In this document: piece after piece, positions 1-64,000 of the stretch
How the letters are laid out: every line of letters starts with the position of its first letter
Numbering within the stretch: the first letter of the stretch is position 1
Source of the DNA: Tubulanus polymorphus
Lineage: Eukaryota; Animalia; Nemertea
Direction of reading: 5' to 3'
Assembly (NCBI RefSeq): GCF_964204645.1
Contig: NC_134025.1
Span: 558,001-622,000, forward strand
DNA length: 64,000 nucleotides
The notes under the pieces: model-generated
Told to the model about the DNA's origin: nothing
The model's input: only the letters and a program-made list of their open reading frames with translations
Database searches by the model: none
Made by a program: the position numbers and the translations under genes

Positions 1-271
1 ACCTCCCCATAATCACTATCCACACAGTCAAAAGCAAAAACAAATAACAACTGAGGGTTCATGAGAACAATATATATATTTGTTTTACGCCACTGTACAA
101 AACCTTGACGACAGAAGAATAGAACCTCACAATGTACATCACCGCACAATGTCATTGAACTGTACATCATCGAGTTACATATCAAAATTACAACGAAAAA
201 AATAAATTTTTTCCACTTAATTTCACAATATTGCACATATACCTTACCGGTACTTAAACGGTTTAAAAGAT

Positions 272-680
272 TTACAGAGTTTCACCCCACGAGATGACTG
301 TCATTATCGTATTATAAGAGTGCAATAAACTGCCGATTTTACATTTTTTGCCGAGTTTCTTGTCTTTTTTAACGTTCTCCGAACTTTGATGAAAATGATC
401 GTGTCCTATTTCACCGTTGCCGAAGAATCCGTGTAGCGGAACGGTCGGAAAGTATTTTTTGAATAGATTAGCTTCGACATTTTGAGATCTGTAATGATGC
501 CAGCCCCGTCCAATACACGCGAACTGAAATCCTAAATTAAACGTACGCAGTTTATGAGAATCGTAAAGTTGTTTAATGCAGGTCTCCGCAGCTGCTGGTG
601 ATTTTATGGTCTCTGTTAATCTGCATGAAGACACTGACAAATGATCTCCACACAGAGCTAGACCAATACAGTAATCCTCT
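272..680 (-). CDS. FBXO22: FBXO22 exon 5 (FIST-C domain, stop codon)
   Basis: tttttcag acceptor; GFQFACIGRG...NVEANLFKKYFPTVPLHGFFGNGEIG...LLHSYNTIM matches the FBXO22 FIST-C signature (FAC.GRG, P..GFF..GEIG, LHSYT); TAA stop. Confidence 0.92.
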
Positions 681-841
681 CTGAAAAACACGAATAAAAC
701 TTCATATTATTAATGCCTGCAACCTTTAGTTAGAACCTGTAGTTCATTTTCAATTTTGAAATCTGAAGTTGTACAATCAGAAATTGGAAGAAATGAGATA
801 AAGTGTTGAATATCTGAAAGGGTGGAGAGTCCAAATTCATG

Positions 842-1032
842 AGGTGCAGGGTAGAGAGGCCGAGTTGAGGAGGAGCAGAGTAGAGAGGCCGAGTTGAAGA
901 GGTGCAGGGTAGAGAGGCCGAGTTGAGGAGGAGCAGAGTAGAGAGGCCGAGTTGAGGAGGAGCAGGGTAGAGAGGCCGAGTTGAGGAGGAGCAGGGTAGA
1001 GAGGCCGAGTTGAGGAGGAGCAGGGTAGAGAG
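842..1032. repeat. ~29-bp minisatellite in FBXO22 intron 4
   Basis: Unit gcagggtagagaggccgagttgaggagga, about 6 copies. Confidence 0.9.
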
Positions 1033-1084
1033 TGCATCAACAATTAAATAATGAAATGAAAATCAATGTTCAATGTTGACTTAC

Positions 1085-1451
1085 TCGAGACAACCGACCC
1101 ATGATAATTGATGCATCAATTCATATAACGGTTCATTCTGCAATAATATATTATCCACATAACCTCCGCTAATAACGATATCATCATAGATATTCATAAA
1201 CGTAATGATGAGATTATCAGTACGAGGATTCATTACGCCATCAACGACATAAAATATCAACAGAGCTTTAACGTTTTTATCTTTAGGAATGCCGAGATGT
1301 TCCTCGATATCGTCGCGTGTGTTTAAAACGACGTTATCTTGGTAAAGATGAATCGGATAAAATTCAACTGCGTCAGTTTTAGGAAGAAGTAGAATCGAAC
1401 CGGCGTCCGCTGACTCCATTTCAACACTTATAGAATTATCAGGAGTTGTTC
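1085..1451 (-). CDS. FBXO22: FBXO22 exon 4
   Basis: tttcag acceptor; GTTPDNSISVEMESADAGSILLLPK...IVISGGYVDN; GTAAGT donor, phase 2. Confidence 0.8.
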
Positions 1452-2253
1452 CTGAAAATACATTAATAAATAAACTGAATTCATCTCTATTTTTAGTTCT
1501 ATTTTTATCTTCAATTTGATAAAGGAGTGATTTTCAATACGTGCACGCGTGTAAGTACACTTTGTGATTTTATACTATAGATTAAGGATTAAGGGATTAT
1601 AGATTTTCCAGTACTGGATGTTTCGCTCCATCATACGGTCTGTACTGGGTATAAAAACCTGTGTGAAGCTGTTCTGAGGTCAGTCTGCTGTAGGAGCAAA
1701 TTCAACATATTTGTGAGTAATATGTAGAGTTACTTGTAAATCGTTTTTTGCTATTCAATTATTTCGGTCGATTCTTTTCTTTATCAATTGAATAATTAGT
1801 ACATATTAAGAATTAATCAATATCTTCTAAGAATCATAGTAAGCGTTTTGTTTGTTTCTCTTGTAGAAACTGTTTTAAATAAATCCGAATCCTGGCGAAA
1901 TAAATAGTTCAATTAAATGGAAGACATCGGTCTGTTTCCACCATACAGCATTCACACAATAACGCTTCTCAGATTCAACTGCTGGTAAATCATATTCATA
2001 ATTTCTCACGTTTTATATGAACCCTTCTGGGCGAGTGCTACCCGCTAACCTTTGAAAATCTCAATACAAGTTATTGGCAAATGAACTTATGAACTTAATT
2101 TTGATCAAGTTGTCCTGATGATAGCGGGATTGCTTACAACTAGCGACACCTGGTGGATCCTTGCTTACCATAAGTGGAAACCTCAATTATAGCATTCATT
2201 GCCTATTCAGCTTATCTTTAATCTACTATAAGAGTAAATGTTGATAAACTCAC

Positions 2254-2470
2254 CTATAATTCCCTCAGTTGTTAATCCCAGTAACATACACTCATCTGGT
2301 AACATAGTTTTAACGTAATCCATCACGTTCTGTTTGTATAATTTTGTCGCTCGTTGCGTCGAGTTACGACGATGATTCGGTTTAACGACACTCGACGGCA
2401 CGGCGACCGGTTTCTCGAACACCGGCGTACAACAGAAAAACATCGCTATATTAGGCTCACTCGACAGATT
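2254..2470 (-). CDS. FBXO22: FBXO22 exon 3
   Basis: tttttcag acceptor; NLSSEPNIAMFFC...LPDECMLLGLTTEGII; GTGAG donor, phase 1. Confidence 0.85.
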
Positions 2471-2724
2471 CTGAAAAATCATCGGAAAATTAGATCGAAT
2501 CAAACCAAGTGATCATCGATCTTCATCTGAAAACATTTAGAAATTCCCTGAAGAAAAGTAACTGTAAACAGTACCTGAGAATTACTGAGAAACTGAAGTC
2601 TTTGTATTTGTGACTATCATTTGTATATCTACGACTTACAAATTTCACTTTGTAAATTGAATAATTGGAAATCTCTGGGGAACTCACGGGTACACTCCTC
2701 TACTGACTGTGAATTAATCCTCAC

Positions 2725-2863
2725 CTGAACGGCCTTCGAGAATTGTTCATGAAACAACTTTCCAAAATCCTCCAAATGATAAGGAATTGTCGACATAAAC
2801 CAAGATGGCTGCTTTCGATGTTTCTTGATTCTTTTTACTTGTTCATTCCAACTCTTACAAACC
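2725..2863 (-). CDS. FBXO22: FBXO22 exon 2
   Basis: AG acceptor; VCKSWNEQVKRIKKHRKQPSWF...SKAVQ completes the F-box; GTGAG donor, phase 0. Confidence 0.85.
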
Positions 2864-3164
2864 CTTAAATAAAAGAAGAAATGTTTAACTACACATGGAT
2901 ACCAGAATAGGTCATTGACGACGCTTGTTTTATTCACTATCAAATTGTGACGAGCTCCTTTGCTCTTCGTATTTAGGGGGCCTAATTGCACCACCCCCCT
3001 TGTGGGGTATCCCGTTATTTCCCAAAGGAGGGGACAGTAACAATGACTGGTATTCATTCAGACTAGCCCTCTACTATTTTACCCGTCCTGGCCCTCCGCT
3101 CCCCAACCCGCCCGGGACTTTAAGCGCATTTTCCTTTTCATTGAGAGTTTTACCCCCATTTTAC

Positions 3165-3298
3165 CTAGCGCATGTATTCAAACTCTTCATCGGTAATTTT
3201 TTAAGAACATATTCGCTGATTTCGGGTAAATCGACGAGCAAATTGAACGAATAATTTCTCGATTCGGCTTCATCCGAATCATTCGCTACGTCCGCCAT
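3165..3298 (-). CDS. FBXO22: F-box only protein 22, exon 1 (start codon, first half of F-box)
   Basis: ATG at 3298 gives MADVANDSDEAESRNYSFNLLVDLPEISEYVLKKLPMKSLNTCAR (F-box pattern LPE..YVL..LP...L..CARVCKSW). GT donor at 3164, phase 2. Full join 3298-3165, 2863-2725, 2470-2254, 1451-1085, 680-272 = 1266 nt = 421 aa with consistent phases. Confidence 0.85.
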
Positions 3299-4893
3299 TT
3301 TGTTTGATCACATGACCATCAATTTTATTTTCAAGTTCGAGTCCCATGATTTTCAGAAACCTAACTATTATTTGCAAATGATCTTTCCTTCGACGGCTAC
3401 GCAGGCAGCAGTTAGCGGCAAATTTCATAATTTTCTTTATAAGCTTTTGCAATATACTTATTGTTTCACTGTAAATCAATATGATTGTGAATATGAATGA
3501 ACATGATCCGAAAACTTTTACGTTAAAAAGAACTTATGAACTCGAGCATTACGGGATATATAGATGCAATAAGTCAATACTACGTAAATATACTATCTAG
3601 TCGCGATCCCGACATAGGGACCACAAATTTCTCGTATTGAAATTCTGATATTTTTATTACCACTGGTATATGATCACTGTAGAAGTCATTATCGAAATGA
3701 AATGTCGATCGTGTTCCACGGTTTTGATTTCCCCCTTTCAAGTCATCATTTTTATTTTTAAGATGAATACCCTCCGCCATCATTCAACCGAGACCAAATC
3801 GAATGGTCCAGATGTTGAGTCTGGATCCGAATACAGATCCATCAAAAACTAAATGTGATTCTCAAAAAAGTTTCTTTATTATTAAACAAGAAGCGAAATT
3901 CTAATATGGACTTTCGTAAATTTACACGATGATGAACCGTTTAATCCAGTATCAATATTAAAGGAAAAAAAAATTTTTTCAAATTATGAGTGGTAAAAAA
4001 TGATATTTTTTTGGCAGAATTTCAGAGGATCGGTGCTCCAAGTAATTAAAACAGCCTAACATGTCTCCCCTCAATTGAATCAAGGAGTTTTTAATGAAAA
4101 AAAAGCGAGATTCTATTGACGGGATTCTGCGGTAACAGCATGGATGATGGGCACGAATACATGGTAGTGGGTTTCCCCCCAATGACTCATATAGACCGCT
4201 TTCCTCGTGCATGATGTGAGTTAGTTATCTCGGGGTCCATGAACTTACGTAGTTGTGACTAAATAAACTAATTTCATTAGTAAATGTTTACGCGGATTCT
4301 ATGTTATCGAAGACCTGTGTTGGTGTGAATCTTTAACTGAAGAGCTATCGGTCGGTATAATTTATAAATTATTCTAGAATTTAAGAAAAAACAGGCGGCG
4401 GCTAATAAATACGGAGGTAGCTGTTAGTGTTGGGAATCAAGTAATTTATTTCATGGCCTTATTAAAGTTCCTCCACTATATTGTTCAGCTGACTACTGGC
4501 GCGTATTCAACCCGGCAGTGGAACCTTTCATAATGTTAACCCATTCAACAATAGAGACACAATTGCGGTCTTTCAGAGTTGTTCTTATCTTTCGCATGCG
4601 CTATTGAATACGTAACCGGCTGACCACGGTGTACACAAGCATAGACCATTCACCTCTGCACACTCACACTGTGAACATGCTACCGTGGATTCTCCTCCTG
4701 GCGATTTTCGCTGCGCTCCCGCTCCTGCTCCTGTTCCTGCTTCCTGAGGAACGACGTCTTTATGTTTTATGTGTTACTGTTCGTCTCTGTGCTGTCCTGT
4801 ACTGTTCCGTGTTAATTAATCCGTTCTATTTTTCAGCAATTAACCAGTTTTATTTTTCAGGGCCGATTTCTCTGTCGAATTTCAACGTTTGCT

Positions 4894-5129
4894 GGAACAA
4901 AACTAATGTCCGAAAGCGTCGGCTCTCCTTCGCCGGTCACGTGTCGAGGATGTCAGACAAAGAGTCGGTCAGGAAATTCTGCCCTCTACACGCCCTCATA
5001 CGGAACACGAAAACCAGGATGACGATACCTCACTGCCCCCACCTATCTACAAAGTGTGCTGAGTGATGTCAATGACGGGCATATCTGTGGGATTGCGCGG
5101 GATACAAATGGAGCGGTTATACTGGATTG
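4894..5129 (+). mobile_element. Degenerate 3' fragment of an RTE-clade non-LTR retrotransposon; left arm of inverted repeat
   Basis: Translates as VRKRRLSFAGHVSRM.D.E..R followed by (frameshifted) ALYTPSYGTRKPG, resembling the RTE C-terminal motif R.RRL.[FW].GH..RM...G.R..G. Confidence 0.65.
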
Positions 5130-5430
5130 TCACGCTACTAGCATTCATTGTGTCCTTGTGACCGCCCGGATGAGGGATGATTCTACTGTCACGCTCTTTG
5201 TTTCTGGTATTCTGAGTCGGCTGAGGGATGATTCTACTGTCACGCTCTTTGATTTCTAGTTTGAGTGCTAGTTTTCATTGTGTCCTTGTGACAACCTCGG
5301 TCAGTGGATGAAGTCTCTCGTCGGCTTGTGAGTGCTAGTTTCATTGTGTCCTTGTGACAACCTCGGTCAGTGGATGAAGTCTCTTGTCACGCTTTTGGGT
5401 GCTAGTTGAGATCCTGAATCTCAACCCGGT

Positions 5431-5669
5431 CAAGCTGGTTGTACTGCGCTATTTGTGTTTCGTGCAATTTTACAGGTTTGTCAGTTACTGACGTCGCCCA
5501 GTACATCCTGCAGTTAGATGGGGAATGTGAGGCGTTGTCATTCTGGTTTTCGCGTTCTGTGTGAGGGCGTGTAGAGGGCAGTATATTCCTGGCTGGCTCA
5601 TTGTCTGGTGTTCTCGGCACGTGACCGGCGACGGAGAGCTGTAAAGCTTTCGGACATTAGTTTTGTTCC
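5431..5669 (-). mobile_element. Second, inverted copy of the same RTE fragment; right arm
   Basis: Reverse complement aligns end to end with 4894-5129 (about 75-80% identity); reads QLSVAGHVPRTPDNEPARN..ALYTPSHRTRKP. Confidence 0.65.
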
Positions 5670-6930
5670 GTACCAGGTTTTCATCGCTCTTCTCTTTTTT
5701 TTCATTTCAGGACTCCCAAGATGAAGAAGAAGATGCTGAAGGCGACTACAGAAGATGGCGAAAAAGGAACACTGAACTCAGCAATATTGAAAGTTAAGTT
5801 GATACACATGTAAATTACGATGTATGATACAGAAAGGATTGTGTAACTACAGAATATCGTTCTTTTACTCATTTCAGGTTAATCCAGAACGGCCCATTTA
5901 AAATCTGCCCACCAGAAGTGCCCACAAAAGACTCCACGTTGAATGAACCAAACGTCGAAAGTCCTGCTGCAACCAAACCTGGCAGTCTCATCCTGCATGG
6001 CAACAGGAATGCATACATACATAAAGCTAAGTTGATTTTTCATATCTGGGGTAGAATGCATAGACACTGGAGAGGATAGAGACGCTGGTCGAGCTCACCA
6101 TCTCCGCACTACTTTATTGAAGCTCTGTGGCCGGTAGTAAATTGAAATATAGCTAGGGCAATGATTGCTTGAATATTTACAATATTAGATGAAATGATTG
6201 AGTGAGGTCCCTTGAATATTCTTTGGTCTGATAATCAAAATGTAGATTGGTCAGTTATTGATTAAAAGATTTTTTAAGTATGTACAATTAAGGTAAATTC
6301 AATATCTTATAAAATTTTCCGAATGTACCGTAGATATTTCAGGCCTCATATGACTATTGTTTAACTGACAATCAAGATATAGATAGGACAATTTACTAAT
6401 TAACCAATCGCTTAGATATTAGCAATCATTCAATATCTTATAATGTTTGACGAGAAACTCTTCTAGTGTAGATATTTTTAGGGCCCCGTTTACATTAAGG
6501 CAGGCTTTACCTGTAAAGATATATATCAATCAAATTTATCGTCAGTTAATAGTTTTTTTTACAAATAGTATATTGATACATTTATAAACATTCAGGCACT
6601 TTACAGTATATATTATATGCTGCTTTACCCATTGCATTAATGAATTTCTGGGGGAAAGATGTATAAAATAGTGTCTAGGGCTCTATCGAGATCTGGTGTA
6701 ATATATATATGGGGAAATCTATGGACTGCGGGTTTTTCAGAAACCTTGATTAGGTCTCACCACTTTGATAAATATAGAATAAAACAAAGCTTTAATTGAT
6801 TCAAATCATTCCACAGAGCCATACTTGTGCCTTGTTTTGTGCTATGATAATTATTTAACTGAAAATTATCATGTATATATAGCTAGGACAAATTGCTCAT
6901 TAACCAATGGCTTAGATCCACAATTAAGTT

Positions 6931-7900
6931 GAATTCAATATTTCATGTAAGATCAAAAACTATTTATATGTAATACAGGTCCATAATATAAATGTTGTTA
7001 AACTGAAAATTTAAATATAGCTGATATATGTATGAGCACATCTGAATCAGTCTCATCGACTGATCAGTATTTACATCTCCAACTGCCGTGCTTACGGCGA
7101 CTGGTCATGGTCTTCAATGTTGCCAAAATTTACCAAAACTTAACTGATTCATCTAAAAGCCATACTGTGTGTCAAGTTACGCATAATAGATATTGTTTAA
7201 CTGACAATTAGAATCAAAGGTGAATAACACATTAATATATTACTATAAGATATATACGATTAAGGTAACTTCAATATGTTATTTGAAATAGTTTTTAATT
7301 CAGGTCCATGGACATTTAAAGCACATTTATTTATCTGTATCTAAGTATTGTGTCTTCATACAGCTGTATTAGTTTTGATACATATTGCCAAAATCATTTC
7401 ACGCAGATTTACTTCCGATCGAAGGGAGATAAAACAAATCTGTACGTGCACAAATACATTCCTGAATTTGGAAGGGGGAATATTTCAATTTCACTGTGTA
7501 TGTCGGATTGAGAGCCTTATTCTGACAGGATATCCTTAACTTAGGTCTTATTCCTCTTGCTAATAGCTCTCTTTTACTAACCCCTCTCCTTCAAACTATT
7601 TTCTAGCATCATGTCTTGCACCGCACCAGGGAGGTCCGGTCATAACAAGGTCTTTCGATCCTTATACACAGTGTACTACTATAAAAGTGAAATAAAGATT
7701 ATATAGCAATTCGGCTATAAGGGAATTTCTAATTTACCACTAAAAATGTGCTTTTATCTTAATTTCTGATGAATTCAAATAGTGATGGATTCACCACATC
7801 TGAAATTCTACTCATGTAGATTTTCAGGCTCCATGTTCAACTGACTATCAAAATGTAGCTAGTATGATTACTAATTAACGGATTGCTTAGATATCTAGAA
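6931..7900 (+). repeat. ~1-kb direct duplication, copy 1 (copy 2 at 12192-13200)
   Basis: Colinear similarity; core 7347-7677 differs from 12641-12971 at only 2 positions. Confidence 0.92.
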
Positions 7901-8128
7901 GATTTATTAAAATCATGATTACAAGATCATTGTATATATTAGGAGCAATATTTAGAATCACTGAAATGGATTAGAATACCAATTACTGGATACAGATGTC
8001 ACCATCTGTGGTACTAGAAAACATCTCTTAAAGTTTATTAATTGACGATGAAGTTAATTTGATAATACGAATCTGGTTTAGCCGACAATCGAAATGTATA
8101 TAGGGCAATATTACTAACTGTATGATGG

Positions 8129-8224
8129 GCCTGGGTTTCAATAAAAGTCTACTAGCGCCTGGGTTTGAATAAAAGCCTACTGGTGCCTGGGTTTCAATTA
8201 AAGCCTACTGGCGCCTGGGTTTCA
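8129..8224 (+). repeat. 28-bp tandem repeat (3.4 copies) with hairpin and AATAAA/ATTAAA
   Basis: Units gcctgggtttcaataaaagtctactagc start at 8129, 8157, 8185 and 8213. Confidence 0.85.
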
Positions 8225-9199
8225 TAGAGAAAGAGACACATCAAGAATTAACAAAGGTAGAAGAGAAAAACAGTAGAAAAACAATTTGATAAGATTTATT
8301 ATGCATTACTAAATATGTTGTAACTCTGGTATTCCTGAAGATGACTATAGATGCTTTAATCGAATTGCTGTTAAACTATAATAATCAACCATTGCTTAGA
8401 TATCTAGAATATAGATGAATAACAATATGAGTTGAATTTCATATAAATATCATTTAATAATTGACTATTATCAAAATCTACGTATCGGTCCACATTGACG
8501 ATCCTATATTTGAATTGACACGTTAATTATGATCAGTGATATTCGAAAGGATTTTCTGCTCACAAGATTCTGCTCTTTTTTCCAGCTAAACTACTAATCG
8601 TCTAGTCATAGAATGTACAAAATGATCTTCAACCTTGTAATATAGATATCAAAAATCTCGATGTATTAAAATAGGCAGAAAAAAAGTTAACCCAAATCAG
8701 TCGCTTTCTGACTGGTTAGAAGATTGTTTGAGTGAACTGGAACAAAATTTCGCAATTGCTTGGATTTAAAGAAAGAAAATTATGTAAACTTGATCACACA
8801 ACTATATCTGTACTTTGATTTGGAAAAAAAAATTAGACAAAATTATCTTCAACCTTGTAAACTTTCGGACTACTTATACGAAAAAAATGACCAAATATTA
8901 AAAAATTATCGAAAAAAAATTATGTAAAATCGACTGACGATCACACAACTATATCTGTACTTCGATTTCCGATTTTGAAAAAAAAAAACGCCTGTTTCGC
9001 TCCCGGCAGGTGTGGTGGGTTTGTAAGGGACACCAACTCAAATCAACCAAACGAAATCTACCAATCGCCCGCAGAAGAATCAAACCAATTCAGATGATCA
9101 TCACCAATACTCAACCAAACGAAATCTACCAATCGCCCGCAGAAAAATCCAACCAACTCAGAAGATTGTCACCGATACTCAACCAATCAATCTTGACAT

Positions 9200-11030
9200 G
9201 TAAGTTTATTTTTATGGAAATTATTATGATTAATTCTAAATGAAATATTTTGTCATTACAGGATATCTTTTATTACAGCTGAATTTCAACTATAAGAAAA
9301 AACCCAGCTTGAGATCAACAACTCGTCCAAAATCGACCAACTGGAACAGTGCACAGATGAGGCCAACTAACTAACCAACTAATAGGATAATCGCCGATAA
9401 CCAAGCAATCATAAAAGGTAACATGATATACATGGAATTATTACGATTTATTCTTATTGAAATATTTTGTCATTACAGGATATCTTCTTTTAATCATTGC
9501 AGCTAAATTTCATTTATCAGAAAAACCCAGCTTGAGATCAACTACTCGTCATCAAAATCAACCAACTGGAACAGCGCACAGATGAGGCCAATTAGAATTC
9601 AACTCATTTACCAACCAACTTAGATGATTCACGCCGATTACGAACCAAGCAATCATAAAAGGTAACTTGATATACATGAAATTGCTACGATTTATTCTAA
9701 TTGAAATATTTTGTCATTACAGGATATCTTCTTTTAATCATTGCAGCTAAATTTCAACTATCAGAAAAAACCCAGCTTGAGATCAACTACTCATCCAAAA
9801 TCTACCAACTGGAACAGTGCACAGATGACGTCAACTAACTAACCAACTAGTAGGATAATCGCCGATGACCAAGCAATCATAAAAGGTAACTTGATATACA
9901 TGAAATTGCTACGATTTATTCTTATTGAAATATTTTGTCATTACAGGATATCTTCTTTTAGTCATTACAGCTAAATTTCAACTATCAGAAAAAACCCAGC
10001 TTGAGATCAACTACTCGTCCAAAATCAACCAACTGGAACAGTGCACAGATGAGGCCAATTAGAATTCAACTCATTTACCAACAAACTTGGATGATCCACG
10101 CCGATTACGAACCAAACAATTTTAAAAGGTAACTTGATATACATGAAATTATTATGATTAATTCTTATTGAAATATTTTGTCATTACAGGATATCTTCTT
10201 TTAATCATTGCAGCTAAATTTCAATTATGAGAAAAACCCAGCTTGAGATCAACTACTCGTCCAAAATCGACCAACTGGAACAACGCACAGATGAGGCCAA
10301 CTATCTAACCAACTCATAGGATAATCGCCGATAACCAAGCAATCATAAAAGGTAATTTGATATACATGAAATTATTTCGATAAATTCTAAATGAAATATT
10401 TTTTCATTACAGGATATCTTCTTTTAATCATTGCAGCTAAATTTCAACTAAGAGAAAAAACCCAGCTTGAGATCAACTACTCGTCCAAAATCGACCAAAT
10501 GGAACAGTGCACAGATGAGGCCAACTAATAAGATAATCGCCGATAATGACCCAAACATAAAAGGTAACTTGATATATGTGGAATTATTTCGATAAATTCT
10601 AAATGAAATATTTTGTGTCATTACAGGATATCTTTGTTTGCTCATTTCAGCTAAATCCTATCCATATGAAACTGCCCAGCTTTAAATCAACGACTCATCA
10701 AATATCTACAGATAAGCCCAGCCCACTGAACAATCCAAGCTTGAATCAAATACATCATCAATTGCATCAACCAATCGTTCTAACCGATACTGAACCCAGC
10801 AAACTTGAAATGTAAGTCGATTTTGTATGGAAATTATTATGATAAATTCTGAAAGAAATATTTTGTTATTACAGGATATCTTCTTTTAATCATTGCAGCT
10901 GAATTTCAACTATAAGAAAAAGCCCAGCTTGAGATCAACTACTCGTCCAAAATCTACAAACTGGAACGGTGCACAGAAAAGACCAGAACTGAACCCAGCA
11001 TTCTTTAAAGTAAGTTGATATACATGAAAT
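9200..11030 (+). repeat. Tandem array of 8 intron+exon units (~215-250 bp)
   Basis: Each unit is GTAA...61-63 nt...cattacAG followed by a ~135-185-nt A/C-rich exon-like segment; units 1-5 alternate between types A and B. Confidence 0.9.
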
Positions 11031-12191
11031 TACCTGTATATAGAAATTTCAGTCCTCATATGAATATCATTTCATAAGTGGCTATCATCAAAATCTATTT
11101 ACCGGTCCACATGGCTGAACTTTTATCTTCACTAGTCTTAAACAGTGATGAACTAGTCCTACTACTGCAATTAATTTTTTGGGGTTTAAATCAGCAATTG
11201 ACTTCAATGAATTTTACTTTGTGAAAAACAGGGTGCCTTGTAATTTGAAATGACACGTAAATTATGATAAATCTGTCTAAATTGTTTTGCTTTCTTCACT
11301 TTGTTTCAGCCAAACTACATCTCGGAAAAATTGGCCTGAAGAAGACACTCACAAGTAGATGAATACTGATCGACCCATTTGCTGATGAAAACTGCAGAAG
11401 CCCAGATGAAAAGTTGAGGAACCAGCAACGGATTAATCACCCAATGATGGATTCTTCTACAATCGGTGGTTGATTTCTATAAAACATTAAATATCAGGAG
11501 CAGCAGAGACAATAGTGAATCTTATAAACACTGATTCAAGCGACAAAGCTAATGGATTATCTCATAAACACCGATTCACGTTAAACACTGTTTTAAAAGC
11601 AGCAAAGACAATAGTGTATCTTATTAGGAGCAGCATAGATAATAGTGCATGTTATAAACACTGAGATCCAGGAGCGGCGAAGACAATAGTGGATTTCTGT
11701 AGTAAAGTATTGATTTTTTTGCTTATCACCTTTTTCAAACCAGTCTGATGGAAAATATAGTGTTTTCGAGGAAACTATTTGATAATGTTTATGCAATGTG
11801 AGAGTCTAATAAAAGCTAAGCTCCATTAATGCACGATTTTGGTCTTCGATCCTTGGTCGATAGATAAGACAAGTTAGGTTTGTCACTAGGGGTAAATGGT
11901 CGTGTTGAGTGCCTAGTTTGGACTCGTAGGTCTGTTGAGTTTAACTCCTAAACTGAGATATAGTTTCAACATGAATTGTGAGTTTAATCTTCCAACTTAC
12001 CATAGTTAAACATAGTCAACTGTGGCTATTTGTCCGTGTAGATATCACATAGTTAGGAAACATAGAACATAACGTTAGACCAGTGTTGATGTACAAATAT
12101 TAACTATTTGCTGAATTGTAGATGTACAAATTTGATGGCATTGATATTTCCGAAGGTAACAAATTTGAAAAATTTGAAACGAATCGTAGAT

Positions 12192-13200
12192 GAATTCAAT
12201 ATTTCTAAGATCAAAAACTATTTATACGGTATGTAATACAGGTCCATAATATAAATGTCGTTAAACTGAAAATTTAAATATAGCTGATATATGTATGAGC
12301 ACATCTGAATCAGTCTCATCGACTGATCAGTATTTACATCTCCAACTGCCGTGCTTACGGCGACTGGTCATGGTCTTCAATATTGCCAAAATTTACCAAA
12401 ACCTGATTCAAATAATATCTAAAGCCATACTGTGTGCCAAGTTACGCATAATAGATATTGTTTAACTAACAATTAGAATCTAAGATGAATAACTCATTAA
12501 TGTATTACTATAAGATATATACGATTAAGGTAAATTCAATATGTTATGTAAAACAATTTTTATTAGGGTCCATGGACATTTAAAATGTAGCTGATACATG
12601 TGTATCTGAGCACATTTATTTATCTGTATCTAGTGAACCTATTGTGTCTTCATACAGCTGTATTAGTTTTGATACATATTGCCAAAATCATTTCGCGCAG
12701 ATTTACTTCCGATCGAAGGGAGATAAAACAAATCTGTACGTGCACAAATACATTCCTGAATTTGGAAGGGGGAATATTTCAATTTCACTGTGTATGTCAG
12801 ATTGAGAGCCTTATTCTGACAGGATATCCTTAACTTAGGTCTTATTCCTCTTGCTAATAGCTCTCTTTTACTAACCCCTCTCCTTCAAACTATTTTCTAG
12901 CATCATGTCTTGCACCGCACCAGGGAGGTCCGGTCATAACAAGGTCTTTCGATCCTTATACACAGTGTACTGTAAAAGGGAAATAAAGATTATATAGCAA
13001 TTCGGCTATAAGGGAATTTCTAATTTACCACTAAAAATGTGCTTTTATCTTAATTTCTGATGAATTCAAATAGTGATGAATTCACCACATCTGAAATTCT
13101 ACTCATGTAGATTTTCAGGCTCCATATAGATATTTTTCAACTGACAATTAAAATATAGCTAGTATGATTACTAATTAATGGTTCGCTTAGATACCTAGAA
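12192..13200 (+). repeat. ~1-kb direct duplication, copy 2
   Basis: Matches 6931-7900. Confidence 0.92.
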
Positions 13201-15248
13201 TTTAATTAAAATCAATTCAATATAATGAATATAAGTGAAACTTAATTCAAAATAGTGCAGTGGATGAGACTACTGTATCCCGCAATCTCATCTGCGTCTA
13301 ACTGGGCCACATGTGTGTGTGGGATCTGTTGAATCAGTTAGGTTTTGGGGAATTCTGGATTCGTCAAACCGGTATCAAAAGCTCTGATGCAAAATTAGCA
13401 GTTTGAATAATGCTTTTATGTTGAACTGTTTTTTTTTTTCAAATACAGTTCACCCATTGGTTAACGAAGAACTGATAACTCCTTGAATACAAAGCAAAGT
13501 TTGCAAAATTTCAGTTTTCTTGTAAAAATAATGTAATGAAATGAAATTAGAGATTGATTATTTGAATTAATTTGTGGTTTTATGTCAAGCTTTAATGTTT
13601 ATATGCTGCAGTTTTTTGTATAAACAGAATATCTTAAATCTCTTACATTGTCATTTGAATAGTTGATATGATTGAATGCTTCATATTTCATGAAATAATC
13701 AGGTGTCACTTATGCCCGGTGACATCTTGAAATGTCAAATTAATAGTCTTAGCCTTTCAGACTAGTCCTAATTGTCGGTGTTTTATGGATCAAAGTTTAC
13801 AATTCTTTGTGTAATTTTGTTATTTTCCTATTGATTCAAATTGTATGAATCAGTTGCAGTTGAAATTTGAATAAAAACCTTGAAATACTTTGCATGGTAT
13901 GTGATATTAAAAGCTAGTAATTTTATTATTGAATAATCTAAGTCATTATTATAAGGCTAAAAATGATACCTTGTTTTTCCTGATCGGCCGGGTCATTTCA
14001 TAAATCAATGAAATTTGTAATCAGTTAATTTCTATCTGCTGGGTCTGTTATGGTTAGCTTGATCATGATCTTAAAGTAATACCCTGGTAGATAGGCTGCT
14101 GGCCGGGTCAAATTTTAAAGAGTAAAAATGTAAATCAGATTGATTCATTAAATCTTACGCTTTCCAGAGTATTTGGCCAGGTTTATCTCTGGTTTTAGTG
14201 CGGGAAGCCATGGACTCGAAAGTTCATGGTTGTGGGCCATAGACATTTCTGATTTAGAGTCTATGGTTGGACCATGGATGTATAAACTCCAGTTTATAGT
14301 TTATACGTCCATGGTTGGACTGTTTTTGAAATACAGTCCATGTGTTTGAGGAGCTTACGTTATTATTCCTCGAGCACAAACCTGGCATTTTCTATAATTG
14401 TTACACTGTATGAGAATAAATATGATTGAAATTCTTTATCTGTTTAGCTACTCTGTCTGAACTTTGTTAGTTCACCAGTCAGTGGTTTTTTGTTATCTTG
14501 CAATCCACTTCTTTTTTCAACCCAATATTCCCACCAACATTGTGCGGAGACGAGGATGTCCGGAAAACATGATAATCGAATATTGGCAATACAGCTTACC
14601 ACTTCAACCCGGACACACTAACACTAGTTGATCGGTTATGAGCGAGTGTTGAGCTGCCGAAGAGTAATTACGAAATTAGCAATCTTTATGATTGTCACTA
14701 TAGCCATCAGGGGCGGATCCAGACCGTATTGCCCAATACATTGTACGGTATAATATTTAAGTAATTCGGCAATATTTTGTGACGGCATATATATTTCACC
14801 TCCCGCTAATTTGATATTTCCACTGATGATCGGTTTAATTTTTATATACAGAAGCAGAGTCCTGAATAGTAAACTTTGCCTTTAAAAGTGGCACCCAGTT
14901 TCCTTCTTTTAGTGTTAACATTACATGAGATATGTGTTTCTCTTGTAAAAATCATTGTTTTTATTTTCTTCATGCTTTCGGTAAATGTAGCCGATGACCT
15001 CCTGATCGTCTCTAAGGTTCGAACCCAGTAATTACTGATACTGATTCAGAGTGGCCCTGATGCTGAATGGAGGATGTACCGGGATGTCCCGGGTTCGAAC
15101 CAAGTTATATTACTGATGCTGATTCAGAGTGGTCCTGATGCTGAATAGAGGATGTACAGGGTTGTCCCAAGTTCGAACCCAGTTATATTACTGATGCTGA
15201 TTCAGAGTGGTCCTGATGCTGAATAAAGGATGTACAGGGGTGTCCTGG

Positions 15249-15424
15249 CCGTACGGTGCTGCCGCTATGCTCATCGTTAGCGGGATTTTCATACACTAAC
15301 GTTAGTCAACTCTGGCAATCGACGTGCTGTCCAGTTATACTCCGTGACCTTAGCTTGCCAGAGTTGACTAACGTTAGTGTATAAAAATACCGCTAACGAT
15401 GAGCATAGAGGCAGCACCGTACGG
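15249..15424. mobile_element. ~175-bp hairpin MITE-like element with ~70-bp TIRs; copies also at 15735-15910, 16221-16386, 18573-18748, 19210-19385
   Basis: ccgtacggtgctgccgctatgctcatcgttagcgg...ctggcaa pairs with ttgccag...ccgctaacgatgagcatagaggcagcaccgtacgg; amplified as part of a ~480-bp higher-order unit. Confidence 0.75.
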
Positions 15425-16923
15425 TAAAATGTTGATATCTTAACAAAAGTAATTACTGATAACTGATTCAGAGCGGCCGTACTGATGCTGAATTGAGGGT
15501 GTACAGGGATGTCCCGGGTTAGAACCCAGTAATTACTGATACTGATTCAGAGTGGTCCTGAATACTGAATTGAGGATGTACAGGGGTGTCCTGGGTAGAA
15601 CCCAGTAATTACTGATACTGATTCAGAGTGGTCCTGATGCTGAATAGAGGATGTACAGGGGTGTCCCGGGTACAAACCCATGAGTGGTCCAAGTTGTCCT
15701 GATGCTGAATAAAGGATGTACAGGGGTGTCCTGACCGTACGGTGCTGCCGCTATGCTCATCGTTAGCGGGATTTTCATACACTAACTAAAGTCAACCCTG
15801 GCAATCGACGTGCTGTCCAGTTATACTCCGTGACCTTAGCTTGCCAGAGTTGACTAACGTTAGTGTATAAAAATCCCGCTAACGATGAGCATAGAGGCAG
15901 CACCGTACGGTAAAATGTTGAAATCTTAACAAAAGTAATTACTGATAACTGATTCAGAGCGGCCGTACTGATGCTGAATAGACGATGTATGGGGATGTCC
16001 CGGGTTCGAACCCAGTAATTACTGATACTGATTCAGAGTGGTCCTGAATACTGAATTGAGGATGTACAGGGATGCCCTGGGTAGAACCCAGCAATTACTG
16101 ATACTGATTCAGAGTGGTCCTGATGCTGAATAGAGGATGTACAGGGGTGTCCCGGGTACAAACCCATGAGTGGTCCAAGTTGTCCTGATGCTGAATAAAG
16201 GATGATCAGGGGTGTCCTGGCCGTACGGTGCTGCCGCTATGTTCATCGTTAGCGGGATTTTCATACACTAACTCTGGCAATCGATGTGCTGTCCAGTTAT
16301 ACTCCGTGACCTTAGCTTGCCAGAGTTGACTAACGTTAGTGTATAAAAATCCCGCTAACGATGAGCATAGAGGCAGCACCGTACGGTAAAATGTTGATAT
16401 CTTAACAAAAGTAATTACTGATAACTGATTCAGAGCGGCCGTACTGATGCTGAATAGAGGATGTATGGGGATGTCCCGGGTTCGAACCCAGTAATTACTG
16501 ATACTGATTCAGAGTGGCCCTGATGCTGAATGGAGGATGTACAGGGGTGTCCCGGGTTCAAACCCAGAAATTACTGATACTGATTCAGAGTGGTACTGAT
16601 GCTGAATAGAGGATGTACAGGGGTATCCCGGGTTCAAACCCAGAAATTACTGATACTGATTCAGAGTGGTACTGATGCTGAATAGAGGATTTACGGGGTA
16701 TCCTGGGTTCAAACCCATCAATTGCTGTGATTCAGAGTGGTACTGATGGATAAAGGATGAACAGGGATGTCCTGGGTTAGAACCCAGTAATTACTGATAC
16801 TGATTCAGAGTGGTCCTGATGCTGTTTAGAGGATGTACAGGGATGTCCTGGGTTAGAACCCAGTAATTACTGATACTGATTCTGAGTGGTCCTGATACTG
16901 TATAGAAGATGTACAGAGGTGTC

Positions 16924-18258
16924 CGACGAGAACATCTTACGTGATCGCCATCTATTGGAATTTGGCTGAACTGACTAAATAGCTCTTACTGGTCTCACTG
17001 ACTCTTCTTTAATCTGTTAAAATCACACTCGCCATCTGGTGGATATAACCATCATTAGACTGTAGTAGCGTAGAAGTCCATCAGATGGCGAGTGTGATTT
17101 TAACAGATAAGCAAAAAAATTTCTCTATGATAAAGCTATGAAAGCTATGTATTCTATTATTCAAAAGGGCAGACGTTTGAAACTTCCAGTAGATGTAATG
17201 TTTAAACTATTTGACATGTGCGTCGCTCCTATCGCGTTGTACGGTTGCGAAATCTGGGGATATGAAAACCTTGACTTATTAGAAAACCTCCACTGTTTAT
17301 TTTGTAAAATTATCATGAAAGTTACAAAATATTCCCATAACCTTCAAGTATTAGCGGAGTTAGGACGTTATCCTATGTATATAAGCGTAAAGCGTAGAAT
17401 GATTAATTTTTGGGTCAAAACGATAGAGTGCAAACAAAGTAAACTTAGTTCAATTCTCTATAAGATATCTTATAATTTATATCTGAATGATAGGTTTAAG
17501 AGCCCCTGGCTGTTATTTATTAAGAAGACTTTTGATGACTGTGGCCTTTCGTATATATGGACACAACAATCTATGGTAAACTCTAGGACTTCTCCAAAAC
17601 AATTACACCGTTTACTCCGTGATCAGCATGTGCAAGAGACAGAATTTAGGCTAAATAATAACCCGTTATACATTAATTTTAGACAATATAAGAAGGATAT
17701 CAAATTTGAAAACTATATAAATCGGCTTGATGATGACTTAGTGACCAGCTTATTCCAGTTCAGGATTGGGTCTTATCTCCTACCTGTAAATAAATTGTCA
17801 AATCTCCATCTACCGAGAACCGATAGATTATGCCCCACCTGTAACGTTTTAGGCGACGAACTACATTTCATTTTTGACTGTAAATTACTTACCGTATTCC
17901 GTGAAAGCTACCTAAATTCAAATACCTTTCGGAATCTTGATGTTTTAAAAAATCCAACTTTTAAACTTGCTAAATTTATCAAATTAGGTCTGGATGTATA
18001 TAGATCCCTCCGGTAGTGTGTGTAAATAGTATGTTGTATATAACGTTTGTTATGTTTCAAAGTGCTTTTATCTACTGTTTTTGTAAATAATTGTAAATAC
18101 TGTTTCTTTTCCTCCATATACCATGGAAATGGTTGGAGTGTAATAAATATTCGTATTCGTATTCGATAAAAGAAGAGTTAGTGAGACAAGTAAGAGCTAT
18201 TTAATCAGTTCAGCCAAATTCCAATAGATGGCGATCACGTTAGATGTTCTCGTCGGAT
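16924..18258. mobile_element. Central foldback/MITE-like element (~120-bp arms) split by a LINE insertion
   Basis: 16924-17043 is the reverse complement of 17077-17110 plus 18170-18258; contains two cgccatct(a/g)ntgg motifs. Confidence 0.65.
17111..18165 (+). mobile_element. 5'-truncated non-LTR retrotransposon (RTEX/RTE-group-like), C-terminal ORF fragment 17138-18016
   Basis: Uninterrupted 292-aa frame with LYGCEIWG, AELGRYP, SPWL..IK..FD.CGLSYIW, FRIGS..LPV and the zinc-knuckle-like RLCPTCNVLGDELHFIFDC. 3' AATAAA, (TATTCG)3 tail, and GATAA target-site duplication at 17106-17110 / 18165-18169. Clade assignment is from motif recall only. Confidence 0.88.
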
Positions 18259-19620
18259 ACCCCTGTACATCCTCTATTCAGGATCAGTACCACTCTGAAT
18301 CAGTATCAGTAATTTCTGGGTTTGAACCCGGGACACCCCTGTACATCCTCTATTCAGCATCAGGACCACTCTGAATCAGTATCAGTAATTACTTGATTCG
18401 AACCCGGGACACCCCGGTACATCCTCCATTCAGCATCAGGGCCACTCTGAATCAGTATCAGTAATTACTGGGTTCGAACCCGGGACATCCCCATACATCC
18501 TCTATTCAGCATCAGTACGGCCGCTCTGAATCAGTTATCAGTAATTACTTTTGTTAAGATTTCAACATTTTACCGTACGGTGCTGCCTCTATGCTCATCG
18601 TTAGCGGGATTTTTATACACTAACGTTAGTCAACTCTGGCAAGCTAAGGTCACGGAGTATAACTGGACAGCACGTTGATTGCCAGGGTTGACTTTAGTTA
18701 GTGTATGAAAATCCCGCTAACGATGAGCATAGCGGCAGCACCGTACGGTCAGGACACCCCTGTACATCCTTTATTCAGCATCAGGACAACTTGGACCACT
18801 CATGGGTTTGTACCCGGGACACCCCTGTACATCCTCTATTCAGCATCAGGACCACTCTGAATCAGTATCAGTAATTGCTGGGTTCTACCCAGGGCATCCC
18901 TGTACATCCTCGATTCAGTATTCAGGACCACTCTGAATCAGTATCAGTAATTACTGGGTTCTAACCCGGGACATCCCCGTACATCGTCTATTCAGCATCA
19001 GGACCTCTCTGAATCAGTGTCAGTAATTACTGGATTCTACCCATGACATCCCTGTACATCCTCAATTCAGCATCAGGACCTCTCTGAATCAGTATCAGTA
19101 ATTACTGGGTTCTAACACGGGACATCCCCGTACATCCTCTATTCAGCATCAGTACGGCCGCTCTGAATCAGTTATCAGTAATTACTTTTGTTAAGATATC
19201 AACATTTTACCGTACGGTGCTGCCTCTATGCTCATCGTTAGCGGTATTTTTATACACTAACGTTAGTCAACTCTGGCAAGCTAAGGTCACACAGTATAAC
19301 TGGACAGCACGTCGATTGCCAGGGTTGACTTTAGTTAGTGTATGAAAATACCGCTAACGATGAGCATAGCGGCAGCACCGTACGGTCAGGACACCCCTGT
19401 ACATCCTTTATTCAGCATCAGGACAACTTGAACCACTCATGGGTTTGTACCCGGGACACCCCTGTACATCCTCTATTCAGCATCAGGCCCACTCTCAAAC
19501 ATTGTCAGTAATTACTAGATTCGAAACCAGGACACCTGTGTTTAGGGTCAAACTCACATCTATAGGTCATTAATCAAACAATGAAAACATGTGAATATGT
19601 GATTATACAACACAGACAGG

Positions 19621-19626
19621 TTTATT
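19621..19626 (-). terminator. Candidate poly(A) signal of the SASH1-like gene (implies ~2.3-kb 3' UTR)
   Basis: tttatt on plus = AATAAA on minus, followed on minus by GT-rich sequence (ctgtctgtgttgt). Confidence 0.4.
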
Positions 19627-21890
19627 TTTAATAAAGGTTCTTGTTTATCTATACAGCAGCCATTTACAACGAGGACATATCTCTATCAATCCTGATCACT
19701 TGAAAAAATCAAAATGGTAAAACATTTACTCAGATTTCAAAGTAATTAATACTTATCCATATTTAAGTAAAATAACACAAGATCTGGTTTCAGTTTGATT
19801 GAATACATGAAAAGTGTAAAAATACTATAAAAATAAAGGCTCCCAGACTCTGTCTAAGTAATGTCTTCAACCATGAATACATTGAGAATGGGTGAGGGAC
19901 AAATACAGTATCATTGTATGGATGAGGGGGAGTTGGGGACAGTAAACAAGGCTTTCAAACTAAATACATTGTGCTTGAACTAAATAACAATTCAGTGAAT
20001 TGTTACATAATAGAAAAACTTGCATAAATATCTGAAACCAGTTCCACAGTAAGTAACTTTACAGTGAAATGAGTTCATCAGTGAAAATCTTTACTTACAA
20101 GTGTGGAACTGATTCCTGATGACTACATCACCACAGAACACAAATACATTTTCTTGATATCGAATCTTTGCAAACATTTATCTGACCTTTTTGACCTCTG
20201 TGTATATAGATATTTATGTTTATATGGCACTTAGACTTTGAAATAAAAAACTTTTTTTATCTGGATTTACACAAATAACTTCTTGTTTTGTCATCATTTT
20301 ATATTAAACATGTACTTTTTTACATTTTAGATATCTATATATTTATGTAGAGACTAGTTGTGTAGCTATTTACAGTAAGCATGAATACCAAATATTGGTT
20401 ATTATCGATGATAAGCAGTAGAAGTAAAAATCAATAGAGTAGAGACTGATGCTGCCCTTCTTCATATTAGCATCAAATTATATATCTCAATATAGGTTTA
20501 GATAGATTACGACATTAGGGTTAAACTGTAGGGGAAGCAAGGATACGGACAATAATCCTCAATTTCATTTTTGGATCAAATCAAAATCTATCCTTAATTT
20601 CTCAAATTCTACAAATGATGAGTAAAAATTGCACTATATACGAACCCTATAGATTAATCCGAGTTTATCAACAGATAATTTGCCTAATTGACAAAAAATC
20701 TACATGAAAGTTGATGGAAAATGAATTAAACTTCGATTGAATTGTCCCATTGATACACACGCACAGTTTTAACCATTTTACAAAGGAAGAAGTGGCCAAT
20801 CTGTAGGTTGTATACTGTTATGACCTCTTAAGTCTCCATAAGAAATCTACGATTTTGCTCCACATAAATCCGAACAAGCCATCTCAACAGAATTGAGGTT
20901 TAGGATGCTCCAGCAGTCATGTGACCAGTAGATGAGTACAATAGGAGACCATCATCTGATAGGAGACTATACCACATGGATGACCCCAGCCCCACTACCC
21001 ATCGAAGGGTATATACTTAATGAATGACCCCTTACAGAGAATTTTGGCAAATACAATACGATATACAAATTTATCAGACTTGAGGAAAAAACAAATTAAT
21101 AAATTGATGAACCTATAATAAACAGTTATTTGAATCTATGTATATGCGACATCAGAAAAAAATGCATAAAAATCCTGGAAGACAAAATACTATAAAAAAT
21201 TATTCTATATAAGATAAAATAATCGCAATGAAAATGAAGGAAGAATTCACCATCAAATAAAATATTGGCTGGAAGAATGTTCTGAATAGTCTGTCAAAAA
21301 CACCTTATACACACACACACATACACATATATATATGTGTATTGTAATTCTAACAACTTGTGATCCTTAAACATTTTATACAATTTACACATAAGAATCT
21401 TTGGAGATTTCGCACACATTTGAAATACCTAAAACCTTTTGTTAAAATTCCCCAGACCAGGTTGAAACCCTAGATTATCAATGTTAGAATGAAAAGCCAT
21501 GGAAAATAATTGTCAAATATAAAATAAATTGTAGGAAGATGGATTAAAACTTTCAGTGTCATAAAACTTCTTCCCAGACACCACTATGAGTTATCTCGTA
21601 GTTCGAAATAGAGCCAGTACAGCCGTTGCAAATACGTAACCATGGATAAGAGGTATTAACTATGAGATAACTTGTAACAATGGCAGAACTGGAACTACGA
21701 ATACACTCCTGTAGTGGAAGCAAACATGAATGGGCCCAGTCTCACAGTCAAGACTTAAGTCCAAAACCAGTTTATTCCGCTACAAACTCTAAATACTTTC
21801 CAACTGTTCAAAAAAGTGTGGGTAACAGTTTGCACATGATCAGTGAGTACGTTAGTCTATTGAAATGCTTGCTGTAACGAGATTGAAATA

Positions 21891-22166
21891 TCATACTTTA
21901 TCTCGGATATCTGATATATCATAGTGAAATCTCAATAATTCACAAACACTCATCAATTTACGAATATGACTCAAATCTTTGATTCCGCATTGTTTGAAAT
22001 CGGTGTCTTGAAGGATTCTGAATTCGTCGACCGTTAAACATCCGACAGTCTCTAAATTACTACCATACATCGGTAGTCCAATATGCGTTAATAGATCCTT
22101 AATACCGCTGAACTTTCCTTCCATTATAGACTTATTTGCATAGAGTGTCAAACTTTCATTCGGAAC
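21891..22166 (-). CDS. SASH1: SASH1-like terminal exon (C-terminal SAM domain)
   Basis: ttttag acceptor; GIKDLLTHIGLPMYGSNLETVG...CGIKDLSHIRKLMS resembles SASH1 SAM2 (IGLPMY...GI....HIRKL); TGA stop. Confidence 0.9.
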   Translation of the reverse strand, partial: VPNESLTLYANKSIMEGKFSGIKDLLTHIGLPMYGSNLETVGCLTVDEFRILQDTDFKQCGIKDLSHIRKLMSVCELLRFHYDISDIRDKV

Positions 22167-22369
22167 CTAAAATTAGAAACACAGAAATTCAGAACGACCG
22201 TTAATGATAACAGTTCTAATAGTTATAGTATTATACAGCGCCCCCTATCCACTGCGGTACAATGTTCAAAGGCGCTCCACTAAATCACTATCATTATTAT
22301 AACTCTAACCATGAATCAGTCTTCTCTAACTGAGGAGATGTAACATCTTATCAGCTGCTAGGGAGTTAT

Positions 22370-22490
22370 GTCTAAGATCAGGTACCCATTTACTCCTGGA
22401 TGGAGAGAGGTATTGAGGATGAGGACACTAGGTTAATATTTGGGGTTTGAACCCATGACCCATACAGCTTCACAGTTCTACGTGTAATCA
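22370..22490 (-). mobile_element. Degenerate tRNA-derived SINE relic
   Basis: Minus strand has B-box-like gggttcaaaccc followed by gtgtcct...ctctctccatccaggagtaaatgggtacctg, a conserved-domain motif typical of invertebrate SINEs. Confidence 0.5.
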
Positions 22491-23213
22491 TTCTATAGTG
22501 AATTCTGGACTGTGTTCTACAGTTAGAATTAGTTTACTTCTGGTGATTTGACATCTAGACTCAAATTCTAATCAAGAACCGTAGAACCCAGTCACATATG
22601 GTCAGATCATCATTAGTTACTAATGACTTCTTTCCTCATTTGCGATAAAATCAACATTAAGAATCTAAATATACCGGGGTTATCAGCTTTGTGAAACAGT
22701 CCTAGTAAAATCTTACTCCAAAACTGTAAAACTGACAGTCGAGTCTCTGAACTAGAAAACACAAGTGTTCAGGTACAACATTTTCACCATCACTTTTTTC
22801 ACTTAACAAAACATTACAAAATAAATCATCGGAATCGCTACAATCACCAACACAAATAACACAGTTTAACAAGCATTGTGTGTGTAAAAATACCTACATT
22901 AGTGCAACATTACTGTTTTATATAAAATATCTATATTTACTATAAATCTAGTGAGTTAGATTTATAGTTAAGAAGCGCAACCCTTCCCCAGTCACAGGCT
23001 ATGGACGGGATGATTCTACAAATAGTTATATTTACTTACTTTAAAAGTATATCAAATCATTTGACCACTGGAAAATTAGGTATACAAAAAAAATAAAAAT
23101 CGCATTTATCACACGTCATACAAAAAAAAAAGAAAATAGAAAAATGGTTTTCATGAATAAATCTAAAACTAATCTCTATGATTACCGGTACTGGATTTCA
23201 TTTTTAAACTTAC

Positions 23214-23345
23214 AGCAATTTTTCCAGCTGCTCGCAGTTGATTTACGCGGATAGTTTCAATACTGTTTAAAACATCCTCTAAACAATATTGTAATTCTTC
23301 AGAATATCTTTCAACAAGTGGAGGAGGGATACCACATACTCCATG
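23214..23345 (-). CDS. SASH1: SASH1-like exon (132 nt, phase 0/0)
   Basis: HGVCGIPPPLVERYSEELQYCLEDVLNSIETIRVNQLRAAGKIA resembles SASH1 HGRCGIPEALVQRYAEDL...IRVKQLR; canonical splice sites. Confidence 0.9.
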
Positions 23346-23586
23346 CTGGAAATACAACAACAGTTTTATCGTGATAAACTACAGAAAGAAACTCTGTTAC
23401 TGTCAGGATTCAAACTATCAATTGTTGGGGGGGGGGGTGGAGAGCTCAGAGAGGAACTATAGAAAGGAACTCTGTCACTGTCAGGATTCAAACTATCAAT
23501 TGTCGGGGGTGGAGAGCTCAGAGAAGAATCTCTGTTACTGTCAGAATTCGGGATTATTGAGGGAACAGTTTATAACAGTAACTCAC

Positions 23587-24455
23587 CTCGTTAGTGTATG
23601 GTTTCATAGTGAGATCAATTCCTTCCAGTTGTAGTTTCGATGCAATAAGACTATTCAATGAACTCGTCACATTCCTCTGTTGAATATTCGGACTTCCTTT
23701 CGTTGAATTATTAGTTTTTTTCGGAGTGAGAAGCGTAGGTAAACTGCCCTGTCGTGTGTGTTCACTATGTAACAGTTTAGGGGAACACGTTTGATTATTT
23801 CTCTGTCTGTTTATGATTAAATCTTTACCGGTGCGATGAAACGGTGATCCGGATCTCGTTTCTAAAGTTAAATAATCTTTAGCGTTTCGATGTTGAGTTT
23901 GAGGTGAATAATATTGTCTGTGACTAGAACTACGAGGAACCTCGAACGATTGCGATTTAACCGGTCGGTTGTCGAGGGTAACGCTATTACAGCGTCCCGA
24001 GTGACCGCCGACGATCGATGAAACTCGTGACGGTTTCGGGAGGATTTTAGGCGGAACTCGAGACGTCGAACTCGACCGGATTTTGACGCCGTTTAAAAAC
24101 GAAGTGGCATCGAAATTATCAGCAGCAAAAAACGACGGAGATCGCGACGTATCGCGTACAACGACGCCACCTGGTAGCAGATTATTAGTATCACACAGAG
24201 ACGTCGGCGTAGGGCTGATGATCGGAGTGAAATTATGTAATTCGGCTTCGACTACGAGTTTATGATCCATCGTTAATAAATCGACGCAGTTTCCTTCTCC
24301 TCCCCCCTCGTCCAAACAACCATTCGTCGGATTAAACACATGATCCACTAATTCCACATTTTTATGGACATTGTCGTCGTCCTCATTGTTATACGAAGGT
24401 GAAGGTGACGGAGAATTTGACGACGTCTGCTCAGAATTCAACAAGTCTCTGTTAC
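23587..24455 (-). CDS. SASH1: SASH1-like large disordered exon (869 nt)
   Basis: S/P-rich with PPKILPKP; ends KLQLEGIDLTMKPYTNE (SASH1 KL..EGIDLT..PY); ttgctag acceptor, GTGAG donor. Confidence 0.88.
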
Positions 24456-24690
24456 CTAGCAACGGCAAATAACATACATTCATACCGATATTTCAGGTTT
24501 CTGGGGCTGCAGTTGCTGAAAGCTTGATTACAGATAAACTGATAGATAAATACAATAGTTACAATGAAGTTTTAATTGTCACTACGTTAACTATCCACTT
24601 TGAGTAACTGCAGCCCCTGATTCTCGAGAGACTAATATTGATGCTGGTTATTTTCTACTAGTTTTTAGATAGTTTGAAACTAATATTTAC

Positions 24691-24838
24691 CATCACTATC
24701 TCTGAGTAGTTGTGCAGCAGTTAATAGTTTAGTAGTTTGTTCAGGAGTTATATCCACTAGTGCTAAAGTTTCTGCTGTCAATTCACTGAACGTATCCATA
24801 TCTTCATAACCATGAGAAACTAAAACTTCTTTTAAATC
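24691..24838 (-). CDS. SASH1: SASH1-like exon (central SAM domain, second part)
   Basis: DLKEVLVSHGYEDMDTFSELTAETL...KLLTAAQLLRDSD resembles SLy-family SAM (GYEDLDTF...LLTA). Confidence 0.9.
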
Positions 24839-24902
24839 CTGAAAAACGAACGAACAGTTACACAACCTCATTATTCTGTTCTCTGTCGAGTTAATCGTTT
24901 AA

Positions 24903-25187
24903 CCCTTTCAGTGCGTCTACACCGCAGTGCAGTGTATGAATCAGTGATGGATTTTGCTAGTACACCGCACTGCAGTGTATTGATGTAATTAGTAATTAGT
25001 TTTATCTCTATTGAATGATGGCAACACCTGTCAAACATAGTGAAATACTAGTAACTAACAATACACCGCACCACTGTGCAGACGCACTATAGTGGTATTC
25101 CCTTTTCAACACACTAGGGTGAAATTTTTTAAAAATTTCAAATTATCTCCAGCACTATAGGGTATTAATTAGTCAGCACTGAAAGGG
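24903..25187. mobile_element. piggyBac-type MITE
   Basis: TTAA|ccctttcagtgc ... gcactgaaaggg|TTAA (12-bp TIRs, TTAA target duplication); internal tacaccgca(c/g)tgcagtgta palindromes. Confidence 0.8.
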
Positions 25188-25216
25188 TTAAAACTGAATA
25201 ATGATTGAATACATAC

Positions 25217-25462
25217 AGCAAGACCAATTTTACGAAGCACCTCTTCAAGTGTGAGAGATTGACTGAGACGGAACTTTGATAATGTACTCATTAAACTCTG
25301 TGATATTGGACGTTGTTTAATTGTCTGATCGTTTTCATTATTCAAATCTTCCGTTATTTCAGTGACACAAACGAATTTAAAATCACCATGACGACCGTTA
25401 ACGTCGTAACCTCGCCACATGCCAGACGGATCTTTGTTTGTTATTTTTACGATGTCACCTTT
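25217..25462 (-). CDS. SASH1: SASH1-like exon (SH3 second half and start of SAM)
   Basis: KGDIVKITNKDPSGMWRGYDVNGRHGDFKFVCV (SLy-type SH3 G.FKF)...TLEEVLRKIGLA. Confidence 0.9.
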
Positions 25463-25765
25463 CTAAAAATATAGAAAAACATTTTCAGTTTTCATCACAT
25501 AACTGATAGAAAATACTACACTTCGGAAACGTTTCCTAAAAGATGTCTATCAAAATATAGTTGAAACATTGAATGAACTGTTTAAGCTCAAGAAAACATT
25601 TCGGACTTGATATATATCATCTTCAGTCCAATAGAGTACAAAATGTTTCCTCTAGCTAATAATAATAACACTAGTATTCCTGAACGCGACTTTATCAGGA
25701 TAAAGTCAAAACATCGAATAAACTACGAGCTCGAGGAGACATTTCAAACATTTTACTGTATTTAC

Positions 25766-25860
25766 CTTTAAAGTTAAAGCTTTAGTGTTGTATGGACTAG
25801 GAATATAATCAGCTTTAACTATGGCCGTTCCAATCACTGATTTCACTGAATATTCACCAT
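25766..25860 (-). CDS. SASH1: SASH1-like exon (SH3 first half)
   Basis: IGTAIVKADYIPSPYNTKALTLK resembles SASH1 [20 protein letters not shown]. Confidence 0.9.
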
Positions 25861-25946
25861 CTGTAAACAAAACATATACAGTACATAAAACATTGATTAA
25901 TTCGTGTTCACTTAGTCTCAGTTCCAAAGTTCCGCTGAAAACATAC

Positions 25947-26225
25947 CCTCCGCTTTAAGAGTTGAAAATTGCTGATCAGTTGGACTATATTCATCCTGAC
26001 TAGAATGTCCACCTTGTAAACTTTCCTCTCCGCTGCTAGTGTGACCGGTACTAGTCCAACGACCGCCGGTATTAGAAGTATTTGTAGTAGTAAGAAATGA
26101 TTGTAAAGGTGGTGTTGAGGCGTATGATTCGTTATCGGTTGTATATGGTGTGTACAACGTCTCGTCGATATTACCGGTGAAATTTAACAGTGATAAAACA
26201 CTAGACGTATCTCCTATATCTGTAT
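25947..26225 (-). CDS. SASH1: SASH1-like exon (S/T-rich, 279 nt)
   Basis: ttcag acceptor and GTATGT donor, phase 1/1, open frame. Confidence 0.75.
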
Positions 26226-26255
26226 CTGAATAAATATACCAAATACATATAGAAT

Positions 26256-26452
26256 TAGTTGTCGAATAAACACTATAATCCGTGTAAACTGTAGATAAAT
26301 GAAGAAATCCCACACTTCGAATTTGAAATTAAGTTTTTCTGGTCATTCCACCTGATGATGGCTGTTAGTCAACAGCCGAAACGTTGTGGTTTCGTAATAA
26401 TAAATTTGATCATATAATTTCAAATTCGAAGTGTGGGATTTCTTCATTTATT
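26256..26452 (+). mobile_element. Penelope-type mini-element containing a hammerhead ribozyme
   Basis: 12-bp TSD tacatatagaat (26244-26255 / 26453-26464); ~37-bp internal inverted repeat ataaatgaagaaatcccacacttcgaatttgaaatta; related copy at 45198-45466. Confidence 0.75.
26348..26389 (+). ncRNA. Minimal type I hammerhead ribozyme motif
   Basis: ccac-CUGAUGA-u-ggcuguu(aguc)aacagcc-GAAA-cg-UU-gugg: helix I ccac/gugg, 7-bp helix II, palindromic AACGUU helix III. Confidence 0.8.
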
Positions 26453-26607
26453 TACATATAGAATATAAACTATACATATATATATATATATATCACACGT
26501 GTTTGTGAAGTTGTGTTTAATTGAATGTAGATCTGAGGAGTCAAATATAACTCAAATATTGTAAACTATGAGTTAGTAAATTATTTCACATAGGTAATAG
26601 TAAGCTC

Positions 26608-26755
26608 AGGTCCAGGGACTAGCGACGGGTCCCTAGGTCCGGGGACTAACTACGCATCCCTAGGTCCGGGGACTAATGAAGGGTCCCTAGGTCCGGGGAC
26701 TAACTACGGATCCCTAAGTCTGGGGACTAACTAGGATCCATATGTCCGGGGACTA
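26608..26755. repeat. ~27-bp minisatellite
   Basis: Variants of gtccggggactaactacggatccctag. Confidence 0.8.
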
Positions 26756-26776
26756 GAGCTCGAGGGCAACACATAC

Positions 26777-26840
26777 CTGTAGACGAACATGTCGATGCTT
26801 TACTGAATTTACGTTGAGCTTTTGGGGCGTCCGGTTGAAA
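26777..26840 (-). CDS. SASH1: SASH1-like exon (64 nt)
   Basis: FQPDAPKAQRKFSKASTCSST; ttttag acceptor and GTATGT donor; phase 0/1 fits neighbours. Confidence 0.7.
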
Positions 26841-26954
26841 CTAAAATACAAACATTACGTGTGAAATGCGGACTCATCAATATTTATACGAGTAACTGAT
26901 TAATGAGACAGACGCTGCTGCCATCTACAGACCACTAATAGAAACATTATTCAC

Positions 26955-27008
26955 CTCTGCTGAACTTATACTTGCTTTCTTGCTGCGACGAGCTTCAAAA
27001 TTTTTAAC
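26955..27008 (-). CDS. SASH1: SASH1-like exon (54 nt)
   Basis: VKNFEARRSKKASISSAE; ttacag acceptor and GTGAA donor; phase 0/0. Confidence 0.7.
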
Positions 27009-28104
27009 CTGTAACAAATAAATATCATTGATAATAACATTAATTCAGTTGAGTTAAATAAACATCACCCATAGATTGAGATCCCTTGACCTCAGACCCG
27101 CGCCCCAGGTCCACAGTTGATTCTACACCCGAGCCCAGGTCCAGTTGATTCTAAACCCGGGCTCAGGGCCCAGTTTCATGAAAAAGTTTTAACTAAAATT
27201 TTTGGTTTGATTGCTATTGGTTGCTTCATGTTTTTAATGAGGACGACAATTCAAACTTCACCGTTGATTAAGATTCAATTTACTATAGGGGGAGGGAGAG
27301 CGGGAGTGGGAGGGAGAGAGGGAGTGAGAGAGAGAGAGGGAGGAAGAGGGGAGAGGGGGAGGGAGAGGGAGAAAGGAGAGAGGGAGAGGGGGAGGGAGAG
27401 GGAGAGAGAGGAGGGGAGAGAGAAGGGGAGTGAGAGGGAGAGGGGGAGAGGGGAGAGGGAGGGGAGGAAGAGAGAGTGCTGATGATAAGTGATTGTTTGA
27501 GAACTCACGAGTGGCCATTATTGTAACAGATATAATTCTATTTATTTCAAATGACGTCATTTTCCCTGAAGGCAAATTCTACACCACATTTTAATAATAA
27601 CGGTTTAATTGAGCAGAGACCGCAGCTCAAATCAACCTCAACAATCAAATCTAGTGTCATGACTACCAGAGATTAGAGAATCGTGTCCTTCAGTTTAACA
27701 GTTGAAGTACGTGAATATCTGAGTGGATTAGCAGCATGTGTGACCGCGGTATATATACCGCAGTCCAAAGGTAACAATAGAACTTGAAAAGGCTGGATAT
27801 AGTATCTTTCGAAGCGACTAGATAGAACATGTATTGCCCAATACCGGTTGTAGCCGATAGACACAGTAGAATGAGACATCTGTCTGTAAAACAGGTTTCA
27901 TTGAATCATGAGAACAAATAACTGATCGAAGTAAATACAGAGATGACCATCAGATATTCAGTTCAGTATTGTGTCCTGTTTACAACAGATGTTTTTAAAT
28001 ACATTATTCATGCACACTTTCAAAACTGACCGAAGCAAATAAAACGTGAAACGCACTATAGTTCAACCGTTATAAAACGGATTAAAATGGATTAAAATTC
28101 TCAC

Positions 28105-28205
28105 CTCCGTTAATGCTTGATCTTGAGACAGTTTTCCTTCTTTTACGGCTAACATTAATTCAGTCAATCCCTCTTTACTCATTGTTATATCGTGCGCCAC
28201 TAAAT
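28105..28205 (-). CDS. SASH1: SASH1-like exon (101 nt)
   Basis: DLVAHDITMSKEGLTELMLAVKEGKLSQDQALTE resembles the SASH1-family MSDEERI.LM..VKE..IT.EEAL helix motif; phase 1/0. Confidence 0.8.
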
Positions 28206-28439
28206 CTATAAATATATCATAACCATATCAATAGATGATTCACTTATTCAATATTCACAGAAATTCATCGTTGAAATTTTGAAATTCGATGTTTACAATG
28301 AAATATAGTGGTTAGAAAACTTGAGTTATGAAGAAAATTCTACGATGAACCGAAAGTTGTAGTTTCAATAAAACTTGATAAAATTCAGGACCCAGCACCA
28401 AGCAAACCATCCTATCTCTCAAATATAAAATCAAACTTA

Positions 28440-28590
28440 TGAGGGAAGATGATCTCAATCCCCACAGAACAACAAGATGATTTGAATCCCTGCAGAGGGA
28501 GGATGGTTCGAATCCCTGCTGAGGGAGGATGGTTTGAATCCCTGCTGAGGGAGGATGATCTCAATCCCTGCTGTAGGAGAATGGTTTAGA
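28440..28590. repeat. ~26-bp degenerate minisatellite
   Basis: Variants of tgagggaggatggtttgaatccctgc. Confidence 0.7.
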
Positions 28591-28632
28591 ATCTTGTAGA
28601 ATAATTCTAATGAAGTGATATGAATAAATTAC

Positions 28633-28734
28633 CATCGGGCGGTTTATAAACTGACGGTCGTTGTTTTTTCTTTCTGCCGAGAGTTTTAAAGAATTGCGAA
28701 ACTGCGTTCGGTTTCCTCTTTCCGTCGCTGTCTT
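28633..28734 (-). CDS. SASH1: SASH1-like exon (102 nt, NLS-like)
   Basis: DSDGKRKPNAVSQFFKTLGRKKKQRPSVYKPPD; phase 1/1; canonical splice sites. Confidence 0.75.
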
Positions 28735-29695
28735 CTAAAAAATATCATTCAAACATTTATCATTAAATTAACATCCTGTTCAACAGTAAAACCCGCGACA
28801 ATGCACATCATTTAATACATATATAGACAGATATAAAAACATTTTTACATAGATATAAAAACATTTCAATAGTTTATTTCAAATATTGATCAACACAAAT
28901 AATATTTCTATTTATTTTATTCTATCTCCGCAAATAGATTATCAATTATTATCAATTATCTATTTTTGTATATTCTATTTCCAAAACATAATTAACTTTT
29001 ATAGAAAATGTACAAACATCCTGAATCTATAAGACTTTATTTCAGTTGAGAGGGGGTAGTTTCAAACTCAGTGAGTTGGAGGGGGTGAGAAGGGGGTATT
29101 ACAATGACTGTTCTCCAGTCAGTAAGTAGTGCCATAACTGAGTGAAAGCCAGCGAAAGTTCAACATAACTCAACATTTACAAGTCAAGGTTCAGAGACTT
29201 AATGCTCTATTTGTAAATAACAATCCATATTGAAACTACTGACACTAAACATTCAACAGTTTGTTTATTACGACTAGTCTTAAAAATGCTGTAATCTGAT
29301 TTTTGATAAATGTATTTCCTCTTTTCAACTGGAAGGTTTTCTACAGGCCTCAATTTTTACTGTGAATCACATGTAAAAATTCCGATCCACTATAAATCTT
29401 GTAGGAAATGACAAGACACGGTCAGTTCTAATCCTATTTCTACAAATAAAATACAAGTTCTATCAGTAAACCAGACCTGAAGCAATCCCCCCTCCCCCAA
29501 ACACCCCCCTCCCCTCCCCCAAACTACCCCCCTACCAGAATGCTGATTACAGGAAATCTACTTTCTATGAAGTGTTATCTGAGCGTGAAGTGAAATTAAC
29601 ATCACAAAATAACAATTTATTCAAACAGGAATAAAAACAGTGCAGGAGCCTTGAGGAGGATTCTGTTCTCATCAATATTCCTTCCTGTGCCTGAA

Positions 29696-29855
29696 TCCAC
29701 TGCTTCACGTGGAGACCACTGTATCCACAGTACTCCACGTGGAGACCACTGTATCCACACTACTCCACGTGGAGACCACTGTATCCACGCTACTCCACGT
29801 AGAGACCACTGTATCCACACTACTCCACGTGGAAGCTGCACCACTCCACGTGGAA
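29696..29855. repeat. 30-bp minisatellite with CACGTG
   Basis: ccactgtatccacactactccacgtggaga, about 5 copies. Confidence 0.9.
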
Positions 29856-30279
29856 TGTGAGTAGTTATTGTAATTGATACCGGATGTATTGAATGATGAT
29901 GTCATATCCGACACAGAGGAAGTTGTTAATGGATTACGAACGTTTTTAATGAGTGAATTTGTATCTGTCACAGTTTGATTTATGAGTGACTATTGTTTCA
30001 GAGAATGATTAATCAGTTGTGGTCATGAGTTGAGTATCAGTGGACACACATACCGCTCAAACCAGGCCTCGATAAAGTAAAGGTTTCTGATGAAATCGAT
30101 ACATTAGTAACTTGAAACTTACACTGGCAAGTGTAGTTATACATCATTAATGAACTAATGCGAATGTGTATCATTTAAAATGGAATCTATGATCGGATAT
30201 TAGAGTTACACCCATCATTAATAATAACTCAGACAGACAAGAGAGAGGTTGGGAGAGAGGAAGAGAGTGAGGTTGAGTG

Positions 30280-33060
30280 AGAGGAGAGAGAGAGATGAGG
30301 GTGGACAGAGGGAGAGGTGGGAGAGAGGGAGAGAGGGAGATGAGGGTGGACAGAGGGAGAGGTGGGAGAGAGGGAGAGAGGGAGATGAGGGTGGACAGAG
30401 GGAGAGGTGGGAGAGAGGAGAGAGAGATGAGGGTGGACAGAGGGAGAGGTGGGAGAGAGGAGAGAGAGATGAGGGTGGACAGAGGGAGAGGTGGGAGAGA
30501 GGGAGAGAGGGAGATGAGGGTGGACAGAGGGAGAGGTGGGAGAGAGGAGAGATGAGGGTGGACAGAGGGAGAGGTGGGAGAGAGGGAGAGAGGGAGATGA
30601 GGGTGGACAGAGGGAGAGGTGGGAGAGAGGAGAGAGAGAGATGAGGGTGGACAGAGGGAGAGGTGGGAGAGAGGGAGAGAGGGAGATGAGGGTGGACAGA
30701 GGGAGAGGTGGGAGAGAGGGAGAGAGGGAGATGAGGGTGGACAGAGGGAGAGGTGGGAGAGAGGAGAGATGAGGGTGGACAGAGGGAGAGGTGGGAGAGA
30801 GGGAGAGAGGGAGATGAGGGTGGACAGAGGGAGAGGTGGGAGAGAGGAGAGAGAGAGATGAGGGTGGACAGAGGGAGAGGTGGGAGAGAGGAGAGAGAGA
30901 GATGAGGGTGGACAGAGGGAGAGGTGGGAGAGAGGGAGAGAGGGAGATGAGGGTGGACAGAGGGAGAGGTGGGAGAGAGGGAGAGAGGGAGATGAGGGTG
31001 GACAGAGGGAGAGGTGGGAGAGAGGGAGAGAGGGAGATGAGGGTGGACAGAGGGAGAGGTGGGAGAGAGGGAGAGAGGGAGATGAGGGTGGACAGAGGGA
31101 GAGGTGGGAGAGAGGGAGAGAGGGAGATGAGGGTGGACAGAGGGAGAGGTGGGAGAGAGGAGAGAGGGAGATGAGGGTGGACAGAGGGAGAGGTGGGAGA
31201 GAGAGAGAGAGGGAGATGAGGGTGGACAGAGGGAGAGGTGGGAGAGAGAGAGAGAGATGAGGGTGGACAGAGGGAGAGGTGGGAGAGAGAGAGAGAGGGA
31301 GATGAGGGTGGACAGAGGGAGAGGTGGGAGAGAGAGAGAGAGGGAGATGAGGGTGGACAGAGGGAGAGGTGGGAGAGAGAGAGAGAGGGAGATGAGGGTG
31401 GACAGAGGGAGAGGTGGGAGAGAGGAGAGAGAGATGAGGGTGGACAGAGGGAGAGGTGGGAGAGAGAGAGAGAGAGATGAGGGTGGACAGAGGGAGAGGT
31501 GGGAGAGAGAGAGGGGAGATGAGGGTGGACAGAGGGAGAGGTGGGAGAGAGAGAGAGGAGATGAGGGTGGACAGAGGGAGAGGTGGGAGAGAGAGAGAGA
31601 GAGATGAGGGTGGACAGAGGGAGAGGTGGGAGAGAGGAGAGACTCGCACTGATGAGGGTGGACAGAGGGAGAGGTGGGAGAGAGGAGACTGATGAGGGTG
31701 GACAGAGGGAGAGGTGGGAGAGAGGAGAGAGAGATGAGGGTGGACAGAGGGAGAGGTGGGAGAGAGGAGAGAGAGATGAGGGTGGACAGAGGGAGAGGTG
31801 GGAGAGAGGGAGAGAGGGAGATGAGGGTGGACAGAGGGGAGAGGTGGGAGAGAGGAGAGATGAGGGTGGACAGAGGGAGAGGTGGGAGAGAGGGAGAGAG
31901 GGAGATGAGGGTGGACAGAGGGAGAGGTGGGAGAGAGGAGAGAGAGAGATGAGGGTGGACAGAGGGAGAGGTGGGAGAGAGGGAGAGAGGGAGATGAGGG
32001 TGGACAGAGGGAGAGGTGGGAGAGAGGGAGAGAGGGAGATGAGGGTGGACAGAGGGAGAGGTGGGAGAGAGGGAGAGAGGGAGATGAGGGTGGACAGAGG
32101 GAGAGGTGGGAGAGAGGGAGAGAGGGAGATGAGGGTGGACAGAGGGAGAGGTGGGAGAGAGGAGAGAGAGAGATGAGGGTGGACAGAGGGAGAGGTGGGA
32201 GAGAGGGAGAGAGGGAGATGAGGGTGGACAGAGGGAGAGGTGGGAGAGAGGGAGAGAGGGAGATGAGGGTGGACAGAGGGAGAGGTGGGAGAGAGAGAGA
32301 GAGGGAGATGAGGGTGGACAGAGGGAGAGGTGGGAGAGAGAGAGGGAGATGAGGGTGGACAGAGGGAGAGGTGGGAGAGAGAGAGAGAGGGAGATGAGGG
32401 TGGACAGAGGGAGAGGTGGGAGAGAGGAGAGAGAGATGAGGGTGGACAGAGGGAGAGGTGGGAGAGAGAGAGAGAGGGAGATGAGGGTGGACAGAGGGAG
32501 AGGTGGGAGAGAGAGAGAGAGGGAGATGAGGGTGGACAGAGGGAGAGGTGGGAGAGAGAGAGAGAGGGAGATGAGGGTGGACAGAGGGAGAGGTGGGAGA
32601 GAGGAGAGAGAGATGAGGGTGGACAGAGGGAGAGGTGGGAGAGAGAGAGGGAGATGAGGGTGGACAGAGGGAGAGGTGGGAGAGAGAGAGGAGATGAGGT
32701 GGACAGAGGGAGAGGTGGGAGAGAGGAGAGAGAGATGAGGGTGGACAGAGGGAGAGGTGGGAGAGAGAGAGAGAGGGAGATGAGGGTGGACAGAGGGAGA
32801 GGTGGGAGAGAGGAGAGAGAGATGAGGGTGGACAGAGGGAGAGGTGGGAGAGAGAGAGAGAGGGAGATGAGGGTGGGCAGAGGAGAGGTGGGAGAGAGGA
32901 GAGAGAGATGAGGGTGGACAGAGGGAGAGGTGGGAGAGAGAGAGAGAGGGAGATGAGGGTGGACAGAGGGAGAGGTGGGAGAGAGGGAGAGAGGGAGATG
33001 AGGGTGGACAGGGAGAGGTGGGACAGAGGGGAGAGGGAGATGAGGGTGGACAGAGGGAGA
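30280..33060. repeat. ~44-bp polypurine (GA-rich) minisatellite, ~2.8 kb
   Basis: gagatgagggtggacagagggagaggtggg plus a variable (GA)n spacer, about 60+ copies; explains the spurious long ORFs. Confidence 0.97.
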
Positions 33061-33147
33061 CAGTAAATGTTGATTGAGGTAAAACTGGAAGATTAACTTG
33101 AGAAATATCTGTTTTAATATCTCTCCCTCCCTCAGTCCTTCCTATCG

Positions 33148-33232
33148 GTGTATTCACAGTGTATTCACAGTGTATTCACGGTGTATTCACAGTGTATTTA
33201 CAGTGTATTTACAGTGTATTTACAGTGTATTT
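33148..33232. repeat. 11-bp tandem repeat
   Basis: gtgtatt(c/t)aca, about 8 copies. Confidence 0.9.
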
Positions 33233-34161
33233 AGTTGATTAAGTATCAATGAATGTCGACATCAATAAATGATTTCTAGTAAATAAATGGGTTGGCGATG
33301 ATTGGAGCTGACCTCACCTCATCCCGACTGTAATCAACAGCCATAGAGAGAACGCCTGTCAGAGAGTTAGAGGAACCCTCAGCACTGTCAAGAAGAACCA
33401 CAGCGGTAAAGAGGCAAAGAACCCAGTAATGAGGTGGGAATAGTAAAGGTGAAGATAGAATCCCCTCCCCCCATAGTTACAGCCGTTAAACACTGTTGAA
33501 ATATGTGGATAATGAAATTACAGAAGAGTTAGGATAAGAGAAGGAAGTATTTGTAGATATAACCAGTGAAATTTCCATATTTGATCAATGGTATATTAGT
33601 TTATATGCAGGACACAGACAGCGCCGTTGCACCAGTAGTCGCACCAGTAGTCGCACCAATCAGTACAGGTCGCACCAGCAGCGTACTGTCATAGATCATC
33701 ACTGAATCATTACAAATACAATGTGACAAGCAACGAGTTGATAGTCCACCTCTAAAAATAATGATTCAGTCTCCTGAATAACATTCCTTTATCTACAGCA
33801 GCTACTACTTACTACGTCGTCGTTACATTTCATCTTTAGACATAAATCTATTTCGACAATTTGTAATTAAAACCAATAAAAAACTACAGAGATGTTTGAA
33901 GAAAGTGGTGTAGGGAGAAATATTCCCGTAAAAACCAGCACTTGCCTTCTACGACTGCTAGAATCTAATTAAACTATCGATCAAATCAAATCAAACTACA
34001 TCACGACATGTGGCATTTATTTTGTAGAAATGTCTATTTTCATCAGTGAAGCAGTGAAGCTTATCGGTTCACGTCATGAAATCTATCAACAGTTACAGTA
34101 GTAATGTTTGATTTATTCTATTCTATACTGACCACTTGAAACAAACTAGACCTATATGTGT

Positions 34162-34355
34162 CTGGTAATACAGTAACTGGTAATACAGAGTCTGTAACTG
34201 GTAATACAGAGCCTGTAACTGGTAATACAGTAACTGGTAATACAGAGCCTGTTACTGGTAATACAGAGTCTATAACTGGTAATACGGAGGTGGAAACTGG
34301 TAATACAGAGTCTGTAACTGGTAATACGGAGGTGGAAATTGGTAATACAGAGCCT
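34162..34355. repeat. 21-bp minisatellite
   Basis: Variants of ctggtaatacagagtctgtaa. Confidence 0.9.
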
Positions 34356-34793
34356 GCTCTGTGTGGAGGTATCGAGTCATGTATGACATTATAAAACCCC
34401 TGACAAATTTAACATTATAAAAAGCCTGAGGTGATATTCATTAAACAGTCATTTACACGACAATTCTGACATAGCAGTTTATTATGTGAGCAATGAAGTA
34501 ATGTCCCGGGCGATTCAATGAATCTACCGATGTTTCAGTGAATCACTCTCAAGAGATTCTCTTTTTCATATCTCTTTCTCCACGAGATGCCTATAAAATG
34601 TCTCTTAATCTTCAATAATGAGATAAAACTACGAGTAGACAATTCTCTGATATTTCATTCTCGATAAAGTTCTATTTCTTATCATCACAGATTCAGCTTG
34701 AATGAACACTTAACAATAGTTGAAATATCAACTAATCTAGATCAATGATTCTTGAAAACTTTCCATATTTTAGCATTATTCACTGTTTTGTAA

Positions 34794-36476
34794 CCTCTGT
34801 ACACCTCTCCCCCTCCACACACCTCTCCCCTCTGTACACCTCTCCCCCTCTGTACACCTCTCCCCCTCTGTACACACCTCCCCCTCTGTATACCTCTTCC
34901 CTTCTGTACACCTCTCCCCCTCTGTACACCTCTCCCCCTCTGTACACCTCTCCCCCTCTGTACACCTCTCCCCCTCTGTACACCTCTCCCCCTCCGTACA
35001 CCTCTCCCCCTCCACACACCTCTCCCCCTCCACACACCTCTCCCCTCTGTACACCCCCCCTCCACACACCTCTCCCCCTCCACACACCTCTCCCCCTCCA
35101 CACACCTCTCCCCCTCCACACACCTCTCCCCCTCTGTACACCTCTCCCCCTCTGTACACCTCTCCCCCTCTGTACACCTCTCCCCCTCCGTACACCTCTC
35201 CCCCTCCACACACCTCTCCCCCTCCACACACCTCTCCCCCTCCACACACCTCTCCCCTCTGTACACCCCCCCCCCCCTCCACACACCTCTCCCCCTCTGT
35301 ACACCTCTCCCCCTCCACACACCTCTCCCCCTCCACACACCTCTCCCCCTCCACACACCTCTCCCCCTCCACACACCTCTCCCCCTCCACACACCTCTCC
35401 CCCTCCACACACCTCTCCCCCTCCACATACCTCTCCCCCTCCACACACCTCTCCCCCTCCACACACCTCTCCCCCTCTGTACACCTCTCCCCCTCTGTAC
35501 ACCTCTCCCCCTCTGTACACCTCTCCCCCTCCACACACCTCTCCCCCTCCACACACCTCTCCCCCTCCACACACCTCTCCCCCTCCACACACCTCTCCCC
35601 CTCTGTACACCTCTCCCCCTCTGTACACCTCTCCCCCTCCACACACCTCTCCCCCTCCACACACCTCTCCCCCTCCACACACCTCTCCCCCTCTGTACAC
35701 CTCTCCCCCTCCACACACCTCTCCCCCTCTGTACACACCTCCCCCTCTGTATACCTCTTCCCTTCTGTACACCTCTCCCCCTCTGTACACCTCTCCCCCT
35801 CTGTACACCTCTCCCCCTCTGTACACCTCTCCCCCTCTGTACACCTCTCCCCCTCCACACACCTCTCCCCCTCTGTACACCTCTCCCCCTCTGTACACCT
35901 CCCCCCTCTGTACACCTCTCCCCCTGTACACACCTCTCCCCCTCTGTACACCTCCCCCCTCTGTACACCTCTCCCCCTCCACACACCTCTCCCCCCCTCC
36001 ACACACCTCTCCCCCTCCACAAACCTCTCCCCCTCCACACACCTCTCCCCCTCCACACACCTCTCCCCCTCCACACACCTCTCCCCCTCCACACACCTCT
36101 CCCCCTCCACACACCTCTCCCCCTCTGTACACCTCTCCCCCTCTGTACACCTCTCCCCCTCCACACACCTCTCCCCCTCTGTACACCTCTCCCCCTCTGT
36201 ACACCTCCCCCCTCTGTACACCTCTCCCCCTGTACACACCTCTCCCCCTCTGTACACCTCCCCCCTCTGTACACCTCTCCCCCTCCACACACCTCTCCCC
36301 CTCTGTACACCTCTCCCCCTCTGTACACCCCTCCCCCTCTGTACACCTCTCCCCCTCTGTACACCTCCCCCTGTACACACCTCTCCCCCTCTGTACACCT
36401 CTCCCCCTCTGTACACCTCTCCCCCTCTGTACACCTCTCCCCCTCTGTACACCTCCCCCCCTCCACACACCTCTCT
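34794..36476. repeat. 18-bp C-rich minisatellite with two variant units, ~1.7 kb
   Basis: acacctctccccctc(tgt/cac); explains the YTSPPL/HTSPPP pseudo-ORFs. Confidence 0.97.
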
Positions 36477-37046
36477 ATTGGTATTGAAGTAATTAGAAAT
36501 GAACATAGATGTATAAAAGTAAAGTATCAGTAATATCTGCATTGATAATTGATATGATATCTCGATATACTGTAAGTCAATGTGAGAGATAGATGAGAAT
36601 GAAGCGACCGCGACACACGACACACGAGACTAGCGTCTGATGTGCTTTAAAAAAAACTACAGTTTTCAAGTCACGTAAAATAGTGGCTTCGATAATAAGA
36701 CACTGAGAGGGAGCAATGATAGCGATGATACAGAACAGTGGTGATGATGAGAGTGATGATGATAGCGGTGGTGATGATGATACTCGGAAATAGTGAAATA
36801 AAGAGGAACTGAATTCAGCTGATTAATATGCTGTACGATGAAATGAGGGTTCTGTGTATGTGACAATAAACAGGGAATCATCATACAACTAGACTTCAGA
36901 TCTTCAATAAAATACTCAATATTCAATAGTCTGATTGTTCGTCTAAACTACTAAACTACGATACTTCTGTAATTTGGTTCTGATCCGACCCATCCCGATA
37001 TTTCATCAAATATTCACCAACACAAATATCAACCTATCAGATATAC

Positions 37047-37049
<3 letters not shown>

Positions 37050-37126
<77 letters not shown>
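37050..37126. repeat. (AT)n microsatellite
   Basis: About 38 TA units. Confidence 0.97.
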
Positions 37127-37130
<4 letters not shown>

Positions 37131-37479
37131 GAACCATAATAACTAATTCAGGACCTGTTTATAAAACGTTTAACAAACGGTTTTTAAATCGGTTCTAATC
37201 AAATATTCATAAATTCAGCGACAAGCCCTGGCAGTGGAGGATTTCTGAGATATAAAACATTCCACCTTCAATCAATAACAAATCAAACCTATAAACACCG
37301 TATATATACAATACTGTACTGTAAGTTTTTTAGCATTACTTTTATCAAATATTTCCTGCCGTTTCAAAGTAACAATATTTGCCTAGACTTTAATCTTTAC
37401 AAATTCATATTCTTACATTTAATCATCATTTATTCTGCGATGATTATAAAATATGATAATAAAATTGATTAAGACTCAC

Positions 37480-37501
37480 TTTTATTTCTATCGTCTTCCA
37501 T
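37480..37501 (-). CDS. Candidate alternative first coding exon (MEDDRNK) of a short SASH1-only isoform
   Basis: ATG at 37501; GTGAGT donor, phase 1, matches the acceptor of exon 28734. Confidence 0.45.
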
Positions 37502-38127
37502 ATTGATGAATGTTACACTTTCTCCGAGTCAATCTGAATTGTTCCTGTTTGTTACAAACAGAATTTATACGCGAGAAATCAACGTCTTATTCTAATGACG
37601 AAAGATGGAATTTCCCGACGCTATTTATACACTATTAACAATAACAAACATCTAGGAATCTAGTTTAAGATGTTCTCGATGTGCCTAAATGATTTAACAT
37701 CATTAACTGCACATTTCAAACATACATTAAACCCGACTGATGACTGTTAAAGACTCTATCACTGATATGATCACAGATCACGCGAGATTATCGTTTATAC
37801 TATATTTCTATTTGAAACCAGGAAGTAAAATTCCGTCGACATATACCTATATATAAATATATATATATACAGTAATAAATTCAAATAATGATAAAAACTG
37901 GTTCCGATTAAAAATGAAATTCAATGACTTGAAGTACTGTTGGGTTTTTTCAAATTAACCTACATTTGATTCAATACATAAACAGTTCAGCCTCTGGGCT
38001 GAAAATAAACATGTTCATTTTACTTGAAATATATGTTTCTAATTCGATGAAGAATTATTATGAATTATGTATTGAAATATCAGATAAAAAAAGTCTGAGG
38101 AGGTTATTTCTAACTATGTACCTCACC

Positions 38128-38262
38128 CAACTAAACTACACTAAACTACACTGAACCACACTGAACCAAACTAAACTACACTGAACCCAACTAAACTACA
38201 CTGAACCCAACTAAACTACACTAAACCCAACTAAACAAACCACACTAAACCCAACTAAACAC
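38128..38262. repeat. 20-bp tandem repeat
   Basis: ccaactaaactacactgaac. Confidence 0.85.
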
Positions 38263-38809
38263 AGATATCATTAATACGATGAATTCAATTTCTATGAGAT
38301 TAAAATTAATAGATTTCACTCAGTGATAAATTGTTAGATTATTGATTAGTTTAGACCACCCACAGAGCTGTATGAGAAGTTATTACATGCATGCAATAGA
38401 ATGGTATACTGATATTAACCAATCAATCAAACATTGGATTCAATTCCGCTGCCTCTCCTGATGGTGTTCGGTAGATTGAGGTGAAAAAGATACCTCAAAT
38501 TCGTTCCCTCTCCCTCCTCTTTAACCCTATCTATACCTCCCCTCTCTGTGTCCTGTATCAGTATAGATGTGGGCTGTATTGATCTGTGATGTTTTATTGG
38601 CGCACTGAGACAGGCTACGATACATTCACGTTTTTAATTCACCTTCATTTGGATATTTTATCTGCTTTGCCAGAATAATCACTTGATCATGATCATGAAT
38701 AAATTTCCTGGCTATGTTTCATCTCAGTTAATGCAAGTATTTGATCGTTTTAATGATGCAGAATATTGCAACCAAACACTGAATACATTTCAATCGGGGA
38801 GATATAGTT

Positions 38810-39130
38810 CACTGCAGGACTCTGTGCCCTACCCTGCATGACTGGGCCCTGGGCGCCAATCTCTGTGCCCTACGCTGCATGACTGGGCCCTGGGCGCAGA
38901 TCTCTGGGCCCTACACTGCATGACTGGGCCCTGGGCGCAGATCTCTGGGCCCTACACTGCATGACTTTGGGCCCTGGGCGCTGATCTCTGGGCCCTACAC
39001 TGCATGACTTTGGGCCCTGGGCACCGATCTCTGGGCCCTACACTGCAGGACTATGTGTGCCCTACCCTGCATGACTGGGTGCTGATCTCTGGGCCCTAGA
39101 CTGCAGGACTCAGTGTGCCCTTCATTGCAG
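38810..39130. repeat. ~41-bp GC-rich minisatellite
   Basis: ctctgggccctacactgcatgactgggccctgggcgcagat. Confidence 0.88.
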
Positions 39131-39384
39131 AGCGATCCTTACTGTAGGACAGCAGTATTTTACTAATGAATCTGTCTGTTCTCTCTGAATGAATGAATGA
39201 ATGAATGAATGAATGAATGAATGATACATGAGAAGGAAATTAATTCAGTTTATTCTAATTTCCTGTTCTACATCACGGAAAGTCAATCTCCTCTACATGA
39301 CTTTGATACTTTTACAATTGTTTTTCAAAGTCATTTCATATCTTACTACTTTGAACTAACTAAAGGCATATAGGTGGTTCTGAC

Positions 39385-39765
39385 ACTCTGATTGGTCAAG
39401 AGCTGGTCACCTGATGTAAACACACAGGCCAAACCTAGGATTAGATTTGTTTACTAACCCTAGTTTGTGATTGGTCAAGAGCTGGTCACATGGTGTAAAC
39501 ACACAGGCCAAACCTAGGGTTACCATAGCTACTAACCGTAGGTTCTGATTGGTCAAGAGCTGGTCACCTGATATAAACACACAGGCCAAACCTAGGGTTA
39601 GATTTGTTTACTAACCCTAGTTTGTGATTGGTCAAGAGCTGGTCACATGGTGTAAACAAACAGGCCAGACCTAGGGTTAGGGTTTCCATAGGGACTAACC
39701 CTAGGGCTCTGATTGGCTTAGAGCAGGTCACCTGATGTAAACATTCAGGATTCAGGCCAAACTAG
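39385..39765. repeat. ~80-bp tandem repeat; related copy at 44970-45095
   Basis: ggccaaacctagggttag...ctaaccctag..tgattggtcaagagctggtcac(c/a)tg(a/g)tgtaaaca. Confidence 0.85.
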
Positions 39766-40353
39766 GACGTGACTAGCTAAGTTACCTGATAAAAGCTACT
39801 GAATGAATATCTTATTAAAGATGAATAATGAATAATGATAAATATCAACTGTTACAACGATAGTTCAGAGTTAGGAACCATTCATATCGACACTGAGGAA
39901 CTGCAGCAGATGTTACTGTGGCAATCAAGGATTCCACTTCCATCGTTAGACTATAACTGAGACATCTCTACATCATATATAAAGTGATTTAAATATTTAT
40001 ATAGTTGAAAGCTGAATAACTGACTGAGTGCAGGTAATAGTCTCGTTTGAAGTCAAGAGAGGAGAAAAATGTCCTGAACGAGAGGGAGAGGGAAAGAGAG
40101 AGAGAGGGAGGGGTGGACAATAGATCCATTCTCGAGACTATTCTACTCTACAAGTGTTTGACATTCATTTCACCAAATGGCAAATCAAATAATGAAAGTG
40201 GTCCGACCCAAAGTAGCACATTAAATAACTGTTCATCACAAGTTGACAGCGTGTTTCACAGACAACAAAAACTGTTCTTCAGAATCCGGGTACGTGTAAA
40301 TACGATCCCAGTATTCGAGATTTCGATCATCAATGATTTGATATAAATCTTAC

Positions 40354-40406
40354 CTGAACCGGATCCGGTATCATCTTGTGAGGTACACGGGGAATGTAAC
40401 AAAGGT
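40354..40406 (-). CDS. SASH1: SAMD5/SASH1 linker exon (53 nt)
   Basis: ttttttcag acceptor and GTAAG donor; PLLHSPCTSQDDTGSGS; phase 2/1. Confidence 0.6.
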
Positions 40407-40903
40407 CTGAAAAAAATAAAACGTTTTCATCGTCACAAAATTAGCACGTTTCACGTTAAGTTCATGTTTTACGGAACCACGGTGAAACTGGACGTCAGTT
40501 TTCAAACAACATTTTCTATCTCGGGATTGTTTTAATTTTTTCCGATGATTAGTTGCGAGTTGTGTAAAATGACTCATGACAAATTTACACGGATCTAAAA
40601 CAGTTTTGTAGCTGTTCGCAGTTTTTCTTTTCTTGTTCGCGGTAATTTTTGAAATAAACAGCAGCTGAAACGTGGTTTAGTCAGAGAAGGGAGTTCTCCA
40701 TATAAAAATATCATAATACGCACATCTGACATTGTCAATTCATTGCTCCTTTTTAGAACATGTTAAAAATTAATAAACATATTTCGTTACCAGTGAATAC
40801 TGAAGGGATGTGTAATACATGTTATAAATGGGATGTTTAAAACATCGATGAAATATCCTGAGTCCGCGTTATAGATATAATGAAAGTCTCTAATGATACT
40901 TAC

Positions 40904-40956
40904 TTGTGAGGTCCTGGAGATCCGTCAGATATTAAAACTATCGACTTATTATATAC
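40904..40956 (-). CDS. SASH1: SAMD5/SASH1 linker exon (53 nt)
   Basis: ttatag acceptor and GTAAGT donor; VYNKSIVLISDGSPGPHK; phase 0/2. Confidence 0.6.
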
Positions 40957-42234
40957 CTATAATAGAAATAAAAAATATACATTCAATATTCAGATTCTTT
41001 GAAAGTAGGATCCGGAATATTTAACCACATATTCCGATAGTCGAGAGGATGTTGGTCCCCTTCAGGTCTAGAAATTACCCCGGGAAAGTATTACATTTTT
41101 AATAGTGTGATAGGTTTAGTTGTAAAGTTGTGAGAGTCCCAGGAGACGTAATTAATGAAAAACATGAAATACGATGACAATAGATGAGCAGCTATTCGCA
41201 CAGAGGGCGGCAGAGAAAGAAAGACCATCTGTTATACAAATAGAATTCACACCTAATTGTTAAATTCTAACACTTTACATGAATTATGAATAGCATATAG
41301 AACAGTATGGAAACTGACTGGGAGAACTTTGGTTTTCAAGTTAGTCTCCAAGTGGTCGGAACTAATAATCAATCAAACACGCCATAGTTCGGTCGTAACG
41401 TATTTCACAGTGTCGGCCATATTGGAAGTAGGTCCGAACTACAGCGACTGTGCTCAATCCCGTGGTCGACTATTTTCGCACTATAGTTCGAACTGATATT
41501 CGGTTTCACTAACTTGCAATCGTTGACTAACTCTGACTACCGAGATTCACTGATTGACTGACTGACTGACTGACTGACATGTGTCTACAGTCTACAGTCT
41601 ACAGTTTACAGTCTACAGACTCAAGTCTAGATGAACATTCTTTAATATTTCAATAATTCACCAAATGATAAAAACAGCAGCGAAAAATAAAAACGATCTA
41701 GTCATATGGAAATGAGGATTGAGTCAACCAAACTCTCGTAAGAAGACACCAAACTGACGAGGATAATAACGCTGAATTCTGATGGATATTTCTAAATGAA
41801 ATTGCTTCCTAAGTGTAACCGAAAACCATATGAATCATAGGAATTATTCTTTAAGATGAAACACACAGAAATTCCCAGTGGGAATATCTGATAACAGGAG
41901 AGAGACCAGCAGTAGTCAACAGGCTACTACACTCAACACATCACTACACCGCAGACCGCCGCAGCCCACAGCCCACTGTCACCATCCACTGCAGCCCACA
42001 GTGGAGACACTGCCACCAGTTAATTTCAGCCCCCCTTCCTCTCACTTCAGTAACACTTGATTCTGTGTATACTGCTGAGCTGGCTCAGTAGAACCCCCTC
42101 CTTGTACACTGCTGGAGGCCGCGTTGACTAGTGTCAGCTGTGGTGATGATCCAGGTCACAGAAATAATCATAGCTCTGAGCGTAGAGAGAGATGAATCAA
42201 AGATATAACATTCAACTCTACAGGCTGATACACA

Positions 42235-42548
42235 ATTCAGTGAGGAGCACCGGGATTCAGTGAGGGGTGCCAGGATTCAGTGAGGAGCACCGGGATTCAG
42301 TGAGGGGTGCCAGGATTCAGTGAGGGGGTGCCAGGATTCAGTGAGGGGGTGCCAGGATTCAGTGAGGGGTGCCAGGATTCAGTGAGGGGGCTCCAGGATT
42401 CAGTGAGGGGTGCCAGGATTCAGTGAGGGGTGCCAGGATTCAGTGAGGGGGTGCCAGGATTCAGTGAGGGGGTGCCAGGATTCAGTGAGGGGGTGCCAGG
42501 ATTCAGTGAGGGGTGCCAGGATTCAGTGAGGGGTGCCAGGATTCAGTG
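42235..42548. repeat. 20-21-bp minisatellite
   Basis: ggattcagtgagggg(g)tgcca. Confidence 0.92.
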
Positions 42549-43041
42549 ATGGATTGGAAAGTGCTGGAGTAGGAGTAGAAGATGGAGTAATAATCTCTGA
42601 TTTTGATTTGAGAAAATTTCTATCATTTTCTTACTTTTTTGCAGAAAAATAGTAGTTTTCGATTGTGCTAGTGATTACTACAAACCCGTATCTCAGTTTG
42701 AATAAATCAATTTGAACGTAAGCAAAACTGTTTTTGCATATTTTAAAATCGTATAAATCAAGGATCAATAGAGGTTGATTAGAAAGTCAAGTGTTCGTCG
42801 AGATCCAGGCTGAAGCAATCTATCAACACAGGAAACAACGACAACGAACGACGCAGTTTATTTCAATTCTAATCACACACTGTGTTTTTCAGATAAAAGC
42901 TCGCAACATTTGTTACCAGAATGAAAAAGACATCAACACCTGAATGAAGATAAAGCTCAGAATGCTAATGCAGTCTAATTTGTCATGCACAACTCTGTTC
43001 TATCTTTACATGCAAATATTCAGCTTGCACAGATAAGACTA

Positions 43042-43912
43042 AACTGTCTACATCTGAGACAGGCAACTGTCTACATCTGAGACAGGCAACTGTCTACATC
43101 TGAGACAGGCAACTGTCTACATCTGGGACAGGCAACTGTCTACATCTGAGACAGGCAACTGTCTACATCTGAGACAGGCAACTGTCTACATCTGAGACAG
43201 GCAACTGTCTACATCTGGGACAGGCAACTGTCTACATCTGAGACAGGCAACTGTCTACATCTGAGACAGGCAACTGTCTACATCTGAGACAGGCAACTGT
43301 CTACATCTGAGACAGGCAACTGTCTACATCTGAGACAGGCAACTGTCTACATCTGAGACAGGCAACTGTCTACATCTGAGACAGGCAACTGTCTACATCT
43401 GAGACAGGCAACTGTCTACATCTGAGACAGGCAACTGTCTACATCTGAGACAGGCAACTGTCTACATCTGAGACAGGCAACTGTCTACATCTGAGACAGG
43501 CAACTGTCTACATCTGAGACAGGCAACTGTCTACATCTGAGACAGGCAACTGTCTACATCTGAGACAGGCAACTGTCTACATCTGAGACAGGCAACTGTC
43601 TACATCTGAGACAGGCAACTGTCTACATCTGAGACAGGCAACTGTCTACATCTGAGACAGGCAACTGTCTACATCTGAGACAGGCAACTGTCTACATCTG
43701 AGACAGGCAACTGTCTACATCTGAGACAGGCAACTGTCTACATCTGAGACAGGCAACTGTCTACATCTGAGACAGGCAACTGTCTACATCTGAGACAGGC
43801 AACTGTCTACATCTGAGACAGGCAACTGTCTACATCTGAGACAGGCAACTGTCTACATCTGAGACAGGCAACTGTCTACATCTGAGACAGGCAACTGTCT
43901 ACATCTGAGACA
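43042..43912. repeat. 23-bp near-perfect minisatellite (~38 copies)
   Basis: aactgtctacatctgagacaggc, with internal ctgtct/agacag palindrome. Confidence 0.97.
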
Positions 43913-44029
43913 GACAACCAACTCACAATGAAACTCAACATCTACAACCTCCATGACTGTTCTGGATCCAGTTTCACAGGTCTCAACTATGACGACATTT
44001 GAAATGAACTAACTTTGACTACCCTGAGA

Positions 44030-44440
44030 ACTGTGGAACTGAGTCTCGAGGACTGTGGAACTGAGTCTCGAGGACTGTGGAACTGAGTCTCGAGGACTGT
44101 GGAACTGAGTCTCGAGGACTGTGGAACTGAGTCTCGAGGACTGTGGAACTGAGTCTCGAGGACTGTGGAACTGAGTCTCGAGGACTGTGGGACTGAGTCT
44201 CGAGGACTGTGGAACTGAGTCTCGAGGACTGTGGAACTGAGTCTCGAGGACTGTGGAACTGAGTCTCGAGGACTGTGGGACTGAGTCTCGAGGACTGTGG
44301 AACTGAATCTCGAGGACTGTGGAACTGAGTCTCGAGGACTGTGGAACTGAGTCTTGAGGACTGTGGGACTGAGTCTCGAGGACTGTGGAACTGAATCTCG
44401 AGGACTGTGGAACTGAGTCTCGGGGACTGTGGAACTGAGT
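44030..44440. repeat. 22-bp minisatellite
   Basis: actgtggaactgagtctcgagg. Confidence 0.95.
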
Positions 44441-45197
44441 GGTGATGGGTTTGAACTGTGTAGTGTGATGGGTTTGAACTGTGTAGTGTGAGCCAGTGGG
44501 ATGTAAGGTAAGCTGAGAGTGTTTTAAAGTGGTTGATTTAAATCCCTGCAGAAACAACGTAATCTTCAACCGAGTCACGTTCTGTATTTCAAATTACATT
44601 AAACAAATTATGTTTATTTGCACAACAAGTTTCAAACTAAAGTTTCATTTGACAAAACGAATTAAACATGATTTTCACGTATTGATTTTAATTAAGAAGA
44701 AAATGAAATCATCAGAACAGGTGAATTATTTACTGTCAGATCGGCAGCAGGAGCGGCAGCAGGAGCGGCAGCAGCAGCAGCGGGCGACTGTCTACGTCTG
44801 GTGAAGTTGCTTGGATACTAGAAGCCCGGAAATAATGACAGGTAATCACGGAATTGCATGATATAAAATAACAACATGCCACGAGATAAACATTCATCAA
44901 CAACAGATGAATATATAGCTAAATATATCATATCATATCATATCATATCATATCATATCATATGAGGACAGACCTAGGGTTACCATAGCTACAAACCCTA
45001 ACATATGATTGGTCCAGAGCTTGTCACGTGATGTAAACAAACAGGCCATGTCTAGGGTTAGCATGGTTTCTAACCCTAGGTTGTGATTGGTCTAGAGGAC
45101 CCGACCATGACCATGGTCAGTGTAGAGGTATGAGGTGAATGAACTAATGGAGTAATTAGAAATTCAATTGAATATTTGCCATCAGATACTATACAAG

Positions 45198-45466
45198 AAG
45201 ATAAATGAAGAAATCCCACACTTCGAATTTAAAATTGTAAGATAGAATTTATTATTTTGAAACCACAACGTTTCGGCTGTTGACTGACAGCCATCATCAG
45301 GTGGTATGATGATGGCTGTTGACTGACAGCCATCATCAGGTGGAATGATGATGGCTGTTGACCAGCAGCCATCATCAGGTGGAATGATGATGGCTGTTGA
45401 CCAGCAGCCATCATCAGGAGGGAATTCTTCATTTATCTACAGTATACACGGATTATTTGACGACTA
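45198..45466 (-). mobile_element. Second Penelope-type hammerhead mini-element (opposite orientation)
   Basis: 10-bp TSD actatacaag (45188-45197 / 45467-45476); homologous to 26256-26452; carries three extra tandem hairpin derivatives of the ribozyme. Confidence 0.75.
45263..45304 (-). ncRNA. Minimal type I hammerhead ribozyme motif
   Basis: Minus strand reads ccac-CUGAUGA-u-ggcugu(caguca)acagcc-GAAA-cg-UU-gugg. Confidence 0.78.
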
Positions 45467-46061
45467 ACTATACAAGTAGTTATAACGATGTTTAATTTTT
45501 ATCGTTTCAGTAAACTATAAGCTGGTGAACAAATCCCTCAACTCTCTTCTCTCCCTCCACCGCTCTCAGTCAGAAACAGATCAATCTTTGAGAGCTGTTT
45601 TTCTGGTTCAGTTTTTTTTTCTTGTTCTCAATCAGTGAAACAAAATAAACCACTCAAACTACACCGAACTATAGTACGCCTACAGTTTTACACGAGCAGT
45701 TTTTACTTGAAAAAAAGCAATCGTTTTCCTCGAGAAGATGTGAAGGCTTTATTCAACAACTGATTTCAAATAAATAGATAATAAATAAATAACAACACCT
45801 CATCCCTATTGACCTTGACCACATGATCGTTCTACCCTGATCTCTCCCTCGTCTCTGTTCCTATAATCAAGACTAATAGATCAGTTCTCTCTCATCATTC
45901 GTCCGCGAGGATTTTGGAAACCGATGTGGTATGAGATATAGGTAGACATTAGTAGATGATTAATAGTGAACCTGTGTGAATATATTTACTAAGCAATAAC
46001 TATAAATCATAGCGCAGAAAGTCAACGACAGCCGCGGTGGCTGCGGCTGCGGCGGCCAGCA

Positions 46062-46064
<3 letters not shown>

Positions 46065-46104
<40 letters not shown>
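46065..46104. repeat. (GA)n microsatellite
   Basis: About 19 GA units. Confidence 0.95.
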
Positions 46105-46106
<2 letters not shown>

Positions 46107-47309
46107 GCTAGTATCAGAGTAATAGTCATATCCTGTCTCCAGACGCTATATCACTTCCTCTCCCTCTTTCTCTTTCTCTCTCTCCTTTCACCAGCGAGAA
46201 AAACTCATAAAATAAACACACGTTGAAAGAACTTCTTTATTAGAAAGTCAAATGTAAATGTAAGAAGTATAACAACGCAGGAGATTGGAGTTAGTGTGAC
46301 TCAAACAGTTCAATAATCATTAACGACTCAACGACTCAACGACTGGTTTTTAAAGAGTCTGGTGTCTGAAGATAATTACCACCTAACACTTAATCATATT
46401 ATAGGCCTACACTGCAGTAACGGATAATACCCTCAACCCACGTAATTACTCATTCTATCACTAAACAAATGCATTTCAGACACAAAACTGCATCAATAAC
46501 AGAATCAATTCAGTGTTTTATAGCAATTTTTCCCATATTTACTGATAATCTTTCGAATAAATACTGTGGTTATAATGCAGTGTTAGAAATACAGTTGTTT
46601 TCCATAAGATAACTTGCCTCGACATTTGAGATGCAACAGGTCGGGGTTGTAGCCGGTGTGTAGGCCCCAACCGGTGTGTAGGCCCCAACCGGTCCTACAC
46701 ATTTTTGCCCATTGTGACATAAATGTATTTCGTATTTCTGTGTCTACATCTTTTATTTTTTTAAATCCTCTCCACGTCCCTGCTGTCCCAGGTTTATGCT
46801 AATATTTCTCTTTAGAAAATATCTACAATGTTCATCGTTTAGCGAAAGAAATTATAGCCCCAATTTGTTAAATCCTCTCCACGTCCCTGCTGTCCCAGGT
46901 TTATATCAATATTTCTCTTTTGAAAATATCTATAATATCTATCTTTTAGCAAAATAGATTATAGCCCTAATTTCTAGAAGCCTGAATTAATGAATAAAGT
47001 TATAGTAGTACAATTCTAAAGTTACAGCGTTGATAATGAATGTTAATGAAGGCAAGTCAGTTTTCTAATGTAAGACATATGTTTAATATGTGAACTCTAT
47101 GAGATATCACGTGATGATATTGAGAAGTATTTTATCAATCTCACAGGTACGAGTGGTAAGTTTATCAGTCAACCATCATAAGTGATAAGTCAGGGGTAAG
47201 AAGATTGTCAGCTGCCAATAACTGTAGTGTGGAAATAAATCAATGCAGCAACAGCAGTTACTGCTGACCAGTGAAACCAGTGAACAAAAAAATATATAAG
47301 ACAGCAGTT

Positions 47310-48087
47310 CACATCACCTCCTCATCTCCACATACACATCACCTCCTCATCTCCACATACACATCACCTCCTCATCTCCACATACATATCACCTCCTCAT
47401 CTCCACATACACATCACCTCCTCATCTCCACATACACATCACCTCCTCACCTCCACATACACATCACCTCCTCATCTCCACATACACATCACCTCCTCAT
47501 CTCCACATACACATCACCTCCTCATCTCCACATACACATCACCTCCTCATCTCCACATACACATCACCTCCTCATCTCCACATACACATCACCTCCTCAT
47601 CTCCACATACACATCACCTCCTCATCTCCACATACACATCACCTCCTCATCTCCACATACACATCACCTCCTCATCTCCACATACACATCACCTCCTCAT
47701 CTCCACATACACATCACCTCCTCATCTCCACATACACATCACCTCCTCATCTCCACATACACATCACCTCCTCATCTCCACATACACATCACCTCCTCAT
47801 CTCCACATACACATCACCTCCTCATCTCCACATACACATCACCTCCTCATCTCCACATACACATCACCTCCTCACCTCCACATACACATCACCTCCTCAT
47901 CTCCACATACACATCACCTCCTCATCTCCACATACACATCACCTCCTCATCTCCACATACACATCACCTCCTCATCTCCACATACACATCACCTCCTCAT
48001 CTCCACATACACATCACCTCCTCACCTCCACATACACATCACCTCCTCATCTCCACATACACATCACCTCCTCATCTCCACATACAT
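47310..48087. repeat. 25-bp minisatellite
   Basis: acatcacctcctcatctccacatac, about 31 copies. Confidence 0.97.
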
Positions 48088-48121
48088 ACCAGTCTTACAG
48101 ATCACTGATCTATTCTTATGA

Positions 48122-49060
48122 GTCCGGTTACTGTCTAAACTGCAGTCCAGTTACTGTCTAAACTGCAGTCTAGTTACTGTCTAAACTGCAGTCGTGTTTC
48201 TGACTAAACTGCAGTCCAGTTACTGACTAAACTGCAGTCCAGTTACTGTCTAAACTGCAGTCTAGTTACTGTCTAAACTGCAGTCGTGTTTCTGACTAAA
48301 CTGCAGTCCAGTTACTGACTAAACTGCAGTCCAGTTACTGTCTAAACTGCAGTCTAGTTACTGTCTAAACTGCAGTCTAGTTACTGTTTAAACTGCAGTC
48401 GTGTTTCTGACTAAACTGCAGTCCAGTTACTGTCTAAACTGCAGTCTAGTTACTGTCTAAACTGCAGTCCAGTTACTGACTAAACTGCAGTCCAGTTACT
48501 GTCTAAACTGCAGTCTAGTTACTGTCTAAACTGCAGTCCAGTTACTGACTAAACTGCAGTCCAGTTACTGTCTAAACTGCAGTCTAGTTACTGACTAAAC
48601 TGCAGTCCAGTTACTGACTAAACTGCAGTCCAGTTACTGACTAAACTGCAGTCCAGTTACTGACTAAACTGCAGTCCAGTTACTGACTAAACTGCAGTCC
48701 AGTTACTGACTAAACTGCAGTCTAGTTACTGTCTAAACTGCAGTCCAGTTACTGACTAAACTGCAGTCCAGTTACTGTCTAAACTGCAGTCCAGTTACTG
48801 ACTAAACTGCAGTCCAGTTACTGACTAAACTGCAGTCCAGTTACTGACTAAACTGCAGTCCAGTTACTGTCTAAACTGCAGTCCAGTTACTGTCTAAACT
48901 GCAGTCCAGTTACTGTCTAAACTGCAGTCCGGTTACTGTCTAAACTGCAGTCCAGTTACTGACTAAACTGCAGTCCAGTTACTGTCTAAACTGCAGTCCA
49001 GTTACTGTCTAAACTGCAGTCCGGTTACTGTCTAAACTGCAGTCCGGTTACTGTCTAAAC
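48122..49060. repeat. 23-bp minisatellite
   Basis: gttactg(t/a)ctaaactgcagtc(c/t)a, about 40 copies. Confidence 0.97.
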
Positions 49061-49202
49061 CTGCCTAAACCGCGGTCCAGATTAACTACAAATCTCTTTG
49101 ATATACCTTCACAATTGAAATGTTTATCATGTCCCACTTTCACATATTTTTCATCGACTGAAGCCTGAACCTGAATCATTACACTAAGATGAGTTTATAG
49201 GG

Positions 49203-49312
49203 TTCAGTAATTGTTGAGTAGATGTACTCATTCTGCTGTTCAGTAATTGTTGAGTAGATGTACTCATTCTGCTGTTCAGTAATTGTTGAGTAGATGTACT
49301 CATTCTGCTGTT
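49203..49312. repeat. 35-bp tandem triplication
   Basis: gttcagtaattgttgagtagatgtactcattctgct, 3 copies. Confidence 0.9.
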
Positions 49313-49691
49313 AACACATTACTAAATAATTCCCTATCATTGATACCACATTCAATAATGAAAAGAAAACAGAATTAGAAATTTAAAAAGTCAAACGGAT
49401 GTTATTTCTGTTTTTTTGGCTCGTAGCGCGTGACACTAGTCAGTCAGTCAGTCAGTTAGTCTGTCAGTCAGTCAGTCAGTCAGTTAGTCTGTCAGTCAGT
49501 CAGTCAGTCAGTCAGTTAGTACTGAAATACAGGAATAACCACAAGCGACATTCTCAACAAACACGGTCTTCTTTCAGATATCAGAATTATACTAGTCAAT
49601 AATTCAAACAGAGAGGTCGGAAACCTGACTAACAGTTTTATCATCAATAGAGGCTCACAAAAACAAGTTTCATACTGAGGACAGCACTTGT

Positions 49692-51017
49692 AGTGAGGGG
49701 CTGTCACACCTCTCTGGTATTAGTGAGGGGCTGTAACACTTCCCCGGTGTCAGTGAGGGGCTGCCACACCTCTCCGGTGTCAGTGAGGGGCTGTCACACT
49801 TCCCCGGTGTCAGTGAGGGGCTGTCACACTTCCCCGGTGTCAGTGAGGGGCTGTCACACCTCTCTGGTATTAGTGAGGGGCTGTCACACTTCCCCGGTGT
49901 CAGTGAGGGGCTGTCACACCTCTCCGGTATTAGTGAGGGGCTGTCACACTTCCCCGGTGTCAGTGAGGGGCTGTTACATCTCTCTGGTATTAGTGAGGGG
50001 CTGTCACACTTCCCCGGTGTCAGTGAGGGGGTGTCACACTTCCCCGGTGTCAGTGAGGGGCTGTCACACACTTCCCCGGTGTCAGTGAGGGGCTGTCACA
50101 CTTCCCTGGTGTCAGTGAGGGGCTGTCACTCCTCTCTGGTATTAGTGAGGGGCTGCCACACTTCCCCGGTGTCAGTGAGGGGCAGTCACACTTCCCCGGT
50201 GTCAGTGAGGGGCTGTCACACTTCCCCGGTATCAATGAGGGGCTGCCACACCTCTCCGGTGTCAGTGAGGGGCTGTCACACTTCCCCGGTGTCAGTGAGG
50301 GGCTGTCACACTTTCCCGGTGTCAGTGAGGGGCTGTCACTCCTCTCTGGTATCAGTGAGGGGCTGTCACACTTCCCCGGTGTCAGTGAGGGGCTGTCACT
50401 CCTCTCTGGTATCAGTGAGGGGCTGTCACACTTCCCCGGTGTCAGTGAGGGGCTGTCACACTTTCCCGGTGTCAGTGAGGGGCTGTCACTCCTCTCTGGT
50501 ATCAGTGAGGGGCTGTCACACTTCCCCGGTATCAGTGAGGGGCTGCCACACTTCCCCGGTGTCAGTGAGGGGCTGTTACATCTCTCCGGTGTCAGTGAGG
50601 GGCTGTCACTCCTCTCTGGTATCAGTGAGGGGCTGTCACACTTTCCCGGTGTCAGTGAGGGGCTGTCACTCCTCTCTGGTATCAGTGAGGGGCTGTCACA
50701 CTTCCCCGGTGTCAGTGAGGGGCTGTCACACTTTCCCGGTGTCAGTGAGGGGCTGTCACTCCTCTCTGGTATCAGTGAGGGGCTGTCACACTTCCCCGGT
50801 ATCAGTGAGGGGCTGCCACACTTCCCCGGTGTCAGTGAGGGGCTGTTACATCTCTCCGGTGTCAGTGAGGGGCTGTCACACTTCCCCGGTATCAGTGAGG
50901 GGCTGCCACACCTCTCCGGTGTCAGTGAGGGGCTGTCACACTTCCCCGGTATCAGTGAGGGGCTGTCACACTTCCCCGGTGTCAGTGAGGGGCTGTCACT
51001 CCTCTCTGGTATCAGTG
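49692..51017. repeat. 30-bp minisatellite
   Basis: cagtgaggggctgtcacacttccccggtgt, about 44 copies. Confidence 0.97.
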
Positions 51018-51192
51018 AACTGGATTGTGAATACAAAGCAGGAAATTACAGGAAATAGACAAACACAATTACTGACAATACAATATCAGATAGGAATACT
51101 AATAGAGTGAGGAGGGGAGGAGAGGGAGAAGGGGAGGAGGGGAGGAGAGGGAGAAGGGGAGGAGGGGAGGAGAGTGGGGGGTAGTTTCATAC

Positions 51193-51324
51193 CTCAATTG
51201 AATCTCGAGTTGTCCATTTGTGAATCCTCATATCTTCCAGTATATCGAGGACATGGTGGAAATGCGTGCGGAATTCTTCAGCGTAACGTTGAGCTACGAT
51301 ATCAACATTACCTCTTGAACCATC
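51193..51324 (-). CDS. SASH1: SAMD5/SASH1 exon 2 (132 nt, phase 0/0), missed by the ORF track
   Basis: ttttacag acceptor and GTATG donor; DGSRGNVDIVAQRYAEEFRTHFHHVLDILEDMRIHKWTTRDSIE, homologous to exon 23214-23345. Confidence 0.8.
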
Positions 51325-54300
51325 CTGTAAAATATAACAAATTTCTCACTATCAGTGACAGTCTCAGTGACAGGCCGAGTGACTGTCTGGGTCTGGCCGG
51401 CTGGATGACAGGCTGGATGGCAGGCTGGATAACAGGCTGAATAAAGCAGGTTGTAAAACAAGTTTTCTTGTTTTACCATTCGAGCGAATTCATCAAAATA
51501 ATCAGAACTCTAAAATCTGAAAATCATGTAAACATTGAATAATATATCGGAGACATGTTGTAAGTGTTTGAATATTAGACGAGGAGTGTCTCGAGATGGA
51601 GTGTTAACCTCGTGAGGTGTTCAGACTACTGCTTCATACACACGGTCACTAGAGATTTCTACGCATAGACTTTGGTAAAAACGGCTAAACTGTTGTCATT
51701 GGCAGCAATAGGGTAATCAGATTTTACAAATTACCATCGCAAATCTAATCACGAGACTCCTTCGAGCAGAAAGAACTTGTAAGAATATTCTACAGATCCC
51801 AAACGTACAGTGAATATGTACAGACAACAACTGAAAAATTCTATTCCCATCTGAGACTGTGATACCGGTTCCCAGATCCAGCCAGCCATCATTCTGACAT
51901 CGAAATGTGTCTAAAGTTTAAAAAGATAAGTCGTAAAAATGATGCGCGACAACAATCCATTTAGAAATATTTCCCTCGAGGCGTTCGTTTCTAGCCGCAA
52001 TCTTTTAAACAGATTATAAAACCTTGAATTTATATCAGATATTTATGATTGAGATACGAGTTCATTCTTGTGTTCGAGCAATAGACGTGAAATGTAGATA
52101 ATAACATTCAGTCTAGAGACCGACCGATGATTGTTTACCCAACATTTCCAATTTCATCTACGGAAGTCAAACGAAGTCATCACTATTTTTAAGTCCTAAT
52201 TAACATATTATTTATAATCTAATTTACTAAGTGAAAGTCATTAAACGGATGATGAACGTAATGATCACAACAATGATGATGACAATGAGGAGGACTTAAG
52301 CTCAAGTTTCACTTTATAGTTTCGAATAAAAAATCAAAATCTCGGGGTAGATAAATGAGAGGCCGGTATGAGTCGTGATTGTGGCCGTTTTAATTATTTA
52401 TTCATAGCTAGCGTTGTATAAATCAATAGTGAACTCTCGGTTAACGTAAGAAACAAGATCCACAAGTGACACTTCACTGAACAATTTTATTGAAATACAA
52501 CATTCACTCAATACACGTCGTTCAAGTAGAAATAAATGATTGCTAGAATTAAGTGGCTAGCAATGACTTGATTATTATTACAGCACCAGCAGCAGCAGCA
52601 GTAGCAGCAGCAGCAGCACTAGCACCAGCACTAGCACCAGGGCACCACCAGCACCAGGACACCACCAAAACAAATCTCTATATGATATTTATAAAATAGT
52701 TAATACTGATATTCAGATCTAAGTAGTTATAAATTTTGTACTATCTGAAAATAGTTGATATGAATGGTATTTGATTTGTCTGGGTGTCTCATGAGGCATG
52801 CTGTACATTCATTAACTTGATATGTTATTTAACAGTTTCAATGTGCAATTGTGATTGTGTTTATTTTTGCAAATTACTATTATGTAAATTATAATCCGAA
52901 CTCGAACAAATACAAAATGGTTGGATGGTCACAACTGATGTGTAAACAAACAAGTTTGCGAGCGTAGCTAACAGGGCTGACAACCTCAGTAAACTGCTAT
53001 CAGTAATAAATGGAATATTTTTCAGTAACATTTCATTGAAATATGAAAGAAAATGTTCAAATTAACCAGTAATCAACAGTAAGACCCTCAGTAAAATCTT
53101 TCATATTACATCAAACAACATTATAAAATAGTAACAAATACTGAAAATCAGGGACAGTTTGGGCAGCTCTGAGTAAACCAATACACGACTATCGGGATAA
53201 AGCTGAACTAGGAAATGAATATGTCTGTAGCTCAAGGAAACATTTCAGATTTTTTCATTCTCAGTTGTTTATCTTTCAAAATGGACCGAGTTTTTTATCA
53301 ACAGTAACCATTAAAAGCGTAGGTTTGGCCCGTTTATCCTAGTTTTTCAATCGGTCTGTTCAATTCTAAACCTTAAGTGAAAAGTATTCTTTTTTGAGCA
53401 ACAGAATTTTGAGCCGAATCGAAGCTAATTAATTCACTATTCATTTTTCCCAATGTTCAAAGTCCGGTTTTGATAATTGATAAGAAGGAACTGATGCTAG
53501 CAGCAGCAGCAGCAGCTGTCCAGCCTCCCACACACATACTGGTCACCCCCCATCACTTCTTACACAGATTTAATAATCTACTATCAATCAGTATCGTGTA
53601 ACAAATGAATGAATGTGAGCCCCGCTTTACTCGCCCGCTCCTCAGCAGCTCCTCAGCTGCCCCTCGGGGACCGAGCTCTAAACAAATTGTGTTGTCAGTA
53701 TTTTACGTACAGTGGCAATAACCCGAACAGAGCACCGGCTATTCACATCTTACTCTCTGACGCGCGCGGTATTTTCAATACCGATTCCGGAATCAATGAT
53801 CGCTAAAACGAATCAAACAATGATTGATCGAAGAGGATTCTTTTACCAGTGAGAGATAAATAACACTTTATCAATGACCGCAGTAAATACTACAGAATCT
53901 CTGCTACTAAACGACCATCTATTTACATCTATCACTTAAATCAACATGGCTGCTTGGTAGTTAGAAATAAGCTTAGAATTCAGCACAATAATAATGTAAT
54001 AAACTTTAGTGTCATTTGTGTAGTTTAATTGTGTAGTTTGATATTTCATCTGATGAGGTGTGATATCTCCCTCACAAGATGGCCGCTCATCTTTTATCCT
54101 GTATTTGAATAACTAACTTGTAATTAAACATTTGTTAGAAATGAACTTAGAATTCAGCACTAGTTGTAATAAACTTTAGTGTAATTTGTGTAGTTTAATC
54201 CATTTGATATTTCATCAGATGAAGTGATATCTCCCTCAGCAGATGAGGGGATATCACCTCACCTGATGAGGGGATGTGATCCTCATATTTCACCCGATGA

Positions 54301-54929
54301 GGTGATATCATTCCGAAAACATTTGTATCAATGAACTCTTTATACTTATTAGAAAAAAAAAATTTATAAAGTAAAGCGCTTCTATGGATTTTTAGGTTAC
54401 CTTAAGAAATTCAATTTCTAACCACGTGAGATGAGATGAGATGAGATGAGATGAGGTAGGTATAACCTGTCATATTAGGCTACAATTTATAGAATAAATA
54501 TAACTGTGGTTTATGTACAGAGACTGTTTGAATATTTGCTGAGACTAGATCTCTCTGAATTATGATTTATAGAACAGAGGAATGGAGGAGAGGGGAGAAG
54601 GGGAGAGGGGAGGGAGAGGGGAGGGAGAGGGGGGTAAATTCTACCGTTACTGCATTAATTATCTTATTATCTGTTATCTATATGATCAGTGAGTAGAATA
54701 GATCATACGATCTCACGTGATCAATGTTAATAAAACACTTTTTATTACCAATTTACAAATGGTTTGTCGAGGGGGGAGGGGAGGGGGAGGGGGAGGGAGG
54801 GTCAGTTAGAGGGGAGAATATTTTATCACCTTTGAGAGAATGGAACAGTATTTTATGTTGTTTATACAAAAACATGAGCTACATGAGAAACAATGATGTG
54901 AGACCTGAACCCAAATTCACACATCGGTT

Positions 54930-55510
54930 TTACAACTACCGCTCTACAACTACCGCTCTACAACTACCGCTCTACAACTACCGCTCTACAACTACCGCTC
55001 TACAACTACCGCTCTACAACCACCGCTCTACAACCACCGCTCTACAACCACCGCTCCACAACTACCGCTCCACAACTACCGCTCTACAACTACCGCTCTA
55101 CAACTACCGCTCTACAACTACCGCTCTACAACTACCGCTCTACAACTACCGCTCTACAACCACCGCTCTACAACCACCGCTCTACAACTACCGCTCTACA
55201 ACTACCGCTCTACAACTACCGCTCTACCACCACCGCTCTACAACTACCGCCCTACAATCTACCGCCCTACAATCTACCGCCCTACAACTACCGCTCTACA
55301 ACTACCGCTCTACAACTACCGATCTACAACTACCGCCCTACAATCTACCGCCCTACAATCTACCGCCCTACAATCTACCGCCCTACAACTACCGCTCTAC
55401 AACTACCGCTCTACAACTACCGCCCTACAATCTACCGCTCTACAATCTACCGCCCTTCAATCTACCGCCCTACAATCTACCGCCCTACAATCTACCGCTC
55501 TACAATCTAC
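54930..55510. repeat. 14/15-bp minisatellite
   Basis: tacaactaccgctc / tacaatctaccgccc. Confidence 0.95.
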
Positions 55511-56889
55511 CAAACCTTTGGATACTAGGGTTATTAGTGAACAGTCAACCGGGCTTATGTTTCATGACCACTTTTGGACAGCAATGCTGTGTACATGAGC
55601 CCTAGTTTTTACAAGTTTTGACTGTCGACGCAATTTTTAATAAAAAAAGACCTGCGGCTCCTCAACGCGTCTGGCTGTAGTCACACAAAAACACATTCAC
55701 TTTTACTCTATATAACTTTTCTTTAGATATAAAGAATAAATACTGAGGGATGGGACCCGACCCGACCGACCGACCGACCTATACCTAACACTACTGCCGT
55801 AATATTGCCTCATTCATACGTAACAATAGAATGTGAGTTTTAACCTCATTTTCATAAAGAATTCTATTCATATTTCATCCCTCACTCTCTCTCCGCTCTC
55901 TCCGCTCAACACAATGACAATCTAAATTTACTTTCTTTAGCACTTGTGTAAATTTGCACAGATGTGCTCATTTTTATCACAATCACCTCCGTCATCAAAC
56001 TCTGCTCATCCTAGTTCACAAATTAAACACATTCAACTTCATACTACACGTTTTATACAAACATTTTCGCAATCAGATCAGAATCAAAAAGAATTTTTCA
56101 TTTATGAATATGAAGATGTTTTATAGTGTTTTTCAGGTTTAATGATTTTTGCTACACAACATTTTGAATTTATCAATAATAATCAGTGATTTCAATCATC
56201 GCAGATAATGCAGTTAACTAGCATGCTTACTCGAACAACTTCGCGACCAATTTCTCGATCTTTTAAACTCAAGACTCAAAGCGGTCGCAGTGGAGTAAAG
56301 TGAGGTTTACTGTAATTTTTAATGAAGAAATAAAGCGTGATATAAATTTGTGAGCACGAGACATAAGAGATGTGTGAGGAGACACGACCAGTGAGGGGAG
56401 TGCACAAGATTCTTATTATTCCTTTGTTCACTTGTCAGTTTCCGGAACAGGTTTTTGATAAATTACCAGCATTTATCATTTTACACGCCAGCAGAGCAAC
56501 CAGCAGAGATACCTCTCTCCTCTCTCTCTCTCCTCTCTCTCTCTCAACCTGTCTCACTGTCTGTGTCAACTGTCTCACTGCGCACAGAAAATAATCACCA
56601 TTTTACTGTTTATTGTATGACAAAGGACAAAATAACTGAAAAACCAAAAAGAGACAAACAAAGTCTTCACGAGCAGTTACACCAACTAGTCATTGAGACA
56701 TTTTATCAGCACACTTTCAAAAACTGATCGTTCCACATTTCATACTACACACTAGTAATAGTGAAGTGGATGAAAGGGCTGTAGGTAAGGACAGCCGGTG
56801 TATTCCAGTAAGTGCTACGTTAGAAGTGGCTTCTGAGAAAGTGTTCACTGAACACATCAATCAGGTGTAATGACTTACTGGACTTAATC

Positions 56890-56922
<33 letters not shown>

Positions 56923-57824
56923 AGGGTCAGGTCTGTCATCTCAAACTCAGTGTTTGATACAATATGAAAGTCTATCAGACTTTCCTGCCACCTCCCAGAG
57001 AGATGTATTACCTGCCTGAGATGTATTACCTCCCAGAGATGTATTACCTGCCAGAGATGTAAAACCTCTTTTATAAAACTGCATCTGAGAGGTCAAACCT
57101 CCCCGATGCTGAACACTATTTCATAAAGGTCTCAGCCCCTAACACAGATTGAACCTATACAAGCTCTGTCGCTATATCTGGAATTTGACTATCAATATCA
57201 TGTATTCACTAAGGTGATAGAGAAATAATGTGTTTATTCTAAATATGACTGACTGATTGCAACCTTTAAATGATTATTACTCCTCCAAAACTGCGACTAA
57301 ATAGAGATTAACAGTGAATCACAGTCAGACTCAATGTCATCTGATCTGATATATACTACTGCTGCTGCTGTATTTAATAATTATAACTATGACACTACAT
57401 AAATCAACTGATAACCACTAACAGCCCCCATCCATAACAATTACTGACTGAAAATTACACACAGCAGTAAAACCTGTTTCTATCGCACACGCCTGATTGA
57501 AATAAATATCATACCAGTTTCACCTCATTTCTATTTGATAAAACCCACGCGCCACTGCCTGCCACTGCCTGTCGCCCGTAAATTGGTTCAGTTTTCACTC
57601 AGTTATTTGTCATCATTATTATTACACTTAGAAATCAAACTATCATCAATTACAGAATACATTATGAGAACCGCCCGATATTTCATTGGGAGATAACTGT
57701 GAACCTGGTATAGGCATAAATAGTGATTGATTCAGACCAGGTATTTGCCCTGTATTGGGCCTCCTAGCTATAAGGCCCTTTACATTCCTCTAGCAACCAA
57801 GACCCTGCTCCAACCACTAACTGG

Positions 57825-58302
57825 CCCTAGCTAGACCAAAATCCAACCAATGACTGGGGGTAGCTAGACCCAGGTCTTACAACTGACTGGTCCTAGCTAG
57901 ACCCAGGTCGCACTACTGACTGGTCCTAGCTAGACCCAGGTCTAACAACTGACTGGTCCTAGTTAGACCCAGGTCTAACAACTGACTGGTCCTAGCTAGA
58001 CCCAAGTCGCACTACTGACTGGTCCTAGCTAGACTCAGGTCAAACTACTGACTGGTCCTAGCTAGACTCAGGTCAAACTACTGACTGGTCCCAGCTAACC
58101 GAGGTCCAACCACTGACTGGTCCCAGCTAACCGAGGTCCAACCACTGATTGGGCGTAGTCAGACCCAGGTCCAACCACTGACTGGTCCCAGCTAACCGAG
58201 GTCCAACCACTGACTGGTCCTAGCTAGACCGAGGTCAAACTACTGACTGGTCCTAGCTAACCGAAGTCCAACCACTGACTGGGCGTAGTCAGACCGAGGT
58301 CA
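57825..58302. repeat. ~32-bp minisatellite
   Basis: Variants of ctagctagacccaggtctaacaactgactggtc. Confidence 0.9.
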
Positions 58303-58857
58303 GTCGTAATTGTGGCTCTGATTCATAGTTCAATCCTAACCACACTCTATACACACACAATACATTGTATACAGCATGCTCTGTGTCTGTCACATATAAA
58401 TTGCTCGGCTATTCACAATAAATGCATCTCAATATTCAGACTTTCAAGCACCAATTAAGAAAATCATTGATGTGCCGCTAGATCTCTTCCCGTCTCTCTC
58501 TCTCTCCCTCTCTCTCTAAGAGGGCGCGGAGATGGAGAATTTAAATATTTGTGATGGTTGTCAGATGGTTACCCGGGAGATTCAATTCAATCATCAAACA
58601 TCTTACATTAAATACTTGATTATTTCCATTAAAATCAACATTAATTCAATTTTTATCCGATTATTATTCGCGATTCTTTAAAAACCAACCGTCTTTATTG
58701 TTAGATTGTTTAAATAAAGGTTTTCTGCACGATTGAATTCGACGACAGCTTTTTACACAGAGATTAAAAGTCTTATACGAGAGAGCAAGAGGGAAGAGAG
58801 GGTGAGGGGGAGAGGGGGGAAGAGGGGGTGTTACTGGTGTTAGAGAGATCAGCGAAT

Positions 58858-59137
58858 CATAGGCGTCCCAAGGAATTTTCATAGGGGGTTCGAATAAGCA
58901 TCAATCCAGCATCCAAGCACAATGTCTGGTGTTTGGTGGGCCTCCCCCAAAAAACTTTTTGAAAATTGGAGGCTTTACAGACGTTTTCCAGGCTTTAAAT
59001 GAATCATTTAGAGGTAAAAGATTAGTCAAATTGGCAAGAAAAATCTTGAACATTTATTTCATAGTAACTTGAGAAGTTAGCTATCTCGAAAAGGGGGTGC
59101 GTCCGCTACCCCCCGCACCCCCTTGGGGAACCCTATG
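58858..59137. mobile_element. Non-autonomous DNA transposon (hAT-like MITE) relic
   Basis: Imperfect TIRs cataggcgtcccaag / cttggggaaccctatg with subterminal G5/C5 hairpins; no clear TSD. Confidence 0.5.
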
Positions 59138-60014
59138 AGAATATAATTCTTAAACACTCTCTAGGACCAGGTATCAGTAATGATAATACAGAAAGCTGCG
59201 CTCACTGAAATATCACCAGCAGTACCAAACACTATACCGAGTAAGAAGCAATCTACAGTATCAGCGAGGAAACGTTATTAAAATGATTACCATAACAAAG
59301 TAATAATGGATTAAACATCACAATCATCACGGTAGACAATAAATAGACGTCTTATTCCCGTCATCTATAGCAGCAGCAGCAGCAGCAGCGGTAGCAGCGC
59401 TCGGAGAGACTTAATTAAAAATGACATGTTATCAATAATATCTTAGAAGATTCGATATTAAATTATATTCGATGTAGCGAGACACCTGGGACATAGAAAA
59501 CTCTCCACTCATACAAACTGCTGCTCTAGTCTTAGAGGTGAATTTACGCAACATTCTCAACTCAGATATTCAGTCCTAACTAAAGTGATTCAAGTGTAGA
59601 GACACATGAAGGACCTTGAAGTTAATTTTGGCTTTTCTCTCTGTCCGTCTACAAATGTATAGCTTTATGTGACAAACTTTTCTAACAATAATTCATTTCC
59701 TATCCCGCTATCTTCAATATTAAAATGCCTCTCTTTTAGCAGTTTGTCCCAGCAGTAGCGAGAGAGCCAGGTCGCTGTAGGGTACATGGTGAAGTGTTGT
59801 GTAGGTGATGAAGGAAGCTGTGAATTAAAAATTCAGCTCATCATTTTATGGTTAGATGAGAATGCATGATAGTAGCCAGCATCTCCAGCAGCATTAATAC
59901 CAGCTACCAACGCTCTTTCTATCGTTCATTATTACTTTAGAGGAAAGAAAATGAATGCATAATGAACCAGGCAAATCAGTATTCTACATGTGAGAGACTG
60001 GAGGGAACCAGGCG

Positions 60015-60582
60015 AGGGGACTGGGGGATCAGCAGGCTGGAGGAGAGGGGCAGGAGGAGAGGGGACTGGGGGATCAGTAGGCTGGAGGAGAGGGGCAGGA
60101 GGAGAGGGGAATGGGGGGGAGATCAGCGGGTAGGAGGAGAGGGGCAGGAGGAGAGGGGACTGGGGGATCAGCAGGCTGGAGGAGAGGGGCAGGAGGAGAG
60201 GGGAATGGGGGGGGGATCAGCGGGTAGGAGGAGAGGGGCAGGAGGAGAGGGGACTGGGGGATCAGCAGGCTGGAGGAGAGGGGCAGGAGGAGAGGGGACA
60301 GGGGGATCAGTAGGCTGGAGGAGAGGGGCAGGAAGAGAGGGGAATGGGGGGGGGATCAGCGGGTAGGAGGAGAGGGGCAGGAGGAGAGGGGACTGGGGGA
60401 TCAGCAGGCTGGAGGAGAGGGGCAGGAGGAGAGGGGACTGGGGGATCAGCGGGTAGGAGGAGAGGGGCAGGAGGAGAGGGGACTGGGGGATCAGCGGGCT
60501 GGAGGAGAAGAGCAGGAGGAGAGGGGCCTGGGGGAGAGCGGGCTGGAGGAGAGGGGCAGGAGGAGAGGGGACTGGGGGATCG
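60015..60582. repeat. ~42-bp G-rich minisatellite
   Basis: ggaggagaggggcaggaggagaggggactgggggatcagcaggct. Confidence 0.95.
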
Positions 60583-60714
60583 GTATGAAATTATTAGCGA
60601 ATAGGCAATGATTTGACAACCAGTCGCCACACCTGACTGGTCGCATTGCACTGAATGGTCACCTCACACCCATTGCCCTCATACAAAACCAACTTCCAAA
60701 CCATGTCAGTTACC

Positions 60715-60790
60715 TTGGCTCAGTTGTCCAGTGGTTAGGACGCTGGGTTTGGAAATTAGAGACCCAGGTTCAAATCCTGACAGGATCAAC
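60715..60790 (+). mobile_element. tRNA-derived SINE head or tRNA pseudogene
   Basis: A-box-like tgtccagtggttagg and B-box ggttcaaatcc at tRNA spacing; acceptor and anticodon stems are poor. Confidence 0.5.
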
Positions 60791-61579
60791 TAGGGTTAGG
60801 GTTATTACTGAGAGCTAGGGTTCACAGTTGGGTTTAGACCAAATGAATGTTCTTTTTTGTTTTTTGCAGGTCAATCTATTCGATATTGTTCATATACTGG
60901 AGGTACGAGGTTCATTCTTAAAGGATTAAAGAGCTTTTTTTGAAGACTGCATATATTTTGAACCAGTTATCATCAGCAACTTGTACTCAAGATTCTTTTT
61001 AGAATATTTTCGTAATATTTTTAGGTGGATTAAGAAGTGCCGATAGCAGCAGCAGGTATAGAGAGCTGCAAGCTTCCTCTCACAGTGTCAACTGTATAGC
61101 TCACAGTATGGGTACATGTGTGTGCCGAGTACTGAAACAGATTCCTGTGAACACATGGAAAAAATTAACCAACAACTCTCTTCAAATGAAAAACATCAGT
61201 TGTTTCTAAAAACAGTATCTACTCACACACAGGAATAGAGCAGTAACTATGTTTTATATATAGTATGAATAAAAAGGTTTCTAGTGATTATATAATAACA
61301 AAACATCAGTACCATCAGCAGCAGCAGCAGTAGCAGCAGCTGTATAATTGAAAACAATATCATATTCTGTTTATGAGTAAAAAATAAACAAAAAATGTGA
61401 AATGATTCATTCAACACTAATGGAAAGTCAAGCTGTGAAGTCCCTTCAACAACTGAAGGACGAAGATTCCAGCAACTGCAGTCTATTCCAGGTTTTATCA
61501 CGCAGGAGGTGTTAGGCTTAATGACCCAGACTGTGGTTTTAGTCTCGCTGCTGGATATTGAGCTCGCTGAGGTTCCATG

Positions 61580-62280
61580 TCCCAGATTTTTGCTGGTTCA
61601 GTTCCAGATTTTGGCTTGTTTATTCCCAGGTTTTTGCTGGTTCAGTTCCAGATTTTGGCTGGTTTATTCCCAGATTTTTGCTGGTTCAGTTCCAGATTTT
61701 GGCTGGTTTATTCCCAGGTTTTTGCTGGTTCAGTTCCAGATTTTGGCTGGTTTATTCCCAGGTTTTTGCTGGTTCAGTTCCAGATTTTGACTGGTTTATT
61801 CCCAGATTTTTGCTGGTTCAGTTCCAGATTTTGGCTGGTTTATTTCCAGGTTTTTGGCTGGTTCAGTTCCAGATTTTGGCTGGTTTATTTCCAGGGTTTT
61901 GCTGGTTCAGTTCCAGATTTTGACTGGTTTATTCCCAGATTTTTGCTGGTTCAGTTCCAGATTTTGGCTGGTTTATTCCCAGATTTTTGCTGGTTCAGTT
62001 CCAGATTTTGGCTGGTTTATTCCCAGATTTTTGCTGGTTCAGTTCCAGATTTTGGCTGGTTTATTCCCAGGTTTTTGCTGGTTCAGTTCCAGATTTTGGC
62101 TGGTTTATTCCCAGATTTTTGCTGGTTCAGTTCCAGATTTTGGCTGGTTTATTCCCAGATTTTTGCTGGTTCAGTTCCAGATTTTTGCTGGTTCAGTTCC
62201 AGATTTTGGCTGGTTCAGTTCCAGATTTTGGCTGGTTCAGTCCTTGGTTTTTTGCTGGTTTAGTCCCAGGTTTTTGCCAG
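61580..62280. repeat. ~44-bp minisatellite (dimer of ~22-bp halves)
   Basis: ttcccagatttttgctggttcagttccagattttggctggttta. Confidence 0.95.
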
Positions 62281-62988
62281 TTTTATTATAAGGGCTTTTG
62301 CCGATTCCTTCATCAGAGGTCGATAATATTTTCCTGTTCTTAAATGATTAACTCGTTTCATTTGCTGAGGAGTTTATCTAGAATCAATCCATCCATGTTT
62401 GTATGGATTTATTTGTATCAAAGAGTTTCTGTTTATTTTCATTAACCTCAATACTACTCGAAGGGTAAGTATTTGTACTTATCACTTATCAGCAAGGTAA
62501 GTTACATAGCTGAATAGTTGGCATAGATAAAACATACTCCGTTGTTGTGTGAATAAACAGCTATAGTAATTAGTATCAATACCCAGATCTAATTACATCA
62601 ATGATGCACTGAGTAAAACACATCAAACATCTTAAAAACAATGACAGTAAAACTTGCTTTTATTAAGAGGATCATTTTAAAAGTACGAATTGGAATGGAA
62701 ATAAATATTGGGACAATAAAAATAGAGATGACTTCAGTAATGTGACGAATTATCTAAATGATGACTTCACTTAGTTTTAACTGAATTATACAAATACAAA
62801 TTGGAACTCAAAACTAAGAGACTTAATGAGTGTTGACCTACAACAAATTTGCTTTTGATTACAATGAAACAATTTGTGTGAAAATGTCCACACAAATTGT
62901 TACAATGTAAATCAAAAGCTTATATATTTTGTGTTAAATTCACTGATTTCTCCTGGAGCGCGTGTCGCCTGTGTTTTATATTACTTAC

Positions 62989-63477
62989 AGGGTTAGTATA
63001 AGGTAGTGTAGCCAGATCAACAAACTCCGAATTCAACTTATCACGAATCATTGTCAATAACTGAACCTTTGGATACAAAACTAACGCCTTTTTCCCTTCT
63101 TCGTATTCGTCTAATTTCTTCTTAGCGAAAGCTCCAGCCGAGAATGTAGCTATCCTTTCATGAACGGGAGTTTGAAAATAAGACGTCGTTTGAGAAGTGA
63201 CTTCGTCGTAATCGTCGTAATTTTTCGGTTCTTCCAAAGTAAAATAAACAGCAGTTCCTCCTAATTCTCTGAGATTTTTAACGGCTTGTAAAATATCCTT
63301 TCTATGTTTCGGAATAACCACACCGATCGCGTCCAGATCCGGCTGTCCGATCTGTTTACAAATCTCCAGGTCATCGTAACCGTTATCCAAGAAAGCTTGC
63401 GTATATTTGGCTAAAGTAAGAGAGCGTAGCCACTCTTCCACGATATTATCAGCCATGTCTAAAAGACACGGACTCAT
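62989..63477 (-). CDS. SAMD5: SAMD5-like first coding exon (N-terminal SAM) of the SAMD5/SASH1 gene
   Basis: NIVEEWLRSL.L..YTQAFLDNGYDDLEICKQIG.PDLDAIGV...HR..IL.AV..LRE....VYFTLE is the SAMD5 SAM signature; ends MIRDKL....DL...PYTNP at a GTAAGT donor. An acceptor at 63483 implies an upstream UTR exon. Start may be at 63456. Confidence 0.92.
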
Positions 63478-64000
63478 CCGATCTGTAAAATTAACACTTT
63501 ACATCGTAGATATTATACAAATAAACTATCGGCGAAAGTTAGAAACTTGTACGCCGCGGAAAAACGATGATATGAAGGTTTATTTGACAGCAACATGACA
63601 ATCGCGACTGTCTAAAACATCCATGATGTTTAGACTGAATTAGTGCTGCGCCCTATCGGCGTTTATCAGAACACAAATACAAACCTGTGTAGAGGGCGAC
63701 ACCTCCTGGTGGTAAAATACAAATCTCATTCATTGCGGGCTAGCAATCATCCGACGATAGAACCATCAGCTCGTGATGCCAAATGAATCATGCTCGTCTA
63801 TTCACAATACCGATATACTGATTTAAGACCCACCCATGAATCAACACAGCTGTCGTCGGGATCCTCAATTTGCTGTGGTCAATCAACGCTTTGTAACAGA
63901 TGGGATGTTAGTAACACTTTCACCTCCTCCTTCCACAAAGAAAATACTGACTCATTTTTCCATCCATCAATTTTTAATAAAAATATCAATATAATGCTAT

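Follow-up and report, generated by a model that had tools for sequence, protein, structure and literature searches.

The block of about 10 kb beside FBXO22 in the nemertean Tubulanus polymorphus is no unique gene: it is one among many copies of a large element. Transcription and splicing into a plus-strand, mostly non-coding RNA are likely, and folding supports a real long duplex with a plus-strand wobble bias in that RNA. The analysis covered a 64,000-nt stretch (the window), in which the block occurs as a single copy between two host genes. The host assignment agrees with FBXO22, a five-exon gene by tblastn with a FIST_C match (E 3.5e-8), whose product is 99% identical to the protein that NCBI names for T. 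polymorphus.

A multicopy block beside a host gene

Contigs by the thousand, 90-100% alike, pile up on the sequence between ~4.0 kb and at least 14.9 kb, whereas the FBXO22 flank is covered by long single contigs at a depth of 23-26 in run X1. The final single-depth contig of X1 stops at 4037, and the bins from 4284 to 14900 have summed depths of 731-26419. Contig totals in the three runs were 3701 (X1), 1604 and 310, with identities of 90-100% throughout. The X1 contigs comprise 799 at 99% or more, 1280 at 95-99% and 1622 at 90-95%; run X5 has the same spread (68, 122 and 120), indicating that many copies contribute. Indels and rearrangements are common between copies. Summed contig depth was rejected as a measure of copy number (29- to 1057-fold the flank in X1, median 119; 5- to 233-fold in X2, median 25).

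Multicopy sequence takes in the introns, ~600 bases 5' of the predicted transcript start and at least 470 bases 3' of the AATAAA, and a comparison of 3001-24000 with itself showed no long direct repeat, such as an LTR, at the borders of the block; the element would therefore have spread at the DNA level, as a non-autonomous passenger. Its candidate ends share matches of 9-10 nt only as terminal inverted repeats, the right end lying beyond the mapped region. Helitrons and Helentrons are marked by a 5' TC, a 3' hairpin plus CTRR and no target duplication, and no such features were evident by eye at the candidate ends (right end at 14900 or beyond). A hAT-like end near 14707 was dismissed, as it has no partner and is at chance level. 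Rfam returned no match at E<=1 for 1-25000 and five for 4500-14900, all far under the gathering threshold (E 0.49-6.6); a tRNA search found none, and searches of open-access literature for the species or for such an element brought up no description of it.

The multicopy nature of the block was missed in the preliminary description, which had proposed an RNA transcribed divergently from FBXO22. The orientations do have that geometry, but the 600 bases 5' of the predicted start already belong to the repeat. Dispersal as many copies of a known transposon had been set against that proposal from the outset; the many copies were found, while a known transposon was not demonstrated.

Table 1. Positions in the window of the repeat block, its parts and the neighbouring host gene
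Feature	Position	Strand	Basis or remark
FBXO22	275..3298	-	single-copy host gene beside the element, outside it
Multicopy repeat block	4010..14900	n/a	left end ~4010-4280; right end at 14900 or further (lower bound)
129-aa ATG ORF	4677..5066	+	hydrophobic low-complexity N-terminus; reaches into the stem's 5' arm
5' arm of the long duplex	4894..5117	+	arm alignment
Loop region with 66-nt repeated modules	5118..5442	+	sequence repeats, folding
3' arm of the long duplex	5443..5669	+	helix count
Diverged copy of array intron/exon unit	5711..5960	+	donor 5793, acceptor 5878
Degenerate older AT-rich repeat modules	6270..8500	+	contains one member (copy A, 6927-7915) of the 1-kb duplicated pair
Tandem array of 8 short exons	9200..11009	+	introns 79-87 nt; a choice of two acceptors; reading frame not kept
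Copy B of the 1-kb duplication	12188..13214	+	91% by BLAST to copy A
Multi-way junction of abutting hairpins	14176..14386	+	just 5' of the poly(A) signal
AATAAA, predicted poly(A) signal	14415..14420	+	sequence

Predicted duplex, hairpin junction and splice signals

Structure is limited to two domains of the unit, the long duplex and the 3' hairpin cluster. The fold-back at 4894-5669 has a minimum free energy of -445.6 on the plus strand and -334.0 on the minus strand, and the predicted RNA duplex measures 225 bp, less than 8% of the unit. A strand-neutral alignment of the arms gave 179 Watson-Crick pairs, 31 G·T, 9 A·C, 13 other oppositions and 8 gaps. The G·U asymmetry claimed for this stem was thus upheld (31:9, p=6.8e-4), and among the outer 140 pairs it is 14:2. 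The A·C count is close to that of transversion mismatches (10-13), so the class in excess is G·U. With G·U counted, unbroken helices reach 31, 29, 28, 24 and 19 pairs on the plus strand, as against 24, 20 and 15 on the minus strand. Pairing in the arms would have been kept by selection; seen in one copy alone, selection and mutation bias produce identical G·U patterns. The unit shows no uniform G/T skew over its length, as a general mutation bias linked to transcription would be expected to leave.

Editing by ADAR depends on neighbouring bases, and the G·U neighbours in the stem do not fit its preference: the G is preceded by A in 1 of 30 pairs and by G in 12, so edits written back into DNA were discarded as the cause of the bias. 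CpG decay was likewise discarded, the T being followed by G in 10 of 30 pairs, as in the background. In X5, an A>G change at 5516 (UAG, paired) is absent from X1 and X2 and is a lead only, to either editing or an allele; overall A>G is not in excess in X5 (32 vs 31 T>C). Against this, one control arm pair of the neighbouring palindrome has a similar tilt towards G·T over A·C (7:1, p=0.07); the other control pairs gave 4:3, 6:8 and 3:2.

The 3' hairpin cluster was also corroborated, with z-scores for 13980-14440 of -8.58 on the plus and -6.72 on the minus strand. The predicted junction within it uses G·U for 12 of 78 pairs on the plus strand and 1 of 63 on the minus strand, and three of its hairpins have a common CCAURG/YAUGGUU base. 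Folding with DNA parameters favours the plus strand as well (-194 vs -170). The AATAAA claimed at 14415 is present, as one of 10 on the plus strand within 4000-15000, and the 1-kb duplication was confirmed by BLAST (Table 1).

Heavy structure throughout the unit, by contrast with these claims, was not borne out. An unbiased 120-nt scan found z<-2 in 7 of 81 windows on each strand, compared with 11 (plus) and 13 (minus) of 86 in the flank at 19600-30000 and 0 and 2 of 33 in 1-4000. Short hairpins detected by a strand-neutral method number 1.02 per kb in the unit vs 1.35 in the flank, and among them G·U:A·C stands at 5:1 (p=0.12) under one threshold and at 11:9 under another. Seven of the nine hairpins originally listed reach z<=-2 on the plus strand; those at 6047-6116 and 8129-8224 miss, and the one at 13256-13391 scores equally on the minus strand.

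The tandem exon array was verified; its exons measure 111-161 nt. Alignment of nine units shows both AG acceptors intact in every one, while the GT donor lines up in eight and is displaced by one base in the ninth. The wider claim of repeated strong plus-strand splice signals was not confirmed: a generic splice matrix over the unit showed no clear plus-strand excess (4 donors and 5 acceptors, vs 7 and 2 on the minus strand). Splicing is weakly indicated by one X5 contig, whose loose end behind 9665 is an exon start following the distal acceptor (9747/9971 type) and fits a predicted plus-strand junction of the array; X5 is a run not on record as RNA. Several X5 contigs run unspliced across predicted sites, those of the diverged array unit included (5601-5835 and 5829-6126), and intron retention in the RNA is probable. 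X5 depth is 62-111 in several inner bins and near zero in bins 3822-4283 (0.3) and 14448-14900 (0.39), where X1 and X2 stay high; across bins the X5/X1 ratio varies 135-fold and X2/X1 5-fold, within one study. This low end cover is a weak hint at most and was not counted as evidence. Run X6, guessed to be RNA, had no contigs matching either the block or FBXO22 and so is uninformative.

The absence of a credible ORF held in part. The spliced array contains 20-25 stops per frame, and all 43 further ORFs lack a Pfam match; the ORF at 4677, however, has a length attained in 2-3% of shuffles. It starts at the first ATG past 4600, with A at -3. Its membrane-family Pfam matches are weak and below cut-off, its Atlas score of 0.83 is a lead only, and protein searches found no true relative.

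The stem itself probably derives from a LINE fragment, to judge from a putative motif: the 5' arm resembles what we take to be a decayed LINE C-terminal fragment with an RTE-like motif, and the arms would have arisen by inverted duplication of a LINE coding fragment. They are decayed, with stops and frameshifts. Searches by phmmer, protein, locus and Pfam gave no confirmation of this origin: none of three candidates from a protein search with the 41-aa arm held up, and the stem matched none of 23 LINE proteins that are akin to the centre of the palindrome (best E 0.22). Two phmmer matches to the stem ORF were artefacts of scores summed over repeated LIM or tandem units. Atlas scored unnamed eukaryote clusters at 0.93, with low recognition. 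Metagenome scans gave no match to a 24-nt stem end and 279 pattern matches of which none was confirmed, and viral contigs gave no match.

Competing explanations

Our preferred reading, which we put forward tentatively, is that the block is a DNA-duplicated non-autonomous element whose spliced RNA acts like a Drosophila hairpin RNA (hpRNA), the stem probably coming from a LINE fragment. One copy of the element, transcribed on the plus strand, would yield a spliced, mostly non-coding RNA, and its predicted G·U-rich duplex would be processed to small silencing RNAs in the manner of Drosophila hairpin RNAs. In nemerteans siAGO is reported to be retained and Dicer-2 to be missing, with the siAGO cargo left open (PMC11114477); dicing would for that reason fall to the miRNA Dicer, followed by loading into the retained siAGO. 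The target would be the cognate LINE family or the element itself, and guides from such decayed arms may match no active target well. The rest of the unit outside the duplex is unexplained by the hpRNA model. A fuller version strikes us as rather doubtful: a mobile, non-autonomous hairpin-RNA gene of 11-15 kb, equipped with a promoter, introns, a poly(A) signal and a selected LINE-derived duplex, that would provide nemertean siAGO with small RNAs independently of Dicer-2, the neighbouring 4.5-kb palindrome possibly being its terminal structure.

A selfish non-autonomous element, LARD-, Penelope- or Helitron-like, is on the unlikely side but carries real weight. Its structures would serve its own mobility, helping to package or localise it or to recruit an autonomous partner by way of an intermediate of RNA or single-stranded DNA, and would play no part in silencing. 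The many copies with a divergence spread of 0-10%, the lone copy here, flanked by host genes, the compact 3' junction and its plus-strand preference under DNA parameters all suit such an element, while the ends lack an LTR or terminal inverted repeat and sequence beyond the predicted transcript is also multicopy, unlike a simple retrocopy. We consider it improbable that the block is passenger junk, a transcribed duplicated or transposed block with an old inverted duplication whose wobble excess reflects local single-strand deamination or chance. Most of the unit does fold like the flank, copies are often rearranged, and a single copy cannot separate the two sources of G·U; yet the 3.4-fold bias is confined to stems with no unit-wide skew, array splice dinucleotides are kept while exons drift, and the hairpin cluster has a z of -8.6.

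Readings built on a protein or on a privileged locus fare worse. Exon junctions downstream of an ORF are expected to trigger decay, and many predicted ones lie 3' of ATG 4677. A Revolver-like transposon-like family whose genes would specify a small membrane or secreted peptide there, with a very long structured 3' region, accords with the start context, a length above 97-98% of shuffles and the hydrophobic N-terminus, but is very unlikely: the hydrophobic run derives from CT-rich simple sequence, and certain copies lack 4584-4748 or have a one-base insertion inside the ORF. Little probability attaches, too, to an architectural or chromatin-regulatory lncRNA of Xist/roX/hsr-omega type made from one or a few privileged copies. 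The modular repeats, probable intron retention and 3' hairpin array recall one, against which stand a locus that is not unique, an X5 identity spread like that of X1, local structure and no Rfam match above noise. This architectural branch of the preliminary inference is thus not supported, and its other branch, a small-RNA precursor, is the best reading.

Relation to known systems

The predicted hairpin may feed small silencing RNAs in a group reported to be without the usual enzyme, and as an endogenous multicopy long hairpin it is the obvious first candidate substrate for nemertean siAGO. If no small RNAs arise, the block is an undescribed large intron-retaining repeat family, mainly of interest for transposon classification. 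Either way, the many genomic copies form a ready alignment for a covariation test of RNA structure.

LARDs are large, non-coding and multicopy, with a structured internal region bounded by LTRs; the block resembles them except that no LTRs were found. Xist, roX and hsr-omega are long, modular, repeat-containing non-coding RNAs from one or two fixed loci, whereas the block belongs to a repeat family. Triticeae Revolver, like the block on our reading, is transcribed, intron-bearing, dispersed and unrelated to known autonomous elements, with a short ORF, but it is 3 kb long with terminal inverted repeats, which were not found in the block, and a 139-aa protein, and its abstract makes no mention of a long duplex (PMC2851119). 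In maize Mu killer, part of a transposon's coding sequence was duplicated in inverted orientation and gives a long hairpin RNA, as proposed for the block; it differs in being a single locus with near co-linear DNA-transposon arms, read-through from a flanking gene and demonstrated silencing (PMC3440606).

Like hpRNAs, the inverted repeat is intramolecular and its duplex longer than a miRNA hairpin. Strict membership of the Drosophila-type class is unlikely because DICER2 is reported absent in Nemertea: Trochozoa are described as without DICER2, and the nemertean Notospermus yielded no signature of endo-siRNAs (PMC11114477). The class is defined by Dcr-2-dependent ~21-nt RNAs (PMC10317233). The nemertean unit differs further in its ~10 kb length, its probable spread together with flanking sequence, its exon array and its 3' hairpin junction. 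The closest likeness is to D. simulans hp-ODox2, a spliced, amplified hpRNA family with arms from a Jockey-clade LINE, in which a 5'-proximal inverted repeat and repeats outside the stem occur as in the block, and with which the block would share a spliced mRNA-like transcript and LINE arms (PMC10317233).

Multiple copies of the block

The block between the 5' end of FBXO22 and the 4.5-kb palindrome belongs to a repeat family of at least several copies. Contigs from three public sequencing runs (X1, X2 and X5) were matched to 1050-14900 at a 90% identity cut-off. Over 1050-4037, X1 gave four long single contigs with a depth of 23-26; in all bins of 4284-14900 its summed depth was 731-26419, a quantity that differs from copy number and on which X1 and X2 disagree about five-fold. 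Of the 3701 X1 contigs, 799 had an identity of 99% or more, 1280 of 95-99% and 1622 of 90-95%; X2 showed the same pattern with 1604 contigs. Because contigs continue through the FBXO22 introns and the upstream DNA, we infer that both runs, whose type is not on record, are DNA. The identity spread among contigs and the many rearranged variants show that this is a family, probably with tens to hundreds of members, of which the window contains one.

The left end of the block lies at ~4010-4280 and the right end beyond 14900. Also multicopy are the introns, ~600 bases of sequence before the predicted start and 470 bases or more beyond the AATAAA at 14415; the block therefore appears to have spread at the DNA level. 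The preliminary description had opposed its RNA to dispersed copies of a known transposon; copies there are, but no LTR or terminal inverted repeat was found.

Two structured domains

Two regions of the unit, 4894-5669 and 14176-14386, are real structured domains; the remainder folds like the flank. In the long fold-back 4894-5669 the proposed asymmetry, G:U pairs on the plus strand against A:C mismatches on the minus, was confirmed. Folding energy was -445.6 on the plus versus -334.0 on the minus strand; since folding energy favours any G/T-rich strand, the arms were aligned strand-neutrally, giving 179 Watson-Crick, 31 G·T, 9 A·C and 13 other pairs with 8 gaps (p=6.8e-4). The outer 140 pairs had G·T and A·C at 14:2, and unbroken plus-strand helices reach 31, 29, 28, 24 and 19 pairs. 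In the neighbouring palindrome, used as a control, four overlapping pairs of arms gave 7:1, 4:3, 6:8 and 3:2, the first leaning in the same direction, short of significance. There is no G/T skew across the unit. The bias in the arms is most simply explained by putative selection for pairing. Neighbour context matched neither written-back ADAR editing nor CpG decay as the source of the bias. An A>G at 5516, within a base-paired UAG in the stem, occurred in X5 only (55/55 depth; 0 in X1 and X2) and may be editing or an allele.

In the second domain, hairpins abut one another in a junction, with G·U in 12 of 78 pairs on the plus strand and 1 of 63 on the minus; z in its region was -8.58 and -6.72, respectively. 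In short hairpins, which are no denser in the unit than in the flank, the ratio was 5:1 or 11:9, depending on threshold. The unit is not heavily structured over ~10 kb, as had been proposed: windows with z<-2 numbered 7/81 on each strand versus 11/86 and 13/86 in the flank. An Rfam search gave no match above noise.

Exon array and coding potential

Repeated plus-strand splice signals were borne out in the exon array, where both acceptor AGs are retained in 9/9 aligned units (including one diverged copy at 5783) and the GT donor is in register in 8/9, but a generic splice matrix found no clear plus-strand excess of sites over the unit. Of six loose ends shown in X5, one follows position 9665 and is identical to the exon start that comes after the distal acceptor (four intervening bases inferred, not printed). 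Removal of the 85-nt GT-AG intron 9662-9746, or of the corresponding intron in another unit or copy, would produce such an end. The plus strand is thereby fixed, and X5 looks to be RNA, though the evidence is a single contig end from a run whose type is not on record; alternatively, a DNA copy lost the intron precisely. Other X5 contigs pass predicted splice sites unspliced (5601-5835, 5829-6126). X5 has the identity range of X1, so many copies contribute.

The claim that the unit lacks a credible ORF largely stood: the spliced array has 20-25 stops per frame, and Pfam gave 0 matches among 43 further ORFs of at least 50 aa. The exception is a 129-aa ATG ORF, longer than 97-98% of shuffles; its hydrophobic N-terminal start is encoded by simple CT-rich sequence, and searches found no true relative. 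That the block is a small-peptide gene family is a reading to which we give little credence. Both stem arms translate, across stops and frameshifts, into residues that may represent the C-terminal region of RTE-clade LINEs. Database searches for a LINE origin gave no confirmation and the Atlas score was 0.93 to unnamed eukaryote clusters, with low recognition; RTE-clade origin is a lead.

Possible roles and genomic setting

Tentatively, we favour a transcription unit, mobile or duplicated, with an RNA that would act like a hairpin RNA: the long wobble-rich duplex near its 5' end would be cut into small guides, directed at the cognate LINE family or at the element itself. This keeps the small-RNA side of the original interpretation; its architectural lncRNA, set beside two confined domains, is improbable. 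Structures serving the element's own mobility are a less likely reading than a hairpin RNA, with multiple copies in its favour and, against it, no LTR or terminal inverted repeat found. Transcribed junk is unlikely.

The closest precedent is D. simulans hp-ODox2, an hpRNA that is spliced and whose arms derive from a Jockey LINE (PMC10317233). DICER2 is reported absent in Trochozoa, and no endo-siRNA signature was reported in Notospermus (PMC11114477), so hpRNA membership is not claimed. The same paper has siAGO retained by some nemerteans; PMC12479628 gives a similar picture for molluscs. Mu killer (PMC3440606) and Revolver (PMC2851119) have single traits in common with the block. An open-access literature search found no description of this element. 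Its function is proposed and evidence for its expression thin; the locus makes the question of nemertean siAGO loading directly testable.

Features of the block and its surroundings
Feature	Position	Strand	Remarks
FBXO22	275-3298	minus	FIST_C domain; 99% identity to protein NCBI names for nemertean Tubulanus polymorphus; exons located
ATG ORF, 129 aa	starts 4677	plus	
Exon array	9200-11009	plus	eight exons of 111-161 nt; introns 79-87 nt; two acceptors 17-24 nt apart
Giant palindrome	15015-19540		arms 96-98% complementary; 76-78 nt tandem units and ~180-nt fold-backs
LINE ORF 3' fragment, 301 aa	17111-18016	plus	centre of palindrome
SAM-domain ORF	21891-22166	minus	Pfam SAM_1
Long exon	23554-24492	minus	may belong to a gene with the SAM-domain ORF
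124-nt inverted pair	26343-26466 and 45186-45309		88% complementary; separation 18.7 kb
Second SAM-like ORF	62920-63498	minus	recognised by eye

An X2 contig continues beyond 14900, so the palindrome may be the end of the multicopy block; it may otherwise be a Foldback-like element. Its tandem units carry a B-box-like motif. The LINE fragment matched 23 of 4367 candidates, all carrying PF00078, at 23-43% identity. A small repeat at ~2139, within an FBXO22 intron, had a bin depth of 840 in X1 and 394 in X2. The two halves of the inverted pair are probably copies of one small element. Minisatellites are very dense in 27000-62300, with periods of 11-79 nt and some arrays >2 kb.

Follow-up and report, generated by a model that had tools for sequence, protein, structure and literature searches.

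Within a 64,000-nucleotide stretch of the genome of the palaeonemertean Tubulanus polymorphus, hereafter called the window, lie two inverted copies of one decayed fragment, and the differences between them lean strongly towards those that still pair in RNA of the forward strand. What produced this lean, and whether it points to a folded RNA, is the question that the locus raises. The fold-back is real and strand-biased, and it belongs to a family of more than 100 copies. The explanation that we favour, tentatively, is that it forms a putative RNA duplex on the plus strand, whose pairing selection maintains and which acts in cis on its own transcript.

The inverted repeat and its one-sided wobble bias

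The left arm of the fold-back (positions 4894-5129, plus strand) is a decayed coding fragment in sense orientation, and the right arm (5431-5669, plus strand) is an inverted copy of it, about 77% identical by alignment. Both were recovered by repeat finding and alignment as the preliminary description had drawn them, the former method yielding the paired pieces 4894-4917 and 5646-5669 (100% identical), 4922-4975 and 5586-5639 (81%), and 4976-5117 and 5443-5584 (74%). RTE-clade LINEs are typified by an endonuclease and a reverse transcriptase domain and by a 3' tail of short repeats. The translations of the arms resemble the C-terminal stretch that follows the reverse transcriptase in these non-LTR retrotransposons, and the arms are likely a decayed retrotransposon tail. 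In comparison with RTE-clade elements, the arm is only a 236-nt decayed fragment and the repeated unit around it is not a LINE copy. With the short, decayed queries that the arms provide, none of 11 candidates showed similarity to RTE ORF proteins at E<=1, a further LINE protein search returned one chance repeat protein, and Pfam gave no hit. No other copy of the 236-nt fragment was found within the window.

When 4894-5129 was aligned globally with the reverse-complemented 5431-5669, 236 columns were paired, comprising 181 Watson-Crick pairs, 32 G:U pairs, 9 A:C mismatches and 14 transversions. The manual estimate of about 32 G:U against about 9 A:C transitions was thereby reproduced, and the bias persisted in a binomial test (p=4.3e-4), a value that is post hoc because the repeat was chosen for its bias, and that carries the caveat that the mismatches are partly adjacent (5089-5091). 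Under four schemes of local scoring the ratio was 35:10, 28:9, 30:9 and 31:10 (p from 2e-4 to 3e-3). Two left-arm letters, 5026 and 5027, are private to the window copy, with some 95% of the reads of X8 (genomic DNA) differing from it; once the family letters replace them, the ratio becomes 31:8.

The split is 12:1 in the outer stem, which adjoins the splice-like signals described below, and 20:8 in the inner stem. Mismatches that cannot pair occupy 5 of 127 columns in the outer stem and 18 of 109 in the inner stem (p=0.0016), a five-fold lower odds in the outer part. In CpG-type contexts, 12 TpG fall in G:U pairs and a single CpA in an A:C mismatch (p=0.003), where symmetric CpG decay would give 1:1. 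This 12:1 split and the scarcity of mismatches in the outer stem fit selection for pairing on the plus strand. A G>A variant at 5653, present in 608 of 1334 X8 reads (46%), makes an A:C of one pair in the outer stem, provided that no second change compensates for it.

A control inverted repeat in the same window (15-17 kb against 18.2-19.5 kb) gave G:U to A:C ratios of 17:19, 14:11, 10:8 and 7:4, all near 1:1, although these rows overlap and are therefore not independent; the hairpin differs from the first of them with p=0.009 (Fisher test, 32:9 vs 17:19). The ratio of A:C to transversions, 9:14 in the hairpin, is not lower than the 19:36 and 11:26 of the control. As A:C is not scarce by this measure, the pattern can be read as an excess of G:U rather than a loss of A:C. 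Base composition is unskewed in the introns of the unit at 6060-9000 (G+T 0.496, p=0.66), which gives no sign of a general transcription-linked asymmetry there, and likewise at 3900-4630 (p=0.27); short stretches near the hairpin are rich in G+T, namely 4770-4893 (0.63) and the spacer (0.62). The bias is specific to the 4894-5669 repeat and to the plus strand, on which the splice-like signals also lie, and a regional strand skew does not explain it. The control derives from a foldback-like element (15016-19539) with long inverted arms of 76-nt subrepeats and imperfect palindromes of about 178 nt, which encloses a LINE-like frame of 301 codons at 17111-18016. Imperfect palindromes at 45287-45416 and 26290-26456 have a slight plus-strand G:U lean of 7:2, 6:3 and 5:2, counts that were halved for double-counted columns and are too few to test.

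Folded as RNA, the plus strand of 4880-5690 has a predicted energy of -449.6 kcal/mol, which exceeds the stability of the minus strand (-335.6) by 114 kcal/mol; with DNA parameters the gap is much smaller (-195 vs -171 kcal/mol). The predicted stem contains uninterrupted helices of 24, 31, 28, 19 and 29 bp. Between the arms, the spacer (5130-5430, plus strand) consists of tandem 52- and 66-nt units, which read joints show to be gained and lost at low frequency among copies. On the plus strand only, an inner stem is predicted to pair 5169-5260 with 5267-5388 and so extend the rod, and against shuffled sequences the spacer has a fold z of -2.06 on the plus strand and +0.91 on the minus strand. 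Since the units derive from a common ancestor that was itself self-complementary, pairing in register between spacer repeats was not scored as compensatory. The spacer was also considered as a hammerhead-like structure and rejected as such, as by eye the third stem is absent. Rfam, searched over 3000-15000, matched nothing in the hairpin, neither a retrozyme nor another known RNA family; its sole match in that range was a palindromic stretch at 14253-14329 resembling mir-490 (E 0.57, sub-threshold), probably by chance.

A high-copy multi-exon unit

The repeated unit that carries the hairpin is multi-exon and runs on the plus strand; close to its 5' end, two splice-acceptor-like sites enclose the hairpin. 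Sequence signals mark two tandem acceptor-like sites upstream (4814-4860, plus strand; AG at 4836 and 4860), the second of them 33 nt from the left arm. Downstream (5690-5798, plus strand), the next acceptor-like site, at 5710, lies 41 nt beyond the right arm and is followed by an acidic exon-like piece (5711-5792) and a donor-like site at 5793. A frame of 129 codons (4677-5066, plus strand), open from an ATG at 4677, extends into the left arm, and its translation starts out hydrophobic in the manner of a signal peptide; Pfam gave only sub-threshold hits to it, and no exon-1 donor is evident in the window copy. Further along the unit (9262-11009, plus strand), repeats and sequence signals delimit eight exon-like units that are rich in Ser, Thr, Asn and Lys and have consensus-like splice sites. 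Several of these carry stops or frameshifts, and their donor region is similar to 5771-5885. An Atlas search with the exon at 10651-10809 returned one weak, unnamed cluster (0.77), and the product of the unit received no name from Pfam or Atlas. By eye, 4393-4450 holds a TATA-like box, then an initiator-like word, with a donor-like site at 4441, and a second, weak TATA-like word lies near 4604; either TATA-like word could mark the start of the unit. At the far end of the window, a SAMD5-like exon is found at 62920-63498 (minus strand).

The preliminary description had taken the hairpin for a single domesticated locus, which read depth does not bear out. X8 genomic DNA covers 4526-5850 at a depth of 1060-1400, against 5.9-10.8 (mean 8.5) on and beside FBXO22, a single-copy neighbour (272-3057, minus strand) that served as the depth control; its exon at 275-706 (minus strand) is 99% identical to Tubulanus polymorphus FBXO22. 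This baseline consists of 8 repeat-free bins, 2 further bins that touch an intronic repeat having been excluded, and the depth ratio corresponds to about 124-164 copies. Depth is maximal at this hairpin-bearing core (4430-5840), present at some 125-165 copies per single-copy equivalent; the wider unit (3830-9030, with an approximate left edge and a right edge beyond 9030) reaches about 17-68 copies at >=80% identity outside the core. The genome size of 358 Mb given in a passage of PMC8468679 implies a lower single-copy depth and hence up to about 260 hairpin copies. Reads at least 95% identical to the window make up 50% over 4300-6300 and 15% elsewhere in 1081-9030, the latter figure obtained by subtraction and for a region that includes unrelated repeats.

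The window contains one hairpin copy, adjoining the single-copy FBXO22, which suggests that the copies are dispersed. A search between 3700-4000 and 11000-15020 revealed neither terminal repeats nor a 3' end of Helitron-like type beyond chance expectation, and no target-site duplication flanks the arms. A MITE or foldback DNA transposon, recognizable by terminal inverted repeats and a target-site duplication, was set aside, the arms being internal to a larger repeat. Pattern scans gave 4 chance matches in metagenomes, all in GC-rich DNA with dissimilar flanks, and 0 in viral contigs. Several other features of the region were recorded. A direct duplication of about 1 kb (6927-7915 and 12188-13214, 90.7% identity) lies within or after the repeated unit, and short repeats of very high copy number occur at 2139-2188 (X8 bin depth about 970) and 8914-8991 (about 2770), the first of them inside an FBXO22 intron, where reads loop back as on a tandem unit. 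Among reads on 1081-9030, the run X10, which bears the same species label, had no real match to FBXO22; that label covers two species according to a passage of PMC8468679. None of the 10 runs listed is recorded as RNA or as small RNA, and X7, X9 and X10 contain hardly any of the sequence words looked for, which counts neither for nor against the hairpin.

Possible editing, small RNAs and known fold-back systems

X5 and X6, which come from one sample and may be DNA or RNA, carry G instead of A, at full contig depth, in four places of the right arm (5467, 5491, 5512 and 5516). In X8 genomic DNA, G occurs at these positions in 5/1181, 8/1286, 150/1149 and 1/1153 reads, below 1% at three of them, and all four lie in A:U pairs of the stem. 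There are at least four such sites among the variants listed (40 of 236 and 40 of 260), in a comparison between different samples. The A at 5491 has a 5' G, a neighbour disfavoured by ADAR. Outside the stem, the letters private to X5 among the variants listed are 5946 A>G and 5974 C>G. In X5 the proportion of A>G is elevated across 4300-6300 (19/72 vs 21/189, p=0.004) and shows no excess over 1081-9030 (17/111 vs 24/211, p=0.38). X5 lacks a contig on 4300-4567, a stretch that is covered in each of X1, X2 and X8; the X5 and X6 contigs traverse intron-like DNA unspliced, no GT..AG joint was found among the joints listed (15 of 33 and 15 of 198), and X5 also contains the intronic repeat 2139-2188. 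On balance we lean towards X5 and X6 being RNA; they may instead be low-coverage DNA of another population, and the A-to-G letters would then be alleles. ADAR editing of the putative stem RNA at the four sites is accordingly a lead, not proof.

Of the systems with which the hairpin can be compared, it may work like repeat-derived dsRNA, and it resembles the hpRNAs of Drosophila. In the passages of PMC10317233 that describe them, the Drosophila loci (the hp-pncr009 family and hp-CG4068) share with it a long, imperfect, one-strand fold-back, which here is predicted, as well as multiple copies and association with a gene family. Fly clusters range from 3 to 20 copies in the same passages, whereas the Tubulanus hairpin exceeds 100, and the Tubulanus arms look LINE-derived, unlike Drosophila hpRNAs. 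The G:U richness that the preliminary description had attributed to these loci was not stated in the passages of the hpRNA literature that were searched. Drosophila hpRNAs are furthermore defined by Dicer-2-dependent siRNAs of 21-22 nt. As far as the main text of a survey of 43 lophotrochozoans goes, in which Tubulanus does not appear, Dicer-2 was found in no nemertean while most nemerteans have siAGO, and the one nemertean small-RNA library, from Notospermus, lacked the siRNA (19-nt) overlap signature; its authors suggest that Dicer-1 possibly serves siAGO in nemerteans without Dicer-2 (PMC11114477). An annelid without endo-siRNAs is described in a passage of PMC8915122. Because nemerteans are reported to lack Dicer-2, a fly-style small-RNA gene is less likely here, and both Drosophila-type dicing of the hairpin and its membership of the Drosophila-type hpRNA class are doubtful.

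A second likeness is to ADAR-edited repeat dsRNAs, such as inverted SINE or CR1 3' fragments and the palindromic Harbinger repeats of Xenopus, which are likewise self-contained, repeat-derived fold-backs in many copies, with possible A-to-G letters in the stem here; in the parts of PMC5625713 that treat them they are young and near-perfect, and a wobble bias at the DNA level is not described. The Tubulanus arms, in contrast, are 23% diverged, have a one-sided bias and keep a constant position within a multi-exon unit. Splicing is steered by some inverted repeats in introns, such as inverted Alu pairs, and the likeness to these lies in the ends of the Tubulanus stem being so close to acceptor-like sites. 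Inverted Alu pairs flank an exon, whereas both Tubulanus arms lie between two acceptor-like sites, and the splicing effect is putative. In the freely readable main-text literature we found no description of the hairpin element, which does not establish its absence from print.

Origin and meaning of the bias

A lean of 32:9 towards pairs that form on the forward strand only suggests that the family is likely the source of a long RNA that folds back on itself, whose pairing is maintained and which may be edited. We propose that a single inverted duplication of a decayed LINE 3' fragment took place in the founder of a multi-exon, secreted-protein-like unit. The arms would have diverged to about 77% identity under selection that tolerated G:U and purged A:C and other breakers of plus-strand pairs, and the unit would have been amplified afterwards, so that all copies inherited one bias. 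The stem would draw the acceptor regions at 4860 and 5710 together, and this juxtaposition would set acceptor choice or retain unspliced RNA. The stem would also be an ADAR substrate, acting on its own transcript and not as a fly-type siRNA gene. We count in favour of selection the 32:9 ratio against a control near 1:1, the unskewed introns and the plus-only fold of the spacer; against a duplex acting in cis we count 5653 G>A, the local richness in G+T and the unspliced contigs of X5 and X6.

One alternative, which we regard as possible but rather unlikely, is neutral: C>T and A>G changes may have accumulated one-sidedly and locally in the founder's inverted repeat, on a plus strand exposed near a strong promoter, and the biased hairpin may then simply have been carried along when a repeated or mobile unit was amplified. 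The G+T-rich spacer and 4770-4893 would suit such a process, as would an A:C count that, relative to transversions, is not below the control, and the repeat was selected post hoc; moreover, since all copies go back to one founder, their number lends the test no independent weight before they are aligned. Local mutation of this kind sits less well with the absence of skew at 6060-9000 and 3900-4630 and with the gradient of pairing towards the outer stem, and a 3.5-fold strand asymmetry is large for one-sided mutation processes. It is very improbable that the hairpin serves as single-stranded DNA in a Helitron-like or foldback-like mobile element, with a preference for G:T wobbles on one strand. 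The high and apparently dispersed copy number beside a single-copy gene would agree with this, and the plus strand is the stabler one with DNA parameters too, but the strand gap is much smaller than for RNA, and the hairpin is internal, without target-site duplication, terminal repeats or a Helitron-like 3' end above chance.

The alternative named in the preliminary description, ADAR A-to-G hyperediting that became fixed, would require the founder transcript to be edited and returned to the DNA by reverse transcription, leaving A>G changes only. Runs of adjacent G opposite T (5089-5091, 5100-5101) do resemble editing clusters. ADAR sites across animals are depleted of upstream G in the relevant passage of PMC5625713, whereas the wobble G's have 5' neighbours like the background, since G precedes 12 of the 32 (9 if the run-internal G's were A) and 25 of 84 paired A's. 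Many copies of the unit also carry intron-like and upstream DNA, unlike a retrocopy. Six wobbles (4953, 4965, 4969, 4999, 5542 and 5558) presumably read as C>T, judged by an RTE motif. Fixed editing is therefore not favoured, and we consider its chances slight. Better placed, and next to the neutral account the main rival, though still rather unlikely, is a family of hairpin-RNA genes whose duplex is cut by Dicer-1 or enters piRNA production and is then loaded on nemertean siAGO, so that either the parent LINE or the gene family is silenced. The long imperfect stem with its predicted helices, the retention of siAGO without Dicer-2 together with the suggested role of Dicer-1 (PMC11114477), and the varying copy number of Drosophila hpRNAs in the passages of PMC10317233 all speak for it. 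Set against it are the reported lack of Dicer-2 in Nemertea and of the 19-nt overlap signature in the one library, arms that at 77% mutual identity would match an active LINE imperfectly, and the fact that no parent LINE was found.

For the preferred duplex acting in cis, as for its rivals, the family itself offers the means of decision: more than 100 natural copies of one fold-back amount to a built-in mutational scan, and once aligned they can separate selection on RNA from one-sided mutation as the source of G:U bias in long inverted repeats, which single-copy cases cannot. As to what nemertean siAGO loads without Dicer-2, no candidate substrate is more obvious than the hairpin family. That more than 100 wobble-tuned, LINE-derived hairpin RNA genes feed this orphan siAGO is unlikely; if true, a lineage regarded as having lost endo-siRNAs would possess an endogenous silencing pathway based on long hairpins.
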